A DNA stretch of 64,000 nucleotides, taken from NCBI GenBank assembly GCA_903842445.1, contig CAIMLT010000003.1, forward strand, positions 5,696 through 69,695, given 5' to 3'. The notes under the pieces were generated by a model. That model searched no databases, was not told the DNA's origin, and saw only the letters and a list, made by a program, of their open reading frames with translations. This stretch comes from an uncultured bacterium. Its GTDB lineage: Bacteria > Patescibacteriota > Minisyncoccia > Moranbacterales > UBA2206. Each line of letters starts with the position of its first letter. Within the stretch, counting starts at the first letter, position 1. The position numbers and the translations under genes were made by a program. This document shows, in pieces, positions 1 to 64,000 of the stretch.

Positions 1-1516
1 TCGTATAAGCCACTGCCATTAATTTTTTTTTAATCCCTGGGGTCTTTATAGCTAAATCATATCCGACTTGTTTTTCCAAATATTTTTTGTCAGTTTTTTC
101 ATCTGCAATATTAATTTCAATTTCAGGAAAATATTTCTCAAGATATTTTTTCGTCATCATCCCCTCTTTGCCATAGCCCAAAATCAAAACTTTTTTTGCG
201 CCAGTTAGCTTAAATTTGGCTGGTAGAGTTAATGCATTATTTGAAGCAAAAACTCTTTTTAAAAGCGTGGCTGGATTTTTTATTTTACCACTAAACTTAT
301 TTATGATAAAACTATCCGCAAAGTTATCCTTGGCTAAAAATATAGCAGCGCGCGCTTCATCAAATGTGCCGACACAATCAAATGGCTTCATTTTTCCATA
401 ACCTAAAATATCCGAGAATGTATCCACTAATTTTTCATCCTTATATAAATTCTTGCCAAAAATTCCTACCAAATCTTTCCTGGAAAGAAAAGCCGAAAGC
501 AATGTCCACACAAAAACACACTTGGGGCATTCTCCACACCAAAGCGTATTTGGCCGTTCTTTGCAGATGCGAAAATTTCGATTGCAACTTGAGAAGATGA
601 AAAAATATTTTTTATATTTAGCAAACATTTCCACGATTCTGATTTCATAATAGGGTCGCAAAAGAGAAAAATATAGAATGTCGGGACAAATAAATTTCCT
701 AGTATAATCTTGGAAAAGCTTTTCAAATTCGGACGATTTACTCCACTGATGGTTAACCTCCTCACCAAGATATTCTATATTGCCAAAATTACTGCTATAC
801 TCATTACCCACGATAACATAAGAATAGTCATAGATAACTGCGGAAAAATAACCCAAAAAAGCAAAGATAGCGGAAATTGGAATGTGTCCATTATGCGCTC
901 CCTCAATTGGTCTCATAATTTTTTCATCCATCTGTCGATTAAGGAACACTTTATCGATATTCATCTCATCAATCACTTTTTCGGAAATTGGATCTTTTTT
1001 TTGTGTTTCGACGAGTAAAGCCGCAACATCTTCTTTTTGTTTTTTCAAAAGTTCAAAAACAACAATTGAGTCCTTCCCTCCACCAATTCCAACGAGTGCC
1101 CTGTTTTTTCTTTCTAGCCTTTGCGCTCCAGGCTTAATTTTTTTATCATATGGAAAGTTAATAAGTCTCCTCGAGCTTATTTTATTGGTATAGAAAAATT
1201 CTCCTAAGCCTTTTCTATAGACTGTATCCCAAAACTCTGCCTGTTCTTTCGAAAGAGCAAAGGAGGTTTTTATTTCAGTTGGCAAATAAAGTTTGTAATA
1301 ACTTATACCCAAAATAAGTTGCACGCCAATCAATAAATTTTCCAAAAGTTCTGGTGGAATTTTAGTAATTGAAAAAGATTTTGGAAAAATAATAGCTTCT
1401 GAATACTTAATCACCTCGTGATTGGCAAACTTTACCTCATATTCAAAAACCACCCTGGCCTTTTTTGGCTCCAGAGTGTGAGTCGTAAATTCAAAAGTTT
1501 TTGGAATTAGCTTCAT
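1..1516 (-). CDS. PP-loop ATP pyrophosphatase domain protein (QueC/ExsB-like SGGxDS and CxxCxxC motifs) fused to a C-terminal Rossmann-like domain; 3' end truncated by the window edge
   Basis: My manual translation of the minus strand from the ATG at 1516-1514 to position 1 gives one open frame of more than 505 aa with no stop, so the ORF track, which needs a stop, misses it. It contains VGIGGGKDSIVV (PP-loop), WCGECPKC and KVLILGYGKEGMMTKKYL (GxGxxG). The ATG sits 1 nt after the stop of the upstream gene. Confidence 0.5.
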   Translation of the reverse strand, partial: MKLIPKTFEFTTHTLEPKKARVVFEYEVKFANHEVIKYSEAIIFPKSFSITKIPPELLENLLIGVQLILGISYYKLYLPTEIKTSFALSKEQAEFWDTVYRKGLGEFFYTNKISSRRLINFPYDKKIKPGAQRLERKNRALVGIGGGKDSIVVFELLKKQKEDVAALLVETQKKDPISEKVIDEMNIDKVFLNRQMDEKIMRPIEGAHNGHIPISAIFAFLGYFSAVIYDYSYVIVGNEYSSNFGNIEYLGEEVNHQWSKSSEFEKLFQDYTRKFICPDILYFSLLRPYYEIRIVEMFAKYKKYFFIFSSCNRNFRICKERPNTLWCGECPKCVFVWTLLSAFLSRKDLVGIFGKNLYKDEKLVDTFSDILGYGKMKPFDCVGTFDEARAAIFLAKDNFADSFIINKFSGKIKNPATLLKRVFASNNALTLPAKFKLTGAKKVLILGYGKEGMMTKKYLEKYFPEIEINIADEKTDKKYLEKQVGYDLAIKTPGIKKKLMAVAYT

Positions 1517-1517
1517 C

Positions 1518-3092
1518 TTAAGAGCGCTTAATCACTTGCCCATTTCTATTTCCATTGTAAACCCCGCCTGCCAAAACAAGTTCTCCATTAATAATGACCG
1601 TGTCCACCCCTTTGGAATATTGATAGGGGTTTTTCACTGTAGCTGGACTTTTTATTTTATCTTGATCAAGAATAATTATATCAGCAAAATATCCTTTTTT
1701 CAAGGATCCTCGCTTTTTAAGACCAAATTTTTCCGCCGGCGCGGATGTCATTTTATAAATAGCACCTTCTAGCGTCAATATCTTATCTTTAATAACATAC
1801 TTTTCCAACACTCGCATAAATGCTCCAAAATTTCGTGGATGCACTCTTTCTCCGGTTTTAGCATGAAAAATATCATAGCCTGACCCATTGGTCGCAATAA
1901 AGGATAACGGATGAGCGATAGCTTGTTTGACATTTTCCTCACTCAAGACTTCCATGGAAGTAACCACCATCCCTTCTGAAGCAACTAAAATATCTATAAT
2001 AGCTTCTTCGACTGATTTTTCTTGATTCTGCGCAATCTCAGAAATATTATGTCGCGCCAAGGTTTTGTTCAATGGTGAAATAGCAATTTCAATCTTAGAA
2101 TAATCAAATTCAGATTCGCGCATCTCTGCAATTATTTTTGCTCGAATAACTGGATCCTTAAGTCTGTGTAGCATTATTTTTTTACCACCCTCACAAATCC
2201 ATGCCGGTAAAAAAGAATAAAGAACCGAGCCAGTTGCGGTGTATGGGTAAACATCGAATGTTATATCGATACCATCCTCTTTGGCTTTTTCAATTAAACC
2301 AAAAACTTCTGTCATCTTCGACCAATTTTTTTCTCCAATTACTTTTAAGTGAGAAATTTGCAGTTTAACTCCAGACTCCCTGGCAATTCGAATGGCTTCT
2401 TCGATTGCTTCCAAAATTTCTTTTTGTTCCGAGCGAATATGCGTAGCATAGATACCGTTATATTTTTTTACAATTTTGGCTAAAGCTAAAAGTTCGTCAT
2501 AAGGAGCTAGCCTTGCGTGGGAATAAATCAATCCAGTTGACATACCAAGCGCTCCTTCTTTCATCGCAGAACTCAATGTTTTGTTTAGAATTTCGATTTC
2601 CTTAGGTCGCATACTGCGCACCTCATCTCCGATAATTCCTCGCCGAAGTGTCGCATGACCGACTAGCGTAGCAAAGTTTGGAGAAATTTTCTTTTCACCC
2701 AAAAATGCCAATAACTCTCTAACTTTGAGCCAACTAACATTTATTTTCTTAACATCAACCCACTTCTGAATTGCATCAATCGTTGCTGGAGTGGAAAGAG
2801 GTGCCAGAGATGTTCCACAATTTCCTCCAACAATTGTTGTTATCCCTTGATAGATTAAGCTTTCCAGATGTGGATTTAAAAATATTCTCCAATATGTATC
2901 ACTATGATTATTCACGTCAATAAATCCAGGACAAACCGTTTTTCCCATTGCATCAATTTCAACACTAGCCATTTCGTCTTGCAAATCTCCAATTTTTTTT
3001 ATTTCATCCTCATTAACACCAATATCGGCGCGATATGCCGGCGCTCCCGTTCCATCAATAATATTGGCATTCCTAATAATGATATCGTACAT
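1518..3092 (-). CDS. N-acyl-D-amino-acid deacylase (D-aminoacylase) family amidohydrolase
   Basis: 524-aa ORF with N-terminal MYDIIIRNANIIDGTGAP and metal-dependent amidohydrolase-like architecture (FIDVNNHSD). Confidence 0.65.
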   Translation of the reverse strand: MYDIIIRNANIIDGTGAPAYRADIGVNEDEIKKIGDLQDEMASVEIDAMGKTVCPGFIDVNNHSDTYWRIFLNPHLESLIYQGITTIVGGNCGTSLAPLSTPATIDAIQKWVDVKKINVSWLKVRELLAFLGEKKISPNFATLVGHATLRRGIIGDEVRSMRPKEIEILNKTLSSAMKEGALGMSTGLIYSHARLAPYDELLALAKIVKKYNGIYATHIRSEQKEILEAIEEAIRIARESGVKLQISHLKVIGEKNWSKMTEVFGLIEKAKEDGIDITFDVYPYTATGSVLYSFLPAWICEGGKKIMLHRLKDPVIRAKIIAEMRESEFDYSKIEIAISPLNKTLARHNISEIAQNQEKSVEEAIIDILVASEGMVVTSMEVLSEENVKQAIAHPLSFIATNGSGYDIFHAKTGERVHPRNFGAFMRVLEKYVIKDKILTLEGAIYKMTSAPAEKFGLKKRGSLKKGYFADIIILDQDKIKSPATVKNPYQYSKGVDTVIINGELVLAGGVYNGNRNGQVIKRS

Positions 3093-3096
3093 TTTT

Positions 3097-4095
3097 TTAT
3101 TTATTACTAATATACTCAGCCATTTCCACTAACCGGTTAGAATAGCCCCATTCATTGTCATACCAACCAACCACTTTCACCAGATTACCGCTTACCATCG
3201 TAAGCGGCAAATCAACAATTGCACTATGTGAATCTCCCCTAAAATCCATTGAAACCAGACCCTCATCGCTCACTGCCAAAATTCCATTCATCCCGTTTTC
3301 AGTTGCCTCGACAAAAGCTTCGTTTATTTCAGAAACAGTAGCTTCTTTTTTTAAATTACAAATAAAATCCACGATTGAAACAACCGGAGTTGGCACGCGA
3401 AGAGAAATGCCATCTAGTTTTCCCTCTAGGTGTTTCATTACTTTTCCAACAGTTTTCGCCGCTCCGGTAGTGGTTGGAATAATACTTAGTGCGGCTGCTC
3501 GCGCTCGACGCAAATCTCTATGTGGTAAATCTAAAATGCGCTGATCATTGGTATAGGAATGAGTTGTCGTCATGAAGCCTTTTTCTACTCCAAATTTATC
3601 ATCCAATATTTTTATCATCGGCGCCAAACAATTAGTCGTGCAAGAACCATTGGAAATAATTGTTTCAGTCTCATCATATTCATTTTCGTTGACACCCAAA
3701 AGATAAATTGGAATATCATCTTTTGGTGGCGCGCTAAGAATAACTTTTTTTGCTCCAGCTGTGAGGTGTTTCCCCGCCTTTTCCCGATCTTCAAAAACGC
3801 CAGTACACTCAAGAACTATATCAATCTCCAGCTCCTTCCAGGGCAATTTTTCCGGATTCAGTTCACAAATATATTTAATTCTTGTTCCATCAATAATAAT
3901 TTCCGAATTTTCTTCATCTATATTCATTTCGTGTTGATAGCGACCATAACTGGAATCATACTTAAAGAGATGGGCGGCGGTTTTGAGATCCATAAGATCA
4001 TTAATTGCTACGACTTCCAAATCTTCTTTTTCAAAGGCGATTTTTAAACTCAGCCGACCAATACGGCCAAAACCATTAATGGCGATTTTTGTCAT
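3097..4095 (-). CDS. gap: glyceraldehyde-3-phosphate dehydrogenase
   Basis: 332 aa with INGFGRIGR NAD-binding start and active-site SCTTNCLAP. Confidence 0.9.
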   Translation of the reverse strand: MTKIAINGFGRIGRLSLKIAFEKEDLEVVAINDLMDLKTAAHLFKYDSSYGRYQHEMNIDEENSEIIIDGTRIKYICELNPEKLPWKELEIDIVLECTGVFEDREKAGKHLTAGAKKVILSAPPKDDIPIYLLGVNENEYDETETIISNGSCTTNCLAPMIKILDDKFGVEKGFMTTTHSYTNDQRILDLPHRDLRRARAAALSIIPTTTGAAKTVGKVMKHLEGKLDGISLRVPTPVVSIVDFICNLKKEATVSEINEAFVEATENGMNGILAVSDEGLVSMDFRGDSHSAIVDLPLTMVSGNLVKVVGWYDNEWGYSNRLVEMAEYISNK

Positions 4096-4130
4096 AAAAT
4101 CAAATATTAACTTATTATAAGCTTATTAAA

Positions 4131-4418
4131 TTATACATCAACATCAGTTATCTTCCAATTAACTCCGCTGGTTTTGATAATTTTAAACTTTGTTTTTTCC
4201 AGGATTGTGTTTTTTGCAATATTTTCTAAACCAAACTTAATATTTTCAATGTTAAGCTCATCAAAATGATTATCATGCTCATGCGCATGTTTGTGATTAT
4301 GCGGAACACTTTTGCTGCCAATTTCTAAGGAAACTGATTTTATTTTCCCCAATTTTTGCGCTAGAGCAATTGCCAAAACTTCATCAACTATTTCTTTGGC
4401 CAAAATGAAATCATGCAT
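4131..4418 (-). CDS. HypA-like hydrogenase nickel-insertion protein lacking the Zn-finger cysteines; His-rich variant
   Basis: The N-terminus MHDFILAKEIVDEVLAIALAQKLGKIKSVSLEIG aligns to HypA MHE...V.L.IG as recalled from memory. The usual CxxC...CxxC is replaced by PHNHKHAHEHDNH. The likely start is the second Met (MHD), which removes the overlap with dfx. Confidence 0.4.
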   Translation of the reverse strand: MHDFILAKEIVDEVLAIALAQKLGKIKSVSLEIGSKSVPHNHKHAHEHDNHFDELNIENIKFGLENIAKNTILEKTKFKIIKTSGVNWKITDVDV

Positions 4419-4419
4419 A

Positions 4420-4797
4420 TTATTTTTTCCATAACCCATGCATATTGCAACAGGCTCTTATCGTGAAATGTTCAGCTTCCAGAAAAAATTCAGCCACAGG
4501 ATCTGTTCCTGGCTCTAGAAATTTTCTGTATGCTCTATGCTCAGTAACAACCTCAATCCATTCAATATAATGTTCGGATTCCATTGGATGAAGAACACTC
4601 CCAACTTGAACAATCAATCCCAAATCGGTCTTTTCCACGATCGGCAAGTGCTTTTCTTGACCTTCTTCAATTTCTGTTTTTTCGACTTCCAACTTCATCA
4701 GTTGTCCACAACAAACTAGCTCTCCTCCACCGAAGCGAACAACTTCAACCATATTTCCACAAATATTACATTCATAGATTTGATTAAGCTCCGTCAT
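4420..4797 (-). CDS. dfx: desulfoferrodoxin (2Fe superoxide reductase)
   Basis: N-terminal desulforedoxin motif CNICGNMVEV...LVCCGQ plus a C-terminal neelaredoxin-type centre (HPMESEHYIEWIE ... CNMHGLW). Confidence 0.8.
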   Translation of the reverse strand: MTELNQIYECNICGNMVEVVRFGGGELVCCGQLMKLEVEKTEIEEGQEKHLPIVEKTDLGLIVQVGSVLHPMESEHYIEWIEVVTEHRAYRKFLEPGTDPVAEFFLEAEHFTIRACCNMHGLWKK

Positions 4798-4830
4798 ATG
4801 TTTTTTAAAATTAGTTAAAAATTAGCTTAT

Positions 4831-6090
4831 TCAGTGAACTGCGCAACTAATACAAGGATCGTAAGCTCGAATAAAAGCACGCAACTTTTTTTCTTTTTCT
4901 TTATCTTTTAATTTTAAAATTTGTGGGATGTATTCAGCAATGTCATCTTCGAGGTTCGAGAGAAATTGGGCAGTTGGAGTAATGATATTCACATTCTTCA
5001 CATAACCTTTGGCATCAACATCAACATGATAATAAAGTGTTCCGCGCGGCGCTTCAATGGCCGCAACACCTACTCCTTCGCAAACTTTATATTCTTTAGT
5101 TATAACCTCATTCAAATCGCTGTTCAAAAGCTCCAGCATAATCCGCTTTGATTCTTCAATTGATTGGATAACTTCCACCATCTGCGCCAAAATATTATGA
5201 AAAGGATTGTAATCTGGAAATGTCCAACCCAAACTTCTCAGATAGTTTGATGCATTATCTCTTAACTTCGCCCTATTATTGTTTATCCTGGCGATTGCTC
5301 CAACCATATAGCTCTGACCATTATGTTTGACGCGCTTAATCACTTCCTTCTGTTTTTGTAATTCTAAAAAGTTATTTTCAAATTTTTTAACTGAAATATG
5401 CAATCCCAAGTTAGAAATAACATCACCGTCATAAATCGCATATTCACCATTCTTACCCAAGGAAATATATTCGGTTACGCGAGAAAATTCCGGGATTTTT
5501 ATTCCTCTAAAAAACTCTCCCAAACTAAGTGCTATTTGCAGAATATCTTCAGAATCCCCAACCAGCTTTTTTAAAGCCTCTCTATCTGGCGCTTTTTTGA
5601 ATCCACCCACTTCATTGGTTAGCGGATGCACGACTCTACCGCCAACTATTTTCACAATTTCCATTCCATATTCGCGGATTTTAATCGCCATTTTTGCCTC
5701 TGCGGAATACTTGCTTATTAGCTCAATGTCATTATTCATATCTAAGAAATCAGCCAGCGACAAAAAGAAAAGATGCAGAGCATGCGAATGAATAAATTGA
5801 GCGTATTCCAAAAGCGTTCGCAATTTTTTAGTTTCGTATGTCACAGAAACCCCCATAGCGTTTTCGAGAGCTTTTATTGAAGTCAGGTTGTGAACTACCG
5901 GACAAATCCCACAAATCCGCTGAGCAATAAGTGGCATATCTTGATATTCTCGCCCAATAAGCACGCCTTCAATTAAACGAACTCCTTCCTGCACTTGAAA
6001 TTTAGCCGACTTAACGTCACCGTTGAGCACGCTCGCCATAAAGCCAGTATGACCCTCTATTTTTGCAATGTGGTTTATTTTTATCTTCAT
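4831..6090 (-). CDS. [NiFe]-hydrogenase large subunit, group 3
   Basis: 419 aa with N-terminal Ni-binding RICGICPVVH. It ends exactly at DPCISCAVH followed by the stop, so there is no C-terminal extension. Confidence 0.9.
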   Translation of the reverse strand: MKIKINHIAKIEGHTGFMASVLNGDVKSAKFQVQEGVRLIEGVLIGREYQDMPLIAQRICGICPVVHNLTSIKALENAMGVSVTYETKKLRTLLEYAQFIHSHALHLFFLSLADFLDMNNDIELISKYSAEAKMAIKIREYGMEIVKIVGGRVVHPLTNEVGGFKKAPDREALKKLVGDSEDILQIALSLGEFFRGIKIPEFSRVTEYISLGKNGEYAIYDGDVISNLGLHISVKKFENNFLELQKQKEVIKRVKHNGQSYMVGAIARINNNRAKLRDNASNYLRSLGWTFPDYNPFHNILAQMVEVIQSIEESKRIMLELLNSDLNEVITKEYKVCEGVGVAAIEAPRGTLYYHVDVDAKGYVKNVNIITPTAQFLSNLEDDIAEYIPQILKLKDKEKEKKLRAFIRAYDPCISCAVH

Positions 6091-6122
6091 AATTTAATTA
6101 TACTTTATTTTTTACAATAAGC

Positions 6123-7052
6123 CTACTCAAACTTGCAAACAGCTTTCAACGCGCTTAAATCATCCGGAGAAAGCTGAGGATTTTCCATGTTTTGATCAGA
6201 GAGTAGATAATACATAATCGATTGCGGATCCTCGACATGTCCAACGCCTAAAGCATGTCCCAACTCATGCACAATCGTCAGGCGCAAATCGGCAAGTTGC
6301 TTAAACTGATACAAGCTGATCCCCTTGCCGTCATAGAGCCCTTTTTCAAATTCCCGTGAGCCGCCATATTTATTTTTGTATGTCGAAACATTAGCGTTAT
6401 ATTCATTCACAACTTTTTGCTCTTTTGAAACTAAAGCATTGGTTTTTCCAGCCAGACCATTCACTTCTGTCCGCTCTTTTTCGAGTTTATCGTATAATTC
6501 ATTAATTGTCTTCTTCTCTTTCGCTAGATCATTATACTCATCCTGCGATCCGCTATTTTTATTCCAATCCGCGACAGCTTTATTATAGTCCCTCAATTTT
6601 TTTTCATAAGCTACCACGTTGGCGTCATATTTTGCCATCTTCTTTTCATAGATTCCGGCTAAGTCCTCATATTGATTAGCAATTTTTTGGTGTGATATTT
6701 CCAACTGGTCTAAATTACTCGCCAATTTATCCGCCGCGTTCGAGGCAACCTGCCTCTCATCAAAAATCAAATTCAGCTTAAACTGAGCATCTGGCTTATA
6801 TTCAAATAAATTCTTCCCCGACTGCGTTTCCCAAATTTTTTCCGCCTCTCGAATCTCTGCCAAAAAATTATTCGCACTCAAATCAAACCTTGGATCAACT
6901 ATTCCAACAGCATATTGAAACGGCTTGGCACACGGCAAACCAATCCCGGTAAATTCCGAAACGGTTTCTCGCACGGAAGTTTTGTTTTGCAAAATTATCC
7001 CCCAAGCAGAAAAGAGAATTATAATAATGAAATATTGAAAAAATTTTTTCAT
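6123..7052 (-). CDS. secreted matrixin-like (M10) zinc metalloprotease with a coiled-coil region
   Basis: N-terminal signal/TM segment MKKFFQYFIIIILFSAWGIIL. HELGHALGVGH zinc site with Met-turn SIMYY near the C-terminus. Its ATG overlaps the stop of the upstream small-subunit gene (ATGA). Confidence 0.7.
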   Translation of the reverse strand: MKKFFQYFIIIILFSAWGIILQNKTSVRETVSEFTGIGLPCAKPFQYAVGIVDPRFDLSANNFLAEIREAEKIWETQSGKNLFEYKPDAQFKLNLIFDERQVASNAADKLASNLDQLEISHQKIANQYEDLAGIYEKKMAKYDANVVAYEKKLRDYNKAVADWNKNSGSQDEYNDLAKEKKTINELYDKLEKERTEVNGLAGKTNALVSKEQKVVNEYNANVSTYKNKYGGSREFEKGLYDGKGISLYQFKQLADLRLTIVHELGHALGVGHVEDPQSIMYYLLSDQNMENPQLSPDDLSALKAVCKFE

Positions 7053-7942
7053 CTTTTTTTTCTTTTGTCTTTTTTTTCTCTTTCTTCCAAATCATCTCTG
7101 AGGCCAAAAATCTCCGTCATATTTTGAAACTGTTCATCACTCATCATATTTTTTAGCATCGCACGCATAGCGGTTACATTTCCAGTTTCCCGAAGTCCGC
7201 GACAACCTTGGCACTGCGCCCTAGAACTTGGGCAAACTGCATTGCACCCACCCAGAATCATCGGACCAAAACAAGGTTTCTTGTCTAACAAAAGACATCG
7301 ATTACCTGCTTTTTTGCATTCCACACAAACCGGCTGATCGGGCAAGGTGGGAATTTCACCTTTGAGTAATTTCGGGATACACTTCAAAAACTCTTCACCA
7401 TTGATCGGACAACCCGGAAAAACAAAATCAACTTTTACAAAATTATTAATCTCACGAATTTCCGGGTTAGTAATCCCTTGTAAATATTTATAGACATGTT
7501 TTATCGTGCTCACTCCTTCGTGATAATTTTTCATCTCGGGGATTCCACCCATCGCTGCGCAATTTCCAAGCGCCACAAGCAGTTTCGCCCTTTTTCTGGC
7601 AGAAAGGAGTGTTTTTTCATTTTCCTTGGTTACCGGATTTCCCTCAACCAAAACTAAATCCAACATTCCGCCATCATCCTCCTCATCTTCAATCAAGCGA
7701 AAATCCACCAATTCAACTTGCTCTGTAAATTCCAAAAAGCGCACGCCAAGATCGAGAAGTACAAATTGGCAACCCTCGCAAGAAGTGAGGCTCACAATCG
7801 CCACACGCGGTTTTCCAGCCTCGACTTTCTTATTGGCTATTTTTGCCACTACGACTTTTTTTGTCTTAACTATTTTTTTAGCTTTAACTGCTTTAGCTCT
7901 CGTAGGTATTTTATTTTTTTCTTCGATTACTTTTATTTTCAT
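7049..7942 (-). CDS. [NiFe]-hydrogenase small subunit, group 3, with a lysine-rich N-terminal extension
   Basis: AIVSLTSCEGCQ proximal-cluster motif and a C-terminal Cys-rich region for additional FeS clusters (CVECKK...C...CNAVCP...CQGC). Roughly 45 K/A/V-rich residues precede the conserved core. Confidence 0.85.
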   Translation of the reverse strand: MKIKVIEEKNKIPTRAKAVKAKKIVKTKKVVVAKIANKKVEAGKPRVAIVSLTSCEGCQFVLLDLGVRFLEFTEQVELVDFRLIEDEEDDGGMLDLVLVEGNPVTKENEKTLLSARKRAKLLVALGNCAAMGGIPEMKNYHEGVSTIKHVYKYLQGITNPEIREINNFVKVDFVFPGCPINGEEFLKCIPKLLKGEIPTLPDQPVCVECKKAGNRCLLLDKKPCFGPMILGGCNAVCPSSRAQCQGCRGLRETGNVTAMRAMLKNMMSDEQFQNMTEIFGLRDDLEEREKKDKRKKR

Positions 7943-8032
7943 AAGAATAGTTTTATTTGTTTTATTTCTCTTTGTATTCTAACAGATTTAACCTGATTTT
8001 AAAAATCCGGCAAATTACTCTATACTTAGCTT

Positions 8033-9193
8033 ATGGAGTTTGAATTTCCCCTAAAACAAAATAAAGTTATTTTAGCGCTTGGTGGAGAATCCGCTGGCAA
8101 TTTTTCGGTTTGCAATAAGGGTAAAGTTTATTTTTCCAAAGATTTTGGCGATTTACTGGTTGAAAGTAACTTAGCAAATTATAAAAAGGCGGTCTTGAAT
8201 TATCTGAAAAAACATAAGTTTAAGCCTGAAATAATCCTAATTGATCTCCATCCGCTTTTTCACACAACCCTTTGGGGCAAAATGCTCACTAAACAATATA
8301 AAGCCGAATGCATCCAAGTCCAACATCACCACGCCCATATTTTTTCCTCTATCGGCGACAGAATATTGCAATCTGCAATCTACCAACTACCTGATAAATT
8401 CTACGCTCTAGCCATGGACGGAACGGGACTTGGAACAGACGGGAAGATTTGGGGAGGAGAGGTTTTTAAAATTAGTTGTCATTCCCGCGCAGGCGGGAAT
8501 CCAGTCTCATATAATTCAGTTTATAAACTAAATTTACCCTTACACGAGAATACAATAAACTATACTGTCGAAAGAATTGGGCATTTGGAAAATCAAATTT
8601 TGGTTGGTGGAGATTTAGCAATTCAAGAACCAGCGAGAATGTTAATTGGAATTCTAAGTAAATTCCTGAACAAATCTGAAATTTATAATCTAACTAAAAA
8701 ATATTATTCCAAAAACGAATTTGAGGTAATTTATAGCCAACTTAGACAAAATTTCAATTGCCTCGAAACTTCCAGCACCGGAAGAATTTTAGATGCCGTA
8801 TCGCTGCTCCTAGGCTTTTGCGGAAACGAGAGAAAATATAAACATGAACCGATTGATCTACTGGAAAAAAATTCCACTAAACCCTATGAACTTAAGCCAA
8901 TTATAGAAAATAATGTTTTATTAACTACGCCGCTGTTTAAATATTTGATTAAAAATCTGCATAAAGATAAAAAAAGACTCGCCGCCATGGCACAGCTTTA
9001 TCTTGCGCAGGGACTACTTAAGATAATTAAATTAGCTGGTAATTTTGACATTTTTATTTCCGGCGGAATTGCCAAAAATAAAATTATTTCTAAATGCTTA
9101 GAATCCAAAGGCGCCTACGCCAGTAAAATCATCCCTCGCGGCGACGCCGGACTTTCTTTCGGACAATTGGTTTATTATTTATTGAATTATTAA
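8033..9193 (+). CDS. hypF: HypF-like carbamoyltransferase, Kae1-like C-terminal domain only (no acylphosphatase, Zn-finger or YrdC domains)
   Basis: 386 aa with LALGGESAGNF, VQHHHAHIFS (the HypF QHHxAH motif as I recall it), AMDGTGLGTDGKIWGGE and RGDAGLSFGQ. It converges on hypE with overlapping stops. Confidence 0.55.
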   Translation: MEFEFPLKQNKVILALGGESAGNFSVCNKGKVYFSKDFGDLLVESNLANYKKAVLNYLKKHKFKPEIILIDLHPLFHTTLWGKMLTKQYKAECIQVQHHHAHIFSSIGDRILQSAIYQLPDKFYALAMDGTGLGTDGKIWGGEVFKISCHSRAGGNPVSYNSVYKLNLPLHENTINYTVERIGHLENQILVGGDLAIQEPARMLIGILSKFLNKSEIYNLTKKYYSKNEFEVIYSQLRQNFNCLETSSTGRILDAVSLLLGFCGNERKYKHEPIDLLEKNSTKPYELKPIIENNVLLTTPLFKYLIKNLHKDKKRLAAMAQLYLAQGLLKIIKLAGNFDIFISGGIAKNKIISKCLESKGAYASKIIPRGDAGLSFGQLVYYLLNY

Positions 9194-10248
9194 CAAATCC
9201 TCGGAATCAACTTCCCTCTCGGCACCTCAATTTTCTTAAGACTCCCAATATTTGTAGCTAAATATAAGCCTTTTTTCTCATTTTCTCGATTGGAAAACTT
9301 TTTCACAAACCCAATAACCTTAGCTTCTGGGTTGAATTTTTGCAAAATTTTAATAACTTTATCGGCATTTTCTTTGGCAACCGTCGCCACAAACCGACCT
9401 TCGGACGGAAAAGAGAACTTATCGATTCCCAAAAGATTTGAAAGCGCAACTGTTTCTTTGGCAAACGGTAATTTGCTTTCTTCAAGAATAATGCGGACTT
9501 TGGATTTTTCGGAAATTTCATTGAGCACCGCAGCTACTCCGCCGCGCGTCGGATCCTTGCAAGCTGTTAGATATTTCGCAACGCTTTGAATTTCTTTGGT
9601 GAGCGGCTGGCAATCACTTTTGATTTTGGTTTTATAATTAAATCTTTTGGAAAGAAGTGCGACGGCGTGCTCGCCAAGATTTCCGGAAGTAATGACAACA
9701 TCACCCGGTTTTGCACCATTGTTTGAAATAATATTTTCCGCAATTCCCACGCCAGAAGTCGTAATTTCAATTTTGTCGAGTTTGCCTTTTTCCGTAACTT
9801 TCGTGTCCCCGGTAACAATCGGCACGCCAGTAATTTTAGAAATCTGCCCAATCGATTGCATAATTTTTTTGAGATCCGCGATTGGAAAACCTTCTTCCAT
9901 CACCACGCTCAAAGAAATCCCGATTGGCACAGCGCCCATCACCGAAAGATCATTTATCGTCCCACAAATCGCGATTTTCCCGATGTCCCCACCCGGAAAA
10001 AAAATCGGATCAACAATAAAAGCATCTGTCGTAAAAACCAATTTCGATTTTCCCCCTCTCCTTAATAAGCCTGCCTGTCCGGTAGGCAGGGAGAGGGCTG
10101 GGGTGAGGTCAAAAACCGCCCCATCATCATTGGTATTTTTCCATTTTTTAGACCTCGGAAAACTTTTTCTAATTTCCGCAATCAACTCTTCGGATTTCCC
10201 GCCACCACCGCCATCTTCTAGCTCCACAAATTCTTTTTTATTATTCAT
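9190..10248 (-). CDS. hypE: hydrogenase maturation protein HypE (carbamoyl dehydratase)
   Basis: 352 aa ending in the HypE hallmark PRIC, with VDPIFFPGGDIGKIAICGTINDL and VTGDTKV. An in-frame insertion of about 10 aa coincides with the palindromic element at 10068-10092. Confidence 0.85.
   Translation of the reverse strand: MNNKKEFVELEDGGGGGKSEELIAEIRKSFPRSKKWKNTNDDGAVFDLTPALSLPTGQAGLLRRGGKSKLVFTTDAFIVDPIFFPGGDIGKIAICGTINDLSVMGAVPIGISLSVVMEEGFPIADLKKIMQSIGQISKITGVPIVTGDTKVTEKGKLDKIEITTSGVGIAENIISNNGAKPGDVVITSGNLGEHAVALLSKRFNYKTKIKSDCQPLTKEIQSVAKYLTACKDPTRGGVAAVLNEISEKSKVRIILEESKLPFAKETVALSNLLGIDKFSFPSEGRFVATVAKENADKVIKILQKFNPEAKVIGFVKKFSNRENEKKGLYLATNIGSLKKIEVPRGKLIPRIC
10068..10092. repeat. 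24-nt palindromic element (stem cctgcct / aggcagg), copy 1, in frame inside hypE
   Basis: agcctgcctgtccggtaggcaggga matches the copy at 12971-12994 at 24 of 25 nt in the same orientation. It encodes ALSLPTGQAGLL. Confidence 0.6.
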
Positions 10249-10275
10249 AATTTGTATTTTTATACTTCCTGTATT

Positions 10276-11322
10276 TTACACCTTAATGAAAAATGTAGGA
10301 AATATTTTTTTGAGTTGTTTTTCAATCTCAAATCCCTCGCAATGCCGCAAAACTCCAAGATACGATTGCAAACTCTTACTGAAAGATTCTACAAAAATCA
10401 AATCTTCCCGTAATAATTTGTGTTTCTGAGAATTTTTTTTGAATATTCTTCTTTTCGTTTTCGTTCGCAAAATCCGGTAATCAGAAAAGTTGACCATTCC
10501 TAGAAAATCAATGCCACTTGCCAGAGTTTTCAAAAAAACCTTATTTGGATGCAATTCCAGCTTCAGTTCATTGGATAAAAACTTTTCAATTTTTGGAATC
10601 TGATTTTCAAGTAAGCTTTTATCTTCCGACAAAAACACAAAATCATCGGCGTAGCGGAGATAATATTTGGCTTTCAGTTTATGTTTTGCAAATTGATCAA
10701 ATTTATTCATATAAATGTTGACGAATAATTGTGAAGTTAGGTTTCCAAGTGGCAAACCTGTATAAATTTTATTTTTGGTGGTAAAACTTTTTATAATATT
10801 TTCCAAAAGATTAATAATATTTTCATCTGGAATATATTCAGCTAGAATTTCCAACAAAATCTGATGATCCATATTAGCAAAAAACTTTTTAATGTCGCAT
10901 TTCAAAATCCAGCAAGTTTTGATATTATTTTTACTGACAATATGGGCATATTCGCGGAATTTATCAATGGCTTTATGTGTGCCTTTTTTGTTTCTGCAAG
11001 AATAGGAATCGGCAATGAAAGTTTTGTCAAAAAAAGGATAGAGAATTCTATATATGGCATGGTGCAAAAGTCGATCGCGCACGCTGGCCTTGTGAATGTC
11101 CCTGGGTTTTGGATCATTGATTTTGAAAGCTTGATAACCGCCGTGTTCATAGGTATGATTGAAAAGATCGCAGTGCAGTGAAAAAATATTATCCATCAGT
11201 TTCATTGAAAATTCTTGCACATCTTTTCTGTTTTTCTTGCCTTTTTCGAATTCTTGCCAAGCCAGAAGTAAGTTTTCTAAACAAATAATATTCTCAAAAT
11301 TATGACTCAATTGAATTTTCAT
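10276..11322 (-). CDS. diversity-generating retroelement reverse transcriptase
   Basis: 348-aa RT with catalytic YADD (LRYADDFVFL) and the DGR-type domain-4 motif GLPLGNLTSQLFVNIYM (SQ in place of the group II QG). There is no maturase/endonuclease domain. Avd, TR and VR lie alongside. Confidence 0.85.
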   Translation of the reverse strand: MKIQLSHNFENIICLENLLLAWQEFEKGKKNRKDVQEFSMKLMDNIFSLHCDLFNHTYEHGGYQAFKINDPKPRDIHKASVRDRLLHHAIYRILYPFFDKTFIADSYSCRNKKGTHKAIDKFREYAHIVSKNNIKTCWILKCDIKKFFANMDHQILLEILAEYIPDENIINLLENIIKSFTTKNKIYTGLPLGNLTSQLFVNIYMNKFDQFAKHKLKAKYYLRYADDFVFLSEDKSLLENQIPKIEKFLSNELKLELHPNKVFLKTLASGIDFLGMVNFSDYRILRTKTKRRIFKKNSQKHKLLREDLIFVESFSKSLQSYLGVLRHCEGFEIEKQLKKIFPTFFIKV

Positions 11323-11323
11323 A

Positions 11324-11713
11324 ATGATACTTCTACTCTTAAAGCCCCCCCCCAGAGGAGTGCCTGCTGTAATTATAAAAGAAAAAGAAACTTATACCTA
11401 TTGGCTAGCTTTGCATCGCAATTTCCCGAAAACTGAACGCTATGGACTTGGAAGAAGAATCGACCAGCTATTCCTGGAAATTCTTGAACTCAGTTTTACT
11501 GCTGCATATTTACCGGCTGATCCAAAAATAATCCTATTGGGAAAAATAATTTCTCGTCTTGATGTGCTTAAATTTTTCTCACAACTCGCTTGGGAAAATA
11601 AATTAATTCCTTCTGAAAAATATCTGGAACTTTCCCAAAAACTGGAAGAAATCGGTCGAATGTTTGGCGGCTGGAGAAAAGGACTTTTGGAAAAGAAAAC
11701 TCCTGCCAAATAA
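11324..11713 (+). CDS. avd: DGR accessory variability determinant (Avd-like four-helix-bundle protein)
   Basis: 129 aa. YTYWLALHRNFPKTERYGLGRR and the C-terminal EIGRMFGGWRKGLLEK resemble the Avd / 23S-rRNA-IVS protein family as I recall the Bordetella phage Avd ending. It is oriented opposite to the RT; the start codon is uncertain because a C9 tract lies at codons 8-10. Confidence 0.75.
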   Translation: MILLLLKPPPRGVPAVIIKEKETYTYWLALHRNFPKTERYGLGRRIDQLFLEILELSFTAAYLPADPKIILLGKIISRLDVLKFFSQLAWENKLIPSEKYLELSQKLEEIGRMFGGWRKGLLEKKTPAK

Positions 11714-11720
11714 GCAGGAG
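11700..11720. other. 7-bp hairpin (ctcctgc...gcaggag) overlapping the avd stop and flanking the 3' end of TR
   Basis: Perfect inverted repeat with a 7-nt loop lying between avd and TR. Confidence 0.35.
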
Positions 11721-11736
11721 AAAAACAGTAGTTTCA

Positions 11737-11845
11737 GAAGAACACCTGGTTGTCATCATTCCACCTATTCGTATCATCGACAGAGTTGGCATTGACGTTC
11801 CAACCATCGTCGTTCCAGTTACAATTCACCGCACGAAGCACACCG
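11737..11845 (-). repeat. DGR template repeat (TR)
   Basis: Near-identical to 12211-12319. In TR-sense (minus strand) it carries A at all 20 positions where VR differs, and it translates in the VR frame to NCNWNDDGWNVNANSVDDTNRWNDDN. Confidence 0.85.
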
Positions 11846-12106
11846 GCATTCTCGAGCAAAGAGCCATCCATTCCACTATCCTTCGAATGCTCTCCGGATT
11901 GTATCGCATTTGGGACATTAAAAGTCCGCCAGCTTTTTGCACCAATTCCTGTATTTTTTTGAAAAGATTATTTTCCATACTATTATGCAAGGCTTGCCCG
12001 GCACAACTCTCGCGAAAAATATCTTAAAGCCATGACACAAAAGCCGTAACCGTTGCGTATCACATGAGTTCATAAAAAGTATAGCAAAAAAATTTGAAAT
12101 AAAAAA

Positions 12107-12152
12107 TGACCCTTTGAATTTTTTTCGATTTTCGAGAAAATTCAAAGGGTCA
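12107..12152 (-). terminator. Rho-independent terminator of the DGR target gene (16-bp perfect stem followed by a T-run on the minus strand)
   Basis: tgaccctttgaatttt / aaaattcaaagggtca with a 14-nt loop. On the minus strand it is followed by ttttttatttc. Confidence 0.55.
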
Positions 12153-12170
12153 AAGTGACAAAGAATCAAA

Positions 12171-12184
12171 GGGACAAGTGTCCC
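12171..12184 (-). other. GC-rich hairpin (gggac aagt gtccc) immediately downstream of the VR and the target stop
   Basis: 5-6-bp GC stem with a 4-nt loop about 10 nt 3' of the stop. This is reminiscent of the cruciform/hairpin needed for DGR homing. Confidence 0.4.
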
Positions 12185-12189
12185 AGAGC

Positions 12190-12867
12190 TTAAGCGGCAA
12201 CAGGAACTCGGAAGAACACCTGGCGGACAGCACGCCACCCATCCGTATCATCGACAGAGCGGGCACGGACGTCCCAACCATCGCCGCACCAGCCACAAGG
12301 CACCGCACGAAGCACACCGTTTTTGTCCCTGATGTAGAAGATGTTGGCATAACCGTTGTTCAAAAGAACGCCGGCTTCACCATTCCGCTGCTTCTCCATC
12401 TGAGAGAACATTTCCGATAAGGTAGTTTCGGCTTTTGCTTCACCACCTATCTCGGCGATGATCAGATCGTCAACCGAGGCTTTTTTCAGTCTGGCACAGC
12501 GAAGTTCCTGCTCACCGATAGGAGTCTCAATTTTGCCATCTTCGCCAAGAAACCACTTCGTGAAATTATCGCCAAGGTAACTGATTTTGACATTAGCCTC
12601 TTTGCTCGTATCAACAATAAACTTATCACGAGCGATAAAATTCACAATTCTTGCTGGAATAGTGACGGTGTTGATCATTTCGAGCAGAATATTGATTATG
12701 CCCTCTGACCAACATTTCTCCTTTCGGAGAAATTTTTTGAATTCCGCAAACCACACTTGGCATGCCTCACCAGATAGTTTTTCCGCCAAATCGCAGATTG
12801 CTCCCAACATTTCTCTTGGAAGATCCACAATCTTACGAACTACTTCACCGAGCATGTCTTTTTTCAT
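12190..12867 (-). CDS. DGR target protein (variable C-terminal C-type-lectin-like region); no signal peptide
   Basis: 225 aa. The C-terminal VR-encoded segment GVLRAVPCGWCGDGWDVRARSVDDTDGWRAVRQVFF corresponds to TR-encoded GVLRAVNCNWNDDGWNVNANSVDDTNRWNDDNQVFF. Confidence 0.8.
   Translation of the reverse strand: MKKDMLGEVVRKIVDLPREMLGAICDLAEKLSGEACQVWFAEFKKFLRKEKCWSEGIINILLEMINTVTIPARIVNFIARDKFIVDTSKEANVKISYLGDNFTKWFLGEDGKIETPIGEQELRCARLKKASVDDLIIAEIGGEAKAETTLSEMFSQMEKQRNGEAGVLLNNGYANIFYIRDKNGVLRAVPCGWCGDGWDVRARSVDDTDGWRAVRQVFFRVPVAA
12211..12319 (-). repeat. DGR variable repeat (VR) at the 3' end of the target gene
   Basis: 20 substitutions relative to TR, all at TR-adenine positions. The 13-bp fully conserved 3' block (ccaggtgttcttc on the minus strand) fits an IMH-like end. 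Confidence 0.85.
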
Positions 12868-12970
12868 GGTCAGTCTCCTTTTTTCTTAAAAAATATTTGC
12901 TTCCAGCTAACCGACATGGTTTTGCCACAGCAGAAAAGATTCATTTTGAAACTAGATCCCCGTATTCACG

Positions 12971-12994
12971 AGCCTGCCTGCCGGTAGGCAGGGA
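12971..12994. repeat. 24-nt palindromic element, copy 2, about 105 nt upstream of the DGR target gene
   Basis: agcctgcctgccggtaggcaggga, a direct copy of the element inside hypE. Confidence 0.6.
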
Positions 12995-13165
12995 TGACAA
13001 TTTATAAAAACCCTTTCTGCTGTGGCAAATCACAAATATTAAAGAACTATCACTTAATAAAAAAGCTTCGCATATTTTCAGTTATATGTCAAACTAAATT
13101 GCCTTTTTTTGGCTTATGCAAAGGTTTTTATCGAAATTTACCAAGAAAAATTACAATTTTTGTCC

Positions 13166-14206
13166 TCAATTATCATATCTATACTCCACACTACAACTCC
13201 CCTCCCGTGAAACCATGCACGCACCTTGTGGATTATCCGGATTACACGCTTTCCCAAAAAGCGGACAATCTTTTGACGAAATAATCCCTTGCAAAACTTC
13301 GCCACATCGACACGCGCTCGGCTTGGTTTTTGTTTCTTTTTTAATTTTTGAAATCAAATCCCGATAAACAAATTCCGCATCATACTCACGATATTTTTTT
13401 CTAATTTTGAGTCCTGAATTTTTTATTTTTCCAAATCCGCGCCATGTGGCATCACTAATTTCAAAAACTTCCGCAATCATTTTTCTGGCTTTTGGATTGC
13501 CATCTTTCTTGACCAATCGCGAATAAGCATTTTCAACTTTTTTTTCGCCGGAAATAATTTGTGTAAGCAATTTATCAATCGCGATGAGCACATCTTCGCC
13601 GGTAAATCCGGCAATCACTTGCGGAATTTTAAATTGCGCGTAAATTTCTGTTCCGATAATCGCGCTAACATGCCCTGGGTTAATAAACCCATCAACTCTG
13701 ATTTTTTTATTTTGAAGCAGCGCTTCCATTGCCGGCGGAAAAAGTTTATGCGCAGAATAAACGATCAGCCCATTTCTAATCGCCCAAGCTGTCATCCCGG
13801 TCGTTGTTTCAAATCCCAGACCAAAAAAAACCAAATTCGGTTTTTCTTTTTTCATTTCGACCCCTTCAGTTATATCATAAACAATATTCACATCCGCGCC
13901 ATTTCTTCTGGCTTCTTCCAAGCTCATTAAATTTCCCGGAACTTGGATTGCGTCGCCATAAACCGCCACCGGAATTCCATGAAGCGCGAGACCAACCATA
14001 ACATCAATATCAGATTGATCAGTCACACAAACCGGACAACCCGGCCCAGAAACTAAAGTTATATTTTTTGGCAAAATATTTTTTATGCCATTTTCCGCAA
14101 TCGCCTCAGCATGCGTTCCGCAAAGCTCCATAAACCACAAAGGTCGCCCAATTTTTTCAGCTTTTTCGTGAATACTTTTTAAAAAATTTTTTAACTCACT
14201 GTTCAT
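13166..14206 (-). CDS. hypD: hydrogenase maturation protein HypD
   Basis: 346 aa with MELCGTHAE, GPGCPVCVT and a C-terminal CPLFGKACNP...GACMVSREGSC motif. Confidence 0.9.
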   Translation of the reverse strand: MNSELKNFLKSIHEKAEKIGRPLWFMELCGTHAEAIAENGIKNILPKNITLVSGPGCPVCVTDQSDIDVMVGLALHGIPVAVYGDAIQVPGNLMSLEEARRNGADVNIVYDITEGVEMKKEKPNLVFFGLGFETTTGMTAWAIRNGLIVYSAHKLFPPAMEALLQNKKIRVDGFINPGHVSAIIGTEIYAQFKIPQVIAGFTGEDVLIAIDKLLTQIISGEKKVENAYSRLVKKDGNPKARKMIAEVFEISDATWRGFGKIKNSGLKIRKKYREYDAEFVYRDLISKIKKETKTKPSACRCGEVLQGIISSKDCPLFGKACNPDNPQGACMVSREGSCSVEYRYDN

Positions 14207-14225
14207 TATTATTTTTTATCATCAC

Positions 14226-14339
14226 GACTTAAGCGTTCGTCCGGAAAAAGTCCGCACGTTCGTTTTTTTTGGCACCTTAAGGCTTTTGATAAAGCAAGAG
14301 AAGAAAAGTCAAAGTAATAAAATTACGCTTTAGTAATTT
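14226..14339. repeat. about 115-bp conserved intergenic element, copy 1 (between hypC and hypD)
   Basis: Roughly 80% identical to 19403-19520. The core is ttcgtccggaaaaagtccgcacRttcg followed by ggcttttgRtaaagcaagaRagaaaagYcaaag. Confidence 0.6.
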
Positions 14340-14345
14340 CAAAAA

Positions 14346-14564
14346 TCACACGCCAGCCTTAAGCTCTGTTTTCAAATACCCTTTCATTTCACTAGCATAA
14401 TCCGCATCCATCTTCTCAATCGCAAAACCCGCGTGCACCATCACATACTCACCAGCTCTCACTGAAACTAAAGAAATATTGATTTCTTTCTGGATCCCAT
14501 CAAAATCAACTGTTGCCAGTTGATTTTTGATAGAAATAATTTTTCCAGGAATAGCAAGGCACAT
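14346..14564 (-). CDS. hypC: hydrogenase maturation protein HypC
   Basis: 72 aa starting with the canonical MCLAIPGKII. Confidence 0.85.
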   Translation of the reverse strand: MCLAIPGKIISIKNQLATVDFDGIQKEINISLVSVRAGEYVMVHAGFAIEKMDADYASEMKGYLKTELKAGV

Positions 14565-14568
14565 ATTA

Positions 14569-15624
14569 TTATAATCTTGTATTATTTTTTATTTTCCCCG
14601 TAACTATTTTCCCCGCGTCTCTCACTAGTCTTGCTACCTCTCGATCAGTTAACACATAATCTAAAAACTCGCTTTTTTGGGCTTTTTTACTAATTTTTGA
14701 AGAAATAAAAAAAGTTCGGATATTTCTTGGATCAATTTTTTCCCGCTTGGCATCCGTAGTTTTAACATTTTTTATTATCTCATCTTCTCTGTTTTTATCT
14801 TCGTCTTTTAAGTTTATAATTCTTTCAAAACCTAAAGCAAAAAATAATTTTTCTAGATTTTGCTCTGGGGTTATGTTTTTTATTTGTTCTTTTATTTTAT
14901 CTAAAATTCCAAAGTCAAAAACTGCGACAGAAAGCTTTTTCAGATCAGATAGATCGCTCGCGATTTTCTCAAGATTATTTTGATCTGTGAGCGCCGCCGT
15001 AGGACACGCTCTGACACACTCACCGCAAAAACTGCAATCTAAAACTTTTTCATATGGCGTCCCCACAATCACATCTCCCGCGCGATTATTAAAGCCAAAC
15101 TTCTTCTCTGGACAAATGCTTATACACCTTCGACATTCCACGCAAAATTCCGAATTTCGAGAAACACACGGATTATCATTTTCCACTACAACGCGCGACC
15201 AATTGTCATGCACTAAATTCAATTCTTCTTTGCTCGTCATCTCGCCACGTCTCGGCACAAAATGAAAGTTTTCAATCCTATATTCTTCCGCCAATTTCTG
15301 GAGTTCACACATCCGATTTTTCTTGCAAGTCACGCATTTCCCCGCGTGATCCGCCCAAAGAAGCTCCAGATTAATCCGCCGAGCCTTTTGGACTTTTTCG
15401 CTTTCGATGAACACTTCCAAACCTTCGCAAACTTTTGTCGTGCAAGAAGTCACTAACTTTTCCGTCTTATTTGTTTCCACCAAGCAGAGCCGACATGCTC
15501 CTCCACGTGAAAGTCCCTCAAATGAACACAGCGTCGCAACCGGAATATTTTTCCGCCGACAAACATCCAGAATAGTTTCTCCGTTTTTTACTGTATATTT
15601 TTTATTATTGATTTTAATTTGCAT
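14569..15624 (-). CDS. HoxU / NuoG-N-terminal-like iron-sulfur protein (2Fe-2S plus two 4Fe-4S ferredoxin motifs)
   Basis: N-terminal 2Fe-2S cysteines (CSFEGLSRGGACRLC), then CVECRRCISICP and CSFCGECVRACP, followed by a C-terminal extension of about 120 aa. Confidence 0.8.
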   Translation of the reverse strand: MQIKINNKKYTVKNGETILDVCRRKNIPVATLCSFEGLSRGGACRLCLVETNKTEKLVTSCTTKVCEGLEVFIESEKVQKARRINLELLWADHAGKCVTCKKNRMCELQKLAEEYRIENFHFVPRRGEMTSKEELNLVHDNWSRVVVENDNPCVSRNSEFCVECRRCISICPEKKFGFNNRAGDVIVGTPYEKVLDCSFCGECVRACPTAALTDQNNLEKIASDLSDLKKLSVAVFDFGILDKIKEQIKNITPEQNLEKLFFALGFERIINLKDEDKNREDEIIKNVKTTDAKREKIDPRNIRTFFISSKISKKAQKSEFLDYVLTDREVARLVRDAGKIVTGKIKNNTRL

Positions 15625-16135
15625 GTTCTATAAATTTTATAACCTTATTTAATAAACCACTTACTGGCTCGTCAGATTTAAGAAATATTTTACTTTCCGG
15701 CATATGTGCATAATCACATCTCATCTTTTCATACTTTCTCTGTCTATCATGATGACATCTATTTCTTTCTCTGTTTTCAAATCGAATCCGCCTTTCTTTC
15801 TCATCAATTTCAAGAACTATCGTATAAATACTAACCCCATACTTCACTTTCCATGTCTCAAAAATCCTTCCCTCTGGTTCAAAGTTGAAAGTAGATTCTA
15901 TAATTACATCAATTCCGCGATTAATATTTTCTTCAGCAAGATCCATGATTGCCTTAACTGAAGGATACCCTAATTTTATACTATCCTCTAGTGTCGACAT
16001 CCTCATCGAATTATACATTGATTCCTTGACTGAATCCTTATGTAAACAAAAAATGCCAATCTTCTCAGATAACTTATCGGCCAAAGTAGTTTTTCCAACC
16101 CCAGGAACTCCGCAAATTATAATAAGTTTACTCAT
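15614..16135 (-). CDS. P-loop kinase / NTPase (AAA_33-like) of unknown function
   Basis: 173 aa with the Walker A motif ICGVPGVGKTTLADKL. It overlaps the hoxU-like start by 11 nt and lacks the HypB GTPase motifs. Confidence 0.55.
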   Translation of the reverse strand: MSKLIIICGVPGVGKTTLADKLSEKIGIFCLHKDSVKESMYNSMRMSTLEDSIKLGYPSVKAIMDLAEENINRGIDVIIESTFNFEPEGRIFETWKVKYGVSIYTIVLEIDEKERRIRFENRERNRCHHDRQRKYEKMRCDYAHMPESKIFLKSDEPVSGLLNKVIKFIEHAN

Positions 16136-16142
16136 AAGTTGA

Positions 16143-17375
16143 TCAGTCTTTTAATATTTCCAATTTATCCACTGCGTCGCGCGTTGCCACCGCCGCAAAT
16201 TTTCCCAAGGGGCAAAAAGTTGTGCTTTCTAGTGTCCACAAAATATCTTGCATTGCTTCCTTATCTCTTTGCGAAATTTCGCCATCTGCTAAACGTTCGA
16301 TAATCTCATTGAGTCGAAAAGTTCCTTCGCGACAAGGAATACATTTTCCACAAGATTCGCGCCGAAAAAATCCAGTCCAGGATAATAGCAAATCATAGAT
16401 ATTTATTGATTTATCTACAACTAAAATTGTCCCTGACCCAAGGGGAATATTATTATTTTTTCCATAGTCTAGTTTTTCATCTAATTCTTTTTCAGTTGCC
16501 AATCTTCCACTTGCTCCACCGACTTGCGCAAACCAAAAATCCTTCCCTCTCGGAAGTCCTCTGCCTAAAGTTTCTATCGCTTCACGAATTGTAATTCCAG
16601 TTGGCGCTTCAATAACGCCTTTATTTTTAACCGCACCACCAAGAATAAAAATTTTTGTGCCCGGACTATTTTTTGATCCGATCGCCGCATATTTTTTTCC
16701 CCCATTTTGAATTATGAAAGGAATATTGGCCACCGTTTCTGCATTATTTATCACTGTTGGCTTTCCAAAAAGTCCCTTTTCAGTTGGATAGGGTGGACGA
16801 ATTTTCGGCTCGCCACGATTACCCTCAATAGAATTTATGAGTGCCGTTTCTTCTCCGCAAATATAAGCACCGGCGCCAGAAAAAATTTCGATTTCTAGGA
16901 AATATTTTGATCCTAATATTTTTTCTCCCAGAAATTTATTCTTCTGCGCTTCCAAAATTGCATTTTCCAAAATATCTTTTTGCGTTTCATAATTTCCATT
17001 AATATAGACATAGGCTTTTTTTGCTCCAATAGTCAAAGCAGCTATAATTATTCCTTCGAGAAGTAAGTGCGGATTATTTTCCACAATCATTCGGTCTTTA
17101 TACGTTCCAGGTTCTGATTCATCAAAATTGCAAATAAAATATTTTTCTTTGATAGAATTTTTTGCCACTACCTCCCATTTCTGTCCAGTTGGAAAACCAG
17201 CCCCGCCGCGACCACAAAGACTTGATGATTTAATTTCCCCTAGGGCTTTTTGCTGATTCATTTTTTCAATGAATTTTTTTAGAGCGGAGTAACCACCCAC
17301 ACCCAAATAATCCTCAATTTTAAGTGGATTAATCTTACCCCAATAATTGGTCAGAATTTTTATATCTTTCATCAT
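16143..17375 (-). CDS. HoxF / NuoF-like NAD(P)H-binding flavoprotein subunit
   Basis: 410 aa with GRGGAGFPTGQKWE, FDESEPGTYKDR, GAGAYICGEETALI and C-terminal 4Fe-4S cysteines (CGKCIPCREG). Confidence 0.85.
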   Translation of the reverse strand: MMKDIKILTNYWGKINPLKIEDYLGVGGYSALKKFIEKMNQQKALGEIKSSSLCGRGGAGFPTGQKWEVVAKNSIKEKYFICNFDESEPGTYKDRMIVENNPHLLLEGIIIAALTIGAKKAYVYINGNYETQKDILENAILEAQKNKFLGEKILGSKYFLEIEIFSGAGAYICGEETALINSIEGNRGEPKIRPPYPTEKGLFGKPTVINNAETVANIPFIIQNGGKKYAAIGSKNSPGTKIFILGGAVKNKGVIEAPTGITIREAIETLGRGLPRGKDFWFAQVGGASGRLATEKELDEKLDYGKNNNIPLGSGTILVVDKSINIYDLLLSWTGFFRRESCGKCIPCREGTFRLNEIIERLADGEISQRDKEAMQDILWTLESTTFCPLGKFAAVATRDAVDKLEILKD

Positions 17376-18863
17376 TTATGTTCCGCTATATTTAACGGGC
17401 ATTGAATATTTACCAGATATTTCGTTCGTTAAGTAATAAAATATATTATCCTTATCTTCTTTTACAACAATATCACCAACAGATTCACGCCCAAGCATGC
17501 TTCTCCATCTTCCACTTTCTAAGTCAATAAAAATTTTCTTATCGCTATAGAAAATATACTTTTCATCAATTGGATGAAAGTCGCTTTGCTTATTTAATGG
17601 ATATTTATTTATCACTCTAAATACTGGATTACTTTTATTGTAAGGATCTTGAGAGATTATAAATACATCATTCATGCTATATTTATCACGATTTGGGTTT
17701 TTGATTCTTAAACTTTCCAAATCAATTCCCACCTCATTTGCATATACTAAACAATATATTTTTTTATTAGAATAAGTAACATTGCTACAATCATTTAATT
17801 TTGGGAAATTTTCTATGTTAGGTTCTATGCTGTTATCAGATACGAACTCCGCCACATTGAGAAGCACATATATCTTTCTATTTTTATCATAATAAAGCTT
17901 GTCTTTTTCATCATCCCAAGAGAATCCCTCTGGAAGAATTTCCTTACCACCATAGCTAAATAGCTTCTTCCTAAATGGAGCTTTTCTGTACACCTCTCTA
18001 TATTTTTTTGATTCAACATCAAATAAAATAAGCACCACATCTTCCGAAGATTCATCGTCATATTGACAGGTCAAATATTTTTCACTAACAGACCATTCGC
18101 ATTTTTCAGGACAAATATGGGAACTAGACTCATGCAACTTCTTTTTCGCCACACAGACATCTAAAATTGGCGTTAAATCGCTCGTCTTATATATATATTT
18201 CTCGAAATTAGGCTTGGTTTTCTTGAAATCAACATCAGCTAAGAAATACGATCCCTTGGGAGAAATAAACTCAAAAGCTAAAAAATTATGCAATTCTGAA
18301 TTATTTCTATCAAAAGTCCTGAGAACATTCCTCTCTGAACCGTCTATTTTACTCACCACAATTGAAGATTTGCTATTGCTAGACTCAACTCCGTTGTCAT
18401 ATTCAATATAATATTCTAAGTATATAAATTTAGCATCTGATTTGATAACATCGTTAAACTCGTACTTCTGATTATATTCTATTTTATATTCCTTCTCTTG
18501 ATTATACCCTGTCGATCCACTTAAGAGTTGTATCCCTAGAGCAACTATGGCCAAAGATGCAGAGCCAATCAGAAATCTTTTTTTAAATTTGTAAAAAAAA
18601 TCTGCTCTATATTTTAAGATTATAAAAATCAATGTAAGCTCAATGAGTAAAAATGAGTAGTAAAATAAAAAAAATGGTTCAAATATACCTCCGGCAACGC
18701 CAAACATATAAATAATTGTTCCGGCACCAAGAAGAGACATCTCGCCACCAAACACATCTCCTATCTCAAGAAGTAGCCCTGTTAGATAAACCACAGAAGA
18801 AAAATCAACAAACAGACAAATGTACACAAGCACGGAAAAGAAAAATATTTTTATATTTTTCAT
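17376..18863 (-). CDS. hypothetical membrane protein (four N-terminal TM helices plus a large soluble domain) within the hox operon
   Basis: 495-aa ORF with hydrophobic N-terminal segments. Its stop abuts the hoxF-like ATG with zero gap. Confidence 0.55.
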   Translation of the reverse strand: MKNIKIFFFSVLVYICLFVDFSSVVYLTGLLLEIGDVFGGEMSLLGAGTIIYMFGVAGGIFEPFFLFYYSFLLIELTLIFIILKYRADFFYKFKKRFLIGSASLAIVALGIQLLSGSTGYNQEKEYKIEYNQKYEFNDVIKSDAKFIYLEYYIEYDNGVESSNSKSSIVVSKIDGSERNVLRTFDRNNSELHNFLAFEFISPKGSYFLADVDFKKTKPNFEKYIYKTSDLTPILDVCVAKKKLHESSSHICPEKCEWSVSEKYLTCQYDDESSEDVVLILFDVESKKYREVYRKAPFRKKLFSYGGKEILPEGFSWDDEKDKLYYDKNRKIYVLLNVAEFVSDNSIEPNIENFPKLNDCSNVTYSNKKIYCLVYANEVGIDLESLRIKNPNRDKYSMNDVFIISQDPYNKSNPVFRVINKYPLNKQSDFHPIDEKYIFYSDKKIFIDLESGRWRSMLGRESVGDIVVKEDKDNIFYYLTNEISGKYSMPVKYSGT

Positions 18864-18888
18864 ATTTTTTATTGTTTAATAATTATTT

Positions 18889-19341
18889 CTATATCCACTC
18901 CGCAAAAATTTTATATATAGAGCTTGCTGTGACCCTCTCATAAACTTTCCTATTGACAATGACGATTGGTCCATCTCCGCAACGCCCAAGACAACTGATT
19001 TTTTTCAATCTTACTTTTGGATTAAATTTATCTCCAACTCTAATCCGAAAATGGTTTTCGATCTCCCGGATGACATTAGTTGATTGACCTAAATTGCAAT
19101 CGCCTCCTGAGCAAACCTTAATCTCCAAATTCGCCGGTTTTTTAGTCTCAACTAAATCATAAAAGCTAGCTGTTTCATAAATCTTAGTGATTGGAAATTC
19201 AAAATACTCAGCAATCTTCTGGGAATCTTTTTCACAGATATAACCAAAATTCTTGCTGATTTTCTTTAGCGCTAAAAGCAAATTCTGCGCTACCGGATCA
19301 AACTCTAGCAATATTTTTTCAACTGTAATATTGTTTCTCAT
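18889..19341 (-). CDS. HoxE / NuoE-like thioredoxin-fold 2Fe-2S subunit
   Basis: 150 aa with CSGGDCNLGQ...CLGRCGDGP cysteine spacing. Confidence 0.8.
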   Translation of the reverse strand: MRNNITVEKILLEFDPVAQNLLLALKKISKNFGYICEKDSQKIAEYFEFPITKIYETASFYDLVETKKPANLEIKVCSGGDCNLGQSTNVIREIENHFRIRVGDKFNPKVRLKKISCLGRCGDGPIVIVNRKVYERVTASSIYKIFAEWI

Positions 19342-19402
19342 ATTTGCATTATACCATGTTAAAAATAAAAACTGAAACTCTTGTTCCAGTTTTTAATATT
19401 CA

Positions 19403-19520
19403 GACTTATGCATTCGTCCGGAAAAAGTCCGCACATTCGTTTCTCTTAGCATACAGAGGCTCTTGGTAAAGCAAGAAAGAAAAGCCAAGGCAAGGAAAAC
19501 ACGCTTTTAGGATTTTTTTT
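19403..19520. repeat. about 115-bp conserved intergenic element, copy 2 (between fba and the hoxE-like gene)
   Basis: Homologous to 14226-14339. On the minus strand it lies upstream of the hoxE-like start. Confidence 0.6.
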
Positions 19521-19565
19521 TGGGCGAATGCGTAAGTCCTGATATGATCAATTTAGCTATGCGTT

Positions 19566-20429
19566 CTAGGCCTTCCCGTCACTACCAAAAATTTTTATTT
19601 TATATTTAACAGTTTCTTTGACAGCGTCTCGCGCGCCTCCCAGAAGTTTTCGTAAATCAAAACCCAACTCGCCCTGATTATTCACTGAGTTAATTAAGCT
19701 ATTCATAAAAGCAATTTGAATCGCTGTAGCAACATTAAAACAACTAACCCCATTTTTAATAGCTTCCGCCACTCGACCGCTTTCCCAATCTGATGCGCCG
19801 TGCAAAACAAAAGGCAGTTGGCAACTTTTATTAATCATTGCCATTCGATCAAAATCTGGCTCGGCTCTTTCCTTGAGAAATCCATGAGCATTTCCGATTG
19901 CCACCGCCAACGCGTCAATTCCCGTCTCTTCCACAAAATTCTTGGCCTGAGCCGGATCAGTCATATATTTATCCCAATCTATATCCTCCATCTGAGCTTC
20001 TCCCAAATAGGGCACGTTACCCAGTTCTCCCTGCACTTCTACTCCTTTTTCATGACAAAAATCAACTACCTTTTTAGTAATTTCCAGATTATCCGAAAAA
20101 ACTTTCCGCGATCCATCATACATTACAGAAGTGAAACCGATAGCCACGGCCCTTTGAATTATTTCAAAGCTTTTCCCGTGGTCCAAGTGAATTCCAATTG
20201 GAATTTCCGACGCATAAAACTCGGCGTCGTTTTTGACTAGATTATAAATTAATCTGCCCCCGGAATATTCCATTACTTTTTCCGTAATCTGAATAATAAC
20301 CGGCGAGCGCATTTCTTTCGCCCCTTCCACAATTGCTCGGGTTGTTTCCAAGTTTACCGTATTAAAAGCACCCACGGCATACCCGCCTTCCTTGGCTTTT
20401 GTTAAAATTTCCTTGACTGAAGCAATCAT
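19566..20429 (-). CDS. fba: fructose-bisphosphate aldolase class II
   Basis: 287 aa with a GYAVGAFN start and HLDHG metal site. Confidence 0.85.
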   Translation of the reverse strand: MIASVKEILTKAKEGGYAVGAFNTVNLETTRAIVEGAKEMRSPVIIQITEKVMEYSGGRLIYNLVKNDAEFYASEIPIGIHLDHGKSFEIIQRAVAIGFTSVMYDGSRKVFSDNLEITKKVVDFCHEKGVEVQGELGNVPYLGEAQMEDIDWDKYMTDPAQAKNFVEETGIDALAVAIGNAHGFLKERAEPDFDRMAMINKSCQLPFVLHGASDWESGRVAEAIKNGVSCFNVATAIQIAFMNSLINSVNNQGELGFDLRKLLGGARDAVKETVKYKIKIFGSDGKA

Positions 20430-20446
20430 GTTTTTATTATCTATAA

Positions 20447-21211
20447 TTAACCATTTATTATTTCCACTATTTTGATAAAACTTCGCGGCGTTAGACTTTC
20501 CTTGCCCACCAAGGCACCCTTCATTCCAGAATCAACACAAATTTCTTTGGCATTATTTGGCGCAACTGACCCACCATAAATAATTCGTATTTTTTCAGAA
20601 ACTCTTAGTCCATATTCTCCAACTAAGAATTTTTTTATAATCAATCTGGCACTCATAACATCATTAGTAGTTGGCAGATGATCCGGGTTATTAGAACTGA
20701 TTGCCCAAACAGGCTCATAGCAAATTACAACATTTTCAATCTGGCCATTTTTAATTCCAGCGAGGCAATTTTTCAGTTGTTTTATAATAACACCGGCTCC
20801 TTCATTTTTTTGATTAGCATCCTCTCCGACACAAAGAACCGGAGAAATTCCATTTCGCAATGCCGCAATTATTTTCAAATTTACATCTTGATCATTCTCT
20901 CGAAGGAAGCGTCTTCTTTCGCTATGTCCCAAAACCACATATTCACAACCAAAATTTTTAAGCATAACTGGGGAAATTTCTCCAGTAAATGAACCCTTAT
21001 CTTCCCAAAAAACATCTAGCGCCCCCCTACTAATTTTTTTATTTTTCCATTTTCCAAGGCCTTCAAGATGAATAAATGGAGGGCAGATAACAATCTCCGT
21101 GTCGGAAAATTTCTTACCAATAAGCTCCTTGTCCAGTCCTTTCAAATATACTTCGCGCTCCAAAACAGACAAGATGTTCATTTTCAAATTAGCAACTACG
21201 ATATTTTTCAT
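20447..21211 (-). CDS. tpiA: triosephosphate isomerase
   Basis: 254 aa with ANLKMN, VVLGHSERR, AYEPVWAI and IIYGGSV. Confidence 0.9.
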   Translation of the reverse strand: MKNIVVANLKMNILSVLEREVYLKGLDKELIGKKFSDTEIVICPPFIHLEGLGKWKNKKISRGALDVFWEDKGSFTGEISPVMLKNFGCEYVVLGHSERRRFLRENDQDVNLKIIAALRNGISPVLCVGEDANQKNEGAGVIIKQLKNCLAGIKNGQIENVVICYEPVWAISSNNPDHLPTTNDVMSARLIIKKFLVGEYGLRVSEKIRIIYGGSVAPNNAKEICVDSGMKGALVGKESLTPRSFIKIVEIING

Positions 21212-21229
21212 ATTACTTATACTTAATAT

Positions 21230-21646
21230 TTAGGTATTTTCTCGCTTTACTTGCCGATAAGTCAGTATAATCTTAACTAGCGAAGTTATGACAAAAATAG
21301 TATAGAATATTCCGATAATCAGGATATCAAATCCACCAGCCATAGTTGCAACCATTCCACCGCCTCGGTTTTGAGAGTTAAATAAAAAAGTGACCAGCAT
21401 AATTACCGGCACAAACCAGAGAGCAAATCTCCACCAAGCCCGAAAAACCTCTTCGCGCATTTTGTAGGTGATGAGAGAAAAGATAAAAACTGGAATTAAG
21501 AAAATAAAGTAAAGCAATAGCCATCCCAGAATACTATCGTCATGTATTCTACATCGATCAGCTTCACATACTAAACTAATTAAAAAAGCTGCGACAAAAT
21601 AAAAAACATACGCCAATGAAATCAGCAAAACACTTTTTTTACTCAT
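21230..21646 (-). CDS. small hypothetical membrane protein
   Basis: 138-aa ORF with 3-4 hydrophobic helices, tightly spaced between flanking genes. Confidence 0.45.
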   Translation of the reverse strand: MSKKSVLLISLAYVFYFVAAFLISLVCEADRCRIHDDSILGWLLLYFIFLIPVFIFSLITYKMREEVFRAWWRFALWFVPVIMLVTFLFNSQNRGGGMVATMAGGFDILIIGIFYTIFVITSLVKIILTYRQVKRENT

Positions 21647-21663
21647 ATTTTTAAAAAAATTAA

Positions 21664-24600
21664 TTAATATTTTACTTCAATCGCGCCCTGCTTAGTCACT
21701 AATGCAGGGATAACCATGCCTGACAATTTCTGTTTAACCGGGCGATTGTCTATATCGTTGTCGTCGTCATTACTATCATCTAATTCTTGCGGCTTGGTCA
21801 TAATAATCGTGATATTTTTTTTGGGTCGATAGTGAGATTCAACGGCAATAGACGCCGTGCGCAAATGAGTCGCGAACATCGCATATGCCACGCCCTTTTT
21901 TCCAGTATTCCAGTTATACCTTGCTACCGTATCACTAAGCTCAGCTATGCTTCCGTTGTAGCTCACAGATTTGAGTTCGACAGCAATTCTCCGCTCACGA
22001 TTTTGCAGTTTTTCCGCATACACTAGAACAGTCGTGTTTCCCGCTTGATCTTTCAGTGTAGCTGTTGTTATTTTCTCTTTTGGTTTTTGATTTTTTTTAG
22101 TTACTTGCGAAGTTGTATATGTTACCGTAGTTGGATTTTCATCAATACCTTCCACGACAATTAAATTGGTTTTGGTATCAAAAAATATTCGAGCTTCCGG
22201 CGGAGTTTGATCGGCTGGTGGCAACGTGACTATTTCGCCAATTTTTGGTTTTAGCGAAAAATCAGGTGTACCGTCACCCGCAAAGTCGATAACTAATGGC
22301 GCGGCGCCTTGAATGGTTCCATCAGCCACTTCCATCGTAACTTTAGTTTTGTCAGAAGTTGGAATGCCCGCAAAAGTTGTTTCTGCTATGACAGCTTCGT
22401 TTTCCACTTCTTGCATTTCCAAAGTAAACGAACCTTCGGCTAGTCCGTCTAAAACTAAAGTATGCGCTGTTACCGCTGGCAAAGAAATATATTGAACTTC
22501 GCCAAAACGCTTATAGTTTGCGCTGGAAATAGTTGAAGCTGTGGCGCTAATTTCATTGCCAGAAGCATCATGAGCTGAAAGAGCAAGTGGTGAATGCAAA
22601 ATGTAGCGCAAGCGTTTTTCAGACTTACTTGCTGGTTTTGAATTTGAAAGATACTTGGGAAGCACTGTGTTTGATTTAGTTAGGATATTATTTTTGATAA
22701 AATTTCGCAGTTCTGAAACCTCCAAAATATCAGCATGCTCTCTTTTTGAAGTAAATACATCATTATAATCATCCAAATCCACCCAAAATCTCTTCACATT
22801 TTCGCTGTCCGCACTCATCGCCAATGCGCTTGGCGCGACGACTGTGCCGTCACCATCAATCACCATTTCCGGCGTATATTGCAACTTTGGTTTTGTTTCG
22901 AAACATTGATTTTGAAAATATTTCACGCATTCCATGCCTGTAAAGTATTTTATCCCTCCCAGCGTTTCCTCTCCAAATCCGGCAATTTGATAAACTGAAA
23001 TAGGGGCTGGAACTGTCCAATTGTCATCCAATGATTGATGAATATTTTCTCCATATGTTAGCAACTGAGAATTGATTTTACTTGGGCTGGAAACATTATC
23101 CGAATCAGCCGAAACTTTATTATCTCCATCCGAGAGAAAACTTTGCAATTTTTCTGAAGTTTTAATTTCAGTGCCATATTTGCCAATAAACGATTGAGTA
23201 AGTGTTCCATCTTCAAATGAAACAACTGGTGTATTTGTTTCACTACCATTACCACCGAAATATGCTTCTGATGGGAGAAGTTGGTAAGCGCTCGGCATAT
23301 TATTCGCTAGTATTCTCGCATTTTTTGGAGAAAGAAAAAGCGTCAACCAATCTGTCGGCAAGCCTTGATCGAAACCATGCAAAAGCCCGCCGATTGCTTG
23401 TGGCGTTCCCGCTTGTGGCACAGCCACAAACACAATTTTATCAATCAAATCCGTGGCTTCCGCTCCCAGTTTGTTGGTTAGAGCTTTCGCAACCAATCCG
23501 CCATTGGAATGAGCAATAATGGTCACTTTGCCAGTTTTTGAGGTACCAGCCAAGCGTCGCAGTTCTTTTATGATATATGGCGCGATTGATTTTCCGGCAT
23601 ACGAAATATGATTGCCCTCTGAAACCATTCCTCCCTCTAAAATATCTTCCAATGTTAAGCGCCAATCATATGGGATGGCCGAATAATCATTGATAATTTT
23701 TTCATCATTTTTCCATTTATTCAAATCAGAAAGAAATGATTTATAGATATTTTTTTGTCCTATGGGTGACACATTAACTTCATCGATCACGTCTCTGGTA
23801 TAGATATCGGAATCCACACTCTTGCCATCCTTGTCTAAAAACAATTTCTCAACATCAACATTACGGTTAGGTTCCCAAAGTTGGTTTTCATCTCCATCTG
23901 CATCTTCCGCATATAGCCGACTGGCTTCAAGTCCCGGCAAGAAAAGAACATTTGATGCGCCACCGACCGTGGCAGTATTTTCAATTTTTGTCGTGCTAAA
24001 GCCAGATAAGGTATAATCACCAACAAGTTTTTCTCCCTCAGCACCAGGCGTTAACTCAGTTTTAGGACCACTGGAATGACCGTACCAATTATTTTTTAAA
24101 ACAACTTTGGTTTTATTTCGCCAACTTGGATCATTTTTTAGAATCATATTGCACTTTTCGGTACAAACTTTACCATAAACACTATAATCATCCGGATAAG
24201 CACTTTTACAATCATTAAAACAATCATTAAACAATGTTTCCCGCAGTCCTGTATTTATGACTTCGGCCGCTAGGGCGGTGTCTTGAGGATTGTTATAAAA
24301 ATTTGAACTTTCAATGTGCAGATAACTCTGCGTGTTCCACTCGTTATAGTTCATATCAACCTCTACATCCTTAAAAGCATTGTTTACGAAATCACAGTTA
24401 TTCATCACAATCTTTCCCGAATTAAGCAATATGGCCGAAGAAGTTACTTCCCTCGGAGCAGCATGAGCAGTTGGAAAAAATATATCCCTAAGATTACTCT
24501 TCATACTAACCCCGCCAATACAATTATCCGTGTCATAAGAATAATAACCACCCATTTGAGAAAATTCTACAAATTCAAAAACAGAAACCGGATCATCTTC

Positions 24601-25080
24601 TGTTTCACCGGGTCCCCCAAATTCAATATTGGGCGATATTCCCAAATAACAACGCGGATCGGAAATTCCATCTTCCGAAAGAACCGGCTGAATTCCGGTT
24701 AATTTAATTTTTTCTTCTTTCGTGCCCCGAGCGATAACATTGCCATAAATATACAAGTGACGTATCGCCAGCTGGGTTCCTTTTTCAATTGTCAGAGTCG
24801 CGCCCCATTCAACATAAATACTTTCGTATTGCGACAGATCGGTTTCTCTATTCCAAGTCGTATTCTCGGTGATATACAACTCTTCGAGTGGCTGCGCTTC
24901 TCCAATTGCCACATTCCAAGAGAAATTTAAAAGATCAATCCGCAAGGGACTGATTACAAAGAAAAAGATTAAAGCCGCAACGCCCAAATTTTTACTTATT
25001 TTTCTCATTTTTTTACCCAACTCACCTAGAATTTTGCCTAGGTTATTTTTTAGAAAATTAATTATTTTTTCCTTAACCAT
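21664..25080 (-). CDS. large membrane-anchored extracellular protein with a lipase-like alpha/beta-hydrolase domain
   Basis: 1138 aa with an N-terminal TM anchor and the GxSxG-type motif VTIIAHSNGGLVAKAL. Confidence 0.55.
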   Translation of the reverse strand: MVKEKIINFLKNNLGKILGELGKKMRKISKNLGVAALIFFFVISPLRIDLLNFSWNVAIGEAQPLEELYITENTTWNRETDLSQYESIYVEWGATLTIEKGTQLAIRHLYIYGNVIARGTKEEKIKLTGIQPVLSEDGISDPRCYLGISPNIEFGGPGETEDDPVSVFEFVEFSQMGGYYSYDTDNCIGGVSMKSNLRDIFFPTAHAAPREVTSSAILLNSGKIVMNNCDFVNNAFKDVEVDMNYNEWNTQSYLHIESSNFYNNPQDTALAAEVINTGLRETLFNDCFNDCKSAYPDDYSVYGKVCTEKCNMILKNDPSWRNKTKVVLKNNWYGHSSGPKTELTPGAEGEKLVGDYTLSGFSTTKIENTATVGGASNVLFLPGLEASRLYAEDADGDENQLWEPNRNVDVEKLFLDKDGKSVDSDIYTRDVIDEVNVSPIGQKNIYKSFLSDLNKWKNDEKIINDYSAIPYDWRLTLEDILEGGMVSEGNHISYAGKSIAPYIIKELRRLAGTSKTGKVTIIAHSNGGLVAKALTNKLGAEATDLIDKIVFVAVPQAGTPQAIGGLLHGFDQGLPTDWLTLFLSPKNARILANNMPSAYQLLPSEAYFGGNGSETNTPVVSFEDGTLTQSFIGKYGTEIKTSEKLQSFLSDGDNKVSADSDNVSSPSKINSQLLTYGENIHQSLDDNWTVPAPISVYQIAGFGEETLGGIKYFTGMECVKYFQNQCFETKPKLQYTPEMVIDGDGTVVAPSALAMSADSENVKRFWVDLDDYNDVFTSKREHADILEVSELRNFIKNNILTKSNTVLPKYLSNSKPASKSEKRLRYILHSPLALSAHDASGNEISATASTISSANYKRFGEVQYISLPAVTAHTLVLDGLAEGSFTLEMQEVENEAVIAETTFAGIPTSDKTKVTMEVADGTIQGAAPLVIDFAGDGTPDFSLKPKIGEIVTLPPADQTPPEARIFFDTKTNLIVVEGIDENPTTVTYTTSQVTKKNQKPKEKITTATLKDQAGNTTVLVYAEKLQNRERRIAVELKSVSYNGSIAELSDTVARYNWNTGKKGVAYAMFATHLRTASIAVESHYRPKKNITIIMTKPQELDDSNDDDNDIDNRPVKQKLSGMVIPALVTKQGAIEVKY

Positions 25081-25688
25081 TCTTTTAAAATCTTAAATAT
25101 AGCCGGTAAAACCGAAACCGCAATTATTCCCATAATTACAATAGAAAAATTATCTCTGATGATAGGAATATTGCCAAAAAAATAGCCTGCCAAAACAAAA
25201 CCAAAAACCCAAACAAAACTTCCGGAAATACTATAAAAAATAAATTTTTGATATTGCATTTTCCCAATTCCCGCCACAAACGGGGCAAATGTCCGAATTA
25301 TGGGCATAAAGCGGGCCAAAAAAACAGTCTTTCCTCCATGTTTTTGATAGAATTCTTGCGTCTGATCAATATGGTTTTGATTGATGGGAATATGTTTATT
25401 GCTGACAATTTTTTTCCCAAAATAAAATCCGATCCAATAATTAATATTATCCCCAAAAAAAGCCGCCGCCAAAAGAAGCGGGGCAATGATTACAACATTA
25501 AATGATCCGGTGGCCGAAAACATTCCTGCCGCAAAAAGAAGCGAATCTCCCGGCAAAAATGGAGTAAAGACAAACCCTGTTTCCGCAAAAATGATCGCAA
25601 ATAAAATGCCATAGGTCAAGCTTCCATAATCAGCGATAATTTCTCCCAAATGGACATCCACATTCAAAATAAAATCGATAAAACCCAT
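25062..25688 (-). CDS. DedA family membrane protein
   Basis: 208 aa with the DedA signature region FLARFMPIIRTFAPFVAGIGKM. Confidence 0.75.
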   Translation of the reverse strand: MGFIDFILNVDVHLGEIIADYGSLTYGILFAIIFAETGFVFTPFLPGDSLLFAAGMFSATGSFNVVIIAPLLLAAAFFGDNINYWIGFYFGKKIVSNKHIPINQNHIDQTQEFYQKHGGKTVFLARFMPIIRTFAPFVAGIGKMQYQKFIFYSISGSFVWVFGFVLAGYFFGNIPIIRDNFSIVIMGIIAVSVLPAIFKILKEWLRKK

Positions 25689-25713
25689 AAAGCTAAATTT
25701 TTTAATTATTAAT

Positions 25714-26751
25714 TTATACTCCTCTTAGATATTCTGCCGCGTCTTCTGGACTGATCGTGATAATCTCAATTCCGGTCGAAACTTCAAACCCCGCCCAAAT
25801 GTTTAGTTTTGGTAAAATTTCAATATGCCAATGATAGTGCGGGTAATCCTTTCCGTCGCATGGAGATGTGTGGATATAAAAATTAAAATCTGGATTATTC
25901 AATGCTTTGTCCAATTTGGCAATCACTTTCTGCAGTGCTTCTCCGCCGGATATCTTTTCCGCCTCCGTCATTCTTTCGAAATATGGCTTGTGCTTTTTGG
26001 GCATAACCCACATCTCGAAATTGGCTCGCGCAGCAAATGGACAAAAAACCAAAAAATCATCATTCTCAAAAACAAGTCTTTTTTGCGCCTCCTTCTCCCA
26101 TTCCAGCATCGCACAATAGACGCAATGTTTGCTTCCTTGATAATACTGTTCTGCTCCATCTAGCTCAGATTTTACATAGGGAGAAATCACCGGAATCGCC
26201 ATCAATTGGGAATGTGGATGCGGAATCGATGCTCCGGCGCTTTTTCCATGATTATGAAAGATATCAATATAGTTGACGGATTTTTTGTTCATCAGATCAA
26301 TGTATCGCGATTGATAGGCATCCAAAAGTTCCGCCACCAAAATCGGTTCCATCCTACCAAGATGCTTCTTATGATCTCTCGTTACAATCACTTCGTGATA
26401 GCCAATACTATCCATCAAAAAATACGGCCCCTCTTCCTTGTACGTAATTCGTCCTCCAGTCGGTCGGGAAAAAGCCGGATATTTATTGGGAAAAACCCGC
26501 AAACTCCAATCGTCATCTCCTGTTCCATAGAGCAAGACATCCTTTTCTTGTCCAGAGGCCACCGGATCACAAAATAAGCAATTGGCCACATCGCGTTCAC
26601 TTTCATCTTCCGTTTCCTTTTTGGCAAATTCATCTGGACGTTTTGCGCGAATAGTCGAAACCACCACCCAATCTCCGGTGATTAAATCTTGACGCAACTC
26701 TGTTGGTTTTGTTTTGTTTTGCTTTGTTTCCAAGAAATTCTTTTTTATCAT
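25714..26751 (-). CDS. galT: galactose-1-phosphate uridylyltransferase
   Basis: 345 aa with the N-terminal CLFCDP zinc motif and the HIT-like HPHSQ active site. Confidence 0.75.
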   Translation of the reverse strand: MIKKNFLETKQNKTKPTELRQDLITGDWVVVSTIRAKRPDEFAKKETEDESERDVANCLFCDPVASGQEKDVLLYGTGDDDWSLRVFPNKYPAFSRPTGGRITYKEEGPYFLMDSIGYHEVIVTRDHKKHLGRMEPILVAELLDAYQSRYIDLMNKKSVNYIDIFHNHGKSAGASIPHPHSQLMAIPVISPYVKSELDGAEQYYQGSKHCVYCAMLEWEKEAQKRLVFENDDFLVFCPFAARANFEMWVMPKKHKPYFERMTEAEKISGGEALQKVIAKLDKALNNPDFNFYIHTSPCDGKDYPHYHWHIEILPKLNIWAGFEVSTGIEIITISPEDAAEYLRGV

Positions 26752-26782
26752 TATTTACGCAAATGCGCAAATCCTGTTATTT

Positions 26783-27583
26783 TTATTTTTTGATATTATA
26801 TTTTCCTGTCATCATTCTCCATTTAACCTGAAAAAGCTCTCTAAGTGTTGAAGAATAGCCACCCAAGCCAGAAGCGCCCACCAGACTTAGCCCGGCGTCC
26901 TCCCAAACCACAGGAACTTGAACAATCTCATATTTCATCTTTCTGGCCAGCATTAACATTTCAAAATCTCCACCCCAACGGTCAACTTGCAAAAGCGGAA
27001 CGATATTGAGAGTGGCTTTTTCAGAAAGAACCTTGAAACCACATTGAGTATCTTCGATTCCTCGCAAGCCCAACATGAATTGAATTAGATAGTTTCCCGC
27101 ATCTCCCATCAACTCCTTCCACCTTGGCTGGTGTTTTTTTATTTTTGAATCACTCAAATCTCTTGAACCAATGATTATATCCTCACCCTTTTCCATCGAC
27201 GCTATAAATCCGTCCAGATTGGAAATTGCCGTTGCTCCATCCGCATCAGTCAAAAGTCGATATTTTCCCTTTGCCTTCAAAAATCCTTCTCTTACTGAAT
27301 ACCACTTGCCTCGATTTTCCTTGCGATCAATTATTTCTAAATTATCGACTAGTGGCGCCAAACTTTTGGAAAACTCGACCGTATTGTCTTTTGATCCATC
27401 ACTCACAACGACAACTTCGTAGCTCCAATTTTTATTTTTGGCATACTTACCAATTTCTTCTATATTTTTTCTTAACTCTTCGCCCTTTCTACCTCCCTCG
27501 TTATAGGCCGGAATAACTACGGAAAGATACACTTGTTCACTCATGATTTTTGAAAAATTATTATTTAATCTAACTACCACCAT
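26783..27583 (-). CDS. family 2 glycosyltransferase (dolichyl-phosphate mannosyltransferase-like)
   Basis: 266 aa with LSVVIPAYNEG and DAD-type motifs. Confidence 0.75.
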   Translation of the reverse strand: MVVVRLNNNFSKIMSEQVYLSVVIPAYNEGGRKGEELRKNIEEIGKYAKNKNWSYEVVVVSDGSKDNTVEFSKSLAPLVDNLEIIDRKENRGKWYSVREGFLKAKGKYRLLTDADGATAISNLDGFIASMEKGEDIIIGSRDLSDSKIKKHQPRWKELMGDAGNYLIQFMLGLRGIEDTQCGFKVLSEKATLNIVPLLQVDRWGGDFEMLMLARKMKYEIVQVPVVWEDAGLSLVGASGLGGYSSTLRELFQVKWRMMTGKYNIKK

Positions 27584-27649
27584 TGTAGCACAAAAAGGCC
27601 TGGGGGTGAAATAAACGATTTATACTAAGCTCCGAAGAGTCAAAATAGC

Positions 27650-30010
27650 TTATTCTCTAATGCCGCTCGACATTGGAACACTATTTGAAGTTATCGGCGT
27701 CATTATCGGCTCTGGATTAGGCACCACTCGGAAATCCGCCTCGCCCTTGAGCGGAATTCGCTTGATCAATTCCAAATTATCCAACTTGTTAATTTGTAAA
27801 TATTGGTCAGAAACGGTATACAAACTATTTTCTATATAGAGTGCTCTTTTTAGACTATTCTCATAGTAGTTATAGTTTCTAGTCGAGTTGTCGATATTTT
27901 GACTGATCTTTCCTTTTAGCTTAAAACCGGATTTATCCACTCCAAAAACCACCGCGCCATCAAACATTTCTTGCCAAGACATTGGCGTATTCATCAAATT
28001 GTTAGTTAGTCTTACTGGAATTACTAATAAATTTTTCTCGCGCGAAAAAAGAAAAGCCTTGTGGTCATTGAGTGCTAGCGAATCACTGCCCGCTGATCCC
28101 AAATCATATTTATCAATTTCACGAGGACGAGAAACGTCACTCACATCAAACAGCGCAAGCTTGAGCCCTTTCGTCGTAACCCCACCCGAACTATTTTCTT
28201 CCGTTTCCTTCCCTAAGCCAATAAGCATTGTGTCATCATAAGGATGGAGATAGCTGGAAAAACCGGGCACCTTAAGCTCGCCTAAAACTTTGGGATTTCT
28301 AGCATCTTTTAAGTCAATCACGAAGAGCGGATCAGTTTGCTTGAAAGTTACCAGGTAAGCCCGATTTTGCATGAATCTAACCGAATAAATCCGTTCACCT
28401 TTTGCCAAATTTTCCACCGAACCAATTACCTTTAAATTATTGTCCAAAACATAGAGATTACTATAAGATTGGCTTTGCTCAACGGCTCTTTTTTGGCTTG
28501 CCATATCGGCCAATCTTTCTGGCCCGCCAGCTCCAAAGCTGTTGAAGGAATAGACTGGAGAAAAGTTCTGATTTTTAGTTGTTGCGATACGAAAATTACC
28601 ACTCTCATCTTCATCCATCGAAAATTGATTAAGCACCGCTCCTGTTACTTCCCCGAAATTTTTATACTCAACCTTATTTTTATTAATTGCTATTTTATGA
28701 ATTACTGTCTTCTCTAGCTCCTTGGAAATATCAACGTATTTCCTCCGCATCTCTTCAGACAACTCTTTCTCTATTTTCTGCCCATCATCTTCAGAAAGAG
28801 TTGAGAGATAGCGCTCAATAACAAGACTAACTTTATTCATTTTTTCTCCCTGAGTAAGAATAGCTTTGTCAATCTCTTCAATTTTTTTGATTTGAGCTTG
28901 ATCATTCGAACTCAAACGAGAGAAAAGAAAATCTTTCGCCACGCCCATAAATAAATCATATTCACTCAAATATTTAGTATAAGCAATGAAGATATTATTT
29001 CGTGAAGCATAAAAATTTTGCTGGCCGGAAAGCAAATAAATCTGATTAGTCAAGCCTTCAGTTTCATCGTCAATATTAATCGCTGCCACATTTACCATAT
29101 TCATTGATTCATATGGCATATCAAAATAATAAACATCCGGACAATCAGAACACTTGGCTAAACTTTGATTGTCATAAATCTCCTTGCCGTCTTCTAGTAT
29201 TCTTGGCACTGGTATTTCTCCATCAAAATATTGGGCGTAAGTCGAAGTGAGAAAATAGACATATCCGCCGATCATCCGCGAATTCAGATAATTTCCTTCA
29301 AAAGCTAAATCGCGAATCTGTTGCGGGTTTTTTTTGTCCGAGATATTGAAAACTTTGAAGAAAGAATAAGGTGATTTGCGTTTAAAATTGCGATAATAGT
29401 CCGCCGTTATAATGTTTTGATCGCCACCAAAAACAACCAACCGATTATCCTTTAGATAAATGCTTTGTGGCATTGATTCGAACTCGATTTTCGACACGAC
29501 CTCCGCACTATCAATCGGATTGGCTCGCGTAATAAATAGCGTTTTATCCGCTACGGAGTAAATATATGTCCCATCTGTTTTCACTAAATCGGCCTCATCC
29601 ACGCCGGCTACTTGAACATTTGTCTGAGAATAATCAATTTCTCCCAACCCTGTTACCATCGATGAATCCTTAGCCATCATCGGGGCAGCCACTTCCATCG
29701 AAGTCATCCCGCCATTATTCATGTAAGCTCCGCCAGTTGAATTTTCTTTCACGAAATCCTGTAACTCTTGATAGTTAGAAAACTTCTTGACTTTAGTTTC
29801 ATTTTCTAATTTTTGCATCAATGAAGTGTTTTGTCTATCTGCATCAATCATCATTGACGTTCTACCGGAACCTTTCGTATAAAAATAGTTTTGCGCGACG
29901 AATAACACTAAAAATAAAAATGCCAAAACTGGCAACATTACTTTCAACTCCCGATTCTTTTTTTCTACAATAGTAGCGGAACCTTCTTCTGGTTTATTTT
30001 GCGTTTCCAT
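27650..30010 (-). CDS. hypothetical membrane-anchored extracellular protein (beta-rich, propeller-like)
   Basis: 786 aa with an N-terminal TM segment MLPVLAFLFLVLFVAQ and no recognisable catalytic motif. Confidence 0.5.
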   Translation of the reverse strand: METQNKPEEGSATIVEKKNRELKVMLPVLAFLFLVLFVAQNYFYTKGSGRTSMMIDADRQNTSLMQKLENETKVKKFSNYQELQDFVKENSTGGAYMNNGGMTSMEVAAPMMAKDSSMVTGLGEIDYSQTNVQVAGVDEADLVKTDGTYIYSVADKTLFITRANPIDSAEVVSKIEFESMPQSIYLKDNRLVVFGGDQNIITADYYRNFKRKSPYSFFKVFNISDKKNPQQIRDLAFEGNYLNSRMIGGYVYFLTSTYAQYFDGEIPVPRILEDGKEIYDNQSLAKCSDCPDVYYFDMPYESMNMVNVAAINIDDETEGLTNQIYLLSGQQNFYASRNNIFIAYTKYLSEYDLFMGVAKDFLFSRLSSNDQAQIKKIEEIDKAILTQGEKMNKVSLVIERYLSTLSEDDGQKIEKELSEEMRRKYVDISKELEKTVIHKIAINKNKVEYKNFGEVTGAVLNQFSMDEDESGNFRIATTKNQNFSPVYSFNSFGAGGPERLADMASQKRAVEQSQSYSNLYVLDNNLKVIGSVENLAKGERIYSVRFMQNRAYLVTFKQTDPLFVIDLKDARNPKVLGELKVPGFSSYLHPYDDTMLIGLGKETEENSSGGVTTKGLKLALFDVSDVSRPREIDKYDLGSAGSDSLALNDHKAFLFSREKNLLVIPVRLTNNLMNTPMSWQEMFDGAVVFGVDKSGFKLKGKISQNIDNSTRNYNYYENSLKRALYIENSLYTVSDQYLQINKLDNLELIKRIPLKGEADFRVVPNPEPIMTPITSNSVPMSSGIRE

Positions 30011-30043
30011 AATTTACTTTTTTATTATTTTATACTTTGCATT

Positions 30044-30757
30044 TTAACACATTTTCAAATATATTTCTCTCTCTTCTTTAGAAAACTTTTCAATCGCGTA
30101 ACGTAAAGCAGTTCGAGGCATTTTTTTTGCATATTTATGCAGAAAGTTAACCTCCTCTTTCTTTTCTCGCTTGCCAATCTCTCGAAGCATCCAACCCACA
30201 GCTTTATGAATTAAGTCATGCCTGTCAAGAAGTAAAATTTTCGCGATTTTCAAAGTATCATAAAAATCTCTATTTCTGATGAATCCCAGAGTGCTAATAA
30301 TTGAAATCCGCCTTTCCCAAAGATTTCTTGAGCTTGCCAGCCTGTACAAAATAGTTCTGTCTTTTTCAAAAAGATAATCCCCTAAAATTTGCGGGGCAGA
30401 CAGGTCAACCAAATCCCAATTGTTTATTCTATTCAAATTTTGCAAATAAAAATCAGCCACCCTCATCTTTTCTCCCAATTCACCTCTTTGGTATTTCAAA
30501 ACCAAAATCACAACAGCCAAAAATCGCAGCTCATGCACTTTTTGTTTCAATAAGTATCTTAAATCCGCAAAACTGATCTTCTCTATATATCTTCGTGCCA
30601 CAATTCTTTGTTTTGGCACAATAATTCCCCAGAAAACATCTCCTTCACCATATTCACCTTTTCCAGTCTTAAAAAATCTGGCCAGAACTTTAGCCTTTTG
30701 TGGATTTTTTAACTTTTTTAAATCAGCCAAAAGACTTTCTAAGATTTGCATAGACAT
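30044..30757 (-). CDS. DNA alkylation repair protein (AlkD/AlkC-like HEAT-repeat glycosylase family)
   Basis: 237 aa resembling the AlkD family throughout (KVLARFFKTGKGEYGEGDVFWGI...). Confidence 0.6.
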   Translation of the reverse strand: MSMQILESLLADLKKLKNPQKAKVLARFFKTGKGEYGEGDVFWGIIVPKQRIVARRYIEKISFADLRYLLKQKVHELRFLAVVILVLKYQRGELGEKMRVADFYLQNLNRINNWDLVDLSAPQILGDYLFEKDRTILYRLASSRNLWERRISIISTLGFIRNRDFYDTLKIAKILLLDRHDLIHKAVGWMLREIGKREKKEEVNFLHKYAKKMPRTALRYAIEKFSKEEREIYLKMC

Positions 30758-30781
30758 AACAAAGACGTATAGGTCAAAAAA

Positions 30782-32362
30782 TTACATTTTCTCTGGTGCT
30801 TCAATTCCGATTAAACGCAAAGTTTCGCCCAAAACAACTTTTGTCGCACTAACTAAGTCCTTTCTTGTTGCTGCAAGTTTTTCTTCTTCACCCAAAATAC
30901 GACAAGCGTGATAAAAGCTATGGAATTTATCTGCCAGCTTTATAGCATAATGAGTAAGTCGGTGAACCTCGTAATTATTGGCAATTTCCAAAATCAAATC
31001 AGGAAAACGCATTAAATGCCTCAGAAGTTCGATTTCTTTTTCATTTTTCAGCAAGGAGAAATCAACTTTCCCCCAAATTTCTCCTTCAACTTTTCTGAGA
31101 ATTCCCGATAGTCTGGCGTAGGCATATTGAACATAAAAAACCGGATTTTTATTGGATTTTTCTTTGGCTAAATCAATATCAAAAATCATTGGTGAATTAG
31201 CACTATAGGCTAAAAAAATAAACCGCACAGCGTCTTTTCCAACTTCATCGATCAAATCTTCAAGACAAATATACTGTCCCTTTCTTTTAGACATCTTAAA
31301 CTCTTCTCCGTTTTTGATCACGGTGAGATTTTGAGTAATCAAAAATTTCACTTTTTCATGATAACCCAAACTCTCCATTGCCCCCTTAACTCGTGCGACA
31401 TCTCCATGATGATCCGCGCCCCAAATATCAATTGCCAAATCAAATTTTCGCATTTGTAACTTATTTAGATGATAGGCAATATCTCCACCAAAATAAGTTA
31501 TCTCACCAGTTGTTTTTTTAACCACTCGATCTTTTTCATCGCCAAATTTTTCCGCCCGAAACCACAAAGCCCCATCTTTTTCATAGAGTGAATCTTTCGC
31601 TTTCAATTTTTCGAAAGCTTTTTTCACTTCACCACTTTTATGTAGTGAGCTTTCACTGAAATATTCATCAAATATTATGCCGAGAGATTCCATGGCTGGC
31701 TTAATCATCTCGTCTAAGATAGTTTTGGTTGCAACCTGCCCAACTAAAAAAGGATCCACCTCTTGATTATTTTTTGCCAGAACATCAATATATTCTCCCT
31801 TGTATTGGGCTTCCTCATCCTTAAGAATCGAGTGTCCTAAAACTTTAATCTGATTGCCAAAATCATTAACATAATATTCTCGCCAAACAGAAAAACCATT
31901 TTTTATCAAAATATTAGCTAGCATATCTCCCAGCGGCCCACCGCGACCATTGCCCAAATGAATCGGTCCAGTCGGATTGGCACTCACAAAATCCAGATGA
32001 ATTTTTTTGTCCTTTCCAAGACTGCCATCGCCATAATTTCCACCGGCAGAATTAATTTTTTCTATCTCCAATCCGCGAGCTTTAGCTGATAAATTAAAAT
32101 TTAAAAATCCTGCGCCTGCCACTTTAATTTCAGAAAAGATATCTTTCTCCGCATCATCCTTCTCTAATTCATTTTTTATAATCTCTGCAATCTCCCGCGG
32201 ATTTTTACCAATTTTCTTGGCAATTTTTAACGCCAAATTAGTTGAATAATCTCCGAATTCTTCCGGCGGATAATTTATTTCGATTTCAGCTTTGGACAAC
32301 AGAATATCCGAAAAAATCCGACTAAAAGCTAACTCTAATTTTTCAATCAATAAATCTCGCAT
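30782..32362 (-). CDS. argS: arginyl-tRNA synthetase
   Basis: 526 aa with SANPTGPIHLGNGRGG and KMSKRKG class I motifs. Confidence 0.9.
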   Translation of the reverse strand: MRDLLIEKLELAFSRIFSDILLSKAEIEINYPPEEFGDYSTNLALKIAKKIGKNPREIAEIIKNELEKDDAEKDIFSEIKVAGAGFLNFNLSAKARGLEIEKINSAGGNYGDGSLGKDKKIHLDFVSANPTGPIHLGNGRGGPLGDMLANILIKNGFSVWREYYVNDFGNQIKVLGHSILKDEEAQYKGEYIDVLAKNNQEVDPFLVGQVATKTILDEMIKPAMESLGIIFDEYFSESSLHKSGEVKKAFEKLKAKDSLYEKDGALWFRAEKFGDEKDRVVKKTTGEITYFGGDIAYHLNKLQMRKFDLAIDIWGADHHGDVARVKGAMESLGYHEKVKFLITQNLTVIKNGEEFKMSKRKGQYICLEDLIDEVGKDAVRFIFLAYSANSPMIFDIDLAKEKSNKNPVFYVQYAYARLSGILRKVEGEIWGKVDFSLLKNEKEIELLRHLMRFPDLILEIANNYEVHRLTHYAIKLADKFHSFYHACRILGEEEKLAATRKDLVSATKVVLGETLRLIGIEAPEKM

Positions 32363-32378
32363 ATACCACTATTATACC

Positions 32379-32795
32379 TCATAAAGCCTTTTTTTGCAAA
32401 AAGCTATCCAAAATTATTCGCGCCGATTCGGCGTCATCAAATCGATTAAGATTACAGACTCCCTTTTCCTTCAGATTCTCTCTGGCAATTTTTGTCGAGT
32501 ATATTTCATCTTGAAAAAAGACTTTGATTTTTTCTTTCCGCAAATTCTCCCCTAATTTTTCTCCCGCATAAACTACCTTTTTATCCCCCGTTCTTTTCGG
32601 CACACCGATTATCACTGCTTCGATTTTTTCTTTCTCGATTGTGCTTAAAATTTTTTCTAAAAATTTTTTATCATTTTTGACAACACCATAGGCAAAAGCG
32701 ATTCGCGTCTCGCTATCGGAAATCGCAAGGCCAATTTTTGACTCGCCATAATCGATGCCGAGAAAATATTTTGTTTTAGTCAATTTTTCTTGCAT
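32379..32795 (-). CDS. ruvX: Holliday-junction resolvase-like RuvX/YqgF
   Basis: 138 aa with LGIDYGESKIGLAISD. Confidence 0.8.
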   Translation of the reverse strand: MQEKLTKTKYFLGIDYGESKIGLAISDSETRIAFAYGVVKNDKKFLEKILSTIEKEKIEAVIIGVPKRTGDKKVVYAGEKLGENLRKEKIKVFFQDEIYSTKIARENLKEKGVCNLNRFDDAESARIILDSFLQKKAL

Positions 32796-32802
32796 AATGA
32801 AA

Positions 32803-33564
32803 CTAAACTCGCGTTAAATTTTCCACACCTTTTTTTGTAACAACAACAGTATCTTCGAAATGCGCGCTCAATTCTCCATCTTTCGTAGCATATGTCCAGC
32901 CATCAGAAAGAATTTTGACATAACGTGTACCCGCATTAATCATTGGCTCAAGTGCCAGCGTCATGCCTTCTCTCAAAATTACTTCCTGGATATTGGTTGC
33001 CTGGTTTGGAATTTGTGGATCTTCGTGAAGCTCTCTTCCAACTCCATGTCCGACCAATTCTCTAATGACTGAAAAGCCCTGTTCTTTAGCGTATCTTTCT
33101 ACCGCTTTTCCGTAATCACTTAATTTAGCTCCGACTTTAATTGTTTTTATGCCTTCCTCTAAGCATTTTTTTGTAACATCCAAAAGATTTTGTGCGCTAC
33201 TCGAAACTTTCCCAACTGGAAATGTTCGTGCCATGTCAGTGATTAACCCTTTATATCTCATACCAATATCTATTTTAACCAAATCGCCTTCACAAATAAT
33301 CCGTTCCTTTTTAGGAATACCATGCACAATCTCATTGTTAATTGAAGCACAAATTGCTGCAGGATAAGCGTTGCCAGGCTCGCCATAGCCCTCAAAAATC
33401 GGTATCCCACCAATATCAAAAACAAGCTCTCTGGCCAGCTTGTTGATTTCAAAGGTGTTTTGTCCAGGAATGATTATCTTGCCGACTTGTTCCATAATTT
33501 GACCCAGAAGCTTCCCACCTTCTCGCATAATCGCTATTTCTTTTTCTGACTTAATGATAATCAT
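32803..33564 (-). CDS. map: methionine aminopeptidase type I
   Basis: 253-aa pita-bread fold with the metal ligands in D..D..H..E..E spacing. Confidence 0.9.
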   Translation of the reverse strand: MIIIKSEKEIAIMREGGKLLGQIMEQVGKIIIPGQNTFEINKLARELVFDIGGIPIFEGYGEPGNAYPAAICASINNEIVHGIPKKERIICEGDLVKIDIGMRYKGLITDMARTFPVGKVSSSAQNLLDVTKKCLEEGIKTIKVGAKLSDYGKAVERYAKEQGFSVIRELVGHGVGRELHEDPQIPNQATNIQEVILREGMTLALEPMINAGTRYVKILSDGWTYATKDGELSAHFEDTVVVTKKGVENLTRV

Positions 33565-34214
33565 AAAGCTTTTATTATATCCTCAAAAACTTCTTCCACG
33601 TTTTTTTCTCCGTTGATTCTGGAAACTAAGTTATTTTTCTCAAAATACTTTATCACCGGAATTGTTTCCTCTTCAAAAATATTCAGCCTTTTTTTTATCC
33701 CTTCTTCCGTATCATCCGCTCTCTGTAGTAATTTACCTAAACACTTAGGACAAACCGGAGCATCATTATCTTCCTCGCAAATTAACGCTTCTTTACAATT
33801 CTCGCAAGAGAATCTTTTGCCTATTCTTTTTAGCGATTCTTCAGAGGAAATATCTACAAAAATAACCCTATCAATTTTTCGACCAAATTCTTTAAGTGCC
33901 AACTCAAAATAGGCAACTTGTTCAACATTTCGCGGAACTCCATCGAAAACTACTCCCTGTTTTCTCCCCAGATCATTTAAGCGAATATGCAAAACCTCTC
34001 GCAAGATCCGACTTGGCACCAACTCTTTTCTCACCATGATAATCTCATACACTTCTTTGCCTAAGTCAGTATCCATTGCAGCAATCTGTCGCAAGGCTTT
34101 CCCCGTATCAAAATGATCCAGTTTAAATTTTTTTGCCAAAAGCTTCGCCTGCGTTCCCTTGCCAGATCCTTGCTGACCCAAGATAACAATATTCATATGT
34201 GCGTAAAAACACAA
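33561..34214 (-). CDS. adk: adenylate kinase with a zinc lid
   Basis: GQQGSGKGTQ P-loop and CENC...CPKC lid. Confidence 0.9.
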   Translation of the reverse strand: MCFYAHMNIVILGQQGSGKGTQAKLLAKKFKLDHFDTGKALRQIAAMDTDLGKEVYEIIMVRKELVPSRILREVLHIRLNDLGRKQGVVFDGVPRNVEQVAYFELALKEFGRKIDRVIFVDISSEESLKRIGKRFSCENCKEALICEEDNDAPVCPKCLGKLLQRADDTEEGIKKRLNIFEEETIPVIKYFEKNNLVSRINGEKNVEEVFEDIIKAL

Positions 34215-34220
34215 AATTCA

Positions 34221-35495
34221 TTAAAAACCTTCGTAGTCTCGCATCGCCAATTGTCCCTGAACTTGTTTAATTGTTTCAATCACAACCGAAACAACAATGA
34301 GTAGCCCTGTACCACCTATGGAAACCGAACCAATATTGGTAAAGCTTTCTACAAAGAAAGGTAGAATCGCAATTAACCCAAGGAAAACTGCGCCAGAAAG
34401 TGTGATGCGATTCATAATGCGATAAAGATAATCGGCGGTATTTTTTCCAGGACGAATTCCTAAAATATACCCGCCTTGTTTTTGCAAACTCTCAGCAATT
34501 TTATTCGGATCAAAAACCACTGCCGTATAAAAATAAGTAAAGGCAACAACAAGAATAAAATAAAATAACCAATAAAACCAGCTACTTGGAGAAAAAAGTG
34601 CACTCATTTTGATGGCAATGTTGGCGACAACCGTATTCGAACTTTTTGTGAGAAAGCCGGCAATCATTCCCGGAAAAAGCATAATAGAAAGTGCAAAAAT
34701 AATCGGAATTACTCCAGCTTGGTTGATGCGCAGTGGCAAATGCGTCGAAGTTCCACCATACATCTTATTGCCTTTAATCCTCTTTGCATAGGAAACTGGC
34801 ATATTTCTTTGTCCTTCGGTCATGAAAACTACAGCTGAAATTGATAAAATTAAAATTGCACCCAAAATCAAATAAGTAAAGATTTGTGATGAATCAGCTG
34901 TCGCATAGGTTTTAGCGATAGTTGAAGGAATAGCCGAAACAATACCCGCAAAGATAATCAATGATACTCCATTGCCAATACCTTTTTCTGTCATTAGTTC
35001 TCCCAGCCACATAAGAAATATCGTTCCGGCTGTAGCGATCACTATCATTGAGACAATACTTACCGTATCACTTGTGGCAATAATTCCTTGGGATCGAAAA
35101 AGTGAAAGCATTCCAAAAGTTTGCATTGCAGCCAAGGGAACGGTTGCAAAACGGGTCCATTGATTAAACTTCTGTCTTCCCGCTTCTCCTTCTTCTTTAT
35201 AAATCTTTTCAAGCTTTGGTACAATCATTGTGAGGAGTTGCATAATAATTGAAGCTGTAATATATGGCCCGACACCAAGCATCACAAGAGAAATACTAGA
35301 TAGGCCTTGTCCAGAAAAAAGATTCAGAAGTCCAAAAAGCTCATTGCTTTCAAAGAAAGTCTTGAGTCGCTCCTGGTCAACGCCTGGAATCGGCACATTA
35401 GCTGCCAAACGAAACACGACCAAAAGAGCCAAAATAAAAAATATTTTATTTCTGAGCTCTTTGATTCGAAAGATTTGCTTAATTTTAGCTAACAT
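34221..35495 (-). CDS. secY: preprotein translocase SecY
   Basis: 424-aa polytopic membrane protein sitting in the rplO-secY-adk context. Confidence 0.9.
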   Translation of the reverse strand: MLAKIKQIFRIKELRNKIFFILALLVVFRLAANVPIPGVDQERLKTFFESNELFGLLNLFSGQGLSSISLVMLGVGPYITASIIMQLLTMIVPKLEKIYKEEGEAGRQKFNQWTRFATVPLAAMQTFGMLSLFRSQGIIATSDTVSIVSMIVIATAGTIFLMWLGELMTEKGIGNGVSLIIFAGIVSAIPSTIAKTYATADSSQIFTYLILGAILILSISAVVFMTEGQRNMPVSYAKRIKGNKMYGGTSTHLPLRINQAGVIPIIFALSIMLFPGMIAGFLTKSSNTVVANIAIKMSALFSPSSWFYWLFYFILVVAFTYFYTAVVFDPNKIAESLQKQGGYILGIRPGKNTADYLYRIMNRITLSGAVFLGLIAILPFFVESFTNIGSVSIGGTGLLIVVSVVIETIKQVQGQLAMRDYEGF

Positions 35496-35517
35496 AGTTT
35501 AGCCAATTTGCTTATTT

Positions 35518-35973
35518 TTATTTCTCCAACTCGACAGATTTCACCTCTCCGCCAACAGCTATAATCGCTTTTTTAACTGCTTCACTAATAAAGATTTCTT
35601 TTTCAAAGACAAATTTTTTTGTCAGCTTCGAGCTACCAAGAACCTTGATTCCGAGAGGAATATTTTTTCGAGCTACTAGTTTCATATTAACTAAAGATTC
35701 CACGCTAATTATAGCACCGTCTTCAAAGTTTTTCTCAATATCCATAACTTGCACGATACTTCTTTTTTTTGTTCGAGAAGTAAACCCTCGTTTTTTCTTC
35801 ATGTGATCAATCAACGTTGAACGTCCACCTTCAAATAACGGATCAACATGGGCACCACTTCGCGCTTTTTGTCCTTTATTTCCCTTGCCGGAATAAGTTC
35901 CTTTCTTACCACCTCGTCCAAGATTTTTCTTCTTCTTTCTTGGTTGACTTAATTGCAAATCCTGTCTTAACAT
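35518..35973 (-). CDS. rplO: 50S ribosomal protein L15
   Basis: 151 aa with a G/K-rich N-terminus. It sits 26 nt after rpsE with no rpmD (L30) between them. Confidence 0.85.
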   Translation of the reverse strand: MLRQDLQLSQPRKKKKNLGRGGKKGTYSGKGNKGQKARSGAHVDPLFEGGRSTLIDHMKKKRGFTSRTKKRSIVQVMDIEKNFEDGAIISVESLVNMKLVARKNIPLGIKVLGSSKLTKKFVFEKEIFISEAVKKAIIAVGGEVKSVELEK

Positions 35974-35999
35974 AAAATTATAATATCAATTTGTATAAA

Positions 36000-36503
36000 T
36001 TAACTAGCCTTCACAATTCGCTCTTTTCTAGTCCTTGATTTACTAAGCATCCCCAAAGCTTCAACTGTTGCTCTTGCAACGTTAAGTTTATTGGCAGTTC
36101 CTAAAGATTTAGAAACGATATCACGAATTCCGGCAAAATCAACCACGGCGCGCACAGCCCCTCCCGCCACGATACTTCGTCCTTCCTTGGCAGGTTTTAA
36201 AATTACTTTAGCACTACCCTTTTTGTGTTCTACGGCATGCGCAATCGTATTATTCTTAATTGAGACTGTGATCATATTTTTTTTGGCATCATCAAAAGCT
36301 TTTCCAATAGCATCAGTCACATCCGATCCCTTGCCGACACCCACGCCAACCTTGCCTTTGCGATTTCCAATTACAAGCGTTGCTCGAAAACGAAAACGTC
36401 TTCCACCTTTGACTACGCGGGTAACTCTAGCTAAATCCAGAAGCTTTTGTTCAAATTCCGGTTTTTCTTTTTTTCCTCTAAATTTTCTATCATTCTTTGC
36501 CAT
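36000..36503 (-). CDS. rpsE: 30S ribosomal protein S5
   Basis: 167 aa with the S5 dsRBD and C-terminal domain in spc-operon context. Confidence 0.9.
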   Translation of the reverse strand: MAKNDRKFRGKKEKPEFEQKLLDLARVTRVVKGGRRFRFRATLVIGNRKGKVGVGVGKGSDVTDAIGKAFDDAKKNMITVSIKNNTIAHAVEHKKGSAKVILKPAKEGRSIVAGGAVRAVVDFAGIRDIVSKSLGTANKLNVARATVEALGMLSKSRTRKERIVKAS

Positions 36504-36512
36504 AAGTTTAGT

Positions 36513-36863
36513 TTAAAATTTTAACCCGCCCTCTCTGGCACCATCAGCCAAAGCCTTAACTTTTCCATGATACCTGTATCCTGCTCGATCAAAAACAACT
36601 TGAGTAATTTTTTGCTCAGCACATTTCTTGGCAATAAGCATCCCTACGGCTTTTGCGCCGACCACGTCGTTTCTCGCTTTTACTGCTTTCGTATCTGCCG
36701 CCACAAGCGTCTTACCAAGAACATCATCTATTACCTGAGCTTTTATAGAAAGTAGGCTACGAAAAACATTAAGTCTCGGCATACTAGCTGACCCAGAAAT
36801 TTTGGCACGCACGCGTTTTTTTCGATGTAATCTTAATCTATTTTGGCTAATTTTATTCATCAT
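36513..36863 (-). CDS. rplR: 50S ribosomal protein L18
   Basis: 116 aa, by operon position and sequence. Confidence 0.85.
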   Translation of the reverse strand: MMNKISQNRLRLHRKKRVRAKISGSASMPRLNVFRSLLSIKAQVIDDVLGKTLVAADTKAVKARNDVVGAKAVGMLIAKKCAEQKITQVVFDRAGYRYHGKVKALADGAREGGLKF

Positions 36864-36881
36864 CTTAATAAAAAATATTAC

Positions 36882-37427
36882 TTATTTGGTTGAGCTGGCT
36901 TTCTTTCCAGCTTTTCTTCTCACTTTCTCTCCGGCATAACGAAAACCCTTTCCCTTGTATGGCTCAACTTTTTTGAGATCTTTGATATTAGCTGCAAATT
37001 GTCCAACAGCTTGCTTGTCGATACCGCTTATAAGAAGTCCGTTGTTATCCTCCAATTTTGCTAAAATCCCATCAGGAATTTCCACTTCAACCGGATGAGA
37101 AAATCCAAGAGCCATCACAATTTTTTTACCGGCAATGCTCATGCGAAAACCAACACCTTGAAGTTCCAGCTTCTTCTCATATCCAACACTCACTCCAATA
37201 ATAATATTATTCACGAGTGATCGAGTTAATCCCCAGATCGCATTAGAACCTCCGTCTTCTTTGGATTTTTTGACAACTATGGTTCCTTCAGAAATTTCCA
37301 CTTTTGCTTCCGGATGAATATTTAAATTAAGCTCGCCTTTTGGCCCCTTAGCTTTCAATATATCACCTTCGAGAGTTACCGTTACTCCACTTGGAATGAT
37401 TATTAATTTTTTGCCTATTTTACTCAT
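36882..37427 (-). CDS. rplF: 50S ribosomal protein L6
   Basis: 181 aa with the two-domain L6 pattern. Confidence 0.9.
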   Translation of the reverse strand: MSKIGKKLIIIPSGVTVTLEGDILKAKGPKGELNLNIHPEAKVEISEGTIVVKKSKEDGGSNAIWGLTRSLVNNIIIGVSVGYEKKLELQGVGFRMSIAGKKIVMALGFSHPVEVEIPDGILAKLEDNNGLLISGIDKQAVGQFAANIKDLKKVEPYKGKGFRYAGEKVRRKAGKKASSTK

Positions 37428-37454
37428 AAAATTGATCCGCTTTTTTAATAAAAA

Positions 37455-37859
37455 TTACCAAACTTCACAAATATATTCTCCGCCGAGTCCTGTTTTTTTT
37501 GCGTCATAATCAGTCATCACTCCTCTAGAAGTTGAAATCAGAGCTACCCCGTAATTATTTTTAACACTTCTAACATCCTTACTTTTAACATAAATCCTTT
37601 GCCCTTCCTTGCTGATTCTTCTGATACCTTTTATCGCTGGAATCTTATTTGTATTGGAAATGATATAATATTTCAAAGCGATTTTTATCACATCAAAATT
37701 ATTCTGTTTATCTTTTGCAACAACATCAACGAAACCTTCTTTTTCCAGAATTTTAGCCAAAGCCATTTTCAATTTAGAAGCGCTAATTATAACAGTTTTG
37801 TGTCCTGCCATCTGAGCATTTCTAATTTTGGTTAACATTTCTGAGATTGGATCTAACAT
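37455..37859 (-). CDS. rpsH: 30S ribosomal protein S8
   Basis: 134 aa with the C-terminal GGEYICEVW-type ending. Confidence 0.9.
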   Translation of the reverse strand: MLDPISEMLTKIRNAQMAGHKTVIISASKLKMALAKILEKEGFVDVVAKDKQNNFDVIKIALKYYIISNTNKIPAIKGIRRISKEGQRIYVKSKDVRSVKNNYGVALISTSRGVMTDYDAKKTGLGGEYICEVW

Positions 37860-37929
37860 ACTCTTTAAAATTCAAAATTTAAAATCAATATCAAACTTTC
37901 TAACTATATTATTTAAGCTGACAAAAAAA

Positions 37930-38115
37930 CTACCAACTTGATCTTTTTACACCAGGCAGTTGTCCAGTGCTTGCAAGCTCTCGAAAACAAATTCGGCAAA
38001 TGTCAAACTTGCGCATATATCCATGCTTTCTTCCACACTTCCAGCAACGTCTCACAATTCGAGTGGAAAACTTTGGTTTCTTTTTTGCTCTAACTTCAAC
38101 TGATAATTTGGCCAT
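37930..38115 (-). CDS. rpsZ: 30S ribosomal protein S14 type Z (zinc-binding)
   Basis: 61 aa with [10 protein letters not shown]...CRIC. Confidence 0.9.
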
Positions 38116-38147
38116 TTTGCTCTATTTAATGCTTATTATATTTAAAA

Positions 38148-38696
38148 CTACTTATCCCGCTTTTCAATCGGGAATCCAAGGAGCCGAAATAACATCATTC
38201 CTTTTTCCTGAGTTCTGGCATTTGTTACAATATTCACTTGCATTCCAAACGTTGTCTTAACTTGCTCTGGCGAAATCTCCGGGAAAATAAGGTGCTCTTT
38301 GATTCCAAGATTGAGATTTCCGCTTTTATCCACTGCGCCAACCTTGATTCCATGAAAATCCCTAATACGCGGAATAGACGCACCAACTAATTTTTCCAAA
38401 AAATCCCACTTTCTTTTTCCGCGCAATGTTACCTTAATTCCGATCTCCAATCCTTCTCGCGTCTTAAAGCCCGCAATTGATTGTTTGGCTCTTGTCATCA
38501 CAGGTTTTTGTCCAGAAATGCTTTTAAGTGAATTAAAAATATCAGCAACAAGCGCGGAATCCTTAATGAATTTTCCAATTCCAATGTTTATAACAACTTT
38601 CTCAATTTTTGGCACTTGTAAAACATTGCTCAAATTCAAGCTTTTCTTCATCTCCACAGCAACTTCAGTCTTATATTTTTCGTAAATTGTTGACAT
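38148..38696 (-). CDS. rplE: 50S ribosomal protein L5
   Basis: 182 aa in spc-operon context. Confidence 0.9.
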   Translation of the reverse strand: MSTIYEKYKTEVAVEMKKSLNLSNVLQVPKIEKVVINIGIGKFIKDSALVADIFNSLKSISGQKPVMTRAKQSIAGFKTREGLEIGIKVTLRGKRKWDFLEKLVGASIPRIRDFHGIKVGAVDKSGNLNLGIKEHLIFPEISPEQVKTTFGMQVNIVTNARTQEKGMMLFRLLGFPIEKRDK

Positions 38697-38722
38697 ACTC
38701 GTCTTTTTAATTAACCTCTAAA

Positions 38723-39046
38723 TTAGATCTCCGTCTTGCATTTCTTGCACACTCGAATTTTTTTCTCACCTTCATTTTTATATCCGATTCTGGCTGACTT
38801 TCCACATTTAGGACAAACCACCATAACATTAGAAATATCAATCTTTCTCGGAATTTCCACCCGTTGTCCTTTTTCACCTTCTTTTTTTGGTTTATTGTGT
38901 TTTTTGAGCAGATTAAGACCTTCTATGACAACTTTCTTCTCAGTCGGATAAACACGCAAAACCTTTCCAGTTTTCCCGCTATCTTTTCCGGCAAGCATTT
39001 TAACCAAATCGTTTTTCTTAATTTTCATATATTTATAATTGTTCAC
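38723..39046 (-). CDS. rplX: 50S ribosomal protein L24 with a C-terminal zinc-ribbon (CPKC...CKKC)
   Basis: KOW motif LVKMLAGKDSGKTGKV. The C-terminus carries CPKCG and CKKCK where typical L24 has no cysteines. Confidence 0.85.
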   Translation of the reverse strand: MNNYKYMKIKKNDLVKMLAGKDSGKTGKVLRVYPTEKKVVIEGLNLLKKHNKPKKEGEKGQRVEIPRKIDISNVMVVCPKCGKSARIGYKNEGEKKIRVCKKCKTEI

Positions 39047-39064
39047 TCTTATTCAATTTCTTAT

Positions 39065-39430
39065 TTACAAAACTTCCGGAGCAAGAGAGGCAATCTTGGC
39101 ATAGCCACGATCGCGAATCTCTCTAGCAATCGGTCCAAAGATTCTGGTTCCCTTTGGCTCCTTAGCTTCAACAATTACAGCAGCGTTTTCATCAAACCGA
39201 ATGTAGGAACCATCTTTTCGACGAAATTCTTTTCTTTGACGAACAATTACAGCTCTCACCTTATCCCCTTTCTTCACCATTCCTCTCGGTTCGGCTGATT
39301 TCACGCTCGCAACAATAACATCTCCAATACGAGCAAAGCGTCTCTTACTTCCACCAAGCACCTTGAAGCATTTAATGACTTTTGCACCACTGTTGTCAGC
39401 TACATTTAATTTTGATTCTGCCTGTATCAT
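39065..39430 (-). CDS. rplN: 50S ribosomal protein L14
   Basis: 121 aa starting [17 protein letters not shown]. Confidence 0.9.
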
Positions 39431-39434
39431 ATAT

Positions 39435-39686
39435 TTAAGCTACTCGATAATTTTTATCCTTACTCATTGGTTTGCAGGGAATTATTTCAACGATATCGCC
39501 GATCTTATATTTGTTTTCTTCATCATGCGCCTTATATTTTTTAGTTGAGCGATATTTTTTTTTGTATTTTGGATGAGTCTTAAGCGTTTCCACCGCAATC
39601 ACAATTGTCTTATCCATTTTATCGGAAATAACAACCCCCTTTTTGCGAGTAATGATCTTATTTTTCTCCACTTGTTGGCTATCCAT
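39435..39686 (-). CDS. rpsQ: 30S ribosomal protein S17
   Basis: 83 aa in operon context. Confidence 0.85.
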
Positions 39687-39696
39687 AAAATTATCT

Positions 39697-39924
39697 TTAA
39701 GCTTGATTTAAACTCTCTTTTCGAATTAGCGTCATTATTCTTGCAATGTCGCGTTTTTCTCCTCTGATTTGTCTTGTCCCTTTAACTTGCTTGGTTGCCA
39801 ATTCAAATCTAAATTTGCGAACATTTTCTTCTTTTTCAGCAAGAAGCTTCTTGAGCTCAATGGTATTCTTTTCTTTCAATTCCTTAATTTTCATAACAAT
39901 TTTCTTATTCTTCTTTAGTAACAA
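39697..39924 (-). CDS. rpmC: 50S ribosomal protein L29
   Basis: 75-aa helical protein sitting between rplP and rpsQ. Confidence 0.8.
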
Positions 39925-40318
39925 ATTTAGTTTTCAAATTCAATTTATGAGCAGCTAGCCTCATCGCCTCTTTGGCAATTTCTATCTTTACTCCATCCAT
40001 CTCGAACATAACTGTTCCGGGCTTTACTACTGCAACAAAATGGTCAACCGCTCCTTTACCTTTACCCATCGGAGTTTCATCACCTTTTTTAGTCATCGGC
40101 TTATCAGGAAAAATTCTAATCCAAATCTTGCCTCCTCTTTGCACATATCTGGTCATCGCACGACGAGCAGCTTCAATTTGACGAGAAGAAACAAGACTAG
40201 CACTAACAGCCTTCAAGCCAAAACTGCCAAAACTGATTGAGTTTCCTCTCATTGCATTACCACGAATTGCTCCGCCTCTCTGCACCTTTCTATGTTTTAC
40301 TTTCTTTGGCATCAACAT
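39905..40318 (-). CDS. rplP: 50S ribosomal protein L16
   Basis: 137 aa starting [11 protein letters not shown]. Confidence 0.9.
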
Positions 40319-40332
40319 ACGCTTTTTCTAAT

Positions 40333-40992
40333 TTAATTCGTTTTTTTAGTATCAAAAACCTCTCCCTTATACAACCACGCCTTGACTCCAATTGCTCCAT
40401 AAGTTGTGAACGCTGTCGCTCTGGCAAAATCAATATTAGCGCGCAATGTATGTAGCGGCAATGTTCCTTTTGACAACCATTCTCTGCGAGACATTTCTGC
40501 GCCACCCAATCTTCCGGACATCTCAATTTTCACGCCTTTGATTAAACTGTTTTTCATCGCTTGCTCCAGCATCATTTTCATAGCTCTCCGAAAGGGAATT
40601 CTTTTCTCTAATTGTTCAGCCACATTTTGAGCCACAATCATCGCGCTTTCTTCAAAATTTTTAATTTCTTGAATTTCAATTCGCAGATCCGCTTTTCTAT
40701 TACTTTTAAAAAAAGTATTTTGAATATAATGCTTGATATCTTCCACTCCGCTACCACCTCGTCCAATAAGAACTCCCGGGCGAGCAGTTTTTATGATAAT
40801 TTTTACAGCTGCCTGCGATCTTTCAATTTCGACTTCGGAGATAAAAGCAGTCTTCCATTTCTTCATCACATCCAAACGAATCTCAATATCTTGCTTGAGG
40901 TTTTTATTATAATCTTTTTTGCTAAACCATTTAGATTTCCAATCTTGGGTAATCCCTAGACGTAATCCAACTGGATTGACTTTATGTCCCAT
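40333..40992 (-). CDS. rpsC: 30S ribosomal protein S3
   Basis: 219 aa with the KH domain and S3 C-terminal domain. Confidence 0.9.
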   Translation of the reverse strand: MGHKVNPVGLRLGITQDWKSKWFSKKDYNKNLKQDIEIRLDVMKKWKTAFISEVEIERSQAAVKIIIKTARPGVLIGRGGSGVEDIKHYIQNTFFKSNRKADLRIEIQEIKNFEESAMIVAQNVAEQLEKRIPFRRAMKMMLEQAMKNSLIKGVKIEMSGRLGGAEMSRREWLSKGTLPLHTLRANIDFARATAFTTYGAIGVKAWLYKGEVFDTKKTN

Positions 40993-41014
40993 AAATATTT
41001 ACGATTAATATAAT

Positions 41015-41590
41015 TTACATCGACTTCCTTCTGAATATCTTATTTTTCCAACTCTTTGGTTCTTCAGCAGTTTTCTTAGTCTTATCAGTGCTCTTTGTTT
41101 TAGTTTCGGATACTTTATCTGTCTTAGCCTCCTTAGCTTCATCTTTCTTCTCGTCTTTTCTTCTTTCTTCTTCTTTTTTTAATTCTTGAGTAGCTTTTTT
41201 AATTCTCTCTGCTTTTTCTTTTTCCATCTGCTCTTTGCTTTTACGATCTTTTCCCTCAACTCTTTCTTCTAAAATAATTCTAACTTTTGAAGTTCGCTTA
41301 AGGATTTGCCCGGCCCGTCCATAAGCTTTCGGCATCCATCTTTTCAAAGTTGGGCCTGCACCCACAACAGCCTCCAAAACATACAAATTATTCTTAGAAA
41401 GCCCAAAATTATTTTCCGCATTTGCAATCGCGCTAAGTAAAAGTTTTTGCATATAACCACTAGTCTTTTTGATTGCCACATCAAGTTGGGCAACCGCCTC
41501 CACTGCGTCCATATCCTTAATCAAATCAGCAACCAATTTTACTTTTCGCGGAGAGATTCTTAAATTGTTTAATTCTGCTATAACTTTCAT
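41015..41590 (-). CDS. rplV: 50S ribosomal protein L22 with a K/E-rich C-terminal extension of about 80 aa
   Basis: N-terminal L22 core followed by a long charged low-complexity tail. Confidence 0.85.
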   Translation of the reverse strand: MKVIAELNNLRISPRKVKLVADLIKDMDAVEAVAQLDVAIKKTSGYMQKLLLSAIANAENNFGLSKNNLYVLEAVVGAGPTLKRWMPKAYGRAGQILKRTSKVRIILEERVEGKDRKSKEQMEKEKAERIKKATQELKKEEERRKDEKKDEAKEAKTDKVSETKTKSTDKTKKTAEEPKSWKNKIFRRKSM

Positions 41591-41602
41591 GTGATTTCTC
41601 TA

Positions 41603-41947
41603 TTATTTCTTCTTAGTCGTATCTGAGGCCTTAGCCGCCTTTGATGCATCCGCTTCTTTTTGCTTTGCGGCTGTTTCCATCTCCTTTTGCATCTTACCTC
41701 CATGTCGCGTAAACTTACGTGTCGGAGAAAATTCACCCAATCTATGTCCAACCATTTCTTCAGTTGGAGTAACGGAAATAAATATCTTTCCATTATAGAC
41801 ACCGAAAGTAAAACCAACCATTTCCGGAGAAATAACTGCAGCTCGAATCCAGGTTTTGATAACGCTTCTGTCTCCCGGTTTCTTATCCAGCACTTTTTTG
41901 ATTAATCTTTCGTCCACATACGGACCCTTTTTCAGACTTCGTGTCAT
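41603..41947 (-). CDS. rpsS: 30S ribosomal protein S19 (with a C-terminal tail)
   Basis: [12 protein letters not shown] start. Confidence 0.9.
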
Positions 41948-41950
41948 ATG

Positions 41951-42784
41951 TTATTTCCGCTTAACTCTTCTTTTAATTATAAACTTATTGCTATATTTCT
42001 TCTTTTTTCGAGTCTTCTTGCCAAGAGCCGGTTTTCCCCAAGGAGTTTTCGGATGCTTAAGTCCGATTCCTTGACGTCCTTCACCTCCTCCGTGTGGATG
42101 ATCAACTGGATTCATTGCAGATCCACGAACAGCTGGACGAATATTAAGCCAACGACTCTTACCTGCTTTTCCGAGATTTATTGAATTACTTTCAAAATTG
42201 CTTGCTTGTCCAATAGTGGCGTAACATTCATTGCTCACAAGCCTGATTTCACCAGAAGGTAACTTTATTTGTGCTGTTTTTTCATCCACGGCAGTTAAGC
42301 TGGCCGAGTTTCCAGCGCTTCTGACGATTTGTCCTCCACGACCGGGAAATAATTCTAAATTACAAATAGTTGTTCCCACTGGAATATTTTTAACCTTCGC
42401 GCGATTACCAAGCTTAACCGGAGCATTTTCGGCAGACATTACTTCTTGACCAGCTCGCATTCCTTCAGTCGCAAGAATATAGCGCTTCTCTCCATCGGCA
42501 TAATTTATAAGTGCAATAAAAGCTTTTCTGTTTGGATCTTTTTCAATCGCAACTACCCGTCCTGGAATTCCAAATTTATCTTGCAAAAAATCCACGATAC
42601 GATATCTTTGTTTATTACCGCCTCCCTGATGTCTCACCGATATTTTTCCATGCGATCGTCCAGCCAACTTTCCTTGCTTGGATAAAAGTTTTTTTTCCGG
42701 TTTTTTAGTTGAAATATAATCAACCTTAACAACCGACATATTTCGACGTCCAGCAGTATTTTTTTTGTAGATCTTGATTGCCAT
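41951..42784 (-). CDS. rplB: 50S ribosomal protein L2
   Basis: 277 aa with the C-terminal HPHGGGEG motif. Confidence 0.9.
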
Positions 42785-42803
42785 ATAACAAGTTTAGACT
42801 AAA

Positions 42804-43118
42804 TTATTTCCCTTCAAAAACATCGATCTTATTTCCCTCCTTCAGGGTTACTATCGCTTTTCGATAACCAGGTTTCCAACCAGGAATTCTGCCTCGACTG
42901 CGAAATTTTTTAGGAATACTGACTGTATTAACCTTTTCCACTTTAACTTTATAAATCTTCTCGATTGCCATTTTAACTTGCAACTTAGTCGCGATAGAAG
43001 ATATTTTGAAGATATATTTATTCTGCTCAATCAGAACAGTCGCCGCTTCAGTTACAATCGGCTCAACGAGAACTCGTGAGAGAATATTTTCCTTATTTGG
43101 GTTTAAGTTATTTTCCAT
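42804..43118 (-). CDS. rplW: 50S ribosomal protein L23
   Basis: 104 aa in operon position. Confidence 0.8.
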   Translation of the reverse strand: MENNLNPNKENILSRVLVEPIVTEAATVLIEQNKYIFKISSIATKLQVKMAIEKIYKVKVEKVNTVSIPKKFRSRGRIPGWKPGYRKAIVTLKEGNKIDVFEGK

Positions 43119-43789
43119 TATTTTGATTCAGCTTGTTTATACTTGTCTTCTAGAAATACTATAGACTCTTTACTCATAAATAAATTCTTATTCCGTAACA
43201 TATCAAGAACATTGAGTTGTGCTGTAAGAATATTTTCCACCTTAGAAAGATTTCTACTCAATAAGCGCAAGTCTTTTTCCTCGTTAGAAAAAGCCAACAA
43301 AGTTTTGCCCCTAACCTTAAAGCTCCGAAACATCGCAGCCACTTGCTTGGTTTTCTTTTCTGTAAAATTAAGCTTATCAATCACAAATATTTCCTTGTCT
43401 TTGAGTTTACCACTCAGAACAGTTGCAATCGCTTTTTGGTTCATCTTTTTATTGATCTTTTGCTTGTAGTTTCTGTCATTATTTGGTCCGAAAACAACGC
43501 CTCCTTTTTTCCAAAGCGGAGTTCTTCTTGAACCAACACGAGCTCTACCGGTTCCTTTTTGCTTCCAAGGCTTAATTCCACTTCCAGCCCTTTCTCCTCT
43601 CGTCTTTGTATCTGCCAAAACTTGTCTCTTGTTAGCATCCATTGCTACTACAATCTGATGCACTAAATCATCATTTTTTGGCAAGCCAAAAACGGAATCG
43701 GAAATTTGCATTTCTTCTATTTCTTTTCCTTCCAGATTATAAACCTTAATTTTTGCCATACTTTTTAAATTATAATGCCTTAACCTCAA
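43118..43789 (-). CDS. rplD: 50S ribosomal protein L4
   Basis: 223 aa in operon position. Confidence 0.85.
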   Translation of the reverse strand: MRLRHYNLKSMAKIKVYNLEGKEIEEMQISDSVFGLPKNDDLVHQIVVAMDANKRQVLADTKTRGERAGSGIKPWKQKGTGRARVGSRRTPLWKKGGVVFGPNNDRNYKQKINKKMNQKAIATVLSGKLKDKEIFVIDKLNFTEKKTKQVAAMFRSFKVRGKTLLAFSNEEKDLRLLSRNLSKVENILTAQLNVLDMLRNKNLFMSKESIVFLEDKYKQAESK

Positions 43790-44324
43790 CTATTCCTCCG
43801 GGTATGCCTGGAATCGCTCCCTTAATCCCAAGAATATTTTTTGCAGTATCAATAAAAACAATCTTCAAATTTTTTGTCGTAATTCTATCTCCGCCCATTC
43901 TACCAGCCATTCTTTTTCCTTTCGTAACATGCTCCGGAAATCCGGAACCAATTGAACCGGGAGCGCGAAGGTCATGCTTATGTCCATGTGTTGCACAGCT
44001 CCCAGCAAATCCATGCCTCTTGACTACTCCCTGAAAGCCTTTTGCCTTACTAATTCCACTAACAATTACTTTTTCATTTAACTCAAAAATCGAAACATCA
44101 ACAGCATCATCTTTTTTGAGTTCGCTACCCTCAATACGAAACTCCTTTTTTTTGGATTTATTCTTAGTTTTGGCGATTTCCATCTGAATCGCAGAATATC
44201 CATCCTTTATCTTTTCCTTGACCAGAGAAACTTTTGAAGAACACTCAAGAAGCGTTACATTTAATGCACCTCTTTCGTCATAGATAGTTGTCATTCCAAT
44301 TTTTTTTCCCAAAATAAATTTCAT
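43770..44324 (-). CDS. rplC: 50S ribosomal protein L3
   Basis: 184 aa with MKFILGKKIGMTTIY. Confidence 0.85.
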   Translation of the reverse strand: MKFILGKKIGMTTIYDERGALNVTLLECSSKVSLVKEKIKDGYSAIQMEIAKTKNKSKKKEFRIEGSELKKDDAVDVSIFELNEKVIVSGISKAKGFQGVVKRHGFAGSCATHGHKHDLRAPGSIGSGFPEHVTKGKRMAGRMGGDRITTKNLKIVFIDTAKNILGIKGAIPGIPGGIVEVKAL

Positions 44325-44474
44325 GGCTTTTTTTGCTAATAATCTGCTAAATAAAATAAAAAACGGCCACTACCAGCCGAGACTCTTGCGAGTTAAGAAA
44401 TTTCTTTCTTAGCTAGATCAGTATCCTTGTCGACGCATCTTCAGTCGCTTGGACTTTAACTAGATTCTTTTTAA

Positions 44475-44804
44475 CTACATTTTAATTTCAATATCCACTC
44501 CTGCTGGCAAATCCAGATTTGTCAAACTATCAATCGTTTTTGGTGTCGGACTCATAATATCAATGAGGCGCTTATGAATTCTCATCTCGTATTGATCGCG
44601 CGCATCCTTGTGCACGAATGTGGATTTATTAACCGTAAACTTGCGAATTTCAGTAGGCAATGGAACTGGCCCAACAATGCTAGCCCCCGATCTTTCAGCT
44701 GTTTCCACAATTTGACGGGCTGACTGATCAATAATTTTATGATCATAAGCCTTAATCTTAATCCTAATTCTTGTTTTTACCTCTTCTTCGTTCTTTGACA
44801 TCAA
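44475..44804 (-). CDS. rpsJ: 30S ribosomal protein S10
   Basis: 109 aa with [17 protein letters not shown]. Confidence 0.9.
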
Positions 44805-44957
44805 TTTATTCGAATTTTTAAATAATTTCCTCTATAATCCAGCGCTACTACTTACAATAAAACAGCTTAGCACAAAACATTTTAACCGTCAAATTTTATG
44901 CAATTTCTTTTTTATTTAAGATAGCGCTAGACAAAGAAAAAACTTGTCTTAAAAAAA

Positions 44958-46151
44958 CTACTTGATAATCTTAGTTGCGACACCCGCACCAACTGTGCGT
45001 CCACCTTCACGAATTGCAAAGCGCATTCCTTCTTCCATCGCTACTGGGGCACCCAAAACAACCTTGAAGCTGATTGTATCTCCAGGCATCACCATTTCAG
45101 TTCCCTCAGGAAGCATGACTTCTCCGGTAACATCGGTTGTTCTAACATAGAATTGCGGTTTATAGCCTTTAAAAAATGGCGTGTGTCGACCACCTTCTTC
45201 TTTTGTGAGAATATACACCTCACATTCAAATTCAGTATGAGGAGTGATTGAGCCAGGTTTCGCTAAAACTTGACCTCTTTCTACATCTTCTTTTTTGATT
45301 CCGCGGATGAGAAGACCGGCATTGTCTCCACTTTCTCCTCTATCAAGAGTTTTGTTAAACATTTCAATTCCAGTTACTACTGTTTTTTGAGTTGGACGAA
45401 GACCAACGATTTCAACTTCTTCATTAATATTAATCACACCTCTCTCAATCCTACCAGTCACCACCGTTCCGCGACCTTCAATTGTGAAGATATCTTCAAT
45501 TGGCAACAAGAATGGCTTGTCAACTTCGCGAACCGGATCAGGAATTTTTGCATCAAGAGCAGCAATTAGATCAATAATTGGTTTTACTGCCTCATCTTCG
45601 ATTGATTTTGATTCTAAGCCCTTTAATGCTGAGCCTCTGATGATTTTTGCGTTTTCACCATCAAACTCATACTTAGTCAAAAGTTCGCGAACTTCTGCCT
45701 CAACGAGATCAATCAACTCGGGATCGTCCACCATATCAACCTTGTTAAGAAAAACAACAATCTCTGGCACATTAACATATTTTGCCAACAGAATGTGTTC
45801 GCGTGTTTGAGGCATAGGCCCATCAGTCGCAGCTACAACCAAAATAGCTCCGTCCATTTGAGCAGCACCAGTAATCATATTTTTAATATAATCGGCATGC
45901 CCCGGACAATCCACGTGAGCATAATGTCTTTTTTCAGATTCATATTCACAGTGAGCGGTAGCAATAGTTATTCCACGCTCTCTCTCTTCTGGAGCTTTAT
46001 CAATTTCGTCAATACCTTTTTCCTTGGCTTGCCCAAGAAAACTGAGCACATGAAGAATTGCAGCCGTTAATGTTGTTTTTCCATGGTCAACATGACCAAT
46101 GGTTCCGACATTAACATGAGGCTTAGTTCTTGTAAATTTTTCTGCTGCCAT
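44958..46151 (-). CDS. tuf: elongation factor Tu
   Basis: 397 aa with [18 protein letters not shown] and NKVD. Confidence 0.95.
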
Positions 46152-46333
46152 ATGTTTTACAACTCATACGCCAGATGTTTTGAGACTTCTTCTTTTGGAA
46201 AAAAAATTAATCCCGCAACAACTTTGCGATTTTTTGTTATTATTAAACTTAATTAGATTTTAACACAAATACTACTTTACCCTAAAAAAATATTCTTAGC
46301 AAATAAAAATTGTGCCCATACTGTGGATAACCT

Positions 46334-46618
46334 CTACATCAAAGGCATACTTTCATAATGCACTTCGTCATTTTTAATCTCACCCAAAGTCTCAAGTTCA
46401 ATCTCAGCTAACTTGTCTTCTTCTTGAGAAAACTTCCAACTAACTATATCATTATTTATCTTATCAACCAATTCTTGCTTTGTCAAACCGGAAACTCCCT
46501 CTTGTTTAATCTTGCGAAATTCGCGGAGTGTGAGAAGAATATAGTGCTCATCCTGATCATTAATGACTGCCCTTCCGCCTAAGAGCTCCAAAGCTTCTTT
46601 GAGTTTCTTGTCTAGCAT
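46334..46618 (-). CDS. hypothetical small protein between fusA and tuf
   Basis: 94-aa ORF with no recognisable motif. It fills the intergenic space, and a possible hairpin plus T-run lies downstream on the minus strand at about 46225-46255. Confidence 0.3.
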   Translation of the reverse strand: MLDKKLKEALELLGGRAVINDQDEHYILLTLREFRKIKQEGVSGLTKQELVDKINNDIVSWKFSQEEDKLAEIELETLGEIKNDEVHYESMPLM

Positions 46619-46752
46619 AAAAAGTCAACTACTTTATTATTTCAACATTAAAATCTTACCGCAGATATTATTTTATGTCAATAGCTTTTTAATTTCAAAA
46701 CAACCCCGAGAAAATCCCAAGGTTGCTTTTGAAGGTCTAAAAAAGTCTTATC

Positions 46753-48840
46753 TTATTTTTTCCCACCAGAAATTTCTTCCGCCACATTTTTTGGCACTTC
46801 GGCATAATGACTAAATTCCATCGCATAGTTGGCGCGACCTTGGCTCATTGAGCGAAGTTGGGTGGCATAACCGAACATCGAAGAAAGTGGTACCTCAGCA
46901 TCAATAATCTTTACCCTAGCATTACCTTCTCCGCGATCACCCATTTCTTTGATAATTCCCCGCTTAGCATTAAGATCACCAACAACATCGCCCATAAAGT
47001 TTTCCGGAGTAATAGTTTGCACTTTCATAATTGGCTCAAGAAGCATCGGCTTAGCTCTTCGACAAGCTTCCTTGAAAGCCATCGATCCGGCAATTTTAAA
47101 AGCCGCTTCTGAAGAGTCAACTTCATGATATGATCCGTCATACACAGTAGCTTTAATATCAACCATCGGGTATCCAGCCACCACTCCACTGTCCATAGCT
47201 TCTTTGGCACCTTTTTCAATCGGTGTAATATATTCTTGTGGAATAATTCCACCTTTGATTTCACTGACAAATTCGAAACCCTTCCCAGGTTCTTGTGGCT
47301 CAACGCGCATCCAGCAATGTCCATATTGTCCGCGACCACCAGATTGTTTAATATATTTACCTTCCGCTTCGGCTTTAACGCGAATCGTTTCGCGATAAGC
47401 GACTTGCGGTTGACCAACATTAGCTTCCACTTTAAACTCTCTTTTCATGCGATCAACAATGATGTCCAGATGCAGTTCGCCCATTCCAGAAATAATCGTT
47501 TGTCCGGTTTCCTCATCAGTGCGCACTTTAAAAGTTGGATCTTCTTCGGCCAATTTTCGCAGAGCAAAACCCATTTTTTCTTGGTCAGCTTTCGTTTTTG
47601 GTTCAATAGCAATTGAAATAACCGGTTCCGGAAAAGTAATTGTTTCGAGAAGAACTGGTTTCTCGATGTCGCACAAAGTATCTCCGGTTGTCGTATTTTT
47701 CATTCCAACTAGCGCTCCAATTCCTCCGGCATAAATTTCAGAAATTTCTTCTCGATGGTTAGCATGCATTTGCAAAATTCGCCCAATCCGCTCTTTTTCA
47801 TTTTTGGATGAGTTTAAAACATAAGATCCGGCTTTTAAAACTCCAGAATAAACTCGAAAAAATGTCAGTTGTCCAACATATGGATCAGTCGCTACCTTAA
47901 AAGCCAACGCTGCAAAAGGCGCATCATCTTGTTGCTTAACTTCCACCTCAATTGTTTCATCACGCACATCAGTCGCTTTAATCGCCGGCACATCGAGCGG
48001 AGATGGTAAGTAATCCACCACAGCATCTAGCACTAATTGCACACCCTTATTGCGCAAAGCCGTTCCCGTAAAAACCGGCACTAGCTTTGTCGCAATTGTT
48101 GCACGACGAATCGCCGCTTTCAATTCATCCTGTGAAATTTCTTCGCCATTCAAAAATTTTTCCGTAAGTGCATCATCAGTTTCGGAAACTTTTTCAACCA
48201 TCTTTTCTCGCCATTCCTTAGCTTTATCTAAAAGTTCTACCGGAATTTCTCCTTCAATCACATCCACTCCCATTTCTCCGGAAAAAGTATAGCCCTTCAT
48301 TTTGATAAGATCCACCACACCGGCAAAATCTCCGCGCTCTCCAATCGGAATTTGTAAAGCAACCGCATTTGGAGTCAAACGATCCCAAATTGTCCTTAGG
48401 GCGTAATAAAAATCAGCTCCTTCTTTGTCAATTTTATTAATAAAACAAACGCGCGGAACGCTATATTTATCCGCCTGACGCCAAACAGTTTCCGATTGAG
48501 GCTCAACGCCTTCCTTGCCATCAAATACCACTACGCCACCATCCAAAACACGCAATGAGCGTTCCACCTCCACCGTGAAATCAACATGCCCAGGAGTATC
48601 AATAATATTCACCTGGCAATCTTTCCAAAAACAAGTTGTCGCCGCTGAAGTAATCGTAATCCCGCGCTCCTGCTCTTGCTCCATCCAGTCCATCGTGGCT
48701 GCACCTTCATGCACCTCTCCGATTTTATGAGTCACCCCGGTATAAAACAACACGCGCTCGGTTGTGGTAGTTTTTCCCGCATCAATATGGGCAATGATTC
48801 CGATATTACGATACTTTTCGATTGGATATTGTCGTGCCAT
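46753..48840 (-). CDS. fusA: elongation factor G
   Basis: 695 aa with [12 protein letters not shown] and DTPGHVDF. Confidence 0.95.
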
Positions 48841-48869
48841 TTTTCTTTTTTATTTATAATAATTTAAAC

Positions 48870-49337
48870 CTACGCAAAATGCGCAAATGCCTTATTAGCA
48901 TCCGCCATTCTATGCACATCATCTCTTTTTTTCATTGCACTTCCGGCTTTGTTTGAAGCTTCAATTAGCTCATCGGCTAATTTCTCGGCCATTTTTTTGC
49001 CTTTCTTGGAAGAAATTGCAGCTTTAAGCCAACGAATAGCCAAAGTCGTGCGCCTTTCGCCCAAAACTGGAACTGGAACTTGATAGTTTGCGCCACCCAC
49101 ACGACGAGATTTCAGCTCTACTAATGGAGCGACATTTTTTAAAGCTTGCTCAAAAATATTCAGTCCGCCTTTTTTAGTTTTCTCGTGAATAATATCAAAT
49201 GAGTCATAAACGATTCTTTCGGCTGTCGTTCTTTTTCCATCTTGCAAAATACTGTTGATAAACTTACCCACCAAAAGGTTGTCGTATCTCGTGTCTGGTT
49301 TAACATGTTTTTTAAATACTCTTTTTCTTCTTGCCAT
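48870..49337 (-). CDS. rpsG: 30S ribosomal protein S7
   Basis: 155 aa, str operon. Confidence 0.9.
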   Translation of the reverse strand: MARRKRVFKKHVKPDTRYDNLLVGKFINSILQDGKRTTAERIVYDSFDIIHEKTKKGGLNIFEQALKNVAPLVELKSRRVGGANYQVPVPVLGERRTTLAIRWLKAAISSKKGKKMAEKLADELIEASNKAGSAMKKRDDVHRMADANKAFAHFA

Positions 49338-49363
49338 AATATTAACAAATTTCTTAAGCTACT

Positions 49364-49783
49364 TTATTTCTTATCTTTTTCTACTTTAGCGCCATATTTA
49401 CTGCGACCTTGTTTTCTATTGGCTACTCCGGCACTATCCAAAACTCCACGCACGATATGATAACGCACACCCGGCAGATCTTTTACACGTCCACCTCTTA
49501 ACATTACGATTGAGTGTTCTTGCAAATTGTGTCCGATTCCTGGAATATATGCGGTAACTTCCATGCCGTTAGTAAGTCTTACTCTCGCAATTTTTCGTAA
49601 AGCCGAGTTTGGTTTTTTTGGAGTGGTTGTGCTAACTTTCAAGCATACTCCGCGCTTAAACGAACTATTGGTGAGGACCGGTTTATTTTTCAAAGTATTG
49701 AAAACATGCTTAAATGCGGGTGTTTTTGACTTGCTCTTGACAGATGTTCTTGCTTTTCTTTTTAATTGATTGATTGTTGGCAT
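49364..49783 (-). CDS. rpsL: 30S ribosomal protein S12
   Basis: 139 aa with MPTINQL start and [10 protein letters not shown]. Confidence 0.9.
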
Positions 49784-49868
49784 GGGAATTTATAAATATT
49801 AAATAATTGCTAATAAAAAAACTGCCAGTTATCTAGCCCAATAAGCATAAAGGAAAGCAAGAAATATG

Positions 49869-50558
49869 TCAAATCGCCACCCTGAGAAATGCGTTAATTG
49901 CGGTGCCAAGAAATATACGAAGTGGCGAAGAAAAAAAGAAAATAAAAAACAAAAGAAGCATAAAGCCAAATTGCTCAAGCATTGCTTGGGTTTCGATTTT
50001 GATTGGAAAAATCGCAAACAATAGTTTTGAGCCATCGAGAGGTGGAATCGGAATTAGATTAAAAAAAGCTAAAAAAACATTAATAATTACCCCAATAATT
50101 AAAAGCTCATAAAATATAGCACTAAATGATCCGGAAATCACCCCGGAAACCGTTGACCATTCATTAAAATTATTAATAATATCTTTCTTGAGGTGCAGTG
50201 GAAGTGCGATAAACCTCGCTCCGATGGCAGCCAAAAGAGCCACCAGCAAATTTATTCCCGGCCCTGCCATCGCCACCATCGCCGGTCCCCATTTTTGGTT
50301 TTTCAAGTTATAGGGATTATATGGCACCGGTTTTGCCCAACCAAAAGCAAAGCCAAAAGAAAGGTACATGAATAATGGCGCCAAAAACGAACCGACTAAA
50401 TCCAAATGGTTAAGCGGATTAGCTGTTAATCGCCCAGCATACTTGGCCGTATTATCTCCCAACCAAAGTGCCATCACGCCATGAAAAACCTCATGAATTA
50501 TAACTGAGTAAAGCAAAATTGCTATATAAAAAATAATCAAAACAATTTCATTAGTCAT
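49869..50558 (-). CDS. M50 family (site-2-protease-like) membrane zinc metalloprotease
   Basis: 229-aa polytopic protein with HEVFHG (HExxH) in the first TM region. Confidence 0.7.
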
Positions 50559-50633
50559 ACAATTTCCTTGCTAAAATTATATTCCTATGCTACCTTATAT
50601 CTTGTAATAAATCAACCATTAACACTTAATTTT

Positions 50634-50807
50634 ATGAGTCGATTTTGTGAAGTTTGCGGACGCGGTCCAGGAACAGGACACACAGTCAGCCATTCTAATG
50701 TGAAAACCCTGCGAAAATTTCAAATCAATTTACAAAGCAAAAAAATTGACGGCGCCAAAACCAGAATTTGCACCCGCTGCATTAAAACAGCTAATAAAGA
50801 AAAATAG
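50634..50807 (+). CDS. rpmB: 50S ribosomal protein L28
   Basis: 57 aa: [34 protein letters not shown]...CTRCIK. The ORF-track entry starts further upstream at a spurious Met. Confidence 0.8.
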
Positions 50808-50828
50808 GTTTTTTTCTTGAAACTAAAA

Positions 50829-50862
50829 AATCCTCCGAAGCGTAAGCCGAAGAGGATTTTTT
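50829..50862 (+). terminator. putative Rho-independent terminator after rpmB
   Basis: An A-run, then atcctc...gaggat stem, then ttttttatt immediately 3' of the L28 stop. Confidence 0.5.
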
Positions 50863-51078
50863 ATTATGCGTCATTCCCGCCCCCGTTTTCACGAGGATAA
50901 ACTCCAGCGGTAATCCAAGTCTCGAGGCTATATTGAAAACATAAAGCTTGCTGGTTAGGCTTGCCTCATTAAACTAGGACGTTATCTTTCTTTCTAAAAT
51001 TATCGAGGCATCTGGTCTATACTTTCTCACTTAGCTTTTGCACTGAATCCCCGACTTCTCGGGGATGACATGAAAAGC

Positions 51079-51684
51079 CTATTCCAAAATCCCATCCAAA
51101 TTTACATCATAAAGAATCTGCTCTTGAACTAGGCGATAGTTGATAATTTCTTCCGGTGCAAACCAAAGATCAATTTCTCTTTCTGCTTCTTCCGGTGATT
51201 CTGAGCAATGAATTAAATTCCTGACCGCACGTCCATCGACACTGGTGATTTCATAGGAATCAATTGTTAAATCCCCGCGGATTGTTCCCACATCAGAAGT
51301 GGTTGGTTCAGTTGTTCCAACTAGCTTTGTCACCACCGCTGTCGCTTTATTACCCTCCCAAATCATTGCCACCACTGGACCGGAAGTCATAAATTTAACC
51401 AACGCTTCAATAATTTCCTTGCCATAATCAATTGCACTTTTGTTCACGGAAAGACCATTGGCTTTGCGTTCATCAATACTGCGACTGCCCTTTTTTTCAT
51501 ACCAAACATCATCTTTATTGTAATGCTTCCAACATCTGTCAGCATCAAGTAGCGTCATTTTCAAACTAACAAGCTTTAGTCCGGTGCGCTCAAAACGCCT
51601 AATTACTTCTCCGATGAGACCTCTTTGCACGCCATCTGGTTTAATAAAAACCATTGTTCGTTCTTTTTTTGGATGCCTAACCAT
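51079..51684 (-). CDS. ndk: nucleoside diphosphate kinase (elongated, about 200 aa)
   Basis: FIKPDGVQRGLIGEVI start and NLIHCSESPEEAEREIDLWF active-site region. It is about 50 aa longer than typical Ndk because of internal insertions. Confidence 0.8.
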   Translation of the reverse strand: MVRHPKKERTMVFIKPDGVQRGLIGEVIRRFERTGLKLVSLKMTLLDADRCWKHYNKDDVWYEKKGSRSIDERKANGLSVNKSAIDYGKEIIEALVKFMTSGPVVAMIWEGNKATAVVTKLVGTTEPTTSDVGTIRGDLTIDSYEITSVDGRAVRNLIHCSESPEEAEREIDLWFAPEEIINYRLVQEQILYDVNLDGILE

Positions 51685-51711
51685 AGATTTGCATTTTTAA
51701 TAAATTATTAA

Positions 51712-52749
51712 CTATTCTTTATTCGCCTCAATTTCCAGTTCCTCCACTTTCTTAAAAATCCCCTTCACAATTTCCGCCTGGATTTTTTTATCACTTTTCA
51801 AAAACGCCTTAGCCGGTTCGCGACCAACGCCCAACTTAACTTCTCCGAAAGAATATGAATTACCTTTTTTCGTTACCACTTCATATTTTACGCCAGTATC
51901 AAGCACATCGCCGGCGGCGGAGATTCCTTCGTTATACATAATATCAAATTCGGCAGTGCGAAAAGGCGGAGCAACTTTGTTTTTTACAATCTTTACTTTC
52001 GTTCGGTTACCCACAATGTCTTCACCTTTTTTGATTTGTGCCGAGCGCCTCACTTCCACGCGCACAGAAGCATAAAATTTCAAAGCGTTTCCGCCAGTCG
52101 TTGTTTCCGGATTACCAAACACTACCCCAATTTTCATGCGGATCTGATTGATAAAAATCACCGTGCAATTTGAACGAGAAATAATCGCTGTTAGTTTTCG
52201 CAAAGCCTGCGACATAAGTCGCGCTTGCCTTCCCATATGACTATCCCCCATATCGCCCTCGATTTCTGCTTTTGGAACAAGCGCTGCGACACTATCCACG
52301 ACAACCACATCAATCGCTCCGGAATTAACGAGAGCATCAACAATATCCAATGCTTGCTCACCATTGTCAGGTTGAGAGATAAGAAGATCATTCACATTAA
52401 CTCCGATTCTTTTGGCATATTCCGGATCAAGCGCATGCTCAGCATCAATAAACGCTGCCACCCCGCCAGCTTTTTGGGTATTCGCAATAATATGCAATGT
52501 CAGTGTTGTCTTTCCTGAAGACTCCGGTCCATAAATTTCCACTACCCGACCTCGCGGAATTCCTCCAATCCCAAGCGCCAAATCCAATGAAATCGAACCA
52601 GTTGGAATAGAGGCCACATCAACATGCTTAATGTCCCCCAATTTCATAATCACACCTTCGCCGAATTTATCTCGAATTTCCGATACAACATTGTCCACGC
52701 CTTTTTCCTGTTCTTTGCTTTTTCCTTCTTTTTTCTCTTCGTCTTTCAT
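51712..52749 (-). CDS. recA: recombinase RecA
   Basis: GPESSGKTT Walker A and the RecA L1/L2 regions. Confidence 0.95.
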
Positions 52750-52839
52750 AATGATTTTTATTAATTTATTATTGTATTATCGTAGGGACAGGTTTAAAGC
52801 CTGTCCGTACTTTCAAACCTGTCCCTACCTTTATAAATT

Positions 52840-53895
52840 CTACTGCTTTTCATCCTCTTTGGCAAAAACCACCCCTTTAATTGATCCTTTTTCTTTTCCC
52901 AGAGTTCCATTATCCTCTCCATTAAGCTTAACATGAGTTGCATTCGCTTGTCCGGAATTGACCACAATCTTATCATTAGCACTGAATTTTTGAATAACTC
53001 CAAAAATAATTGTCCCACTGAAAACTAGATTCCCATCCGTTTCGACGCTAACCCACACCGGCCCAGGATCGACGCTTAGCTCAACTTGCACAGCTTTATC
53101 GGAATAATTTAAAACTCCTTGATCTGATGAATTCTCGTTTGCATTTTCTTCAGTCGCAAATTCAGTCGTTTCTTCCTCGTATTTGGCTTGCAACGTAATG
53201 CTTTCTGAAATTTCTTTTTTAAACTTATTTATAGCCTTAATATGAATAATGTTAATTCCTGATTGTAAGGTTATATTTTCTCTAAATTTTCCCTCGTCGC
53301 TAACTAAAACTAGCTGATCATTAATAAACACGCGCGCATCTTTGTCGGTTTTCCCTTCTACAAAAACCGATTTACCATCAATTTCAGAATTGGATTCTGG
53401 ACTAAGAATGATAAGACGTGGCGTATCGCTAAGCGATCCGGCTTCACGATAAAGATAGAAAAACACACCGACAAACAAAATAGCTAAGATAGACAACACT
53501 ATTTTTTTTGGCGTAAAAATAAAAATGGAAATATCCAGTGGCTTTATTTTAGAATTTTCTTTACCAAAATTCTTACCTTTTTCTAAATTTTTTTTAATCC
53601 CAGTTTCTTTCTCAAAAAGCTTCACTAAACTACTTTCGTCAACACCCAAGAAATCTCCATAACTTTTCAAAAATCCTCGCACATAAACATCAGCGGGAAG
53701 CTCGTCATATTTTCCGTCTTCAAGACATTGCAAATATTCCAACCGAATTTTTGTCACACGCGAAATTTCATTAAGCGCAATTCGTTTATCCGAGCGTAAT
53801 TTTTTCAATTTTTCGCCCAAAGTTAGTGTGCCAACTTTTCTTTTTGTAAAGCCATTTGTCATAGTTTGAAAAACATAATAAAAAATACTGAGCAT
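52840..53895 (-). CDS. RodZ-like HTH (XRE) membrane protein
   Basis: N-terminal HTH (LTLGEKLKKLRSDKRIALNEISRVTKI), a central TM helix and an extracytoplasmic C-terminal domain. Confidence 0.55.
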   Translation of the reverse strand: MLSIFYYVFQTMTNGFTKRKVGTLTLGEKLKKLRSDKRIALNEISRVTKIRLEYLQCLEDGKYDELPADVYVRGFLKSYGDFLGVDESSLVKLFEKETGIKKNLEKGKNFGKENSKIKPLDISIFIFTPKKIVLSILAILFVGVFFYLYREAGSLSDTPRLIILSPESNSEIDGKSVFVEGKTDKDARVFINDQLVLVSDEGKFRENITLQSGINIIHIKAINKFKKEISESITLQAKYEEETTEFATEENANENSSDQGVLNYSDKAVQVELSVDPGPVWVSVETDGNLVFSGTIIFGVIQKFSANDKIVVNSGQANATHVKLNGEDNGTLGKEKGSIKGVVFAKEDEKQ

Positions 53896-53937
53896 TTCAG
53901 AAATTTTATTTTTTGTTTCAATTTTTATTTTTGTTTC

Positions 53938-56316
53938 CTATATCTCCCACTTATCCCGCTTTTCCTGATCACTCACATCATCAGCATAGACTGTTCCAGC
54001 TTCTTCAGGAAGACCATAAATTTCTCTTGCTTTCGCGCCATCTGACGGCCCAACCACTCCTTTTTCTTCTAGGATATCGAGAAGTCGCGCCGCTCTAGCA
54101 TAGCCAACTCGCAAACGTCTTTGCAAAAAAGAAGCGGAAGCTTTTTTGGATTGCATAATTTCTTTTTTCGCCGCTTCATAAAGCTCATCATTGTTATCGT
54201 CATTAAAACCATTGAACTTATCCAATTCAGTTGCCACTGGATCAGATTTTCCAACTGTGATTTCTTCCGCATCATCTTCCGCTATATCCGCGCTTTCATT
54301 CTCGTCTCTAATAAATTTAACGATTTCTTTAACTTCTTTTTCCGTCACAAATACTCCTTGAATTCTTTGTGGCTTAGGAGAGTTGGCAGAAAGATAAAGC
54401 GAATCTCCGTTACCCAGGAGTTTTTCTGCACCAGCCATATCCAAAATCGTGCGAGAATCAATTTGAGTTGCTACTTGAAAAGAAATTCTGGTTGTGATAT
54501 TGGCTTTAATAAGGCCTGTGATTACTTCAACTGATGGACGTTGCGTAGAAACTATCAAGTGAATTCCAACTGCTCGAGCCATCTGCGCAATTCGCACAAT
54601 CGCCCCTTCAACCTCTTTGCCATGACTACCCATTAAATCTGCGAGTTCATCAATCACAATAACAATATATGGAATATTTTTCAAATCTTCTTCACTCACT
54701 TCGCCAGTTTCCGCGTCAACTAACTTTCTTTTCTCGCCACTCTTAATTTTTTCCTTATACGAAATAATATCCCGCACTCCAACTTCTTGAAATAATTTAT
54801 AACGCTTTTCCATTTCACTTACCGCCCATTTTAATGTATTGACAACTTTGGCGTTCTCAACAATTACCGGCGTAAGCAGCTGAGCTATTCCATTATAAAA
54901 CGACAATTCGACACGCTTAGGATCAACCATAATGAACTTTAGATCTTCAGGAGAATTTTGATAGAGTAACATTGTGATTATCGCATTGACACAAACTGAT
55001 TTTCCTGTTCCTGTCGCTCCAGCAACCATAAGGTGTGGCATCTTGTCCAAACTGCCAAAAATATAATTGCCACTCACATCTTCACCCAAAGCAATCGTTA
55101 AGTTGGATTTTCTATTTTTAAACTCTTTGCTCTCCAAAATTGAACGCAAGCGCACAAAAGAAGAACTCTTATTTGGCACCTCGATTCCAATAAGCGATTT
55201 TCCCGGGATCGGCGCTTCAATGCGAATTGGAGCAGCCAAAGCCAAAGAAAGATCGTTTTGCAATGCCAAAATTTTGGCAATTTTAACTCCAACAGCTGGA
55301 CGAAAACTATATTGAGTTACAGATGGGCCGGTTTTAATTTCACCTCTCTCTACTTCAATCCCAAAATTTCGCAAAGCATCCTCGATTAACTGCGCATTCA
55401 AATCCACATCACCACCCTTGGCTACTCCACTAGCTTTTTCCAAAATATCCACCGGCGGAAATTTCCACTTTAAGTTTCTGGATTTTTTATTAACACCATC
55501 GGATAGATCTTTTTTGGAAAAAGAACTAACTTGCGATTCTTCTTCATTTCCAAAAAGATCAGACGAAATAAATTGATCTCGCCCTTCTACGAATTTTATC
55601 TTTCCAATATTTTCTTTCGCTAACATCTCAATTTCTTTTTGCTCATTACGCACTACTTCCAAATCTTTTCTTATCTCAATCTCACCCTCTGATTTCTTCT
55701 CTTCATCATCTTGCTTTTCTATTTCTGTGTTATCATCTTGCAACTCGTTTTCTGACTTTTTTTCCGTCTTATCTCTCTTGAAATGTAAAATTAAATTAAC
55801 AATAGAAAATTCAAAAGCAATGATTACTCCCAAAAGAAGCAACGCTAAAATCACAACTAAACTTCCTGCGTTGCCCAAATATTTAATTCCCGAATAGGCT
55901 ACAGCGTAGCCAACATATCCGCCACCTCTCCCCCCTTCGGCCACCGCATGCATTTTGGCAGCGTCAAAAAACCAATGAAAAAGTCCGGTGATGCTAATAA
56001 AAACTACAAAAAGTCCGGCCAGTTTTGTTACATAAAAAATTGTTTCTTTTCTAAAAAATAAAACCACCCCGGCCAAAATCAAAAATAGTGGAAAAACAAA
56101 TTTCGTCCAGCCAATCGTTTGCCCGACTAACTTATTCAAAAATTCGCCCACCACACCGGCGTAACCGAAAAAACCGAGCAAAACCAAAACCGCCAGAGTA
56201 AACAAAATCACTCCGGACACATTCCTTTTGACATCTGAAGAAATAGAAAAATCGAATTTTTTTTCGGTTGGCTCCTCGAGAGTATTTTCTTTTGCTATCT
56301 TTTTTTTCCGTCCCAT
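53938..56316 (-). CDS. ftsK: DNA translocase FtsK/SpoIIIE
   Basis: 792 aa with N-terminal TM helices, a GATGTGKSV Walker A motif and a C-terminal gamma domain. Confidence 0.9.
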   Translation of the reverse strand: MGRKKKIAKENTLEEPTEKKFDFSISSDVKRNVSGVILFTLAVLVLLGFFGYAGVVGEFLNKLVGQTIGWTKFVFPLFLILAGVVLFFRKETIFYVTKLAGLFVVFISITGLFHWFFDAAKMHAVAEGGRGGGYVGYAVAYSGIKYLGNAGSLVVILALLLLGVIIAFEFSIVNLILHFKRDKTEKKSENELQDDNTEIEKQDDEEKKSEGEIEIRKDLEVVRNEQKEIEMLAKENIGKIKFVEGRDQFISSDLFGNEEESQVSSFSKKDLSDGVNKKSRNLKWKFPPVDILEKASGVAKGGDVDLNAQLIEDALRNFGIEVERGEIKTGPSVTQYSFRPAVGVKIAKILALQNDLSLALAAPIRIEAPIPGKSLIGIEVPNKSSSFVRLRSILESKEFKNRKSNLTIALGEDVSGNYIFGSLDKMPHLMVAGATGTGKSVCVNAIITMLLYQNSPEDLKFIMVDPKRVELSFYNGIAQLLTPVIVENAKVVNTLKWAVSEMEKRYKLFQEVGVRDIISYKEKIKSGEKRKLVDAETGEVSEEDLKNIPYIVIVIDELADLMGSHGKEVEGAIVRIAQMARAVGIHLIVSTQRPSVEVITGLIKANITTRISFQVATQIDSRTILDMAGAEKLLGNGDSLYLSANSPKPQRIQGVFVTEKEVKEIVKFIRDENESADIAEDDAEEITVGKSDPVATELDKFNGFNDDNNDELYEAAKKEIMQSKKASASFLQRRLRVGYARAARLLDILEEKGVVGPSDGAKAREIYGLPEEAGTVYADDVSDQEKRDKWEI

Positions 56317-56704
56317 AAAACTAGTTTACCATAAATCTTAAAAATATAAAAAGCCTTTCCGAAAAGGCTTTTTATAAGCTACCTATTTGCACTTTTTAAA
56401 AGAACCCCGCATTACTCAAAAAGGTGATTGCAAGCGCCGGCATTAAAGCCAGAAGAATCGCAAAATTCATTGTTTCTGCTTCTGCGCTTTCCTCTTCCCT
56501 TTTTTTGCACTCAGGGCAACTACATTCCTCTTTTATTTGTTCCATCTTTTTGTTTTTGTCTTTGCTCGAGAATTAAACTCCCAATCACAAAGATTTTAAA
56601 TAAAATAAAAAGAAAGTGGGCTCACCCACTCTCTTTATTACCTTTATAGTATACACCACCTAAACTAAAAAGTCAAGCCGAAAAAGATTTTCCCGCTTAC
56701 AAGC

Positions 56705-57097
56705 TTACTTCAACAGCCTGTTAACTTTCTTAGACAAGTCGCTTGGCGTAACCCGTGTTTTGACAAGAAATATTTGTATACCCATTTGCTCCACACGCCT
56801 TTGCGTCTCATCATCAACTGAAGCAGATAACACGATAATTGGAATATTTTTAGTTTTTTCTTCTAACTTTAATTTAGCAATCACCTCTTCACCGCTCATC
56901 ACCGGCATTGTCATATCAATGATTAATAAATCAAAATTTTTCGTCAAGGCTTCTTCAAAACCCCAAGCGCCATTTTTTGCAAAAAAGACTTGGAAGCCAT
57001 CTTGCCTTAACTTATCTCCAAACATTTCAATAAAAATTTCCTGATCTTCAATTATCAGAATTCTTTTTCCTTCAGTTTTTTTTCGTGCTTTTTCCAT
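56705..57097 (-). CDS. stand-alone response-regulator receiver domain (CheY-like)
   Basis: 130 aa with ILIIEDQ and DLLIIDMTMPVMSG phospho-acceptor region. Confidence 0.8.
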   Translation of the reverse strand: MEKARKKTEGKRILIIEDQEIFIEMFGDKLRQDGFQVFFAKNGAWGFEEALTKNFDLLIIDMTMPVMSGEEVIAKLKLEEKTKNIPIIVLSASVDDETQRRVEQMGIQIFLVKTRVTPSDLSKKVNRLLK

Positions 57098-57210
57098 AGT
57101 TTTTTTGAAAAACTAAGAAATCCGAATCAGTAAAATTATCCGCCACCTCCTTCTATATCTTTAATATACTCCTATTTTTTGGGAATGCAAGATAATAAAA
57201 AAATTAAATG

Positions 57211-57609
57211 TTATCTGTTCAGATAAGTTATGGTCAGTTGAAGAATGGTGGCAAAGGCAACCCAGAGGAGATATGGGATTTGGATGTAGCTGATCCAGCG
57301 CGCGTGAGGATAAATTGTCACCATCGACCAAATGAGAGTGGCCAAAACCAGCACAATGTCGATGGCGGCCAAAAGATTGTTTTTTAGTCCAAATTGCAGG
57401 GGTGTAAAAGAAAAGTTGAAAATCAGATTGAGGACAAAGGGCAAAACAGCCAAGAAAGGAATTTGTTTTTTGAAAAACATCCAAAAAACTTTCCCGAAAG
57501 AAATGGCAATCAACACATAGAGAAAAGTCCACACTGGACCAAAAAGCCAAGCCGGCGGAGACCAGGTTGGTTTGATTATTTGCGCATACCAATTGGATGT
57601 TTCGTTCAT
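57211..57609 (-). CDS. TspO/MBR family tryptophan-rich sensory protein
   Basis: KPTWSPPAWLFGPVWTFLY signature with multiple TM helices. Confidence 0.75.
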   Translation of the reverse strand: MNETSNWYAQIIKPTWSPPAWLFGPVWTFLYVLIAISFGKVFWMFFKKQIPFLAVLPFVLNLIFNFSFTPLQFGLKNNLLAAIDIVLVLATLIWSMVTIYPHARWISYIQIPYLLWVAFATILQLTITYLNR

Positions 57610-57615
57610 AGTGTT

Positions 57616-58440
57616 TTATTTAATTTTTTTAGTTTGCTTAATGTTAAGAAAATTCTTCTTGGTAGAAATTTTCTTGCCAGTTCTTTTTTCAATATCCTTT
57701 CTGGTACTGCCAGCAACCGCTCCACCTTCCTTGGCATCGCTTTTTAATTTTTCAAAGCCATTTGAATTTCTGTCTTTGTGAATTCTAGTAGTTGTCGCTT
57801 CACCCAGCATCGTGAGAATCAGCTCCAAATCATCCATATGATCACGCAAATTTTCCCGCTTCAAACCCTTGAATTTCTTATAATCCTCTGCCGACATATC
57901 AAAAGTTCCACCCAAAATTTCATTAGTCAAAATCGCATATTCGATTCCTTCCTTTGCTCCACGATTTTTCCATTCGCTGGTCAAACTTTCCCGCACTTCA
58001 ATGCCTCGCATCCGTTTTTCAATCCAACCTTCCGGATAACCCTTAGCGCGATAAATTTCACGGGCACGATTAGCTGCCAGCTCTGGATTTTCAATTTCCC
58101 TGATGCGATCATACCCGACTTTCGCGAGCCATTGTTTAAAAGGTTCAGCTTTGGGTGATGGAACCGATTGAATGATGCGAAGCATTGTTTCCGTGTTGGC
58201 ACAATCAGTTTCGCGCATTTTCCCATCTGGCGCTTCCAGCTTCAACTGTCCGATTTTTTCGGATACTTCAAGATATCCTTCATTTAAGAGCTTTCTCTTT
58301 AAATCGCTCCAGTATTTTCTGGGCCGATCGTTTCCTGCTAAAATTTCAATTGCATCAATAATAGAAAACCACCACTCGCCATCATGCCAAACTTTTCTAA
58401 CTTCCCTGCCTTCAAACAAAACTATTTTTGTGTTTTTCAT
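57616..58440 (-). CDS. Bro-N domain protein (DinD-like, phage-associated DNA-binding)
   Basis: The N-terminus VRKVWHDGEWWFSIIDAIEILAG is typical of the Bro-N domain. Confidence 0.65.
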   Translation of the reverse strand: MKNTKIVLFEGREVRKVWHDGEWWFSIIDAIEILAGNDRPRKYWSDLKRKLLNEGYLEVSEKIGQLKLEAPDGKMRETDCANTETMLRIIQSVPSPKAEPFKQWLAKVGYDRIREIENPELAANRAREIYRAKGYPEGWIEKRMRGIEVRESLTSEWKNRGAKEGIEYAILTNEILGGTFDMSAEDYKKFKGLKRENLRDHMDDLELILTMLGEATTTRIHKDRNSNGFEKLKSDAKEGGAVAGSTRKDIEKRTGKKISTKKNFLNIKQTKKIK

Positions 58441-58456
58441 ACTTTTTTATTTTAAC

Positions 58457-58487
58457 TTATTATAATGATATAATATCATTATAATAA
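58457..58487. promoter_or_regulatory. perfect 31-bp AT-rich palindrome (15-bp arms) about 17-47 nt upstream of the Bro-N gene, overlapping TATAAT-like boxes
   Basis: ttattataatgatat-a-atatcattataataa. This is an operator-like site within the putative promoter. Confidence 0.4.
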
Positions 58488-58621
58488 CTTTATGGCAAGT
58501 ACTCGATGATTTTTTGCCATAAAATTATTTTCCTTTTTAAGCAAAGCGATTCTAGCATGTTTATTACTTTTAAATGCACTGCCTGCATTTCTATCCTACC
58601 CCAAATCCTCTTTTTAGCAAA

Positions 58622-58658
58622 CTAAAAAGCACCTCAATTTCTCGAAGTGCTTTTTCAA
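58622..58658 (-). terminator. putative Rho-independent terminator downstream of rpoC
   Basis: agcacctc...gaagtgct stem followed by a T-run on the minus strand, about 25 nt after the rpoC stop. Confidence 0.5.
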
Positions 58659-58679
58659 AAGTCTGACTATTTTTAACTT

Positions 58680-61600
58680 CTAGTCTTGTCTTTGAAAACC
58701 GGTTCCTGCTGGAATTAGTTTTCCGATGATTACGTTTTCTTTGAGACCTCTGAGTTTATCTTCCTTGCCAGAAACCGCGGCGCTAATGAGCACTCTGGCT
58801 GTTTCTTGAAAAGAGGCTGCTGAGAGGAAGCTTTCCGTGGAAAGCGCAACTTTCGTGATTCCCAGAAGAATTCGTTCACCAGTCGCTTCTTCACCACCTT
58901 TGGCTTTCGCCCTGAGATTTGCTTCATTAAACTCATCAATTTCAAAAATATCACCCGGCAGAAAATCAGAACTTCCTTCAGTTAAAATCGAAACGCGACT
59001 AAACATTTGCCTCACAATCACTTCAATATGCTTGTCATTAATCCCTTCACCTTGCGCTGCATAGACATCTTGAATTTCGCGAGTAATATAGCGATGCACG
59101 GCTTCACGTCCCATCGTAGCATAAAGTTTTTTGAGATCAATATGACCTTCGCTAAGTTGCGTTCCTTTGGCGACCAGATCTCCAACGGCCACGTTCAGTG
59201 TGCTGCCAATTGAAACTTGATATTCTTTCACTAGGTCAACTGTGTCTGTTGATTCAATTTTAACAATCACTGATTTGTCAGCATTTTCAATTTCCACTAC
59301 TTTTCCATCGATCTCAGAAATAATCGCTTCACCCTTTGGAGGACGCGCTTCAAAGATTTCTTCCACACGTGGCAAACCTTGAGTAATGTCCGATCCGGCG
59401 ATACCTCCAATATGGAAGGTTCTCATAGTCAGCTGAGTTCCCGGTTCGCCAATCGCTTGCGCCGCCACAATTCCCACCGCCTGACCAACTTCTACCAAAT
59501 GTCCTCGCCCAAGATCCATTCCGTAACATTTCTGACAAACTCCGCGTGGAGTTTTGCAAGTTGCCACAGTTCGAATCTTAATTTTTTCTGGGGTTGCTTT
59601 CTCAATCAATTCTCCATCTTCTTTTGTAACTAAACTTCCAGCTTTTACAACCACTTCGCCTTTCGCGCCTAAAATATCTTCAGCCAAAACTCGACCCACG
59701 GCGCGACTGGCAAAATTTTGTCCGATACGATCTGAATCTTCCTTGTAGATATATGCGCCTTCCGTGTCTTGACAGTCCTCTTCGCGCACAATCACATCTT
59801 GCGCCACGTCAACAAGTCTGCGGGTCAAATATCCGGCAGTCGCAGTTCGAAGGGCAGTATCAGCCATACCTTTTCTGGCTCCATGAGTTGAAATGAAATA
59901 CTCGAGCACATTCATTCCTTCTTTAAAACAACTCTTGATCGGTAGTTCGATTGTTTCTCCGGTTGGCCCGGCCATAAGACCCTTCATTCCAGCCATTTGC
60001 ACTACCACTGATTCTGATCCACGAGCTTTAGAATAAACCATTGAATAAACTGGCCCTTCCTTGTCCATCGATTCGCGCACACGATCAGTAATTTTATTTT
60101 TTGTATCATTCCAAATTTCAATCACCTTGCCTTTTCTTTCTTCTTCAGTCAAGAGTCCTAAATTATATTGCTTTTTAATCGTTTCGACTTTCTTTTCCGC
60201 TTCATCCATGATTTCTTTTTTGTCAGTTGGAACACTCAAGTCATCCATTCCCCAACTAATTCCTGATTTTGTGACAGATGCAAAACCAAGATTTTTTATT
60301 TCATCAACAAAAATAGCTGTCGTTTCTTGACCGCAAATTTCAAGCACTTTTGCCACTAAAGATTTCAATTCTTTTTTAGTCATTTCATAATTTTGAAAAC
60401 CGATTTCAGCAGGAACAATATTATTAAGTCTAATTCTTCCAATCGAAGTTTCCAATATTTCATTGCCAAGACGAACTTTAATTTTAGCTCGCACATCAAC
60501 TTGACCTAACTCTTCGGCTAAAATCGCTTCGTTCGCGGATCCAAAGATCCGACCTTCTCCCTTAGCTCCAGCTAAAATATGCGTAATATAATAACAACCC
60601 AAAACCATATCCAAAGTTGGAGTAATAATCGGCTCTCCGCTGGCTGGCTTTAAAAGATTTTTTGAAGAAAGCATAAGATTCGCGCTTTCCCAACGCGCTT
60701 TATCAGTCAGTGGCACATGTACCGCCATTTGGTCGCCGTCAAAGTCAGCGTTGAAAGCTGAGCAAACCATCGGATGAATTTGAATTGCCTTGCCTTCAAT
60801 TAAAACCGGCTGAAAAGCTTGGATAGACAGACGATGAAGAGTTGGGGCGCGATTCAAAAGAACATAATGATGCGAAATAATTTCATCCAAAATGTCATAG
60901 GCTTCTTCTGATTCAGCTTCCACCATTTTTCCAGCTGAGCGAACATTATAAGCTAATTCTCTTTCGATTAATTTATTGATAATGAAAGGTTTGAAAAGTT
61001 CCAAAGCCATTTTCTTTGGCAGTCCGCATTGATGCAATTTCAATTTTGGACCAACCACAATCACACTTCGTCCAGAATAATCCACTCGTTTTCCAAGTAA
61101 GTTCTGACGGAAACGACCTTGCTTGCCTTTTAATGTATCGGCGAGTGATTTCAATGGCCTTCTTTGTCCGGTTGAAGCAGCCACACTAACTTGTGATTTT
61201 CGTGCACTGTTATCAAAAAGAGCGTCGACAGCCTCTTGCAACATTCTTTTCTCATTACGCGTAATCACTTCCGGCGCACCGATTTCCATCAATTTTTTCA
61301 AACGATTGTTGCGATTGATAATTCGGCGATAAAGATCGTTGATATCTGATGTCGCAAAACGACCGCCATCTAGCGCCACCATCGGACGAAGATCTGGCGG
61401 AATAACCGGAATGGCAATTGGAAGCATCCATTCTGGTTTCAATTTTGCATTAACTAAACCATTCAAAAGCTTGATTCTTTTCATCACCTTTTTCTTATCA
61501 GTGATCTCCTCCTCGCTTTCAAGCATTGCTTTGTATTTTGTAATTTCCTCTTCCATATTCAACTCTTCCAAAAGCTTCCTAACTGCTTCCGCACCAATCC

Positions 61601-62273
61601 CAGCTGTAAAAACTTGACCGTAACGAGAAGAAAGATTAAAATATTCAATTTCGGAAATAATCTGATATTTGCGCAGTCCTTTCAATTCTTCTTTGGAAGA
61701 TCGATAAATTTCTTTAAGTCCCTCCAGCTTGGAACGTTTTTTTTCTTCTTCATCTTGAAAATTTTTCTCCAATTCTTTTTGCTTGGATTTGACCTCCTGC
61801 TCAATTTGCACCAAAGCCTTTTCCTTTTCCGCTTCATCCACACTTAAAACAACATAGCTTGAAAAATATATCACTCGCTCCAGATCTTGCACGCCCATTC
61901 CCAAGGCTAATCCGATTTTCGATGGCACTCCACGCAAAAACCAAATATGCGAAACCGGAACAGCCAATTTGATATGCCCCATTCGTTCGCGACGCACAAC
62001 ACTTCTCGTCACTTCCACGCCACACTTATCACAAACTATCCCTTTATAACGAATCCGCTTATATTTTCCGCAATAACACTCCCAGTCTCGTGAAGGCCCA
62101 AAAATTTTCTCGCAGAAGAGTCCATCTTTTTCATAGCGCTGGGTGCGATAGTTGATTGTTTCCGGCTTCGTCACTTCCCCATTGGACCACTCCAATATTT
62201 CCGTTGGACTGGCAATTTTAAGGCGCACGCTACTAAAATTGCTGGTTTTAGTATTAGTAATTGAATCCATCAT
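58680..62273 (-). CDS. rpoC: DNA-directed RNA polymerase subunit beta'
   Basis: 1197 aa with NADFDGDQM catalytic motif and a zinc-binding N-terminus (CxxC...CxxC). Confidence 0.95.
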
Positions 62274-62403
62274 AATGAGAACGGTAATTGGTTAATTTAC
62301 AATGAGGTGAAAATATTTCTTTCTCCCCCTATCGCAACTAGCTAATTACTTTAAAAAAATTTTAGAGCTAAATTTATCGAGAAACTTAAATGCCTTAATA
62401 TTA

Positions 62404-64000
62404 CTAAATACTTTCGTCATCTTGATTCACACGCACCTCATCGACATCTTCATTTCCAGAAGCACTGGTTTCATTGAGTTCAACATTAAGACCAAGTCCT
62501 TTAAGTTCGCTAACAAGCACATGGAAAGACGCAGGCACGTTTGGACTTTTGATTGGATCACCCTTGATTATTGATTCATAGGCTTTTGAGCGTCCCATCT
62601 GATCATCTGATTTGATGGTAAGCATTTCTTGCAAAGTATAGGAAGCGCCATAACCTTCCAGCGCCCACACTTCCATTTCTCCAAATCTCTGTCCACCAAA
62701 TTGAGCTTTTCCTCCAAGTGGTTGTTGAGTGATTAGGGAATATGGCCCAATTGAACGCATGTGAATTTTATCATCCACCAAATGATGAAGTTTCATCACA
62801 TACATCACACCCACAGTTGATTCATTGTCAAACATTTCTCCCGATCGTCCATTCACCAAACGCACTTTTCCACTCTCGGGCAGTCCGGCTTTTCTCAATT
62901 CTTCCTTTATTTGTTTCTCAGTAACTCCTTCGAGTGCCGGTGTAGCAGCTTTATACCCAAGCTTCAATGCCGCCCAACCCAAATGAGTTTCCAGGATTTG
63001 CCCAATATTCATACGAGATGCAACACCAAGAGGATTTAAAATCATATCCACCGGAGTTCCATCCGGAAGATACGGCATATCTTCAACTGGAGCAATGCGA
63101 GAAATGACACCTTTATTTCCGTGTCGTCCGGCTAATTTGTCTCCGACTGAGATTTTTTTAAGTTGAGCAACTGATACTTGAATTTGTTGGATCACACCCG
63201 TTGAAAGCTTATCGCCTTGCTCACGAGAAAAAATCTTAATATCAACAACTTTTCCGTATTCTCCGTGAGGGAGATAAAGAGAGCTGTCTTTAACATCTCT
63301 AGATTTTTCTCCAAAAATAGCACGAAGAAGTCTTTCTTCAGAAGTCAAATCACCCTCGCCCTTTGGAGAAATTTTTCCAACTAAAATATCGCCCGAAGCC
63401 ACCTCCGCTCCAATCACAATGATGCCAGTTTCATCTAAGTTCTTAAGTCTTTCTTCGCCGATATTTGGGATGTCTCTCGTGATAAGCTCCGGTCCAAGCT
63501 TGGTATCTCGCACATCGATTGAAAAATCTTCAATATGAATTGAGCTATAACGATCATCTTGCACTAATTTTTCTGAAATAATAATTGCATCTTCATAATT
63601 CGAACCTTCCCATGGAATAAAAGCCACCACAATATTTTGTCCAAGAGAAAGTTCTCCATGATCAGTCGAAGCACCATCCGCCAAAAGTTGACCTTTCTCA
63701 ACAATATCCCCTTTCAAAACTCGCGGAACCTGATTCATTGAAGTAAAAGCATTGGATTTAACAAAGCTTTGCAAATGATAATCGCGCTTGAAATATGGTT
63801 TCTTTACTCCAACCGGAGATTCTTCTTTGATGATGATATGATCAGCATCTACTTCTGTCACTTCTCCAGCAGCGCGAGCAACGACCACCTGTCCGGAATC
63901 AACAGCCGCCTTGTCTTCAATTCCGGTTCCGACAAGCGGAGCTTGCGGTTTAACGCAAGACACAGCCTGACGTTGCATATTTGAACCCATCAATGCCCGA
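62404..64000 (-). CDS. rpoB: DNA-directed RNA polymerase subunit beta, C-terminal part (5' end beyond the window)
   Basis: Conserved rpoB C-terminal region ([26 protein letters not shown]). The ORF runs off the window edge. Confidence 0.9.

Follow-up and report, generated by a model that had tools for sequence, protein, structure and literature searches.

A chromosomal diversity-generating retroelement of CPR-typical architecture with a proposed separate leader-template RNA

With a probability that we put at about 0.9, the locus described here is a chromosomal diversity-generating retroelement (DGR) of the architecture typical of CPR bacteria, B3, in which a target gene ending in the variable repeat (VR) is followed by the template repeat (TR), an inverted avd gene and a reverse transcriptase (RT) gene, and in which, as we propose, a leader and the TR form a separate RNA. 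The defining DGR features that are testable from sequence are all present in the window, i.e., the whole 64-kb stretch of DNA that was analysed. The TR, avd, and RT lie in the order and orientation (-, +, -; Table 1) of the B3 core, which accounts for 90% of CPR DGRs (Wu et al., 2018, PMC5758913). About 35 genome loci repeat this order, inverted avd included, as do all 45 metagenome loci that were informative, and TR/VR pairs with mismatches restricted or biased to adenine were found in relatives at about 36 loci from genomes and about 40 from metagenomes. The published B3 layout and this recurrence in dozens of loci make the element ordinary as a kind. According to their record titles, the relatives are mostly Patescibacteria metagenome-assembled genomes; about 30 of the titles give Candidatus Saccharibacteria, and a few give other taxa. 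Together with the B3 architecture, this supports the CPR-like genome that had been suggested in an earlier, sequence-only reading of this DNA.

Table 1. Features of the retroelement and of its flanks, in order of position in the window.
Feature	Position	Strand	Details
hypF-C	8033-9193	+	
hypE	9190-10248	-	
DGR-type reverse transcriptase (RT)	10276-11322	-	348 aa; LGNLTSQLF and YADD
avd	11324-11713	+	129 aa; strand opposite to RT, TR, and VR
Hairpin CTCCTGC-TTATTTG-GCAGGAG followed by TTTTCTTTTC	11690-11720	-	16 nt past the TR; from terminator scan
Template repeat (TR)	11737-11845	-	109 bp; 27 adenines on the minus strand
Structured non-coding leader	11848-12073	-	~225 nt, seven helices, directly 5' of the TR
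Sub-threshold match to RF03080 (RT-9 RNA)	11941-12060	-	inside the leader: first hairpin and following single-stranded stretch
Extended -10 box TGCTATACT	12078-12086	-	family consensus TGnTATA[CA]T
Intrinsic terminator of target gene	12101-12152	-	perfect 16-bp stem 12107-12122/12137-12152, then TTTTTT
G+C-rich hairpin GGGAC-ACTT-GTCCC	12171-12184	-	6 nt past the target stop codon
Target (variable-protein) gene	12190-12867	-	225 aa; VR forms the C-terminal 36 codons
Variable repeat (VR)	12211-12319	-	109 bp; 20 substituted positions within 12224-12300
A-poor 3' end of VR, CCAGGTGTTCTTC	12211-12223	-	13 nt identical to TR 11737-11749; VR and TR diverge beyond
hypD	13166-14206	-	
hypC	14346-14564	-	

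Repeats, genes, and genomic neighborhood

TR and VR are identical at 89 of 109 aligned nt, with no gap, and form the largest direct repeat that a repeat search detected in the region. All 20 mismatches fall on positions at which the minus (coding) strand of the TR carries A, i.e., T on the plus strand, where the changes from TR to VR read as 11 T>C, 7 T>G, and 2 T>A. The VR thus differs from the TR at 20 of the 27 minus-strand adenines and at none of the 82 non-A positions; the chance that 20 out of 20 mismatches hit 27 A positions is P = 2.5e-16 in a hypergeometric test. In the VR frame, each of the 27 adenines sits at the first or second position of its codon, and nine of the codons are the Asn codons AAC/AAT. 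The TR translates into GVLRAV-NCNWNDDGWNVNANSVDDTNRWNDDN-QVFF and the VR into GVLRAV-PCGWCGDGWDVRARSVDDTDGWRAVR-QVFF. The sequence-only reading had reported the same repeat length, identities, mismatches, and fraction of changed adenines, all of which our alignment reproduces; the two peptides that it gave are exact, the AAC/AAT codons that it noticed are those counted here, and the VR does lie at the C-terminus of the 225-aa open reading frame that it had named. Remote VRs elsewhere in the window were considered and rejected, since a pattern with N at each TR adenine matched only the TR and this single VR (0 matches expected by chance).

The A-poor end of the VR may be a boundary of the IMH type. 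The sequences that flank the VR (...TCTCGCAATTC) and the TR (...TCTCGAAACT) in relatives differ in a fixed manner, which recalls the IMH/IMH* pair. The G+C-rich hairpin downstream of the target stop codon would be a candidate target-site hairpin: relatives carry a hairpin of other sequence at the same place, and a hairpin downstream of the VR is mentioned for the Bordetella phage element BPP-1 (PMC3240598). The terminator of the target gene likewise keeps its position among aligned relatives, with a stem of varying sequence.

Variable proteins of DGRs display their variable residues on a C-type lectin or Ig fold. In the target protein, three helices make up the N-terminal segment, and the C-terminal domain (residues ~60-222) has the VR at its end. 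Sequence searches of Pfam, NCBIfam, PHROGs, PADLOC, and PDB gave no match to it, FGE-sulfatase and DUF1566 included. The predicted model is weakly C-type-lectin-like, with Foldseek matches to PDB that are not significant; the C-terminal domain would probably be a small, C-type-lectin-like ligand-binding domain. The target belongs to a large uncharacterised family (669 homologs), and this family displays a conserved scaffold with hypervariable positions exactly at the TR adenines. By eye, no hydrophobic stretch is seen at the N-terminus of the protein.

The RT matches PF00078 in Pfam (E 1.8e-26) and phrog_1423 (345 bits), and its best PDB match is chain 8ub7_A with an E value of 2.4e-35, compared to 1e-16 for group II intron RTs. 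In the alignment with this chain, LGNLTSQLF stands opposite IGSLTSQLF and YADD opposite YMDD; these stretches fit the [LIV]GxxxSQ of motif 4 and the catalytic YxDD of the DGR clade. The PDB match table names 8ub7_A only as 'Reverse transcriptase'; we take it to be the RT of the BPP-1 DGR. The contig index has no exact match to the RT, and Rfam scans detected neither an intron nor a retron RNA family.

Avd is optional among DGRs and defines architecture B. The start codon of avd lies 1 bp from that of the RT gene; an alternative JGI call shortens the product to 117 aa, beginning 12 codons further in at about 11360. Avd scores above the cut-off of the PF22296 bAvd model (53.5 bits, cut-off 40), matches phrog_3206 'Avd protein of DGR' (E 2.9e-19), and stays under the NCBIfam cut-off with NF033474 DivGenRetAVD (69.1 bits, cut-off 80). 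The PF22296 and phrog_3206 matches bear out the Avd-like gene of the sequence-only reading. The profile with which that reading had proposed to check it, PF05635, is absent at E <= 0.01, and it is the related PF22296 that was matched. The same reading had described a 348-aa DGR-type RT with GNLTSQ and YADD, and would have given up this assignment for an RT clustering with retron or group II RTs and lacking SQ on alignment; both motifs are there, and SQ aligns to 8ub7_A. The inverted orientation of avd had received no mention.

As had been proposed, the element is embedded in a hydrogenase maturation locus, with hypF-C and hypE on one side and hypD and hypC on the other. Palindromes of ~25 nt that flank the cassette were rejected as insertion boundaries because one of them lies ~160 nt inside hypE, and a syntenic relative (L081) has its DGR at another position without them.

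A structured RNA upstream of the template repeat

Target gene and TR are 345 nt apart, and this interval contains the target-gene terminator, an extended -10 box, and a structured RNA of ~225 nt, the leader. Of 31 related loci, 28 carry the extended -10 box at this position and the remaining three carry near variants; the box is the putative promoter of the TR RNA. The structure of the leader was derived as an RNAalifold consensus of related loci. Across the 50 consensus pairs, 97.0% of cells are paired, compared to 41-51% with slid partners; 41 of the 50 pairs show compensatory changes, and none of 500 shuffles matches any of the pairing measures. The most widely kept part is the 13-bp helix 5 domain. 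A sequence profile of the leader finds one match per DGR locus, always between target gene and TR, and a single match in the window (12072-11850). The leader is present in 42 of 45 metagenome loci that were selected by their RT, and 35 of these 42 have a different target family. The leader travels with RT, avd, and TR whatever the target family is.

No terminator separates the leader from the TR. Downstream of the TR, the hairpin at the avd end resembles an intrinsic terminator when read on the TR strand, and overlaps the stop codon of the oppositely oriented avd. It is kept in 31 loci, in which its stems covary (CTCCC/GGGAG, CTTCT/AGAAG, CTCTC/GAGAG) and AGTTT is invariant.

Rfam searches at gathering thresholds returned nothing relevant for the whole window and 13 related loci. 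Below threshold, part of the leader resembles RT-9 (RF03080), a motif defined from its occurrence beside RT genes (Weinberg et al., 2017, PMC5737381). With 31.2 bits, compared to a gathering score of 46.1 (E 0.004-0.04), the entire RT-9 model aligns to the first leader hairpin (loop GGUUACGGCU) and the CAUGGnUUUAAGAUA stretch behind it, and one relative (L008) reaches 33.5 bits at the equivalent place. The RF03080 gathering threshold is reached by 0 of 13 related loci, and no RT-9 match is listed for 16 other relatives scanned. RT-9 comprises 92 nt and one hairpin, whereas the leader has ~225 nt and seven helices, with the helix 5 domain falling outside RT-9. RT-10, the Rfam family of the BPP-1 spacer, gave no match at E <= 1.

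Taken together, the minus strand could work as follows. The target gene would end in the VR and be closed by its own terminator, and the extended -10 promoter would start a separate non-coding RNA of about 380-400 nt, made up of the ~225-nt leader, the 109-nt TR, and the terminator hairpin overlapping the end of avd. RT and Avd would bind this leader-TR RNA, copy the TR into cDNA, and misincorporate opposite adenines. The cDNA would then replace the VR by way of the common A-poor 3' repeat end and probably the hairpin downstream of the VR, and as many as 27 nucleotides, spread over 17 codons of the target domain, would be randomised anew. Observed in this scheme are the parts and their order, the A-only mismatches, and a conserved, covarying leader that is linked to RT, avd, and TR; for the start and end of the transcript, the binding of RT-Avd to the leader, the priming site, and a ligand of the target we rely on inference.

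Several ways in which the RNA might set up priming were examined. A duplex bracketing the TR, formed by 25 nt upstream and 30 nt downstream, was rejected, with a mean RNAduplex z of 0.06 relative to shuffles. Self-priming by pairing of the terminator U-run with the invariant GAAAC after the TR was likewise discarded, as it appeared in only 1 of 31 MFE folds. No covarying helix between the leader and the TR 3' flank was found; the matches of 4-6 nt link invariant to invariant sequence and are uninformative. As no pairing that could set up priming was found between the leader and the TR 3' flank, the role of the leader is putative. Tentatively, and at somewhat short of even odds, we propose that in CPR (B3) DGRs the RNA scaffold that recruits RT-Avd and primes synthesis lies 5' of the template and not 3' of it as in the Bordetella phage, and that the DGR RNA is an autonomous transcript of ~400 nt with its own extended -10 promoter, seven-helix leader, TR, and terminator. 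If this holds, RT-9-like motifs would be pieces of the leader, which would give this orphan RNA motif a likely function. In the literature searched, which included PMC5758913 and PMC8144416 and had the main CPR DGR paper (Paul et al., 2017) outside its scope, the leader, the promoter box, and the post-TR terminator are undescribed.

Activity of the element and alternative explanations

The intact parts and the clean A-only pattern suggest present-day mutagenic retrohoming. A different reading is that this is a real DGR that has fallen silent, so that the VR records past retrohoming and the cassette is heading to decay. Three independent assemblies from different samples have an identical VR despite 1-2 SNPs elsewhere, the 90% cluster of the target contains one other sequence, which differs by G142V outside the VR and has the same VR, and the N-at-TR-adenine pattern found 0 VR variants in JGI metagenome contigs. 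Decay is also seen in relatives: the RTs of two loci (L002 and L069) contain in-frame stops, the tblastn matches of the syntenic L081 skip RT residues 171-257 and its open reading frame from the aligned start is about 270 aa, and many target homologs are accompanied by leader fragments only, with no RT nearby. However, RT, avd, TR, leader, promoter box, and both terminators are all intact in the element described here, consensus assemblies hide minority variants, and the zero mismatches at 82 non-A positions argue that the last retrohoming event was recent. On balance, we consider a silent element unlikely.

Rather less probable still is that the structured RNA does not belong to the DGR RNA at all and is instead either the 3' UTR or a regulatory element of the target gene, or else a small RNA in its own right. 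It has no demonstrable base pairing with the TR or its flanks, and the only database family that it resembles is RT-9, itself an orphan motif. On the other hand, the leader goes with RT, avd, and TR and not with the target gene in the RT-selected loci, mostly beside unrelated targets, a terminator parts it from the target gene, the conserved -10 box precedes it, and it abuts the TR with no terminator in between. These features favor a leader that is part of the DGR RNA.

The repeat pair might finally be an ordinary duplication with random divergence, situated beside an unrelated retron, group II, or defence RT. NCBI indeed annotates the protein as 'retron-type reverse transcriptase', and its best NCBIfam RT model is the group II RT/maturase with 146.6 bits. 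The cut-off of this model is 300 bits, however, and the RT stays below the cut-offs of all NCBIfam RT models, among them retron St85 (56 vs 235) and Drt3a (67 vs 200), and reaches only 53 bits with the PADLOC retron model RT_II-A, whereas its best structural relative is 8ub7_A and an avd gene is adjacent. Furthermore, the A bias recurs in dozens of relatives. The sequence-only reading had argued that random divergence would not place every substitution on one base, a point to which the P value given above lends full weight. These results refute the duplication, and we give it practically no credence.

Comparison with known retroelements

About 31,000 DGRs have been catalogued, B3 is the norm in CPR bacteria, and as a DGR the element adds little to them. 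The CPR B3 DGRs (PMC5758913) and DGR clade 2 of Roux et al. (2021, PMC8144416) share its order and orientation; they are likewise chromosomal, with A-only mismatches and a target without a recognisable sequence domain. We see no essential difference between the CPR B3 DGRs and the element described here. Compared to the variable proteins of C-type-lectin fold (Mtd, TvpA, FGE-like), the 225-aa target is very small and its structural similarity to them is weak.

With BPP-1 (mtd-avd-TR-brt), the element has in common the adenine-specific transfer from TR to VR, homologous RT and Avd proteins, a variable protein with the VR at its C-terminus, and a hairpin past the VR. BPP-1 is phage-borne, whereas the element studied here is cellular, and the avd of BPP-1 lies upstream of the TR on the same strand, whereas avd is inverted here and located downstream of the TR. 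The essential structured RNA of BPP-1 consists of the 140-nt spacer downstream of the TR and 20 nt upstream of it (bioRxiv 10.1101/2023.10.23.563531). In the element described here, no such same-strand structured spacer, the source of the priming adenosine in an RNA of the BPP-1 type, lies between TR and RT: the TR is followed only by the terminator hairpin and then by antisense avd, and, unlike in BPP-1, a large conserved structured RNA is found upstream of the TR. A BPP-1-like downstream spacer may lie 3' of the TR terminator, where conservation is inseparable from the coding constraint on antisense avd.

The current mechanistic model of how DGRs reverse-transcribe their template comes from a single phage element, which has its essential RNA downstream of the TR. 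If the proposed arrangement is correct, the CPR architecture would be a permutation of that of the only DGR ribonucleoprotein of known mechanism, and its priming geometry might differ. A clade with structured RNA on the other side of the TR would be a direct test of the generality of this model, and this clean, fully intact DGR in a small-genome bacterium, with a 225-aa target from a large uncharacterised family, is a compact candidate for learning what CPR cells diversify.

Adenine-specific repeats and the proteins encoded beside them

Ungapped alignment of the two 109-nt repeats of the diversity-generating retroelement (DGR), the template repeat (TR) and the variable repeat (VR), gave 89 identities, and all 20 differences fall where the TR copy has T on the plus strand, i.e., A on the minus strand, the coding strand of the ORF that holds the VR. 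The sequence-only reading had described just such a pair, with 20 of 27 TR adenines substituted; this observation is confirmed, and the TR and VR peptide strings it listed proved exact on translation. The substituted adenines are replaced by G (11), C (7) or T (2), whereas none of the 82 non-adenine positions is mismatched. The probability that 20 random substitutions over 109 positions would all land on the 27 adenines is 2.5e-16. In the VR frame, each of the 27 falls at codon position 1 or 2, and a pattern with N at every TR adenine matched only the TR and the VR when the 64-kb window was searched.

Searches of the target sequence against Pfam, NCBIfam, PHROG, PADLOC and PDB returned no matches. 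Its 669 homologs are mostly hypothetical proteins of Patescibacteria, which when aligned share the invariant scaffold VxVxWxGxGWxVxAxSVxxPxxWxDGxQVFSRNS; the positions marked x are hypervariable and correspond to TR adenine codons. The C-terminus of one homolog, P0014, reads VDCNWNDDGWNVNADSVDNPNDWNDGN, close to the unmutated TR-encoded sequence, and would represent either a barely diversified VR or a miscalled TR.

Among all solved structures, the reverse transcriptase (RT) best matches chain 8ub7_A (E 2.4e-35), followed by group II intron RTs at about 1e-16. The search table labels this chain just 'Reverse transcriptase'; it is probably the RT of the Bordetella phage DGR, in keeping with numbering that agrees with the cryo-EM preprint. 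The alignment places LGNLTSQLF on IGSLTSQLF and YADD on YMDD. NCBIfam models for group II, retron and Drt enzymes all scored far under their cut-offs, and the PADLOC retron model reached just 53 bits. In view of the DGR evidence, the label 'retron-type reverse transcriptase' in the public NCBI/JGI record is misleading. The neighboring gene, previously called Avd-like, is identified as avd by its Pfam and PHROG matches, with NF033474 remaining below cut-off (69 bits, cut-off 80); RT, TR and VR all lie on the other strand. The start codons of RT and avd stand head to head 1 bp apart (11322-11324), which leaves no intergenic room for a promoter of either gene; in relatives, the gap ranges from overlap to about 75 nt. 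One possibility is that the RT gene is transcribed by read-through from the TR RNA.

Features of the DGR cassette and its non-coding elements
Feature	Position	Strand	Description
RT	10276-11322	-	348 aa, PF00078
avd	11324-11713	+	PF22296 above cut-off; phrog_3206 'Avd protein of DGR'
TR-strand hairpin/intrinsic terminator	11690-11720	-	terminator-scan score; 16 nt after TR
TR	11737-11845	-	
Leader	11848-12073	-	~225 nt; runs directly into TR
Extended -10 box TGnTATA[CA]T	12078-12086	-	28/31 loci, near variants in other three
Strong terminator	12107-12152 plus T6	-	after small hairpin
Small hairpin	12171-12184	-	just past target stop codon; position constant, sequence variable in relatives
Target	12190-12867	-	225 aa, VR-bearing
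VR	12211-12319	-	

Related loci and genomic setting

With the target alignment as query, a scan limited to a single genome of each species yielded 80 loci, by record title mostly Patescibacteria MAGs, with about 30 titled Candidatus Saccharibacteria and a few titled as other taxa. The gene order target (+), avd (-), RT (+) recurs in about 35 of the 80, and in about 36 the VR is followed at a distance of 440-480 nt (730 nt in a single case) by a partner with mismatches nearly all at TR adenines (e.g., 21/21, 22/22, 23/23). Metagenome contigs queried with the RT alignment gave 80 further loci. Avd is head-to-head with RT in all 45 that had sufficient upstream sequence, about 40 loci show a TR at the expected place and, 360-550 nt upstream of it, a VR mismatched only at adenines, and a homolog of the window's target family occurs in only 7 of the 45. 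This layout has already been published as architecture B3, which accounts for 90% of CPR DGRs (Wu et al., PMC5758913), and a DGR clade found in Patescibacteria alone has also been described (Roux et al., 2021, PMC8144416). The window element is thus typical of an established class. Taken together, the DGR interpretation is supported, with the element belonging to the B3 class of CPR DGRs.

The cassette is flanked by hypD and hypE, in agreement with the hydrogenase maturation locus proposed earlier. Of the genome loci, L081 has the closest DGR (Avd 85%, RT 79% over the first 170 residues); its region 1-12925 is syntenic with 7-20 kb of the window (7088-20432) at ~54-88% protein identity, which argues that the DGR is an old resident of the hyp locus. 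The DGR slot differs: L081 has the order FeS, 434-aa ORF, DGR, hypC, hypD, hypE, with the DGR upstream of hypCDE, and the window has FeS, hypC, hypD, DGR, hypE and no counterpart of the 434-aa ORF. Either the DGR or hypCD has shifted locally. The tblastn matches to the L081 RT omit residues 171-257, the YADD stretch in the window RT, and the ORF that begins at the aligned start is ~270 aa long, which suggests that the L081 RT has decayed. HypF (8033-9193) has just 386 aa (425 aa in L081), and its matches are confined to the two Kae1-like C-terminal domains; domain matches to acylphosphatase, zinc-finger and YrdC parts are absent from this ORF.

A ~25-nt palindromic repeat, AGCCTGCCTG(T)CCGGTAGGCAGGGA, has exactly two copies in the 64-kb window (10056-10100 and 12971-12995), one on each side of the cassette. 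The left copy, with arms extended by CCCTCTCC/GGAGAGGG, lies within the hypE ORF and encodes ...LSLPTGQAGLL...; the N-terminal ~64 residues of the window HypE have no aligned counterpart in solved HypE structures. The right copy falls between genes and is enclosed by a larger 21-nt inverted repeat (12921-12941 with 13009-13029). Just 5 of 81 related loci contain the core motif, and syntenic L081 lacks it. A second palindrome, ATTCCCGCGCAGGCGGGAAT at 8483-8502, lies within the hypF-C ORF, encodes HSRAGGNP and may represent a further case of a palindrome inserted in frame into a coding gene. Elsewhere, a LOOT RNA (82 bits) and tmRNA genes lie a few kb from related DGR cassettes (L053 4238-4368, L004 10168-10547, L035 8845-9243), a nearness that is probably coincidental.

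A structured leader RNA upstream of the template repeat

The target stop codon and the TR are 345 nt apart in the window and 325-377 nt apart in 29 of 31 loci. The leader occupying most of this interval has a consensus fold of seven helices (RNAalifold). Standard pairs fill 97.0% of the cells of its 50 pairs, compared with 41-51% after shifting the partners by 1-3 columns; compensatory double changes occur in 41 pairs, and 500 shuffles failed to reach a single one of the five measures. The hairpin after the TR has covarying stems of 7-10 bp and an invariant AGUUUU, and overlaps the avd stop codon on the opposite strand. In this clade, the DGR RNA would be a separate ~400-nt transcript composed of leader, TR and terminator.

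A sequence profile of the leader matched once per DGR locus, always between the target gene and the TR and on their strand, including 20 loci outside its building set; the window has a single match. The leader is found in 42 of the 45 RT-selected metagenome loci, mostly as the 3' half, where the long helix 5 lies, and 35 of these 42 have unrelated targets. It therefore belongs to the RT/avd/TR core and not to the target gene. Among database families it resembles only Rfam RT-9, over the full model length but below threshold (31.2 bits, threshold 46.1; 33.5 bits at the equivalent place in the related locus L008). RT-9 belongs to a set of 19 motifs located beside RT genes, some of which, according to the authors, might function in DGRs; they identified RT-10 as the spacer of the phage DGR BPP-1 (PMC5737381). 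At gathering scores, no Rfam family was found in the whole 64 kb, and no tRNA, rRNA or riboswitch was detected.

Many target-family genes without RT or avd nearby retain leader fragments downstream, partial leader matches occur at L003, L016, L055, L062 and L078, and the RT has an in-frame stop in L002 and L069. The leader fragments lacking RT and avd, together with the RT stops, look like a series of decaying DGRs.

Activity and comparison with the Bordetella phage system

Three assemblies from different samples carry an identical VR despite differing elsewhere at one or two positions (12443; 11955 with 11972), and a search of metagenome contigs for VR variants gave no hits, although consensus contigs hide minority alleles. 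A DGR that is now silent would account for this uniformity. However, every part of the window DGR is intact, and the perfect match outside the adenines argues that the last retrohoming was recent relative to point mutation; present silence is regarded as less likely than not.

By homology with the Bordetella phage, RT and Avd would reverse-transcribe the TR RNA, misincorporating opposite adenines, and the mutagenised cDNA would replace the VR. In the phage, cDNA synthesis depends on 20 nt upstream of the TR together with a downstream structured spacer of 140 nt, which wraps the RT, sits on Avd and provides the priming adenosine (bioRxiv 10.1101/2023.10.23.563531). In contrast, the large structured RNA of the window lies upstream of the TR, which is followed only by a hairpin with a U-run and then by antisense avd. 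We infer from this comparison that the leader may take the scaffold role of the phage spacer. A priming duplex was not found among the pairings sought: there is no covarying helix between the TR 3' flank and the leader, a TR-bracketing duplex is no better than chance, and the invariant GAAAC after the TR pairs with the terminator U-run in just 1 of 31 folds. A downstream spacer is possibly concealed in antisense avd, masked by coding constraint. The leader RNA is the one feature that merits specialist attention, and it poses a testable question on how general the phage-derived priming model is.

Follow-up and report, generated by a model that had tools for sequence, protein, structure and literature searches.

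We propose that the 64-kb window (the whole stretch of DNA analysed here) carries a complete diversity-generating retroelement (DGR) of the standard CPR type, Architecture B3, and we give this reading a probability of roughly 0.8. The cassette consists of a target gene with its variable repeat (VR), a template repeat (TR), an avd gene on the opposite strand and the reverse transcriptase (RT) gene. According to this proposal, the inverted avd is the conserved layout of the RT clade, the TR RNA would form a self-contained unit, and avd would start inside the RT gene and contain a slippery run. The anatomy of the cassette and its conservation were observed directly, the latter by comparison with about 200 related loci; because these loci are phylogenetically related, the ratios quoted below overstate their independence.

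The RT gene lies on the minus strand at 10276..11322, as originally described, and encodes a protein of 348 amino acids. It is of the DGR type, as indicated by a match to Pfam RVT_1 (E=1.8e-26) and the presence of LPLGNLTSQ, a form of the [I/L]GxxxSQ sequence in RT motif 4 that marks DGRs, and none of the NCBIfam group II intron, retron and Drt models matched the protein at cut-off. Its homologues, which number in the thousands at 70–79% identity, bear the names Moranbacteria, Parcubacteria or Patescibacteria. Across all six frames of the 64-kb window, the only Avd-like ORF is found at 11324..11713 on the plus strand, and none occurs on the minus strand, both in agreement with the original prediction. 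This 129-aa ORF scores 53.5 bits against Pfam bAvd (cut-off 40; residues 23–120), which identifies the product as the Avd accessory protein of a DGR, and 69.1 bits against NCBIfam Avd (residues 16–119), under the cut-off of 80. The region coding for the Avd core, a four-helix-bundle accessory protein, spans 11357..11713 on the plus strand and reaches 153 bits with the family HMM.

The target gene (12190..12867, minus strand) encodes 225 amino acids, with no Pfam or NCBIfam family match at E≤0.01. Its VR (12208..12319, minus strand) ends five codons before the target stop, placing it at the 3′ end of the gene, and is a 112-nt direct repeat of the TR (11734..11845), to which it is 81% identical and whose sense strand is likewise minus. 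The TR contains 28 adenines, 20 of which differ in the VR, and 20 of the 21 mismatches on the minus strand are changes from TR-A to VR-N, the adenine specificity of a DGR. The minus-strand orientation claimed earlier for the target, the TR and the TR-sense adenines is thereby upheld. In both copies the last ~14 nt of the repeat are identical, with no A-type change among them. A terminator scan found, immediately 3′ of the target stop, a 5-bp GC hairpin, GGGAC-ACTT-GTCCC (12171..12184, minus strand), in the position of the classical post-VR/IMH hairpin, whose function it may share by analogy with the Bordetella DGR literature. The target gene is closed by an intrinsic-terminator-like element (12090..12152, minus strand), an inverted repeat with a perfect 16-bp stem (arms at 12107–12122 and 12137–12152, 100% complementary) followed by a T run; a block matching this element, 'gggg..TTTTTTTT', is conserved in a 61-locus spacer alignment.

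The orientation of avd had first been noted as a departure from the Bordetella-phage canon, in which target, avd, TR and RT follow one another on one strand, and this much is correct. It had been put down to an unusual architecture or a rearranged cassette, which does not hold. In Architecture B3, as defined in the pertinent passages of Wu, Gingery et al. (Nucleic Acids Res 2018; PMC5758913), the order is TR-(avd)-RT and avd runs on the reverse strand; according to the same passages this architecture makes up 90% of 126 CPR DGRs (Wu et al. 2018; PMC5758913). Comparison with the catalogued CPR DGR architectures, which the original prediction had rightly called for, yields an exact match to B3. 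In the window avd is opposite to TR and RT, a single adjacent target lies upstream, order and strandedness are identical to those given in these passages with no architectural difference, and the titles Moranbacteria, Parcubacteria or Patescibacteria of the nearest RT homologues and loci agree with an occurrence in CPR. Since this layout is the published standard of CPR DGRs, the observation as first stated is ordinary.

Related loci bear this out. Avd is divergent in 75/75 of those with enough upstream DNA, and the order VR-TR-(avd)-RT, with the adenines on the RT strand, recurs in 58/58 loci in which a TR/VR pair was found, whereas canonical phage DGRs (RT 27–38% identical) have avd on the RT strand, upstream of RT in all but one locus. 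It is extremely improbable that the cassette is rearranged or decaying, or the contig mis-assembled, with the orientation of avd an accident of the locus. The sole basis for such a view is the difference from the Bordetella-phage order; against it stand the same layout in these independent relatives from many studies and assemblers, its publication as an architecture, the intactness of all parts with TR and VR differing at 20 adenines, and the conservation in place of the leader RNA and terminator described below. A strand or assembly error, held open at the outset as a way out, likewise fails in view of the 75 relatives. The architecture is known, but the homopolymer, the RT/avd overlap and the way the RNA unit is laid out seem to lack a published description: the searched passages of Wu et al. 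(2018; PMC5758913) make no mention of a 21-nt start overlap, an avd homopolymer or a promoter-leader-TR-terminator unit. A full-text literature search, the scope of which lay outside the CPR DGR survey of Paul et al. 2017, found no earlier description of the avd homopolymer, and an earlier account is possible.

The TR RNA looks autonomous, with its own predicted extended -10 element, a 5′ leader, the TR and a putative terminator overlapping the avd stop. The candidate promoter is the extended -10 element TGCTATACT (12078..12086, minus strand), of the form TGnTAnnnT and 242 nt upstream of the TR; in about 40 of 61 loci, TGnTAnnnT precedes the TR start by 230–245 nt. It would be followed by a structured 5′ leader of ~228 nt (11841..12077, minus strand), for which RNAalifold predicts 48 pairs across 28 loci. 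Covariation was observed directly in this leader, with compensatory changes in 43 of the pairs, and a covariance model built here (R1) scores 160.5 bits in the window and matches 70/71 divergent-avd loci and 0/29 canonical loci.

Fourteen nucleotides 3′ of the TR stands an intrinsic-terminator-like element, CTCCTGCT-tattt-GGCAGGAG plus TTTTCTTTTC (11690..11720, minus strand), which straddles the avd stop at 11711–11713. Its hairpin spans 11720–11700 and is followed by the TTTTCTTTTC U run, which is the structure of an intrinsic (Rho-independent) terminator; its activity is predicted. When the TR 3′ flank was aligned with MAFFT, RNAalifold found no more than 5 pairs owing to variable loop lengths, and per-sequence hairpin detection was used instead. 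By this means a hairpin was detected at the post-TR site in 69/73 loci; hairpins with 6 or more T among the next 9 nt were present in the TR sense in 57/73 loci and in the avd sense in 0/73; the expectation from shuffles is 0.9. The TR RNA would then be the product of a self-contained minus-strand non-coding RNA gene, comprising a promoter (12086–12078), leader (12077–11841), TR (11845–11734) and terminator-like hairpin with U run (11720–11690), so that nothing 3′ of the TR would need to be co-transcribed.

The experimental prototype, the DGR of Bordetella phage BPP-1 (mtd-avd-TR-brt), has the same four parts as the window, namely an LGNLTSQ-type RT, an Avd four-helix bundle, an adenine-specific TR/VR pair and a target whose 3′ end holds the VR, and in both a small GC hairpin follows the VR. 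However, the structured RNA lies 3′ of the TR in the Bordetella phage and 5′ of the TR in the window, and the leader-TR-terminator layout suggests that the priming architecture may differ from the Bordetella model. In retron msr-msd, a structured RNA is also located 5′ of the reverse-transcribed template, on one short transcript separate from the RT mRNA. The likeness to retrons is one of topology only, as no branching G or a1/a2 repeats were identified in the window and the RT falls in the clade of DGRs rather than in that of retrons. A by-eye look for retron-like pairing of the 5′ leader with the TR 3′ flank established none. Within the leader, the sole Rfam hit of the window, RT-9 (RF03080), matches positions 11941–12060 (minus strand) over its full model length, including the GGUUACGGCU hairpin conserved in the family leader, although the score of 31.2 bits is below the gathering score of 46.1. 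RT-9 is a single-hairpin model, whereas the leader described here is far larger, with 228 nt and five helices, and scans of 25 related loci gave no RT-9 match at threshold, or at E≤0.5 where tested. RT-9 is one of the motifs RT-1 to RT-19, and RT motifs other than RT-10 have been proposed to act in DGRs too (Weinberg et al. 2017, PMC5737381).

As originally described, the RT ATG (complement of 11320–11322) and a plus-strand ATG at 11324–11326 are parted by the single base 11323, leaving effectively zero intergenic space between RT and avd. The further claim that avd starts at ATG 11324 is not borne out, given that this codon is ATA in the two closest relatives, that public callers disagree on the start and that the family-conserved start lies 22 nt upstream, inside RT. 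This conserved start, ATG 11302–11304, is antisense to RT His7 and would open a leader peptide, MTQLNFHNDTSTLKA (11302..11344, plus strand). It was recognised by codon and frame statistics, which are direct observations. At RT codon 7, CAT outnumbers CAC by 65:0 and 119:1 in two data sets (184:1 in total), compared with 447:357 at the other RT His codons, and no stop interrupts the frame between the conserved ATG and the run in 52/52 and 107/107 loci, where 60 are expected. The leader peptides are alike among relatives, with synonymous and 3-nt-indel variation.

Because the conserved avd ATG is antisense to RT codon 7, the coding 5′ ends of RT and avd would overlap head-to-head by 21 nt, and each promoter would therefore have to sit within the coding sequence of the other. 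The spacing of a single nucleotide between two ATGs is peculiar to the window's lineage and stems from the lineage-specific in-frame ATG 11324. For RT, neither sigma-70 scans nor hexamer position histograms revealed a consistent or convincing promoter element. A TAGAAT-like hexamer right after the G-run would suit a leaderless RT mRNA only in the subset of loci with 13-nt spacing. A TAnnnT element ends 7 nt before the avd ATG and is possibly just forced by the RT codons there.

Translation of Avd from ATG 11324, with the promoters of both genes buried in the coding sequence of the partner, seems rather unlikely to us. The codon does open an uninterrupted 129-aa ORF in the Avd frame, annotated as such by NCBI/ENA, and promoter-like hexamers are present on the plus strand inside RT at 11131–11187. 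However, the scan that yielded these hexamers is weak in AT-rich DNA (17 matches against 7.7 expected), no SD-like sequence lies upstream of ATG 11324, and the codon is not conserved even in the closest relatives (absent in L234–L237), being a lineage-specific ATG that falls in the Avd core frame by chance. Only 8 of the 66 loci sharing the window's frame state have an in-frame canonical start upstream of the run, and many relatives have in-frame stops between the RT start and the C-run. ATG 11324 may be an evolved rescue start, which would be compatible with the conserved start at 11302 and a slippery run.

The conserved avd start is separated from the Avd core by a C9 homopolymer (11345..11353, plus strand), which reads as G9 in the RT sense; no other G/C run in the 64 kb reaches 7. 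A run of G6 to G13 is found at the same place in 64/76 genome loci and di-nucleotide repeats in 5 more; the replacements seen in place of the C-run are (CT)n, (CA)n or (GA)n. The homopolymer is absent from all of the ~70 canonical phage DGR loci examined. With nine residues, the run falls within the class of homopolymers of about 8 or more that we regarded as slippage-prone. Poly-G as a sequencing artefact was considered and rejected, as the run is internal and fixed in position, was recovered by many studies and assemblers, and is identical in 8 independent contigs of one population.

At C9, the frame from ATG 11302 is +1 out of the Avd core frame and stops at TGA 11434–11436. Of 125 distinct loci, 31 (25%) have the Avd core in frame, 28 would be brought into frame by an additional C and 66 by the loss of one; the run-less divergent-avd loci have an in-frame ATG in 11/11 cases. 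Differences in run length among near-identical contigs were observed directly. L003 (G9, in frame) and L106–113 (G10, out of frame) are 99.9% identical over 1.7 kb with the run as the only indel, RT lineage P0103 has runs of G10, G11 and G13, and L156 and L189 form a pair with G8 and G9. In consensus assemblies, the run thus varies in 3/7 lineages examined (P0103, L003 vs P0054, and L156 vs L189) and is without variation in the other 4/7 (P0037 at G9; P0032, P0024 and P0054 at G10; 6–8 contigs each). Assembly error is another possible source of one-base differences in G/C runs from one assembly to the next.

We tentatively propose, at slightly less than even odds, that avd is a contingency gene in most CPR DGRs, in which a hypermutable C/G homopolymer or, in places, di-nucleotide repeat would keep Avd out of frame in most cells and slippage would restore it, making the run a mutable switch on a mutator. 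The run, C9–C13 in length, would lie ~14 codons into avd, and in some three out of four loci, among them the window, the Avd core would not share the reading frame of the conserved ATG. Full-length Avd would then require slippage in the run, be it at replication, transcription or translation. Some observations count against a slippage switch. One lineage is stably out of frame, a poor fit to a fast switch unless the OFF state is favoured or slippage is not heritable, and the unequal frame states (66, 28 and 31) could instead reflect a programmed +1 frameshift, or a role of the run that has nothing to do with frame.

Alternatively, the run could be a programmed recoding site, on which tRNA-Pro (at CCC-C) or RNA polymerase slips at a set rate to give a constant small fraction of Avd, with no heritable switch. 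CCC-C is well established as a +1 slippery site, and ribosomes stall on poly-proline; the commonest frame state (66/125) needs exactly a +1 shift in a CCC-C context, and an out-of-frame length is stable over 8 contigs of one population. We nevertheless find recoding doubtful, because all three frame states occur (31, 28 and 66) and no single programmed shift would serve every locus. Moreover, the di-nucleotide repeat variants would be unreadable by tRNA-Pro slippage, and the length differences between near-identical contigs exist at the level of DNA.

We regard it as quite unlikely that translation of Avd begins beyond the C-run, whether at GTG 11360 or at ATT/ATA, near-cognate codons at 11372–11377, with the run acting as a divergent control region, such as an RT-promoter spacer or 5′ UTR, and the upstream ATG opening a regulatory leader ORF whose poly-proline may stall ribosomes. 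On the window contig, JGI calls a protein of 117 aa from GTG 11360, compared with the 129 aa called by NCBI/ENA from ATG 11324, and callers choose GTG in the two nearest relatives. In several loci the run is succeeded by purine-rich, SD-like sequence, and it is just past the run that the canonical profiles of the Avd family set in. On the RT strand, some loci have -10-like hexamers after the G-run, and P0037 is a population in which the out-of-frame state is stable. The original prediction had also considered a downstream start after AGAGGAG at 11354–11360; this motif is indeed present, but it abuts the GTG with zero spacing, and the conserved start upstream disfavours the proposal. Furthermore, the Avd frame as far as Avd profile position 14 contains neither ATG nor GTG nor TTG in 35/94 out-of-frame loci, and such codons, present in 56/94 out-of-frame and 15/31 in-frame loci, are not significantly commoner in the former. 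The leader ORF ends at widely scattered points, its stop lying between 2 and 209 nt beyond the run, and the run-less loci are all fused in frame to an upstream ATG, with CCG Pro codons kept in L039. The (CT)n, (CA)n or (GA)n replacements suit a slippery tract better than poly-proline stalling. Models of internal starts and of leader-ORF coupling were tested and not favoured.

The contingency-gene proposal would align avd with known loci that vary by slipped-strand mispairing. Poly-G tracts in Campylobacter and Neisseria are well-known examples of such phase variation. As in contingency loci, the window family has a G/C homopolymer of 8–13 nt that would lie early in the coding region and that, in the assemblies of some lineages, varies in length where the rest of the sequence is the same. 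Most alleles would be out of frame; a different simple repeat occupies this spot in other lineages, and repeat-less alleles would be locked in frame. A further contingency example comes from group A Streptococcus, whose regulator mga carries a poly-C tract (PMC10330708). Unlike in the usual contingency loci, the gene that would be gated here is a targeted-mutator cofactor rather than a surface or restriction gene, and the hosts are uncultured CPR bacteria.

With regard to annotation, the same DNA is assigned any of three avd starts by different callers, or no avd gene. The leader-TR-terminator unit, if transcribed as predicted, would provide a defined RNA for in vitro reconstitution of a CPR DGR. 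If the slippery tract decides production of the essential RT cofactor Avd and hence gates DGR activity, this would offer a simple, testable answer to how and when DGRs switch on, for the largest natural DGR reservoir. Targeted hypermutation would then be switched on stochastically in a subpopulation.

The cassette is a diversity-generating retroelement (DGR) built around a reverse transcriptase (RT) of 348 aa on the minus strand (10276..11322; RVT_1 E=1.8e-26, LPLGNLTSQ present), the sole RT in the 64-kb window. On the plus strand, an Avd-like ORF of 129 aa (11324..11713) matches Pfam bAvd from residue 23 with 53.5 bits (cut-off 40) and the NCBIfam Avd model with 69 bits, under that model's cut-off of 80; it is the only Avd-like frame in the six frames of the window. 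The template repeat (TR; 11734-11845) and variable repeat (VR; 12208-12319) form a 112-nt direct repeat on the minus strand, with VR at the 3' end of a minus-strand target ORF (225 aa, 12190..12867) that matches no protein family in Pfam or NCBIfam. In minus-strand sense, all but one of the 21 TR/VR mismatches set a TR adenine against any base in VR; TR has 28 adenines, of which 20 are altered. The DGR hallmarks of RT, adenine-specific TR/VR pair, VR at the 3' end of the target and Avd are all present. The original prediction had placed avd on the strand opposite to RT, TR and target, with a plus-strand ATG at 11324 one base away from the RT ATG (complement of 11320-11322) and no avd-like frame on the minus strand, and this description of the sequence is accurate.

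The accompanying suggestion of an unusual or rearranged cassette does not hold. Comparison with catalogued CPR DGR architectures, which the original prediction had proposed as a check, identifies the window layout as B3 in the cassette classification of Wu et al. 2018 (PMC5758913), which writes it 'TR-(avd)-RT', the parentheses marking the reverse strand. Homologues of the window RT number thousands at 70-79% identity and carry the names Moranbacteria, Parcubacteria or Patescibacteria; these relatives are the basis on which the window itself is assigned to a taxon. Among 80 loci with an RT alignment from species-representative genomes, an Avd homologue lies just upstream of RT and is read from the other strand in 75/75 loci with sufficient upstream DNA, and the order VR, spacer, TR, avd (opposite), RT, with adenines on the RT strand, recurs in 58/58 loci with a detectable TR/VR pair; these related loci share common ancestry and their counts are not independent trials. 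The VR-TR spacer in the 58 loci measures 257-411 nt, with two outliers of 599 and 694 nt, and the end of TR is placed -9 to +57 nt relative to the avd stop. Canonical phage DGRs in a viral collection (RT 27-38% identical), taken as a control, have avd and RT on one strand, with avd upstream in every locus except L248; in the nine nearest loci of that collection (RT 45-59% identical) avd is again divergent. The layout shared by the relatives, together with the published B3 class, therefore excludes rearrangement, a decaying cassette and assembly error. The architecture is B3, and the point raised by the original prediction is itself known.

The cassette (10276-12867) sits between hydrogenase-maturation genes of the same strand (9190-14564), namely an AIR-synthase-related, HypE-like gene on one flank (9190..10248), and on the other flank hypD (13166..14206; Pfam HypD E=5e-123) and a 72-aa ORF (14346..14564) that is a HypC candidate by size. 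Neighbours in relatives are quite different (ClpP and iPGM; AbiEii and thioredoxin; PaaX and integrase; exonuclease VII), and since RTs 70-79% identical are spread across many CPR lineages, these differing neighbours suggest horizontal movement of the cassette. One related locus (L055) carries, in addition to its divergent avd, a second, weaker Avd-like ORF (86 bits; 5287-5631, plus strand) on the RT strand, about 2 kb downstream of RT.

The VR-TR spacer is conserved in both length and sequence in a 61-locus comparison. On the minus strand of the window it contains a predicted target-gene terminator (12152-12107; 16-bp perfect stem and T run), followed by an extended -10 element, TGCTATACT (12086-12078); about 40 of the 61 loci have this element, TGnTAnnnT, 230-245 nt upstream of TR. 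The ~228 nt between the element and TR share a conserved fold, for which a MAFFT alignment of 28 loci gave 48 predicted pairs, 43 of them with compensatory double changes. A covariance model built from this alignment matches 70 of 71 divergent-avd loci, and about 40 of these 70 had no part in building it; in every case the match is on the RT strand with its end at TR. The model matches 0 of 29 canonical loci, and the structured 5' leader of the window (12077-11841, minus strand) scores 160.5 bits. Part of the leader overlaps an Rfam RT-9 match below threshold (31 bits vs 46), and RT motifs besides RT-10, the Bordetella TR-RT spacer, have been proposed as DGR parts (Weinberg et al. 2017, PMC5737381). 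Whereas the structured RNA of the Bordetella phage lies 3' of TR, the conserved structured RNA found here lies 5' of it.

Directly after TR, 69 of 73 loci have a hairpin that spans the avd stop codon; its stem sequences differ among loci while pairing is kept, and it is followed on the TR strand by TTTTGTTTT. A hairpin with at least six T in 9 nt occurs in the TR direction in 57/73 loci and in the avd direction in 0/73, with 0.9 expected by chance. The one-directional, terminator-like hairpin of the window (11720-11700, minus strand, then TTTTCTTTTC; whole element 11690-11720) falls in the last codons and stop codon of avd, and the lysine-rich C-terminal tail of Avd is antisense to the T run. 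A GAAACT or CGCAACT motif, nearly invariant in an alignment of the TR 3' flanks of the window (11725-11742, minus strand) and its relatives, separates the end of TR/VR homology from the hairpin and could mark the start site of cDNA synthesis. On the simplest reading, the TR RNA would be a gene of its own with promoter, structured leader, TR and terminator, the extended -10 element probably acting as promoter and the hairpin and U run as terminator, which would leave the orientation of the next gene, avd, free.

ATG 11324, 1 nt from the RT ATG, lacks conservation as an avd start. It reads ATA in the two nearest relatives (RT 77-78% identical), many relatives have in-frame stops between the RT start and the Avd core, and gene callers disagree, both on the window contig (129 aa from ATG 11324 or 117 aa from GTG 11360) and on identical DNA of one relative (94, 113 or 138 aa, or no gene). 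Conserved instead is an avd-strand ATG 21 nt inside RT, antisense to RT codon His7 (11302-11304, plus strand). This codon is CAT in 65 genome loci and CAC in 0, against 447 CAT and 357 CAC at thirteen further His codons in these RTs; in 120 independent metagenome loci, retrieved by a pattern excluding codon 7, it is CAT in 119 and CAC in 1. Judged by codon usage, the antisense ATG is under selection. The frame that begins at this ATG stays open up to a homopolymer (C on the avd strand, G on the RT strand) preceding the Avd core. An open frame is seen in 52/52 loci and, in a count of distinct loci, in 107/107, where shuffles predict 60 and the remaining two frames are open in 81 and 19. The leader peptides are alike (MTQLNFHNDTSTLKAPP in the window, MSQLSFHNNSTFKAPPP and MGQLNFHNSSTFKSPPP in relatives), varying by synonymous changes and one 3-nt indel. 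We infer that avd is translated from ATG 11302; with this conserved ATG, RT and avd would share a head-to-head overlap of 21 nt instead of flanking a 1-nt gap. No SD-like sequence is visible upstream of ATG 11302 in the window. In 84/124 loci, a TAnnnT hexamer lies upstream with its end 7 nt from the conserved ATG, where RT codons may force it, and the avd mRNA may be leaderless.

In nearly every locus, the C run follows the leader at the onset of Avd homology. The 76 genome loci comprise 64 with a G6-G13 run on the RT strand (mostly 9-11), 5 with di-nucleotide repeats, (CT)n, (CA)n or (GA)n, and 7 with no run; about 70 canonical phage DGR loci have no such run upstream of RT. The C9 of the window (11345-11353, plus strand) is the sole G/C run of at least 7 in 64 kb of 38% G+C. 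A set of 125 distinct loci has both the conserved ATG and a run of at least 7; the ATG and the Avd core share a frame in 31 of them, 28 would need one more C and 66 one fewer (9, 17 and 26 in the first genome set). The window belongs to the largest class: the frame from ATG 11302 leaves C9 shifted by +1 and stops at TGA 11434-11436, and a run of C8 or C11 would join it to Avd. Where divergent-avd loci carry no slippery run, a canonical ATG stands in frame (11/11), and in L004, L025 and L039 the run is interrupted (e.g. CCG-CCG-CCG, proline kept) with the frame unbroken from the conserved ATG. At the RT-avd junction of a minority of lineages (L027, L037, L048, L062, L069, L079 and L246), 6-16 units of (CA)n, (CT)n or (GA)n replace the C run, and both in-frame and out-of-frame states are found. 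The window differs by 3 nt from its nearest relatives, which gives it ATG 11324 in frame with Avd; this may be an evolved bypass that frees this copy from dependence on the run.

Run length differs between near-identical contigs. Over 1.7 kb, locus L003, with G9 in frame, shares 99.9% identity with the eight contigs L106-L113, which have G10 out of frame, and the only indel between them is in the run; contigs of RT lineage P0103 share one identical RT and have G10, G11 or, at a contig end, G13; and L156 (G8, in frame) and L189 (G9) have flanks at least 95% identical. Four lineages with 6-8 contigs each show no variation (P0037, G9, out of frame; P0032, P0024 and P0054, G10). All these comparisons use consensus assemblies, which are blind to within-population heterogeneity and in which G/C-run differences can be errors. 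P0032 contigs with the same RT from different samples measure 27016, 27017, 27018 and 27039 nt, and the 1-2-base differences could reflect a homopolymer of variable length anywhere along the contig.

A fixed internal start, such as the one downstream of AGAGGAG raised in the original prediction, would leave the run outside the Avd coding region. Of the 94 out-of-frame loci, however, 35 are devoid of ATG, GTG and TTG codons in the Avd frame between the last stop and Avd profile position 14, and such codons are in no significant excess in out-of-frame (56/94) over in-frame loci (15/31). The stop of the shifted frame falls 2-209 nt beyond the run. Taken together, these results speak against a fixed internal start and against coupling of termination to reinitiation. 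We propose that Avd output depends on slippage in the run, so that DGR activity would be slippage-dependent as well, and we give the reading as a switch roughly even odds. Slippage could be heritable (replication), transcriptional or ribosomal; programmed frameshifting is a candidate too, since loci that require a +1 shift on CCC-C are over-represented. The RT promoter would lie inside the avd 5' region, where no convincing candidate was identified.

Full-text literature searches and the searched passages of Wu et al. turned up neither a homopolymer, phase variation or frameshifting in avd nor a leader-TR-terminator unit; Paul et al. 2017, the main CPR DGR survey, lies outside this coverage. 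As now understood, the locus would represent a regulatory variant that we have not found described, within a known kind of DGR.

Follow-up and report, generated by a model that had tools for sequence, protein, structure and literature searches.

Two related stretches of the 64,000-nt window (the whole stretch of DNA that was analysed), here called copies A and B, probably belong to an undescribed family of MITE-like, non-coding palindromic insertions of Moranbacteria/Patescibacteria (CPR), their adjacency to hydrogenase genes being incidental. Homologous copies occupy unrelated intergenic sites in independent assemblies (nhmmer E values of 1e-21 to 1e-41), and family copies score 105 to 150 bits against a covariance model of the repeat. 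The element is 134-141 nt long. Intact copies have a closing stem of 29-30 bp that encloses an interior of about 80 nt, conserved in sequence and not in structure. The literature searched held no description of such elements in CPR, and nothing relevant on MITEs or inverted repeats in Patescibacteria, Parcubacteria or Moranbacteria. For annotation, the repeat upstream of two hydrogenase genes is to be read as an insertion, which removes a tempting false lead; the signals of hoxE adjoin it.

Two copies in the window and their neighbouring genes

The features of the window are given below with their coordinates and strand.

14225-14360, plus strand: copy A, located between hypC and hypD, chimeric and structurally dead
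14225-14253, plus strand: left arm of copy A, B-like in type and including the invariant core (14236-14257)
14333-14360, plus strand: right arm of copy A, of L009 type according to alignment with the hypC-hypD element of L009, and overlapping the end of hypC according to the hypC translation
19348-19356, minus strand: extended -10 element TGGTATAAT, which precedes the ATG of the hoxE-like gene by 6 nt
19366-19395, minus strand: intrinsic terminator from a terminator scan, CTGGAAC...GTTTCAG followed by a T-run, separating copy B from hoxE
19401-19541, plus strand: copy B, an intact palindromic element of 141 nt, located between the stop codon (19566) and the terminator of fba
19401-19430, plus strand: left arm of copy B, containing the invariant core (19413-19434) and pairing with 19510-19541
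19510-19541, plus strand: right arm of copy B, GGAT9GGGCGAATGCGTAAGTCCTG, of which 19521-19541 had been left out in the earlier note
26749-26776, minus strand: probable remnant of a third copy, outer stem only, AGGATTTGCGCATTTGCGTAAAT, in a glycosyltransferase-galT spacer

The two-copy repeat is genuine and lies where the earlier note had placed it, with about 80% identity over about 95 nt and a common 22-mer. A repeat search of the window aligned A and B over 94 nt without gaps at 78% identity, and a pairwise alignment gave a column identity of 82%. In the window, the 22-mer (TTCGTCCGGAAAAAGTCCGCAC) has exactly two sites, 14236-14257 and 19413-19434, and no third one even if 3 mismatches are allowed; it gave 0 matches in 100 shuffles. 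Against the covariance model, copy A scores 105 bits and copy B 137 bits. While the locations held, the ends had to be revised. Copy B reaches 19541, 21 nt past its first assigned end, as its right arm pairs with the left one. Copy A extends from 14225 to 14360, but its likeness to B stops from about 14320. The direct repeat pointed out at the outset, GTCCGG-A5-GTCCGC, does exist and makes up the inner portion of the hairpin's left arm.

Both copies are located directly 5' of hydrogenase-related genes, as had been observed: copy A of hypD (13166-14206) and copy B of a HoxE/NuoE-like gene (18889-19341), both of these genes being on the minus strand. The earlier note had favoured an operator or promoter for an H2- or redox-responsive regulator, or a structured 5' UTR. 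A cis-regulatory element common to hydrogenase genes, of one of these types or a riboswitch, would agree with this position, with the related element found at hypC-hypD in one relative (locus L009) and with the core direct repeat (GTCCGG-N5-GTCCGC), a possible binding site for a dimer. However, a terminator and an extended -10 element stand between copy B and hoxE, and both are conserved. The terminator hairpin and its T-run are also present in the loci of relatives L008, L009, L011 and L019, where TGGTATAAT is found at an equal distance from the ATG. TGGTATAAT is likely the true hoxE promoter, judging from this arrangement, and its position fits a leaderless hoxE transcript. With these two signals in between, copy B belongs to the 3' UTR of fba and not to a structured 5' UTR of hoxE.

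Promoter scans of the element itself also argue against a regulatory role. No sigma-70-like promoter was found in A or B on either strand. A sigma-54 candidate (TGGC...TTGC) was rejected because its GG-to-GC spacing is 14-15 where 12 is expected; the stretch also differs between A and B. A known structured RNA, for which the earlier note had proposed an Rfam search, did not emerge: a scan of the whole window against Rfam 15 gave no family at the gathering threshold, and E-value scans of copy B and of both copies in locus L003 returned chance miRNA and snoRNA matches far below gathering scores. For the interior, RNAalifold detected no conserved fold, whichever strand was used.

Filled and empty sites in other Moranbacteria

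Eight copies at 6 sites were found in roughly 210 kb of non-redundant Moranbacteria DNA, a copy number that looks low. In L003, two copies (L003a and L003b) flank the ABC ATPase gene of an HlyD/MacB (MacAB-type) operon, so that both spacers are filled; L022 and L023 are recoveries of the same contig. Further copies are present in L024/L025, in the glycosyltransferase-galT spacer of L011/L012/L013 and in the hypC-hypD spacer of L009. Counted per genome, the window has two dispersed copies plus the probable remnant, and L003/L022 has two copies. The remnant carries a single mismatch to the arm consensus, where 0.14 such matches are expected in the window. It can form an 8-bp hairpin (z -4.0), and its spacer is the one that holds a full-length copy in L011.

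Sites without the element are equally informative. The fba-hoxE spacer lacks copy B in L008, L009, L019 and L011, with unchanged gene order and NuoF-like proteins that are 87, 80, 77 and 76% identical, respectively. At hypD, an upstream element is found among the relatives in L009 only, and the hypC-hypD spacer of L011 is empty, with just 13 nt. The MacA/B spacers are empty in L026-L030 (12 and 17 nt). About 70 extra nt accompany the element at the filled MacAB sites, so the insertion history is not simple. The genes flanking the elements form syntenic housekeeping operons in all relatives.

An exclusive tie to hydrogenase genes is thus contradicted by the copies in the HlyD/MacB operon (L003/L022) and at glycosyltransferase-galT (L011), and conservation in relatives by the four empty fba-hoxE spacers. 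Copies at unrelated loci and absence from relatives are the two findings that the earlier note had itself named as evidence against a regulatory element. The regulatory explanation is largely refuted and we consider it highly improbable. The fallback put forward at the time, a small repeat that had spread within the locus, was essentially right, except that the repeat is limited neither to this locus nor to this genome.

Wider searches with the exact core gave no copies in GTDB representative genomes, the one match, in a GC-rich Polyangiaceae genome, being due to chance. Viral contigs gave unrelated matches or none, and phage and plasmid sequences gave no blastn match. Metagenome contigs gave six matches, including one true homologue, L003.

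Sequence comparison of the copies suggests that they do not evolve independently. L003a is 83% identical to L003b, at the other site of the same genome, and only 68% identical to L024, at the same site in a relative whose permease is 85% identical. Concerted evolution, in which copies within a genome are homogenised by recombination or gene conversion, is the best explanation. Concerning the insertion itself, the flanks of copy B may carry a 4-5-bp AT-rich duplication (ATAT or AATAT), a weak signal. At the other copies, no clear or consistent target-site duplication was seen in pairs of filled and empty sites. Neither an autonomous element or IS with the same arms (in about 365 kb of loci examined) nor a candidate transposase or recombinase (in the loci examined) was found.

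Covarying arms, strand bias and related elements

Terminal inverted repeats are present in the six intact copies, in which 21-24 of 29 stem positions are Watson-Crick pairs; in copy B, the 29 pairs comprise 24 Watson-Crick and 5 G·U. In the stem alignment, 86% of cells are paired, vs 30-51% when the partner is slid. A covariation analysis, as the earlier note had suggested, bears out the closing stem: both sides have changed in a compensatory manner in 14 of the 29 pairs, and the observed values were reached by none of 500 shuffles. Hairpin stability corresponds to z-scores of -5.9 to -7.7.

The two strands are not equivalent. Folded as RNA, copy B reaches -52.6 kcal/mol on the plus strand (z -5.9) and -37.7 kcal/mol on the minus strand (z -2.5). 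The antisense strand of L003a is also the more stable one (-55.4 vs -47.0 kcal/mol for the sense strand); in L009 and L003b, the sense strand overall folds equally well or better. Counted over the stems of all six intact copies, G·U cells number 20 for the gene-antisense strand vs 4 for the sense strand, which corresponds to about 15 distinct events vs 4 (one-sided binomial p about 0.01). A general mutational cause of this bias was rejected, because the background GC3 skew (+0.23 on the sense strand) predicts the opposite and no G·U strand bias is seen in the other palindrome families of these loci. In addition, all copies have one orientation relative to the genes, at all 6 sites. Together, uniform orientation and antisense-favouring G·U pairs hint at a single-stranded intermediate or at an antisense RNA. 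The bias provides a testable handle on how the elements are mobilised or used.

The interior contains a conserved block, TTAGCA-N13-15-(TG)GTAAAGC, with a vague likeness to -35 and extended -10 elements. TTAGCA / TGGTAAAGC was rejected as a promoter since the spacer is too short and the -7 T is missing. The element has no conserved ORF, and short frames through the core differ among copies. One such frame (...VRTFSG...) was discarded, as neither frame nor ends are conserved; the differences between A and B in it, 2 synonymous and 2 non-synonymous, are uninformative. One 50-aa gene call lies inside the element in L022 and is not conserved.

The strand bias raises the question of a small structured RNA family transcribed antisense to the neighbouring genes, for instance an antisense regulator or the RNA partner of a protein, with the long hairpin and its G·U pairs as the functional form. 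Such a family would account for G·U pairs that go against the mutational skew, for the compensatory changes, for the greater antisense stability in B and L003a and for the shared orientation, and the interior block could be viewed as its promoter. Yet the left arm is not preceded by a conserved promoter, nor the right arm followed by a terminator. The block lacks the critical -7 T, and a start within it would yield a transcript without the left arm. The folding of the sense strand in L009 and L003b and the lack of an Rfam family do not favour it either. Finally, polymorphic presence, a chimera and a remnant are the behaviour of a repeat, unlike that of housekeeping sRNA genes. We regard this explanation as unlikely.

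The MITE-like insertion family remains the preferred reading. Its elements would insert into short spacers between co-directional genes, mobilised in trans by some enzyme, and would move or be maintained by way of a single-stranded form, the gene-antisense strand being the one that folds. They would be passively co-transcribed with the host operon, copy B representing an intact insertion in the fba 3' UTR. In classical MITEs, the terminal repeats are the best-conserved part. Here, conservation lies in blocks of the interior, and the arms vary and covary; such a pattern is more typical for a structured molecule with a function. Uniform orientation and the G·U strand bias are also unexpected for a purely double-stranded, TIR-driven selfish element. 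A CPR-specific class of strand-specific hairpins is a tentative possibility, of lower probability. They would be either single-stranded DNA substrates of a structure-recognising recombinase (attC-like logic outside integrons) or dispersed antisense hairpin RNAs. If true, such a class would account for arms that covary, for the single orientation and for antisense G·U pairs that oppose the mutational skew.

The DNA version of this idea is a substrate for recombination or transposition, recognised by the structure of one strand, like attC sites, IS200/IS605, REPIN/RAYT or HUH and tyrosine-recombinase targets. It can be compared with the attC sites of integrons, such as the repeats of Vibrio cholerae (about 120-130 bp); in attC sites, it is the folded bottom strand that is recombinogenic. 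Both are imperfect palindromes of similar length (about 140 nt for the element), at 3' ends of co-directional genes and in a single orientation. Structure is kept while arm sequence varies, the strand complementary to the coding one is that which folds preferentially, and copies of the same genome are similar in sequence. The resemblance is in logic only. None of the copies carries at its ends the core sites of attC, RYYYAAC and GTTRRRY with its invariant GTT; GTT/AAC was found at neither end of B, L003a, L003b, L024, L009 or L011. Moreover, the interior loop of 80 nt is conserved in sequence, the neighbours are conserved operons and not cassette arrays, and no integrase (IntI), RAYT or TnpA gene was seen in the loci examined. 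If the genes are co-oriented with replication, the favoured strand would be the leading-strand template, a strand that IS200/IS605 elements do not use. On this comparison, such a substrate appears improbable.

Closer parallels are provided by MITEs and palindromic repeats of other bacteria, namely Correia/NEMIS of Neisseria, ERIC/IRU of enterobacteria, and RUP and BOX of Streptococcus pneumoniae. These are non-coding, of about 100-150 bp, with long terminal inverted repeats able to form hairpins. They insert into operon spacers, are co-transcribed, show presence/absence polymorphism and leave copies that are decayed or partial. The present element differs by its CPR host, by arms that covary across subfamilies, by its uniform orientation and antisense G·U bias, and in that no target duplication or parent IS was found. 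The comparison is by description only, and we know of no sequence relationship with any of these families. REPIN/REP sequences, mobilised by RAYT, are likewise non-autonomous intergenic repeats that form hairpins, presumably active in single-stranded form, with compensatory stem changes. Yet they are shorter, GC-rich, nearly all stem and present in hundreds of copies, whereas the element is AT-rich and low in copy number, with a large interior that is unstructured; no RAYT gene was seen.

Copy A, a chimera at the hypC-hypD site

Copy A combines a B-like left arm and interior with a right arm from an older hypC-hypD element. Its left arm is 90% identical to that of B vs 41% to that of L009, while its right arm is 35% identical to B vs 86% to L009. 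As only 9 of 29 stem positions are Watson-Crick pairs, copy A is unable to form the hairpin, and its fold is not superior to that of shuffled sequences (z -0.97 and -2.0). It would descend from an older element at this site, whose hypD-proximal two-thirds may have been overwritten by B-like sequence, with destruction of the hairpin.

In the streamlined genomes of CPR/Moranbacteria, there is at least one family of hairpin-forming insertions, and apparently there are several. They occupy the spacers of operons, undergo recombination among themselves and can even provide the end of a gene. The right arm of copy A overlaps hypC (14346-14564, minus strand) and supplies its last four codons (KAGV) and its stop codon.

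Anatomy of the repeat and its gene neighbourhood

The two similar stretches reported in an earlier note on this DNA are indeed present, as seen by a sequence check and pairwise alignment. A repeat search of the window aligns copies A and B over 94 nt without gaps (78% identity), and column identity in the pairwise alignment is 82%. The 22-mer TTCGTCCGGAAAAAGTCCGCAC occurs in the window only at 14236-14257 and 19413-19434, with up to 3 mismatches tolerated, and 0 of 100 shuffles contained a match. The surrounding genes are all on the minus strand, in the order tpiA, fba, [copy B], HoxE/NuoE-like, 495-aa ORF, NuoF-like, AAA kinase, HoxU-like, hypC, [copy A], hypD. The nearest relatives of the NuoF-like protein are named Candidatus Moranbacteria or Parcubacteria (CPR/Patescibacteria).

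Genes flanking the two copies
19566-20429, minus strand: fba
18889-19341, minus strand: HoxE/NuoE-like gene
14346-14564, minus strand: hypC
13166-14206, minus strand: hypD

Copy B is longer than the ~115 bp first attributed to the element. A stem of 29-30 bp joins its left arm (19401-19430) to a right arm at 19510-19541 and encloses an interior of ~80 nt. The folding energy is -52.6 kcal/mol on the plus strand (z -5.9) and -37.7 on the minus strand (z -2.5). Copy A shares its left arm with B and is similar in the interior; from ~14320 onwards the two diverge. Folding of copy A is not significant (z -1 to -2).

In a model-based alignment of seven copies, both sides of the closing stem have changed in 14 of the 29 pairs, and standard pairs fill 86% of cells versus 30-51% when the partner is shifted by 1-3 columns. 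These observed values were reached by 0 of 500 shuffles, a figure that overstates significance since the pairs were counted on the structure that the model itself supplies and the copies are related to one another. What still makes the stem convincing is the control with a shifted partner, and how strongly the arms of L009 and L011 differ in sequence (L-numbers denote homologous or orthologous loci from other contigs, mainly of Moranbacteria relatives). The interior contains conserved sequence blocks; no conserved fold was found there on either strand.

Distribution of the element and the hydrogenase genes

A search for a 20-mer core in GTDB representative genomes gave no copy except one chance match in a GC-rich genome, and a scan of JGI metagenomes yielded a single true homologue, L003. 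Orthologous loci were retrieved via protein look-ups, and ~365 kb were then searched with an nhmmer profile and a covariance model.

Members of the repeat family
Copy B, window 19401-19541: fba-hoxE spacer
Copy A, window 14225-14360: hypC-hypD spacer
L003a and L003b, L003 3344-3483 and 2416-2555: flanking the ABC ATPase gene of a HlyD-MacB operon (same contig as L022 and L023)
L024 (= L025), 9781-9921: same ATPase-permease spacer as in L003, in a relative with an 85% identical permease
L011 (= L012, L013), 5702-5842: glycosyltransferase-galT spacer
L009, 9233-9366: hypC-hypD spacer
In addition, a probable arm-like remnant, window 26749-26776: glycosyltransferase-galT spacer

The remnant has 1 mismatch to the arm consensus (0.14 chance matches expected) and forms an 8-bp hairpin (z -4.0).

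Copy B is located after the fba stop codon and before the terminator (19366-19395), and thus lies in the fba 3' UTR. It is absent from the fba-hoxE spacer in four relatives (L008, L009, L011 and L019), where the fba 3' end and the terminator hairpin with its T-run are kept. In the window and in these four loci, TGGTATAAT, an extended -10 element, is found exactly 6 nt 5' of the hoxE-like ATG, and no Shine-Dalgarno region is visible at this start (19339-19356 in the window, minus strand). Together, these two features would imply a conserved leaderless hoxE transcript. The hypC-hypD spacer of L011 measures 13 nt only. Similarly, the MacAB spacers of L026-L030 are just 12 and 17 nt long, and the same spacers are filled with elements in L003 and L024. 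These empty orthologous spacers identify the element as an insertion with presence/absence polymorphism.

The two copies had been proposed to form a shared hydrogenase operator, promoter or 5' UTR. This proposal does not hold, because copies occur at loci unrelated to hydrogenases and are missing from orthologous spacers. The hydrogenase-regulatory reading is rejected; relatives devoid of copy B retain both the terminator and TGGTATAAT. The fallback of the earlier note, a repeat element that spread, is retained and now extends to the MacAB operon and the glycosyltransferase-galT spacer.

Chimerism, strand asymmetry and classification

Judging from sequence comparison, the copies undergo concerted evolution, with greater similarity inside one genome than between genomes at a shared site: the identity of L003a is 83% to L003b (same genome) versus 68% to L024 (same site, other genome). 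Copy A is a chimera, with a B-like left arm (90% identity to B, 41% to L009) and an L009-like right arm (35% to B, 86% to L009) and a switch point at about alignment columns 90-100. Its right arm also contains the end of hypC, with the last four sense codons and the stop; the HypC tails are different in L009 and L011.

The orientation relative to the flanking genes is identical at six of six insertion sites. In the six intact copies, G·U pairs occupy 20 stem cells when the strand antisense to these genes (plus in the window) is read, versus 4 for the sense strand, corresponding by our own count to ~15 and 4 distinct events (one-sided binomial p ~0.01). The background skew is opposite to this bias, with third codon positions of the sense strand rich in G and T (GC3 skew +0.23), and no consistent G·U bias is observed in other palindromic families of the same loci. 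Uniform orientation and antisense G·U bias suggest that the hairpin matters as a single strand carrying the antisense sequence. The small sample makes this a lead; the single strand in question may be an RNA antisense to the genes or the leading-strand template as ssDNA.

A more unusual mechanism behind the strand-specific hairpin seems rather unlikely. The logic of a one-strand hairpin resembles that of integron attC sites, but their core sites, cassette context and integrase are all absent from the loci of the element. Among known kinds, the nearest is that of short palindromic repeats in intergenic regions, or MITEs (Correia, ERIC, RUP). Like MITEs, the element has inverted repeats, is small and non-coding, and occurs as dispersed copies with insertion polymorphism; no parent IS was found in the ~365 kb of loci. 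As to a target-site duplication, ATAT or AATAT may flank copy B, and none of consistent form is seen at the other copies. No match was obtained in Rfam or to a phage or plasmid, and full-text literature on MITEs or inverted repeats in Patescibacteria, Parcubacteria or Moranbacteria yielded nothing relevant. The observation is confirmed, and the element is a repeat family of a known kind, palindromic repeat or MITE, of which it is itself a new member.

Other features of the same loci

A complete diversity-generating retroelement (10276-12867, minus strand) lies between hypD and hypE.

Components of the diversity-generating retroelement
10276-11322, minus strand: reverse transcriptase (Pfam RVT_1)
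11734-11845, minus strand: template repeat
12190-12867, minus strand: 225-aa ORF, the target (no Pfam match)
12208-12319, minus strand: variable repeat, at the 3' end of the 225-aa ORF

Of the 21 mismatches between template and variable repeats, 20 are at adenines of the template copy. The retroelement is missing at the hypD-hypE position in L009 and L019, and a 23S_rRNA_IVP (Avd-like) gene occupies its position in L011. A different long hairpin, outside the A/B repeat family, is located between hypD and the target gene (12921-13029; 22-bp stem, 65-nt loop, -50.5 kcal/mol, z -6.1; three G·U pairs, on the sense strand).

The 495-aa ORF between the HoxE-like and NuoF-like genes (17376-18863, minus strand) has no Pfam match. 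Since these two genes are direct neighbours in L008, L009 and L019, the ORF is another lineage-specific insertion in the hox cluster. In L011, a 1065-aa ORF, also devoid of a Pfam match, follows nuoF instead. An AAA_33/zeta-toxin-like kinase gene (15614-16135, minus strand) lies within the hox cluster between the NuoF-like and HoxU-like genes, with an 11-nt overlap with its neighbour; the same position is kept in L009 and L010.

In relatives, at least 3-4 further families of 100-170-nt palindromic inserts occupy intergenic spacers, some of them the same ones (fba-hoxE, glycosyltransferase-galT, hoxE-nuoF).

Further palindromic inserts
L011: 9643-9813
L019: 40-174 and 5931-6065
L019: 2894-3041 and 17275-17422
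L008: ~3087-3180, and L009: ~5650-5750

With several palindromic families in the same spacers, these appear to be hot spots for insertion in Moranbacteria. In L016, a ~4.3-kb island (5304-9539) containing an MNT/HepT toxin-antitoxin pair, a radical SAM gene, a Bro-N gene and others is found between fba and hoxE, so that this spacer stands out once more as a site of integration.
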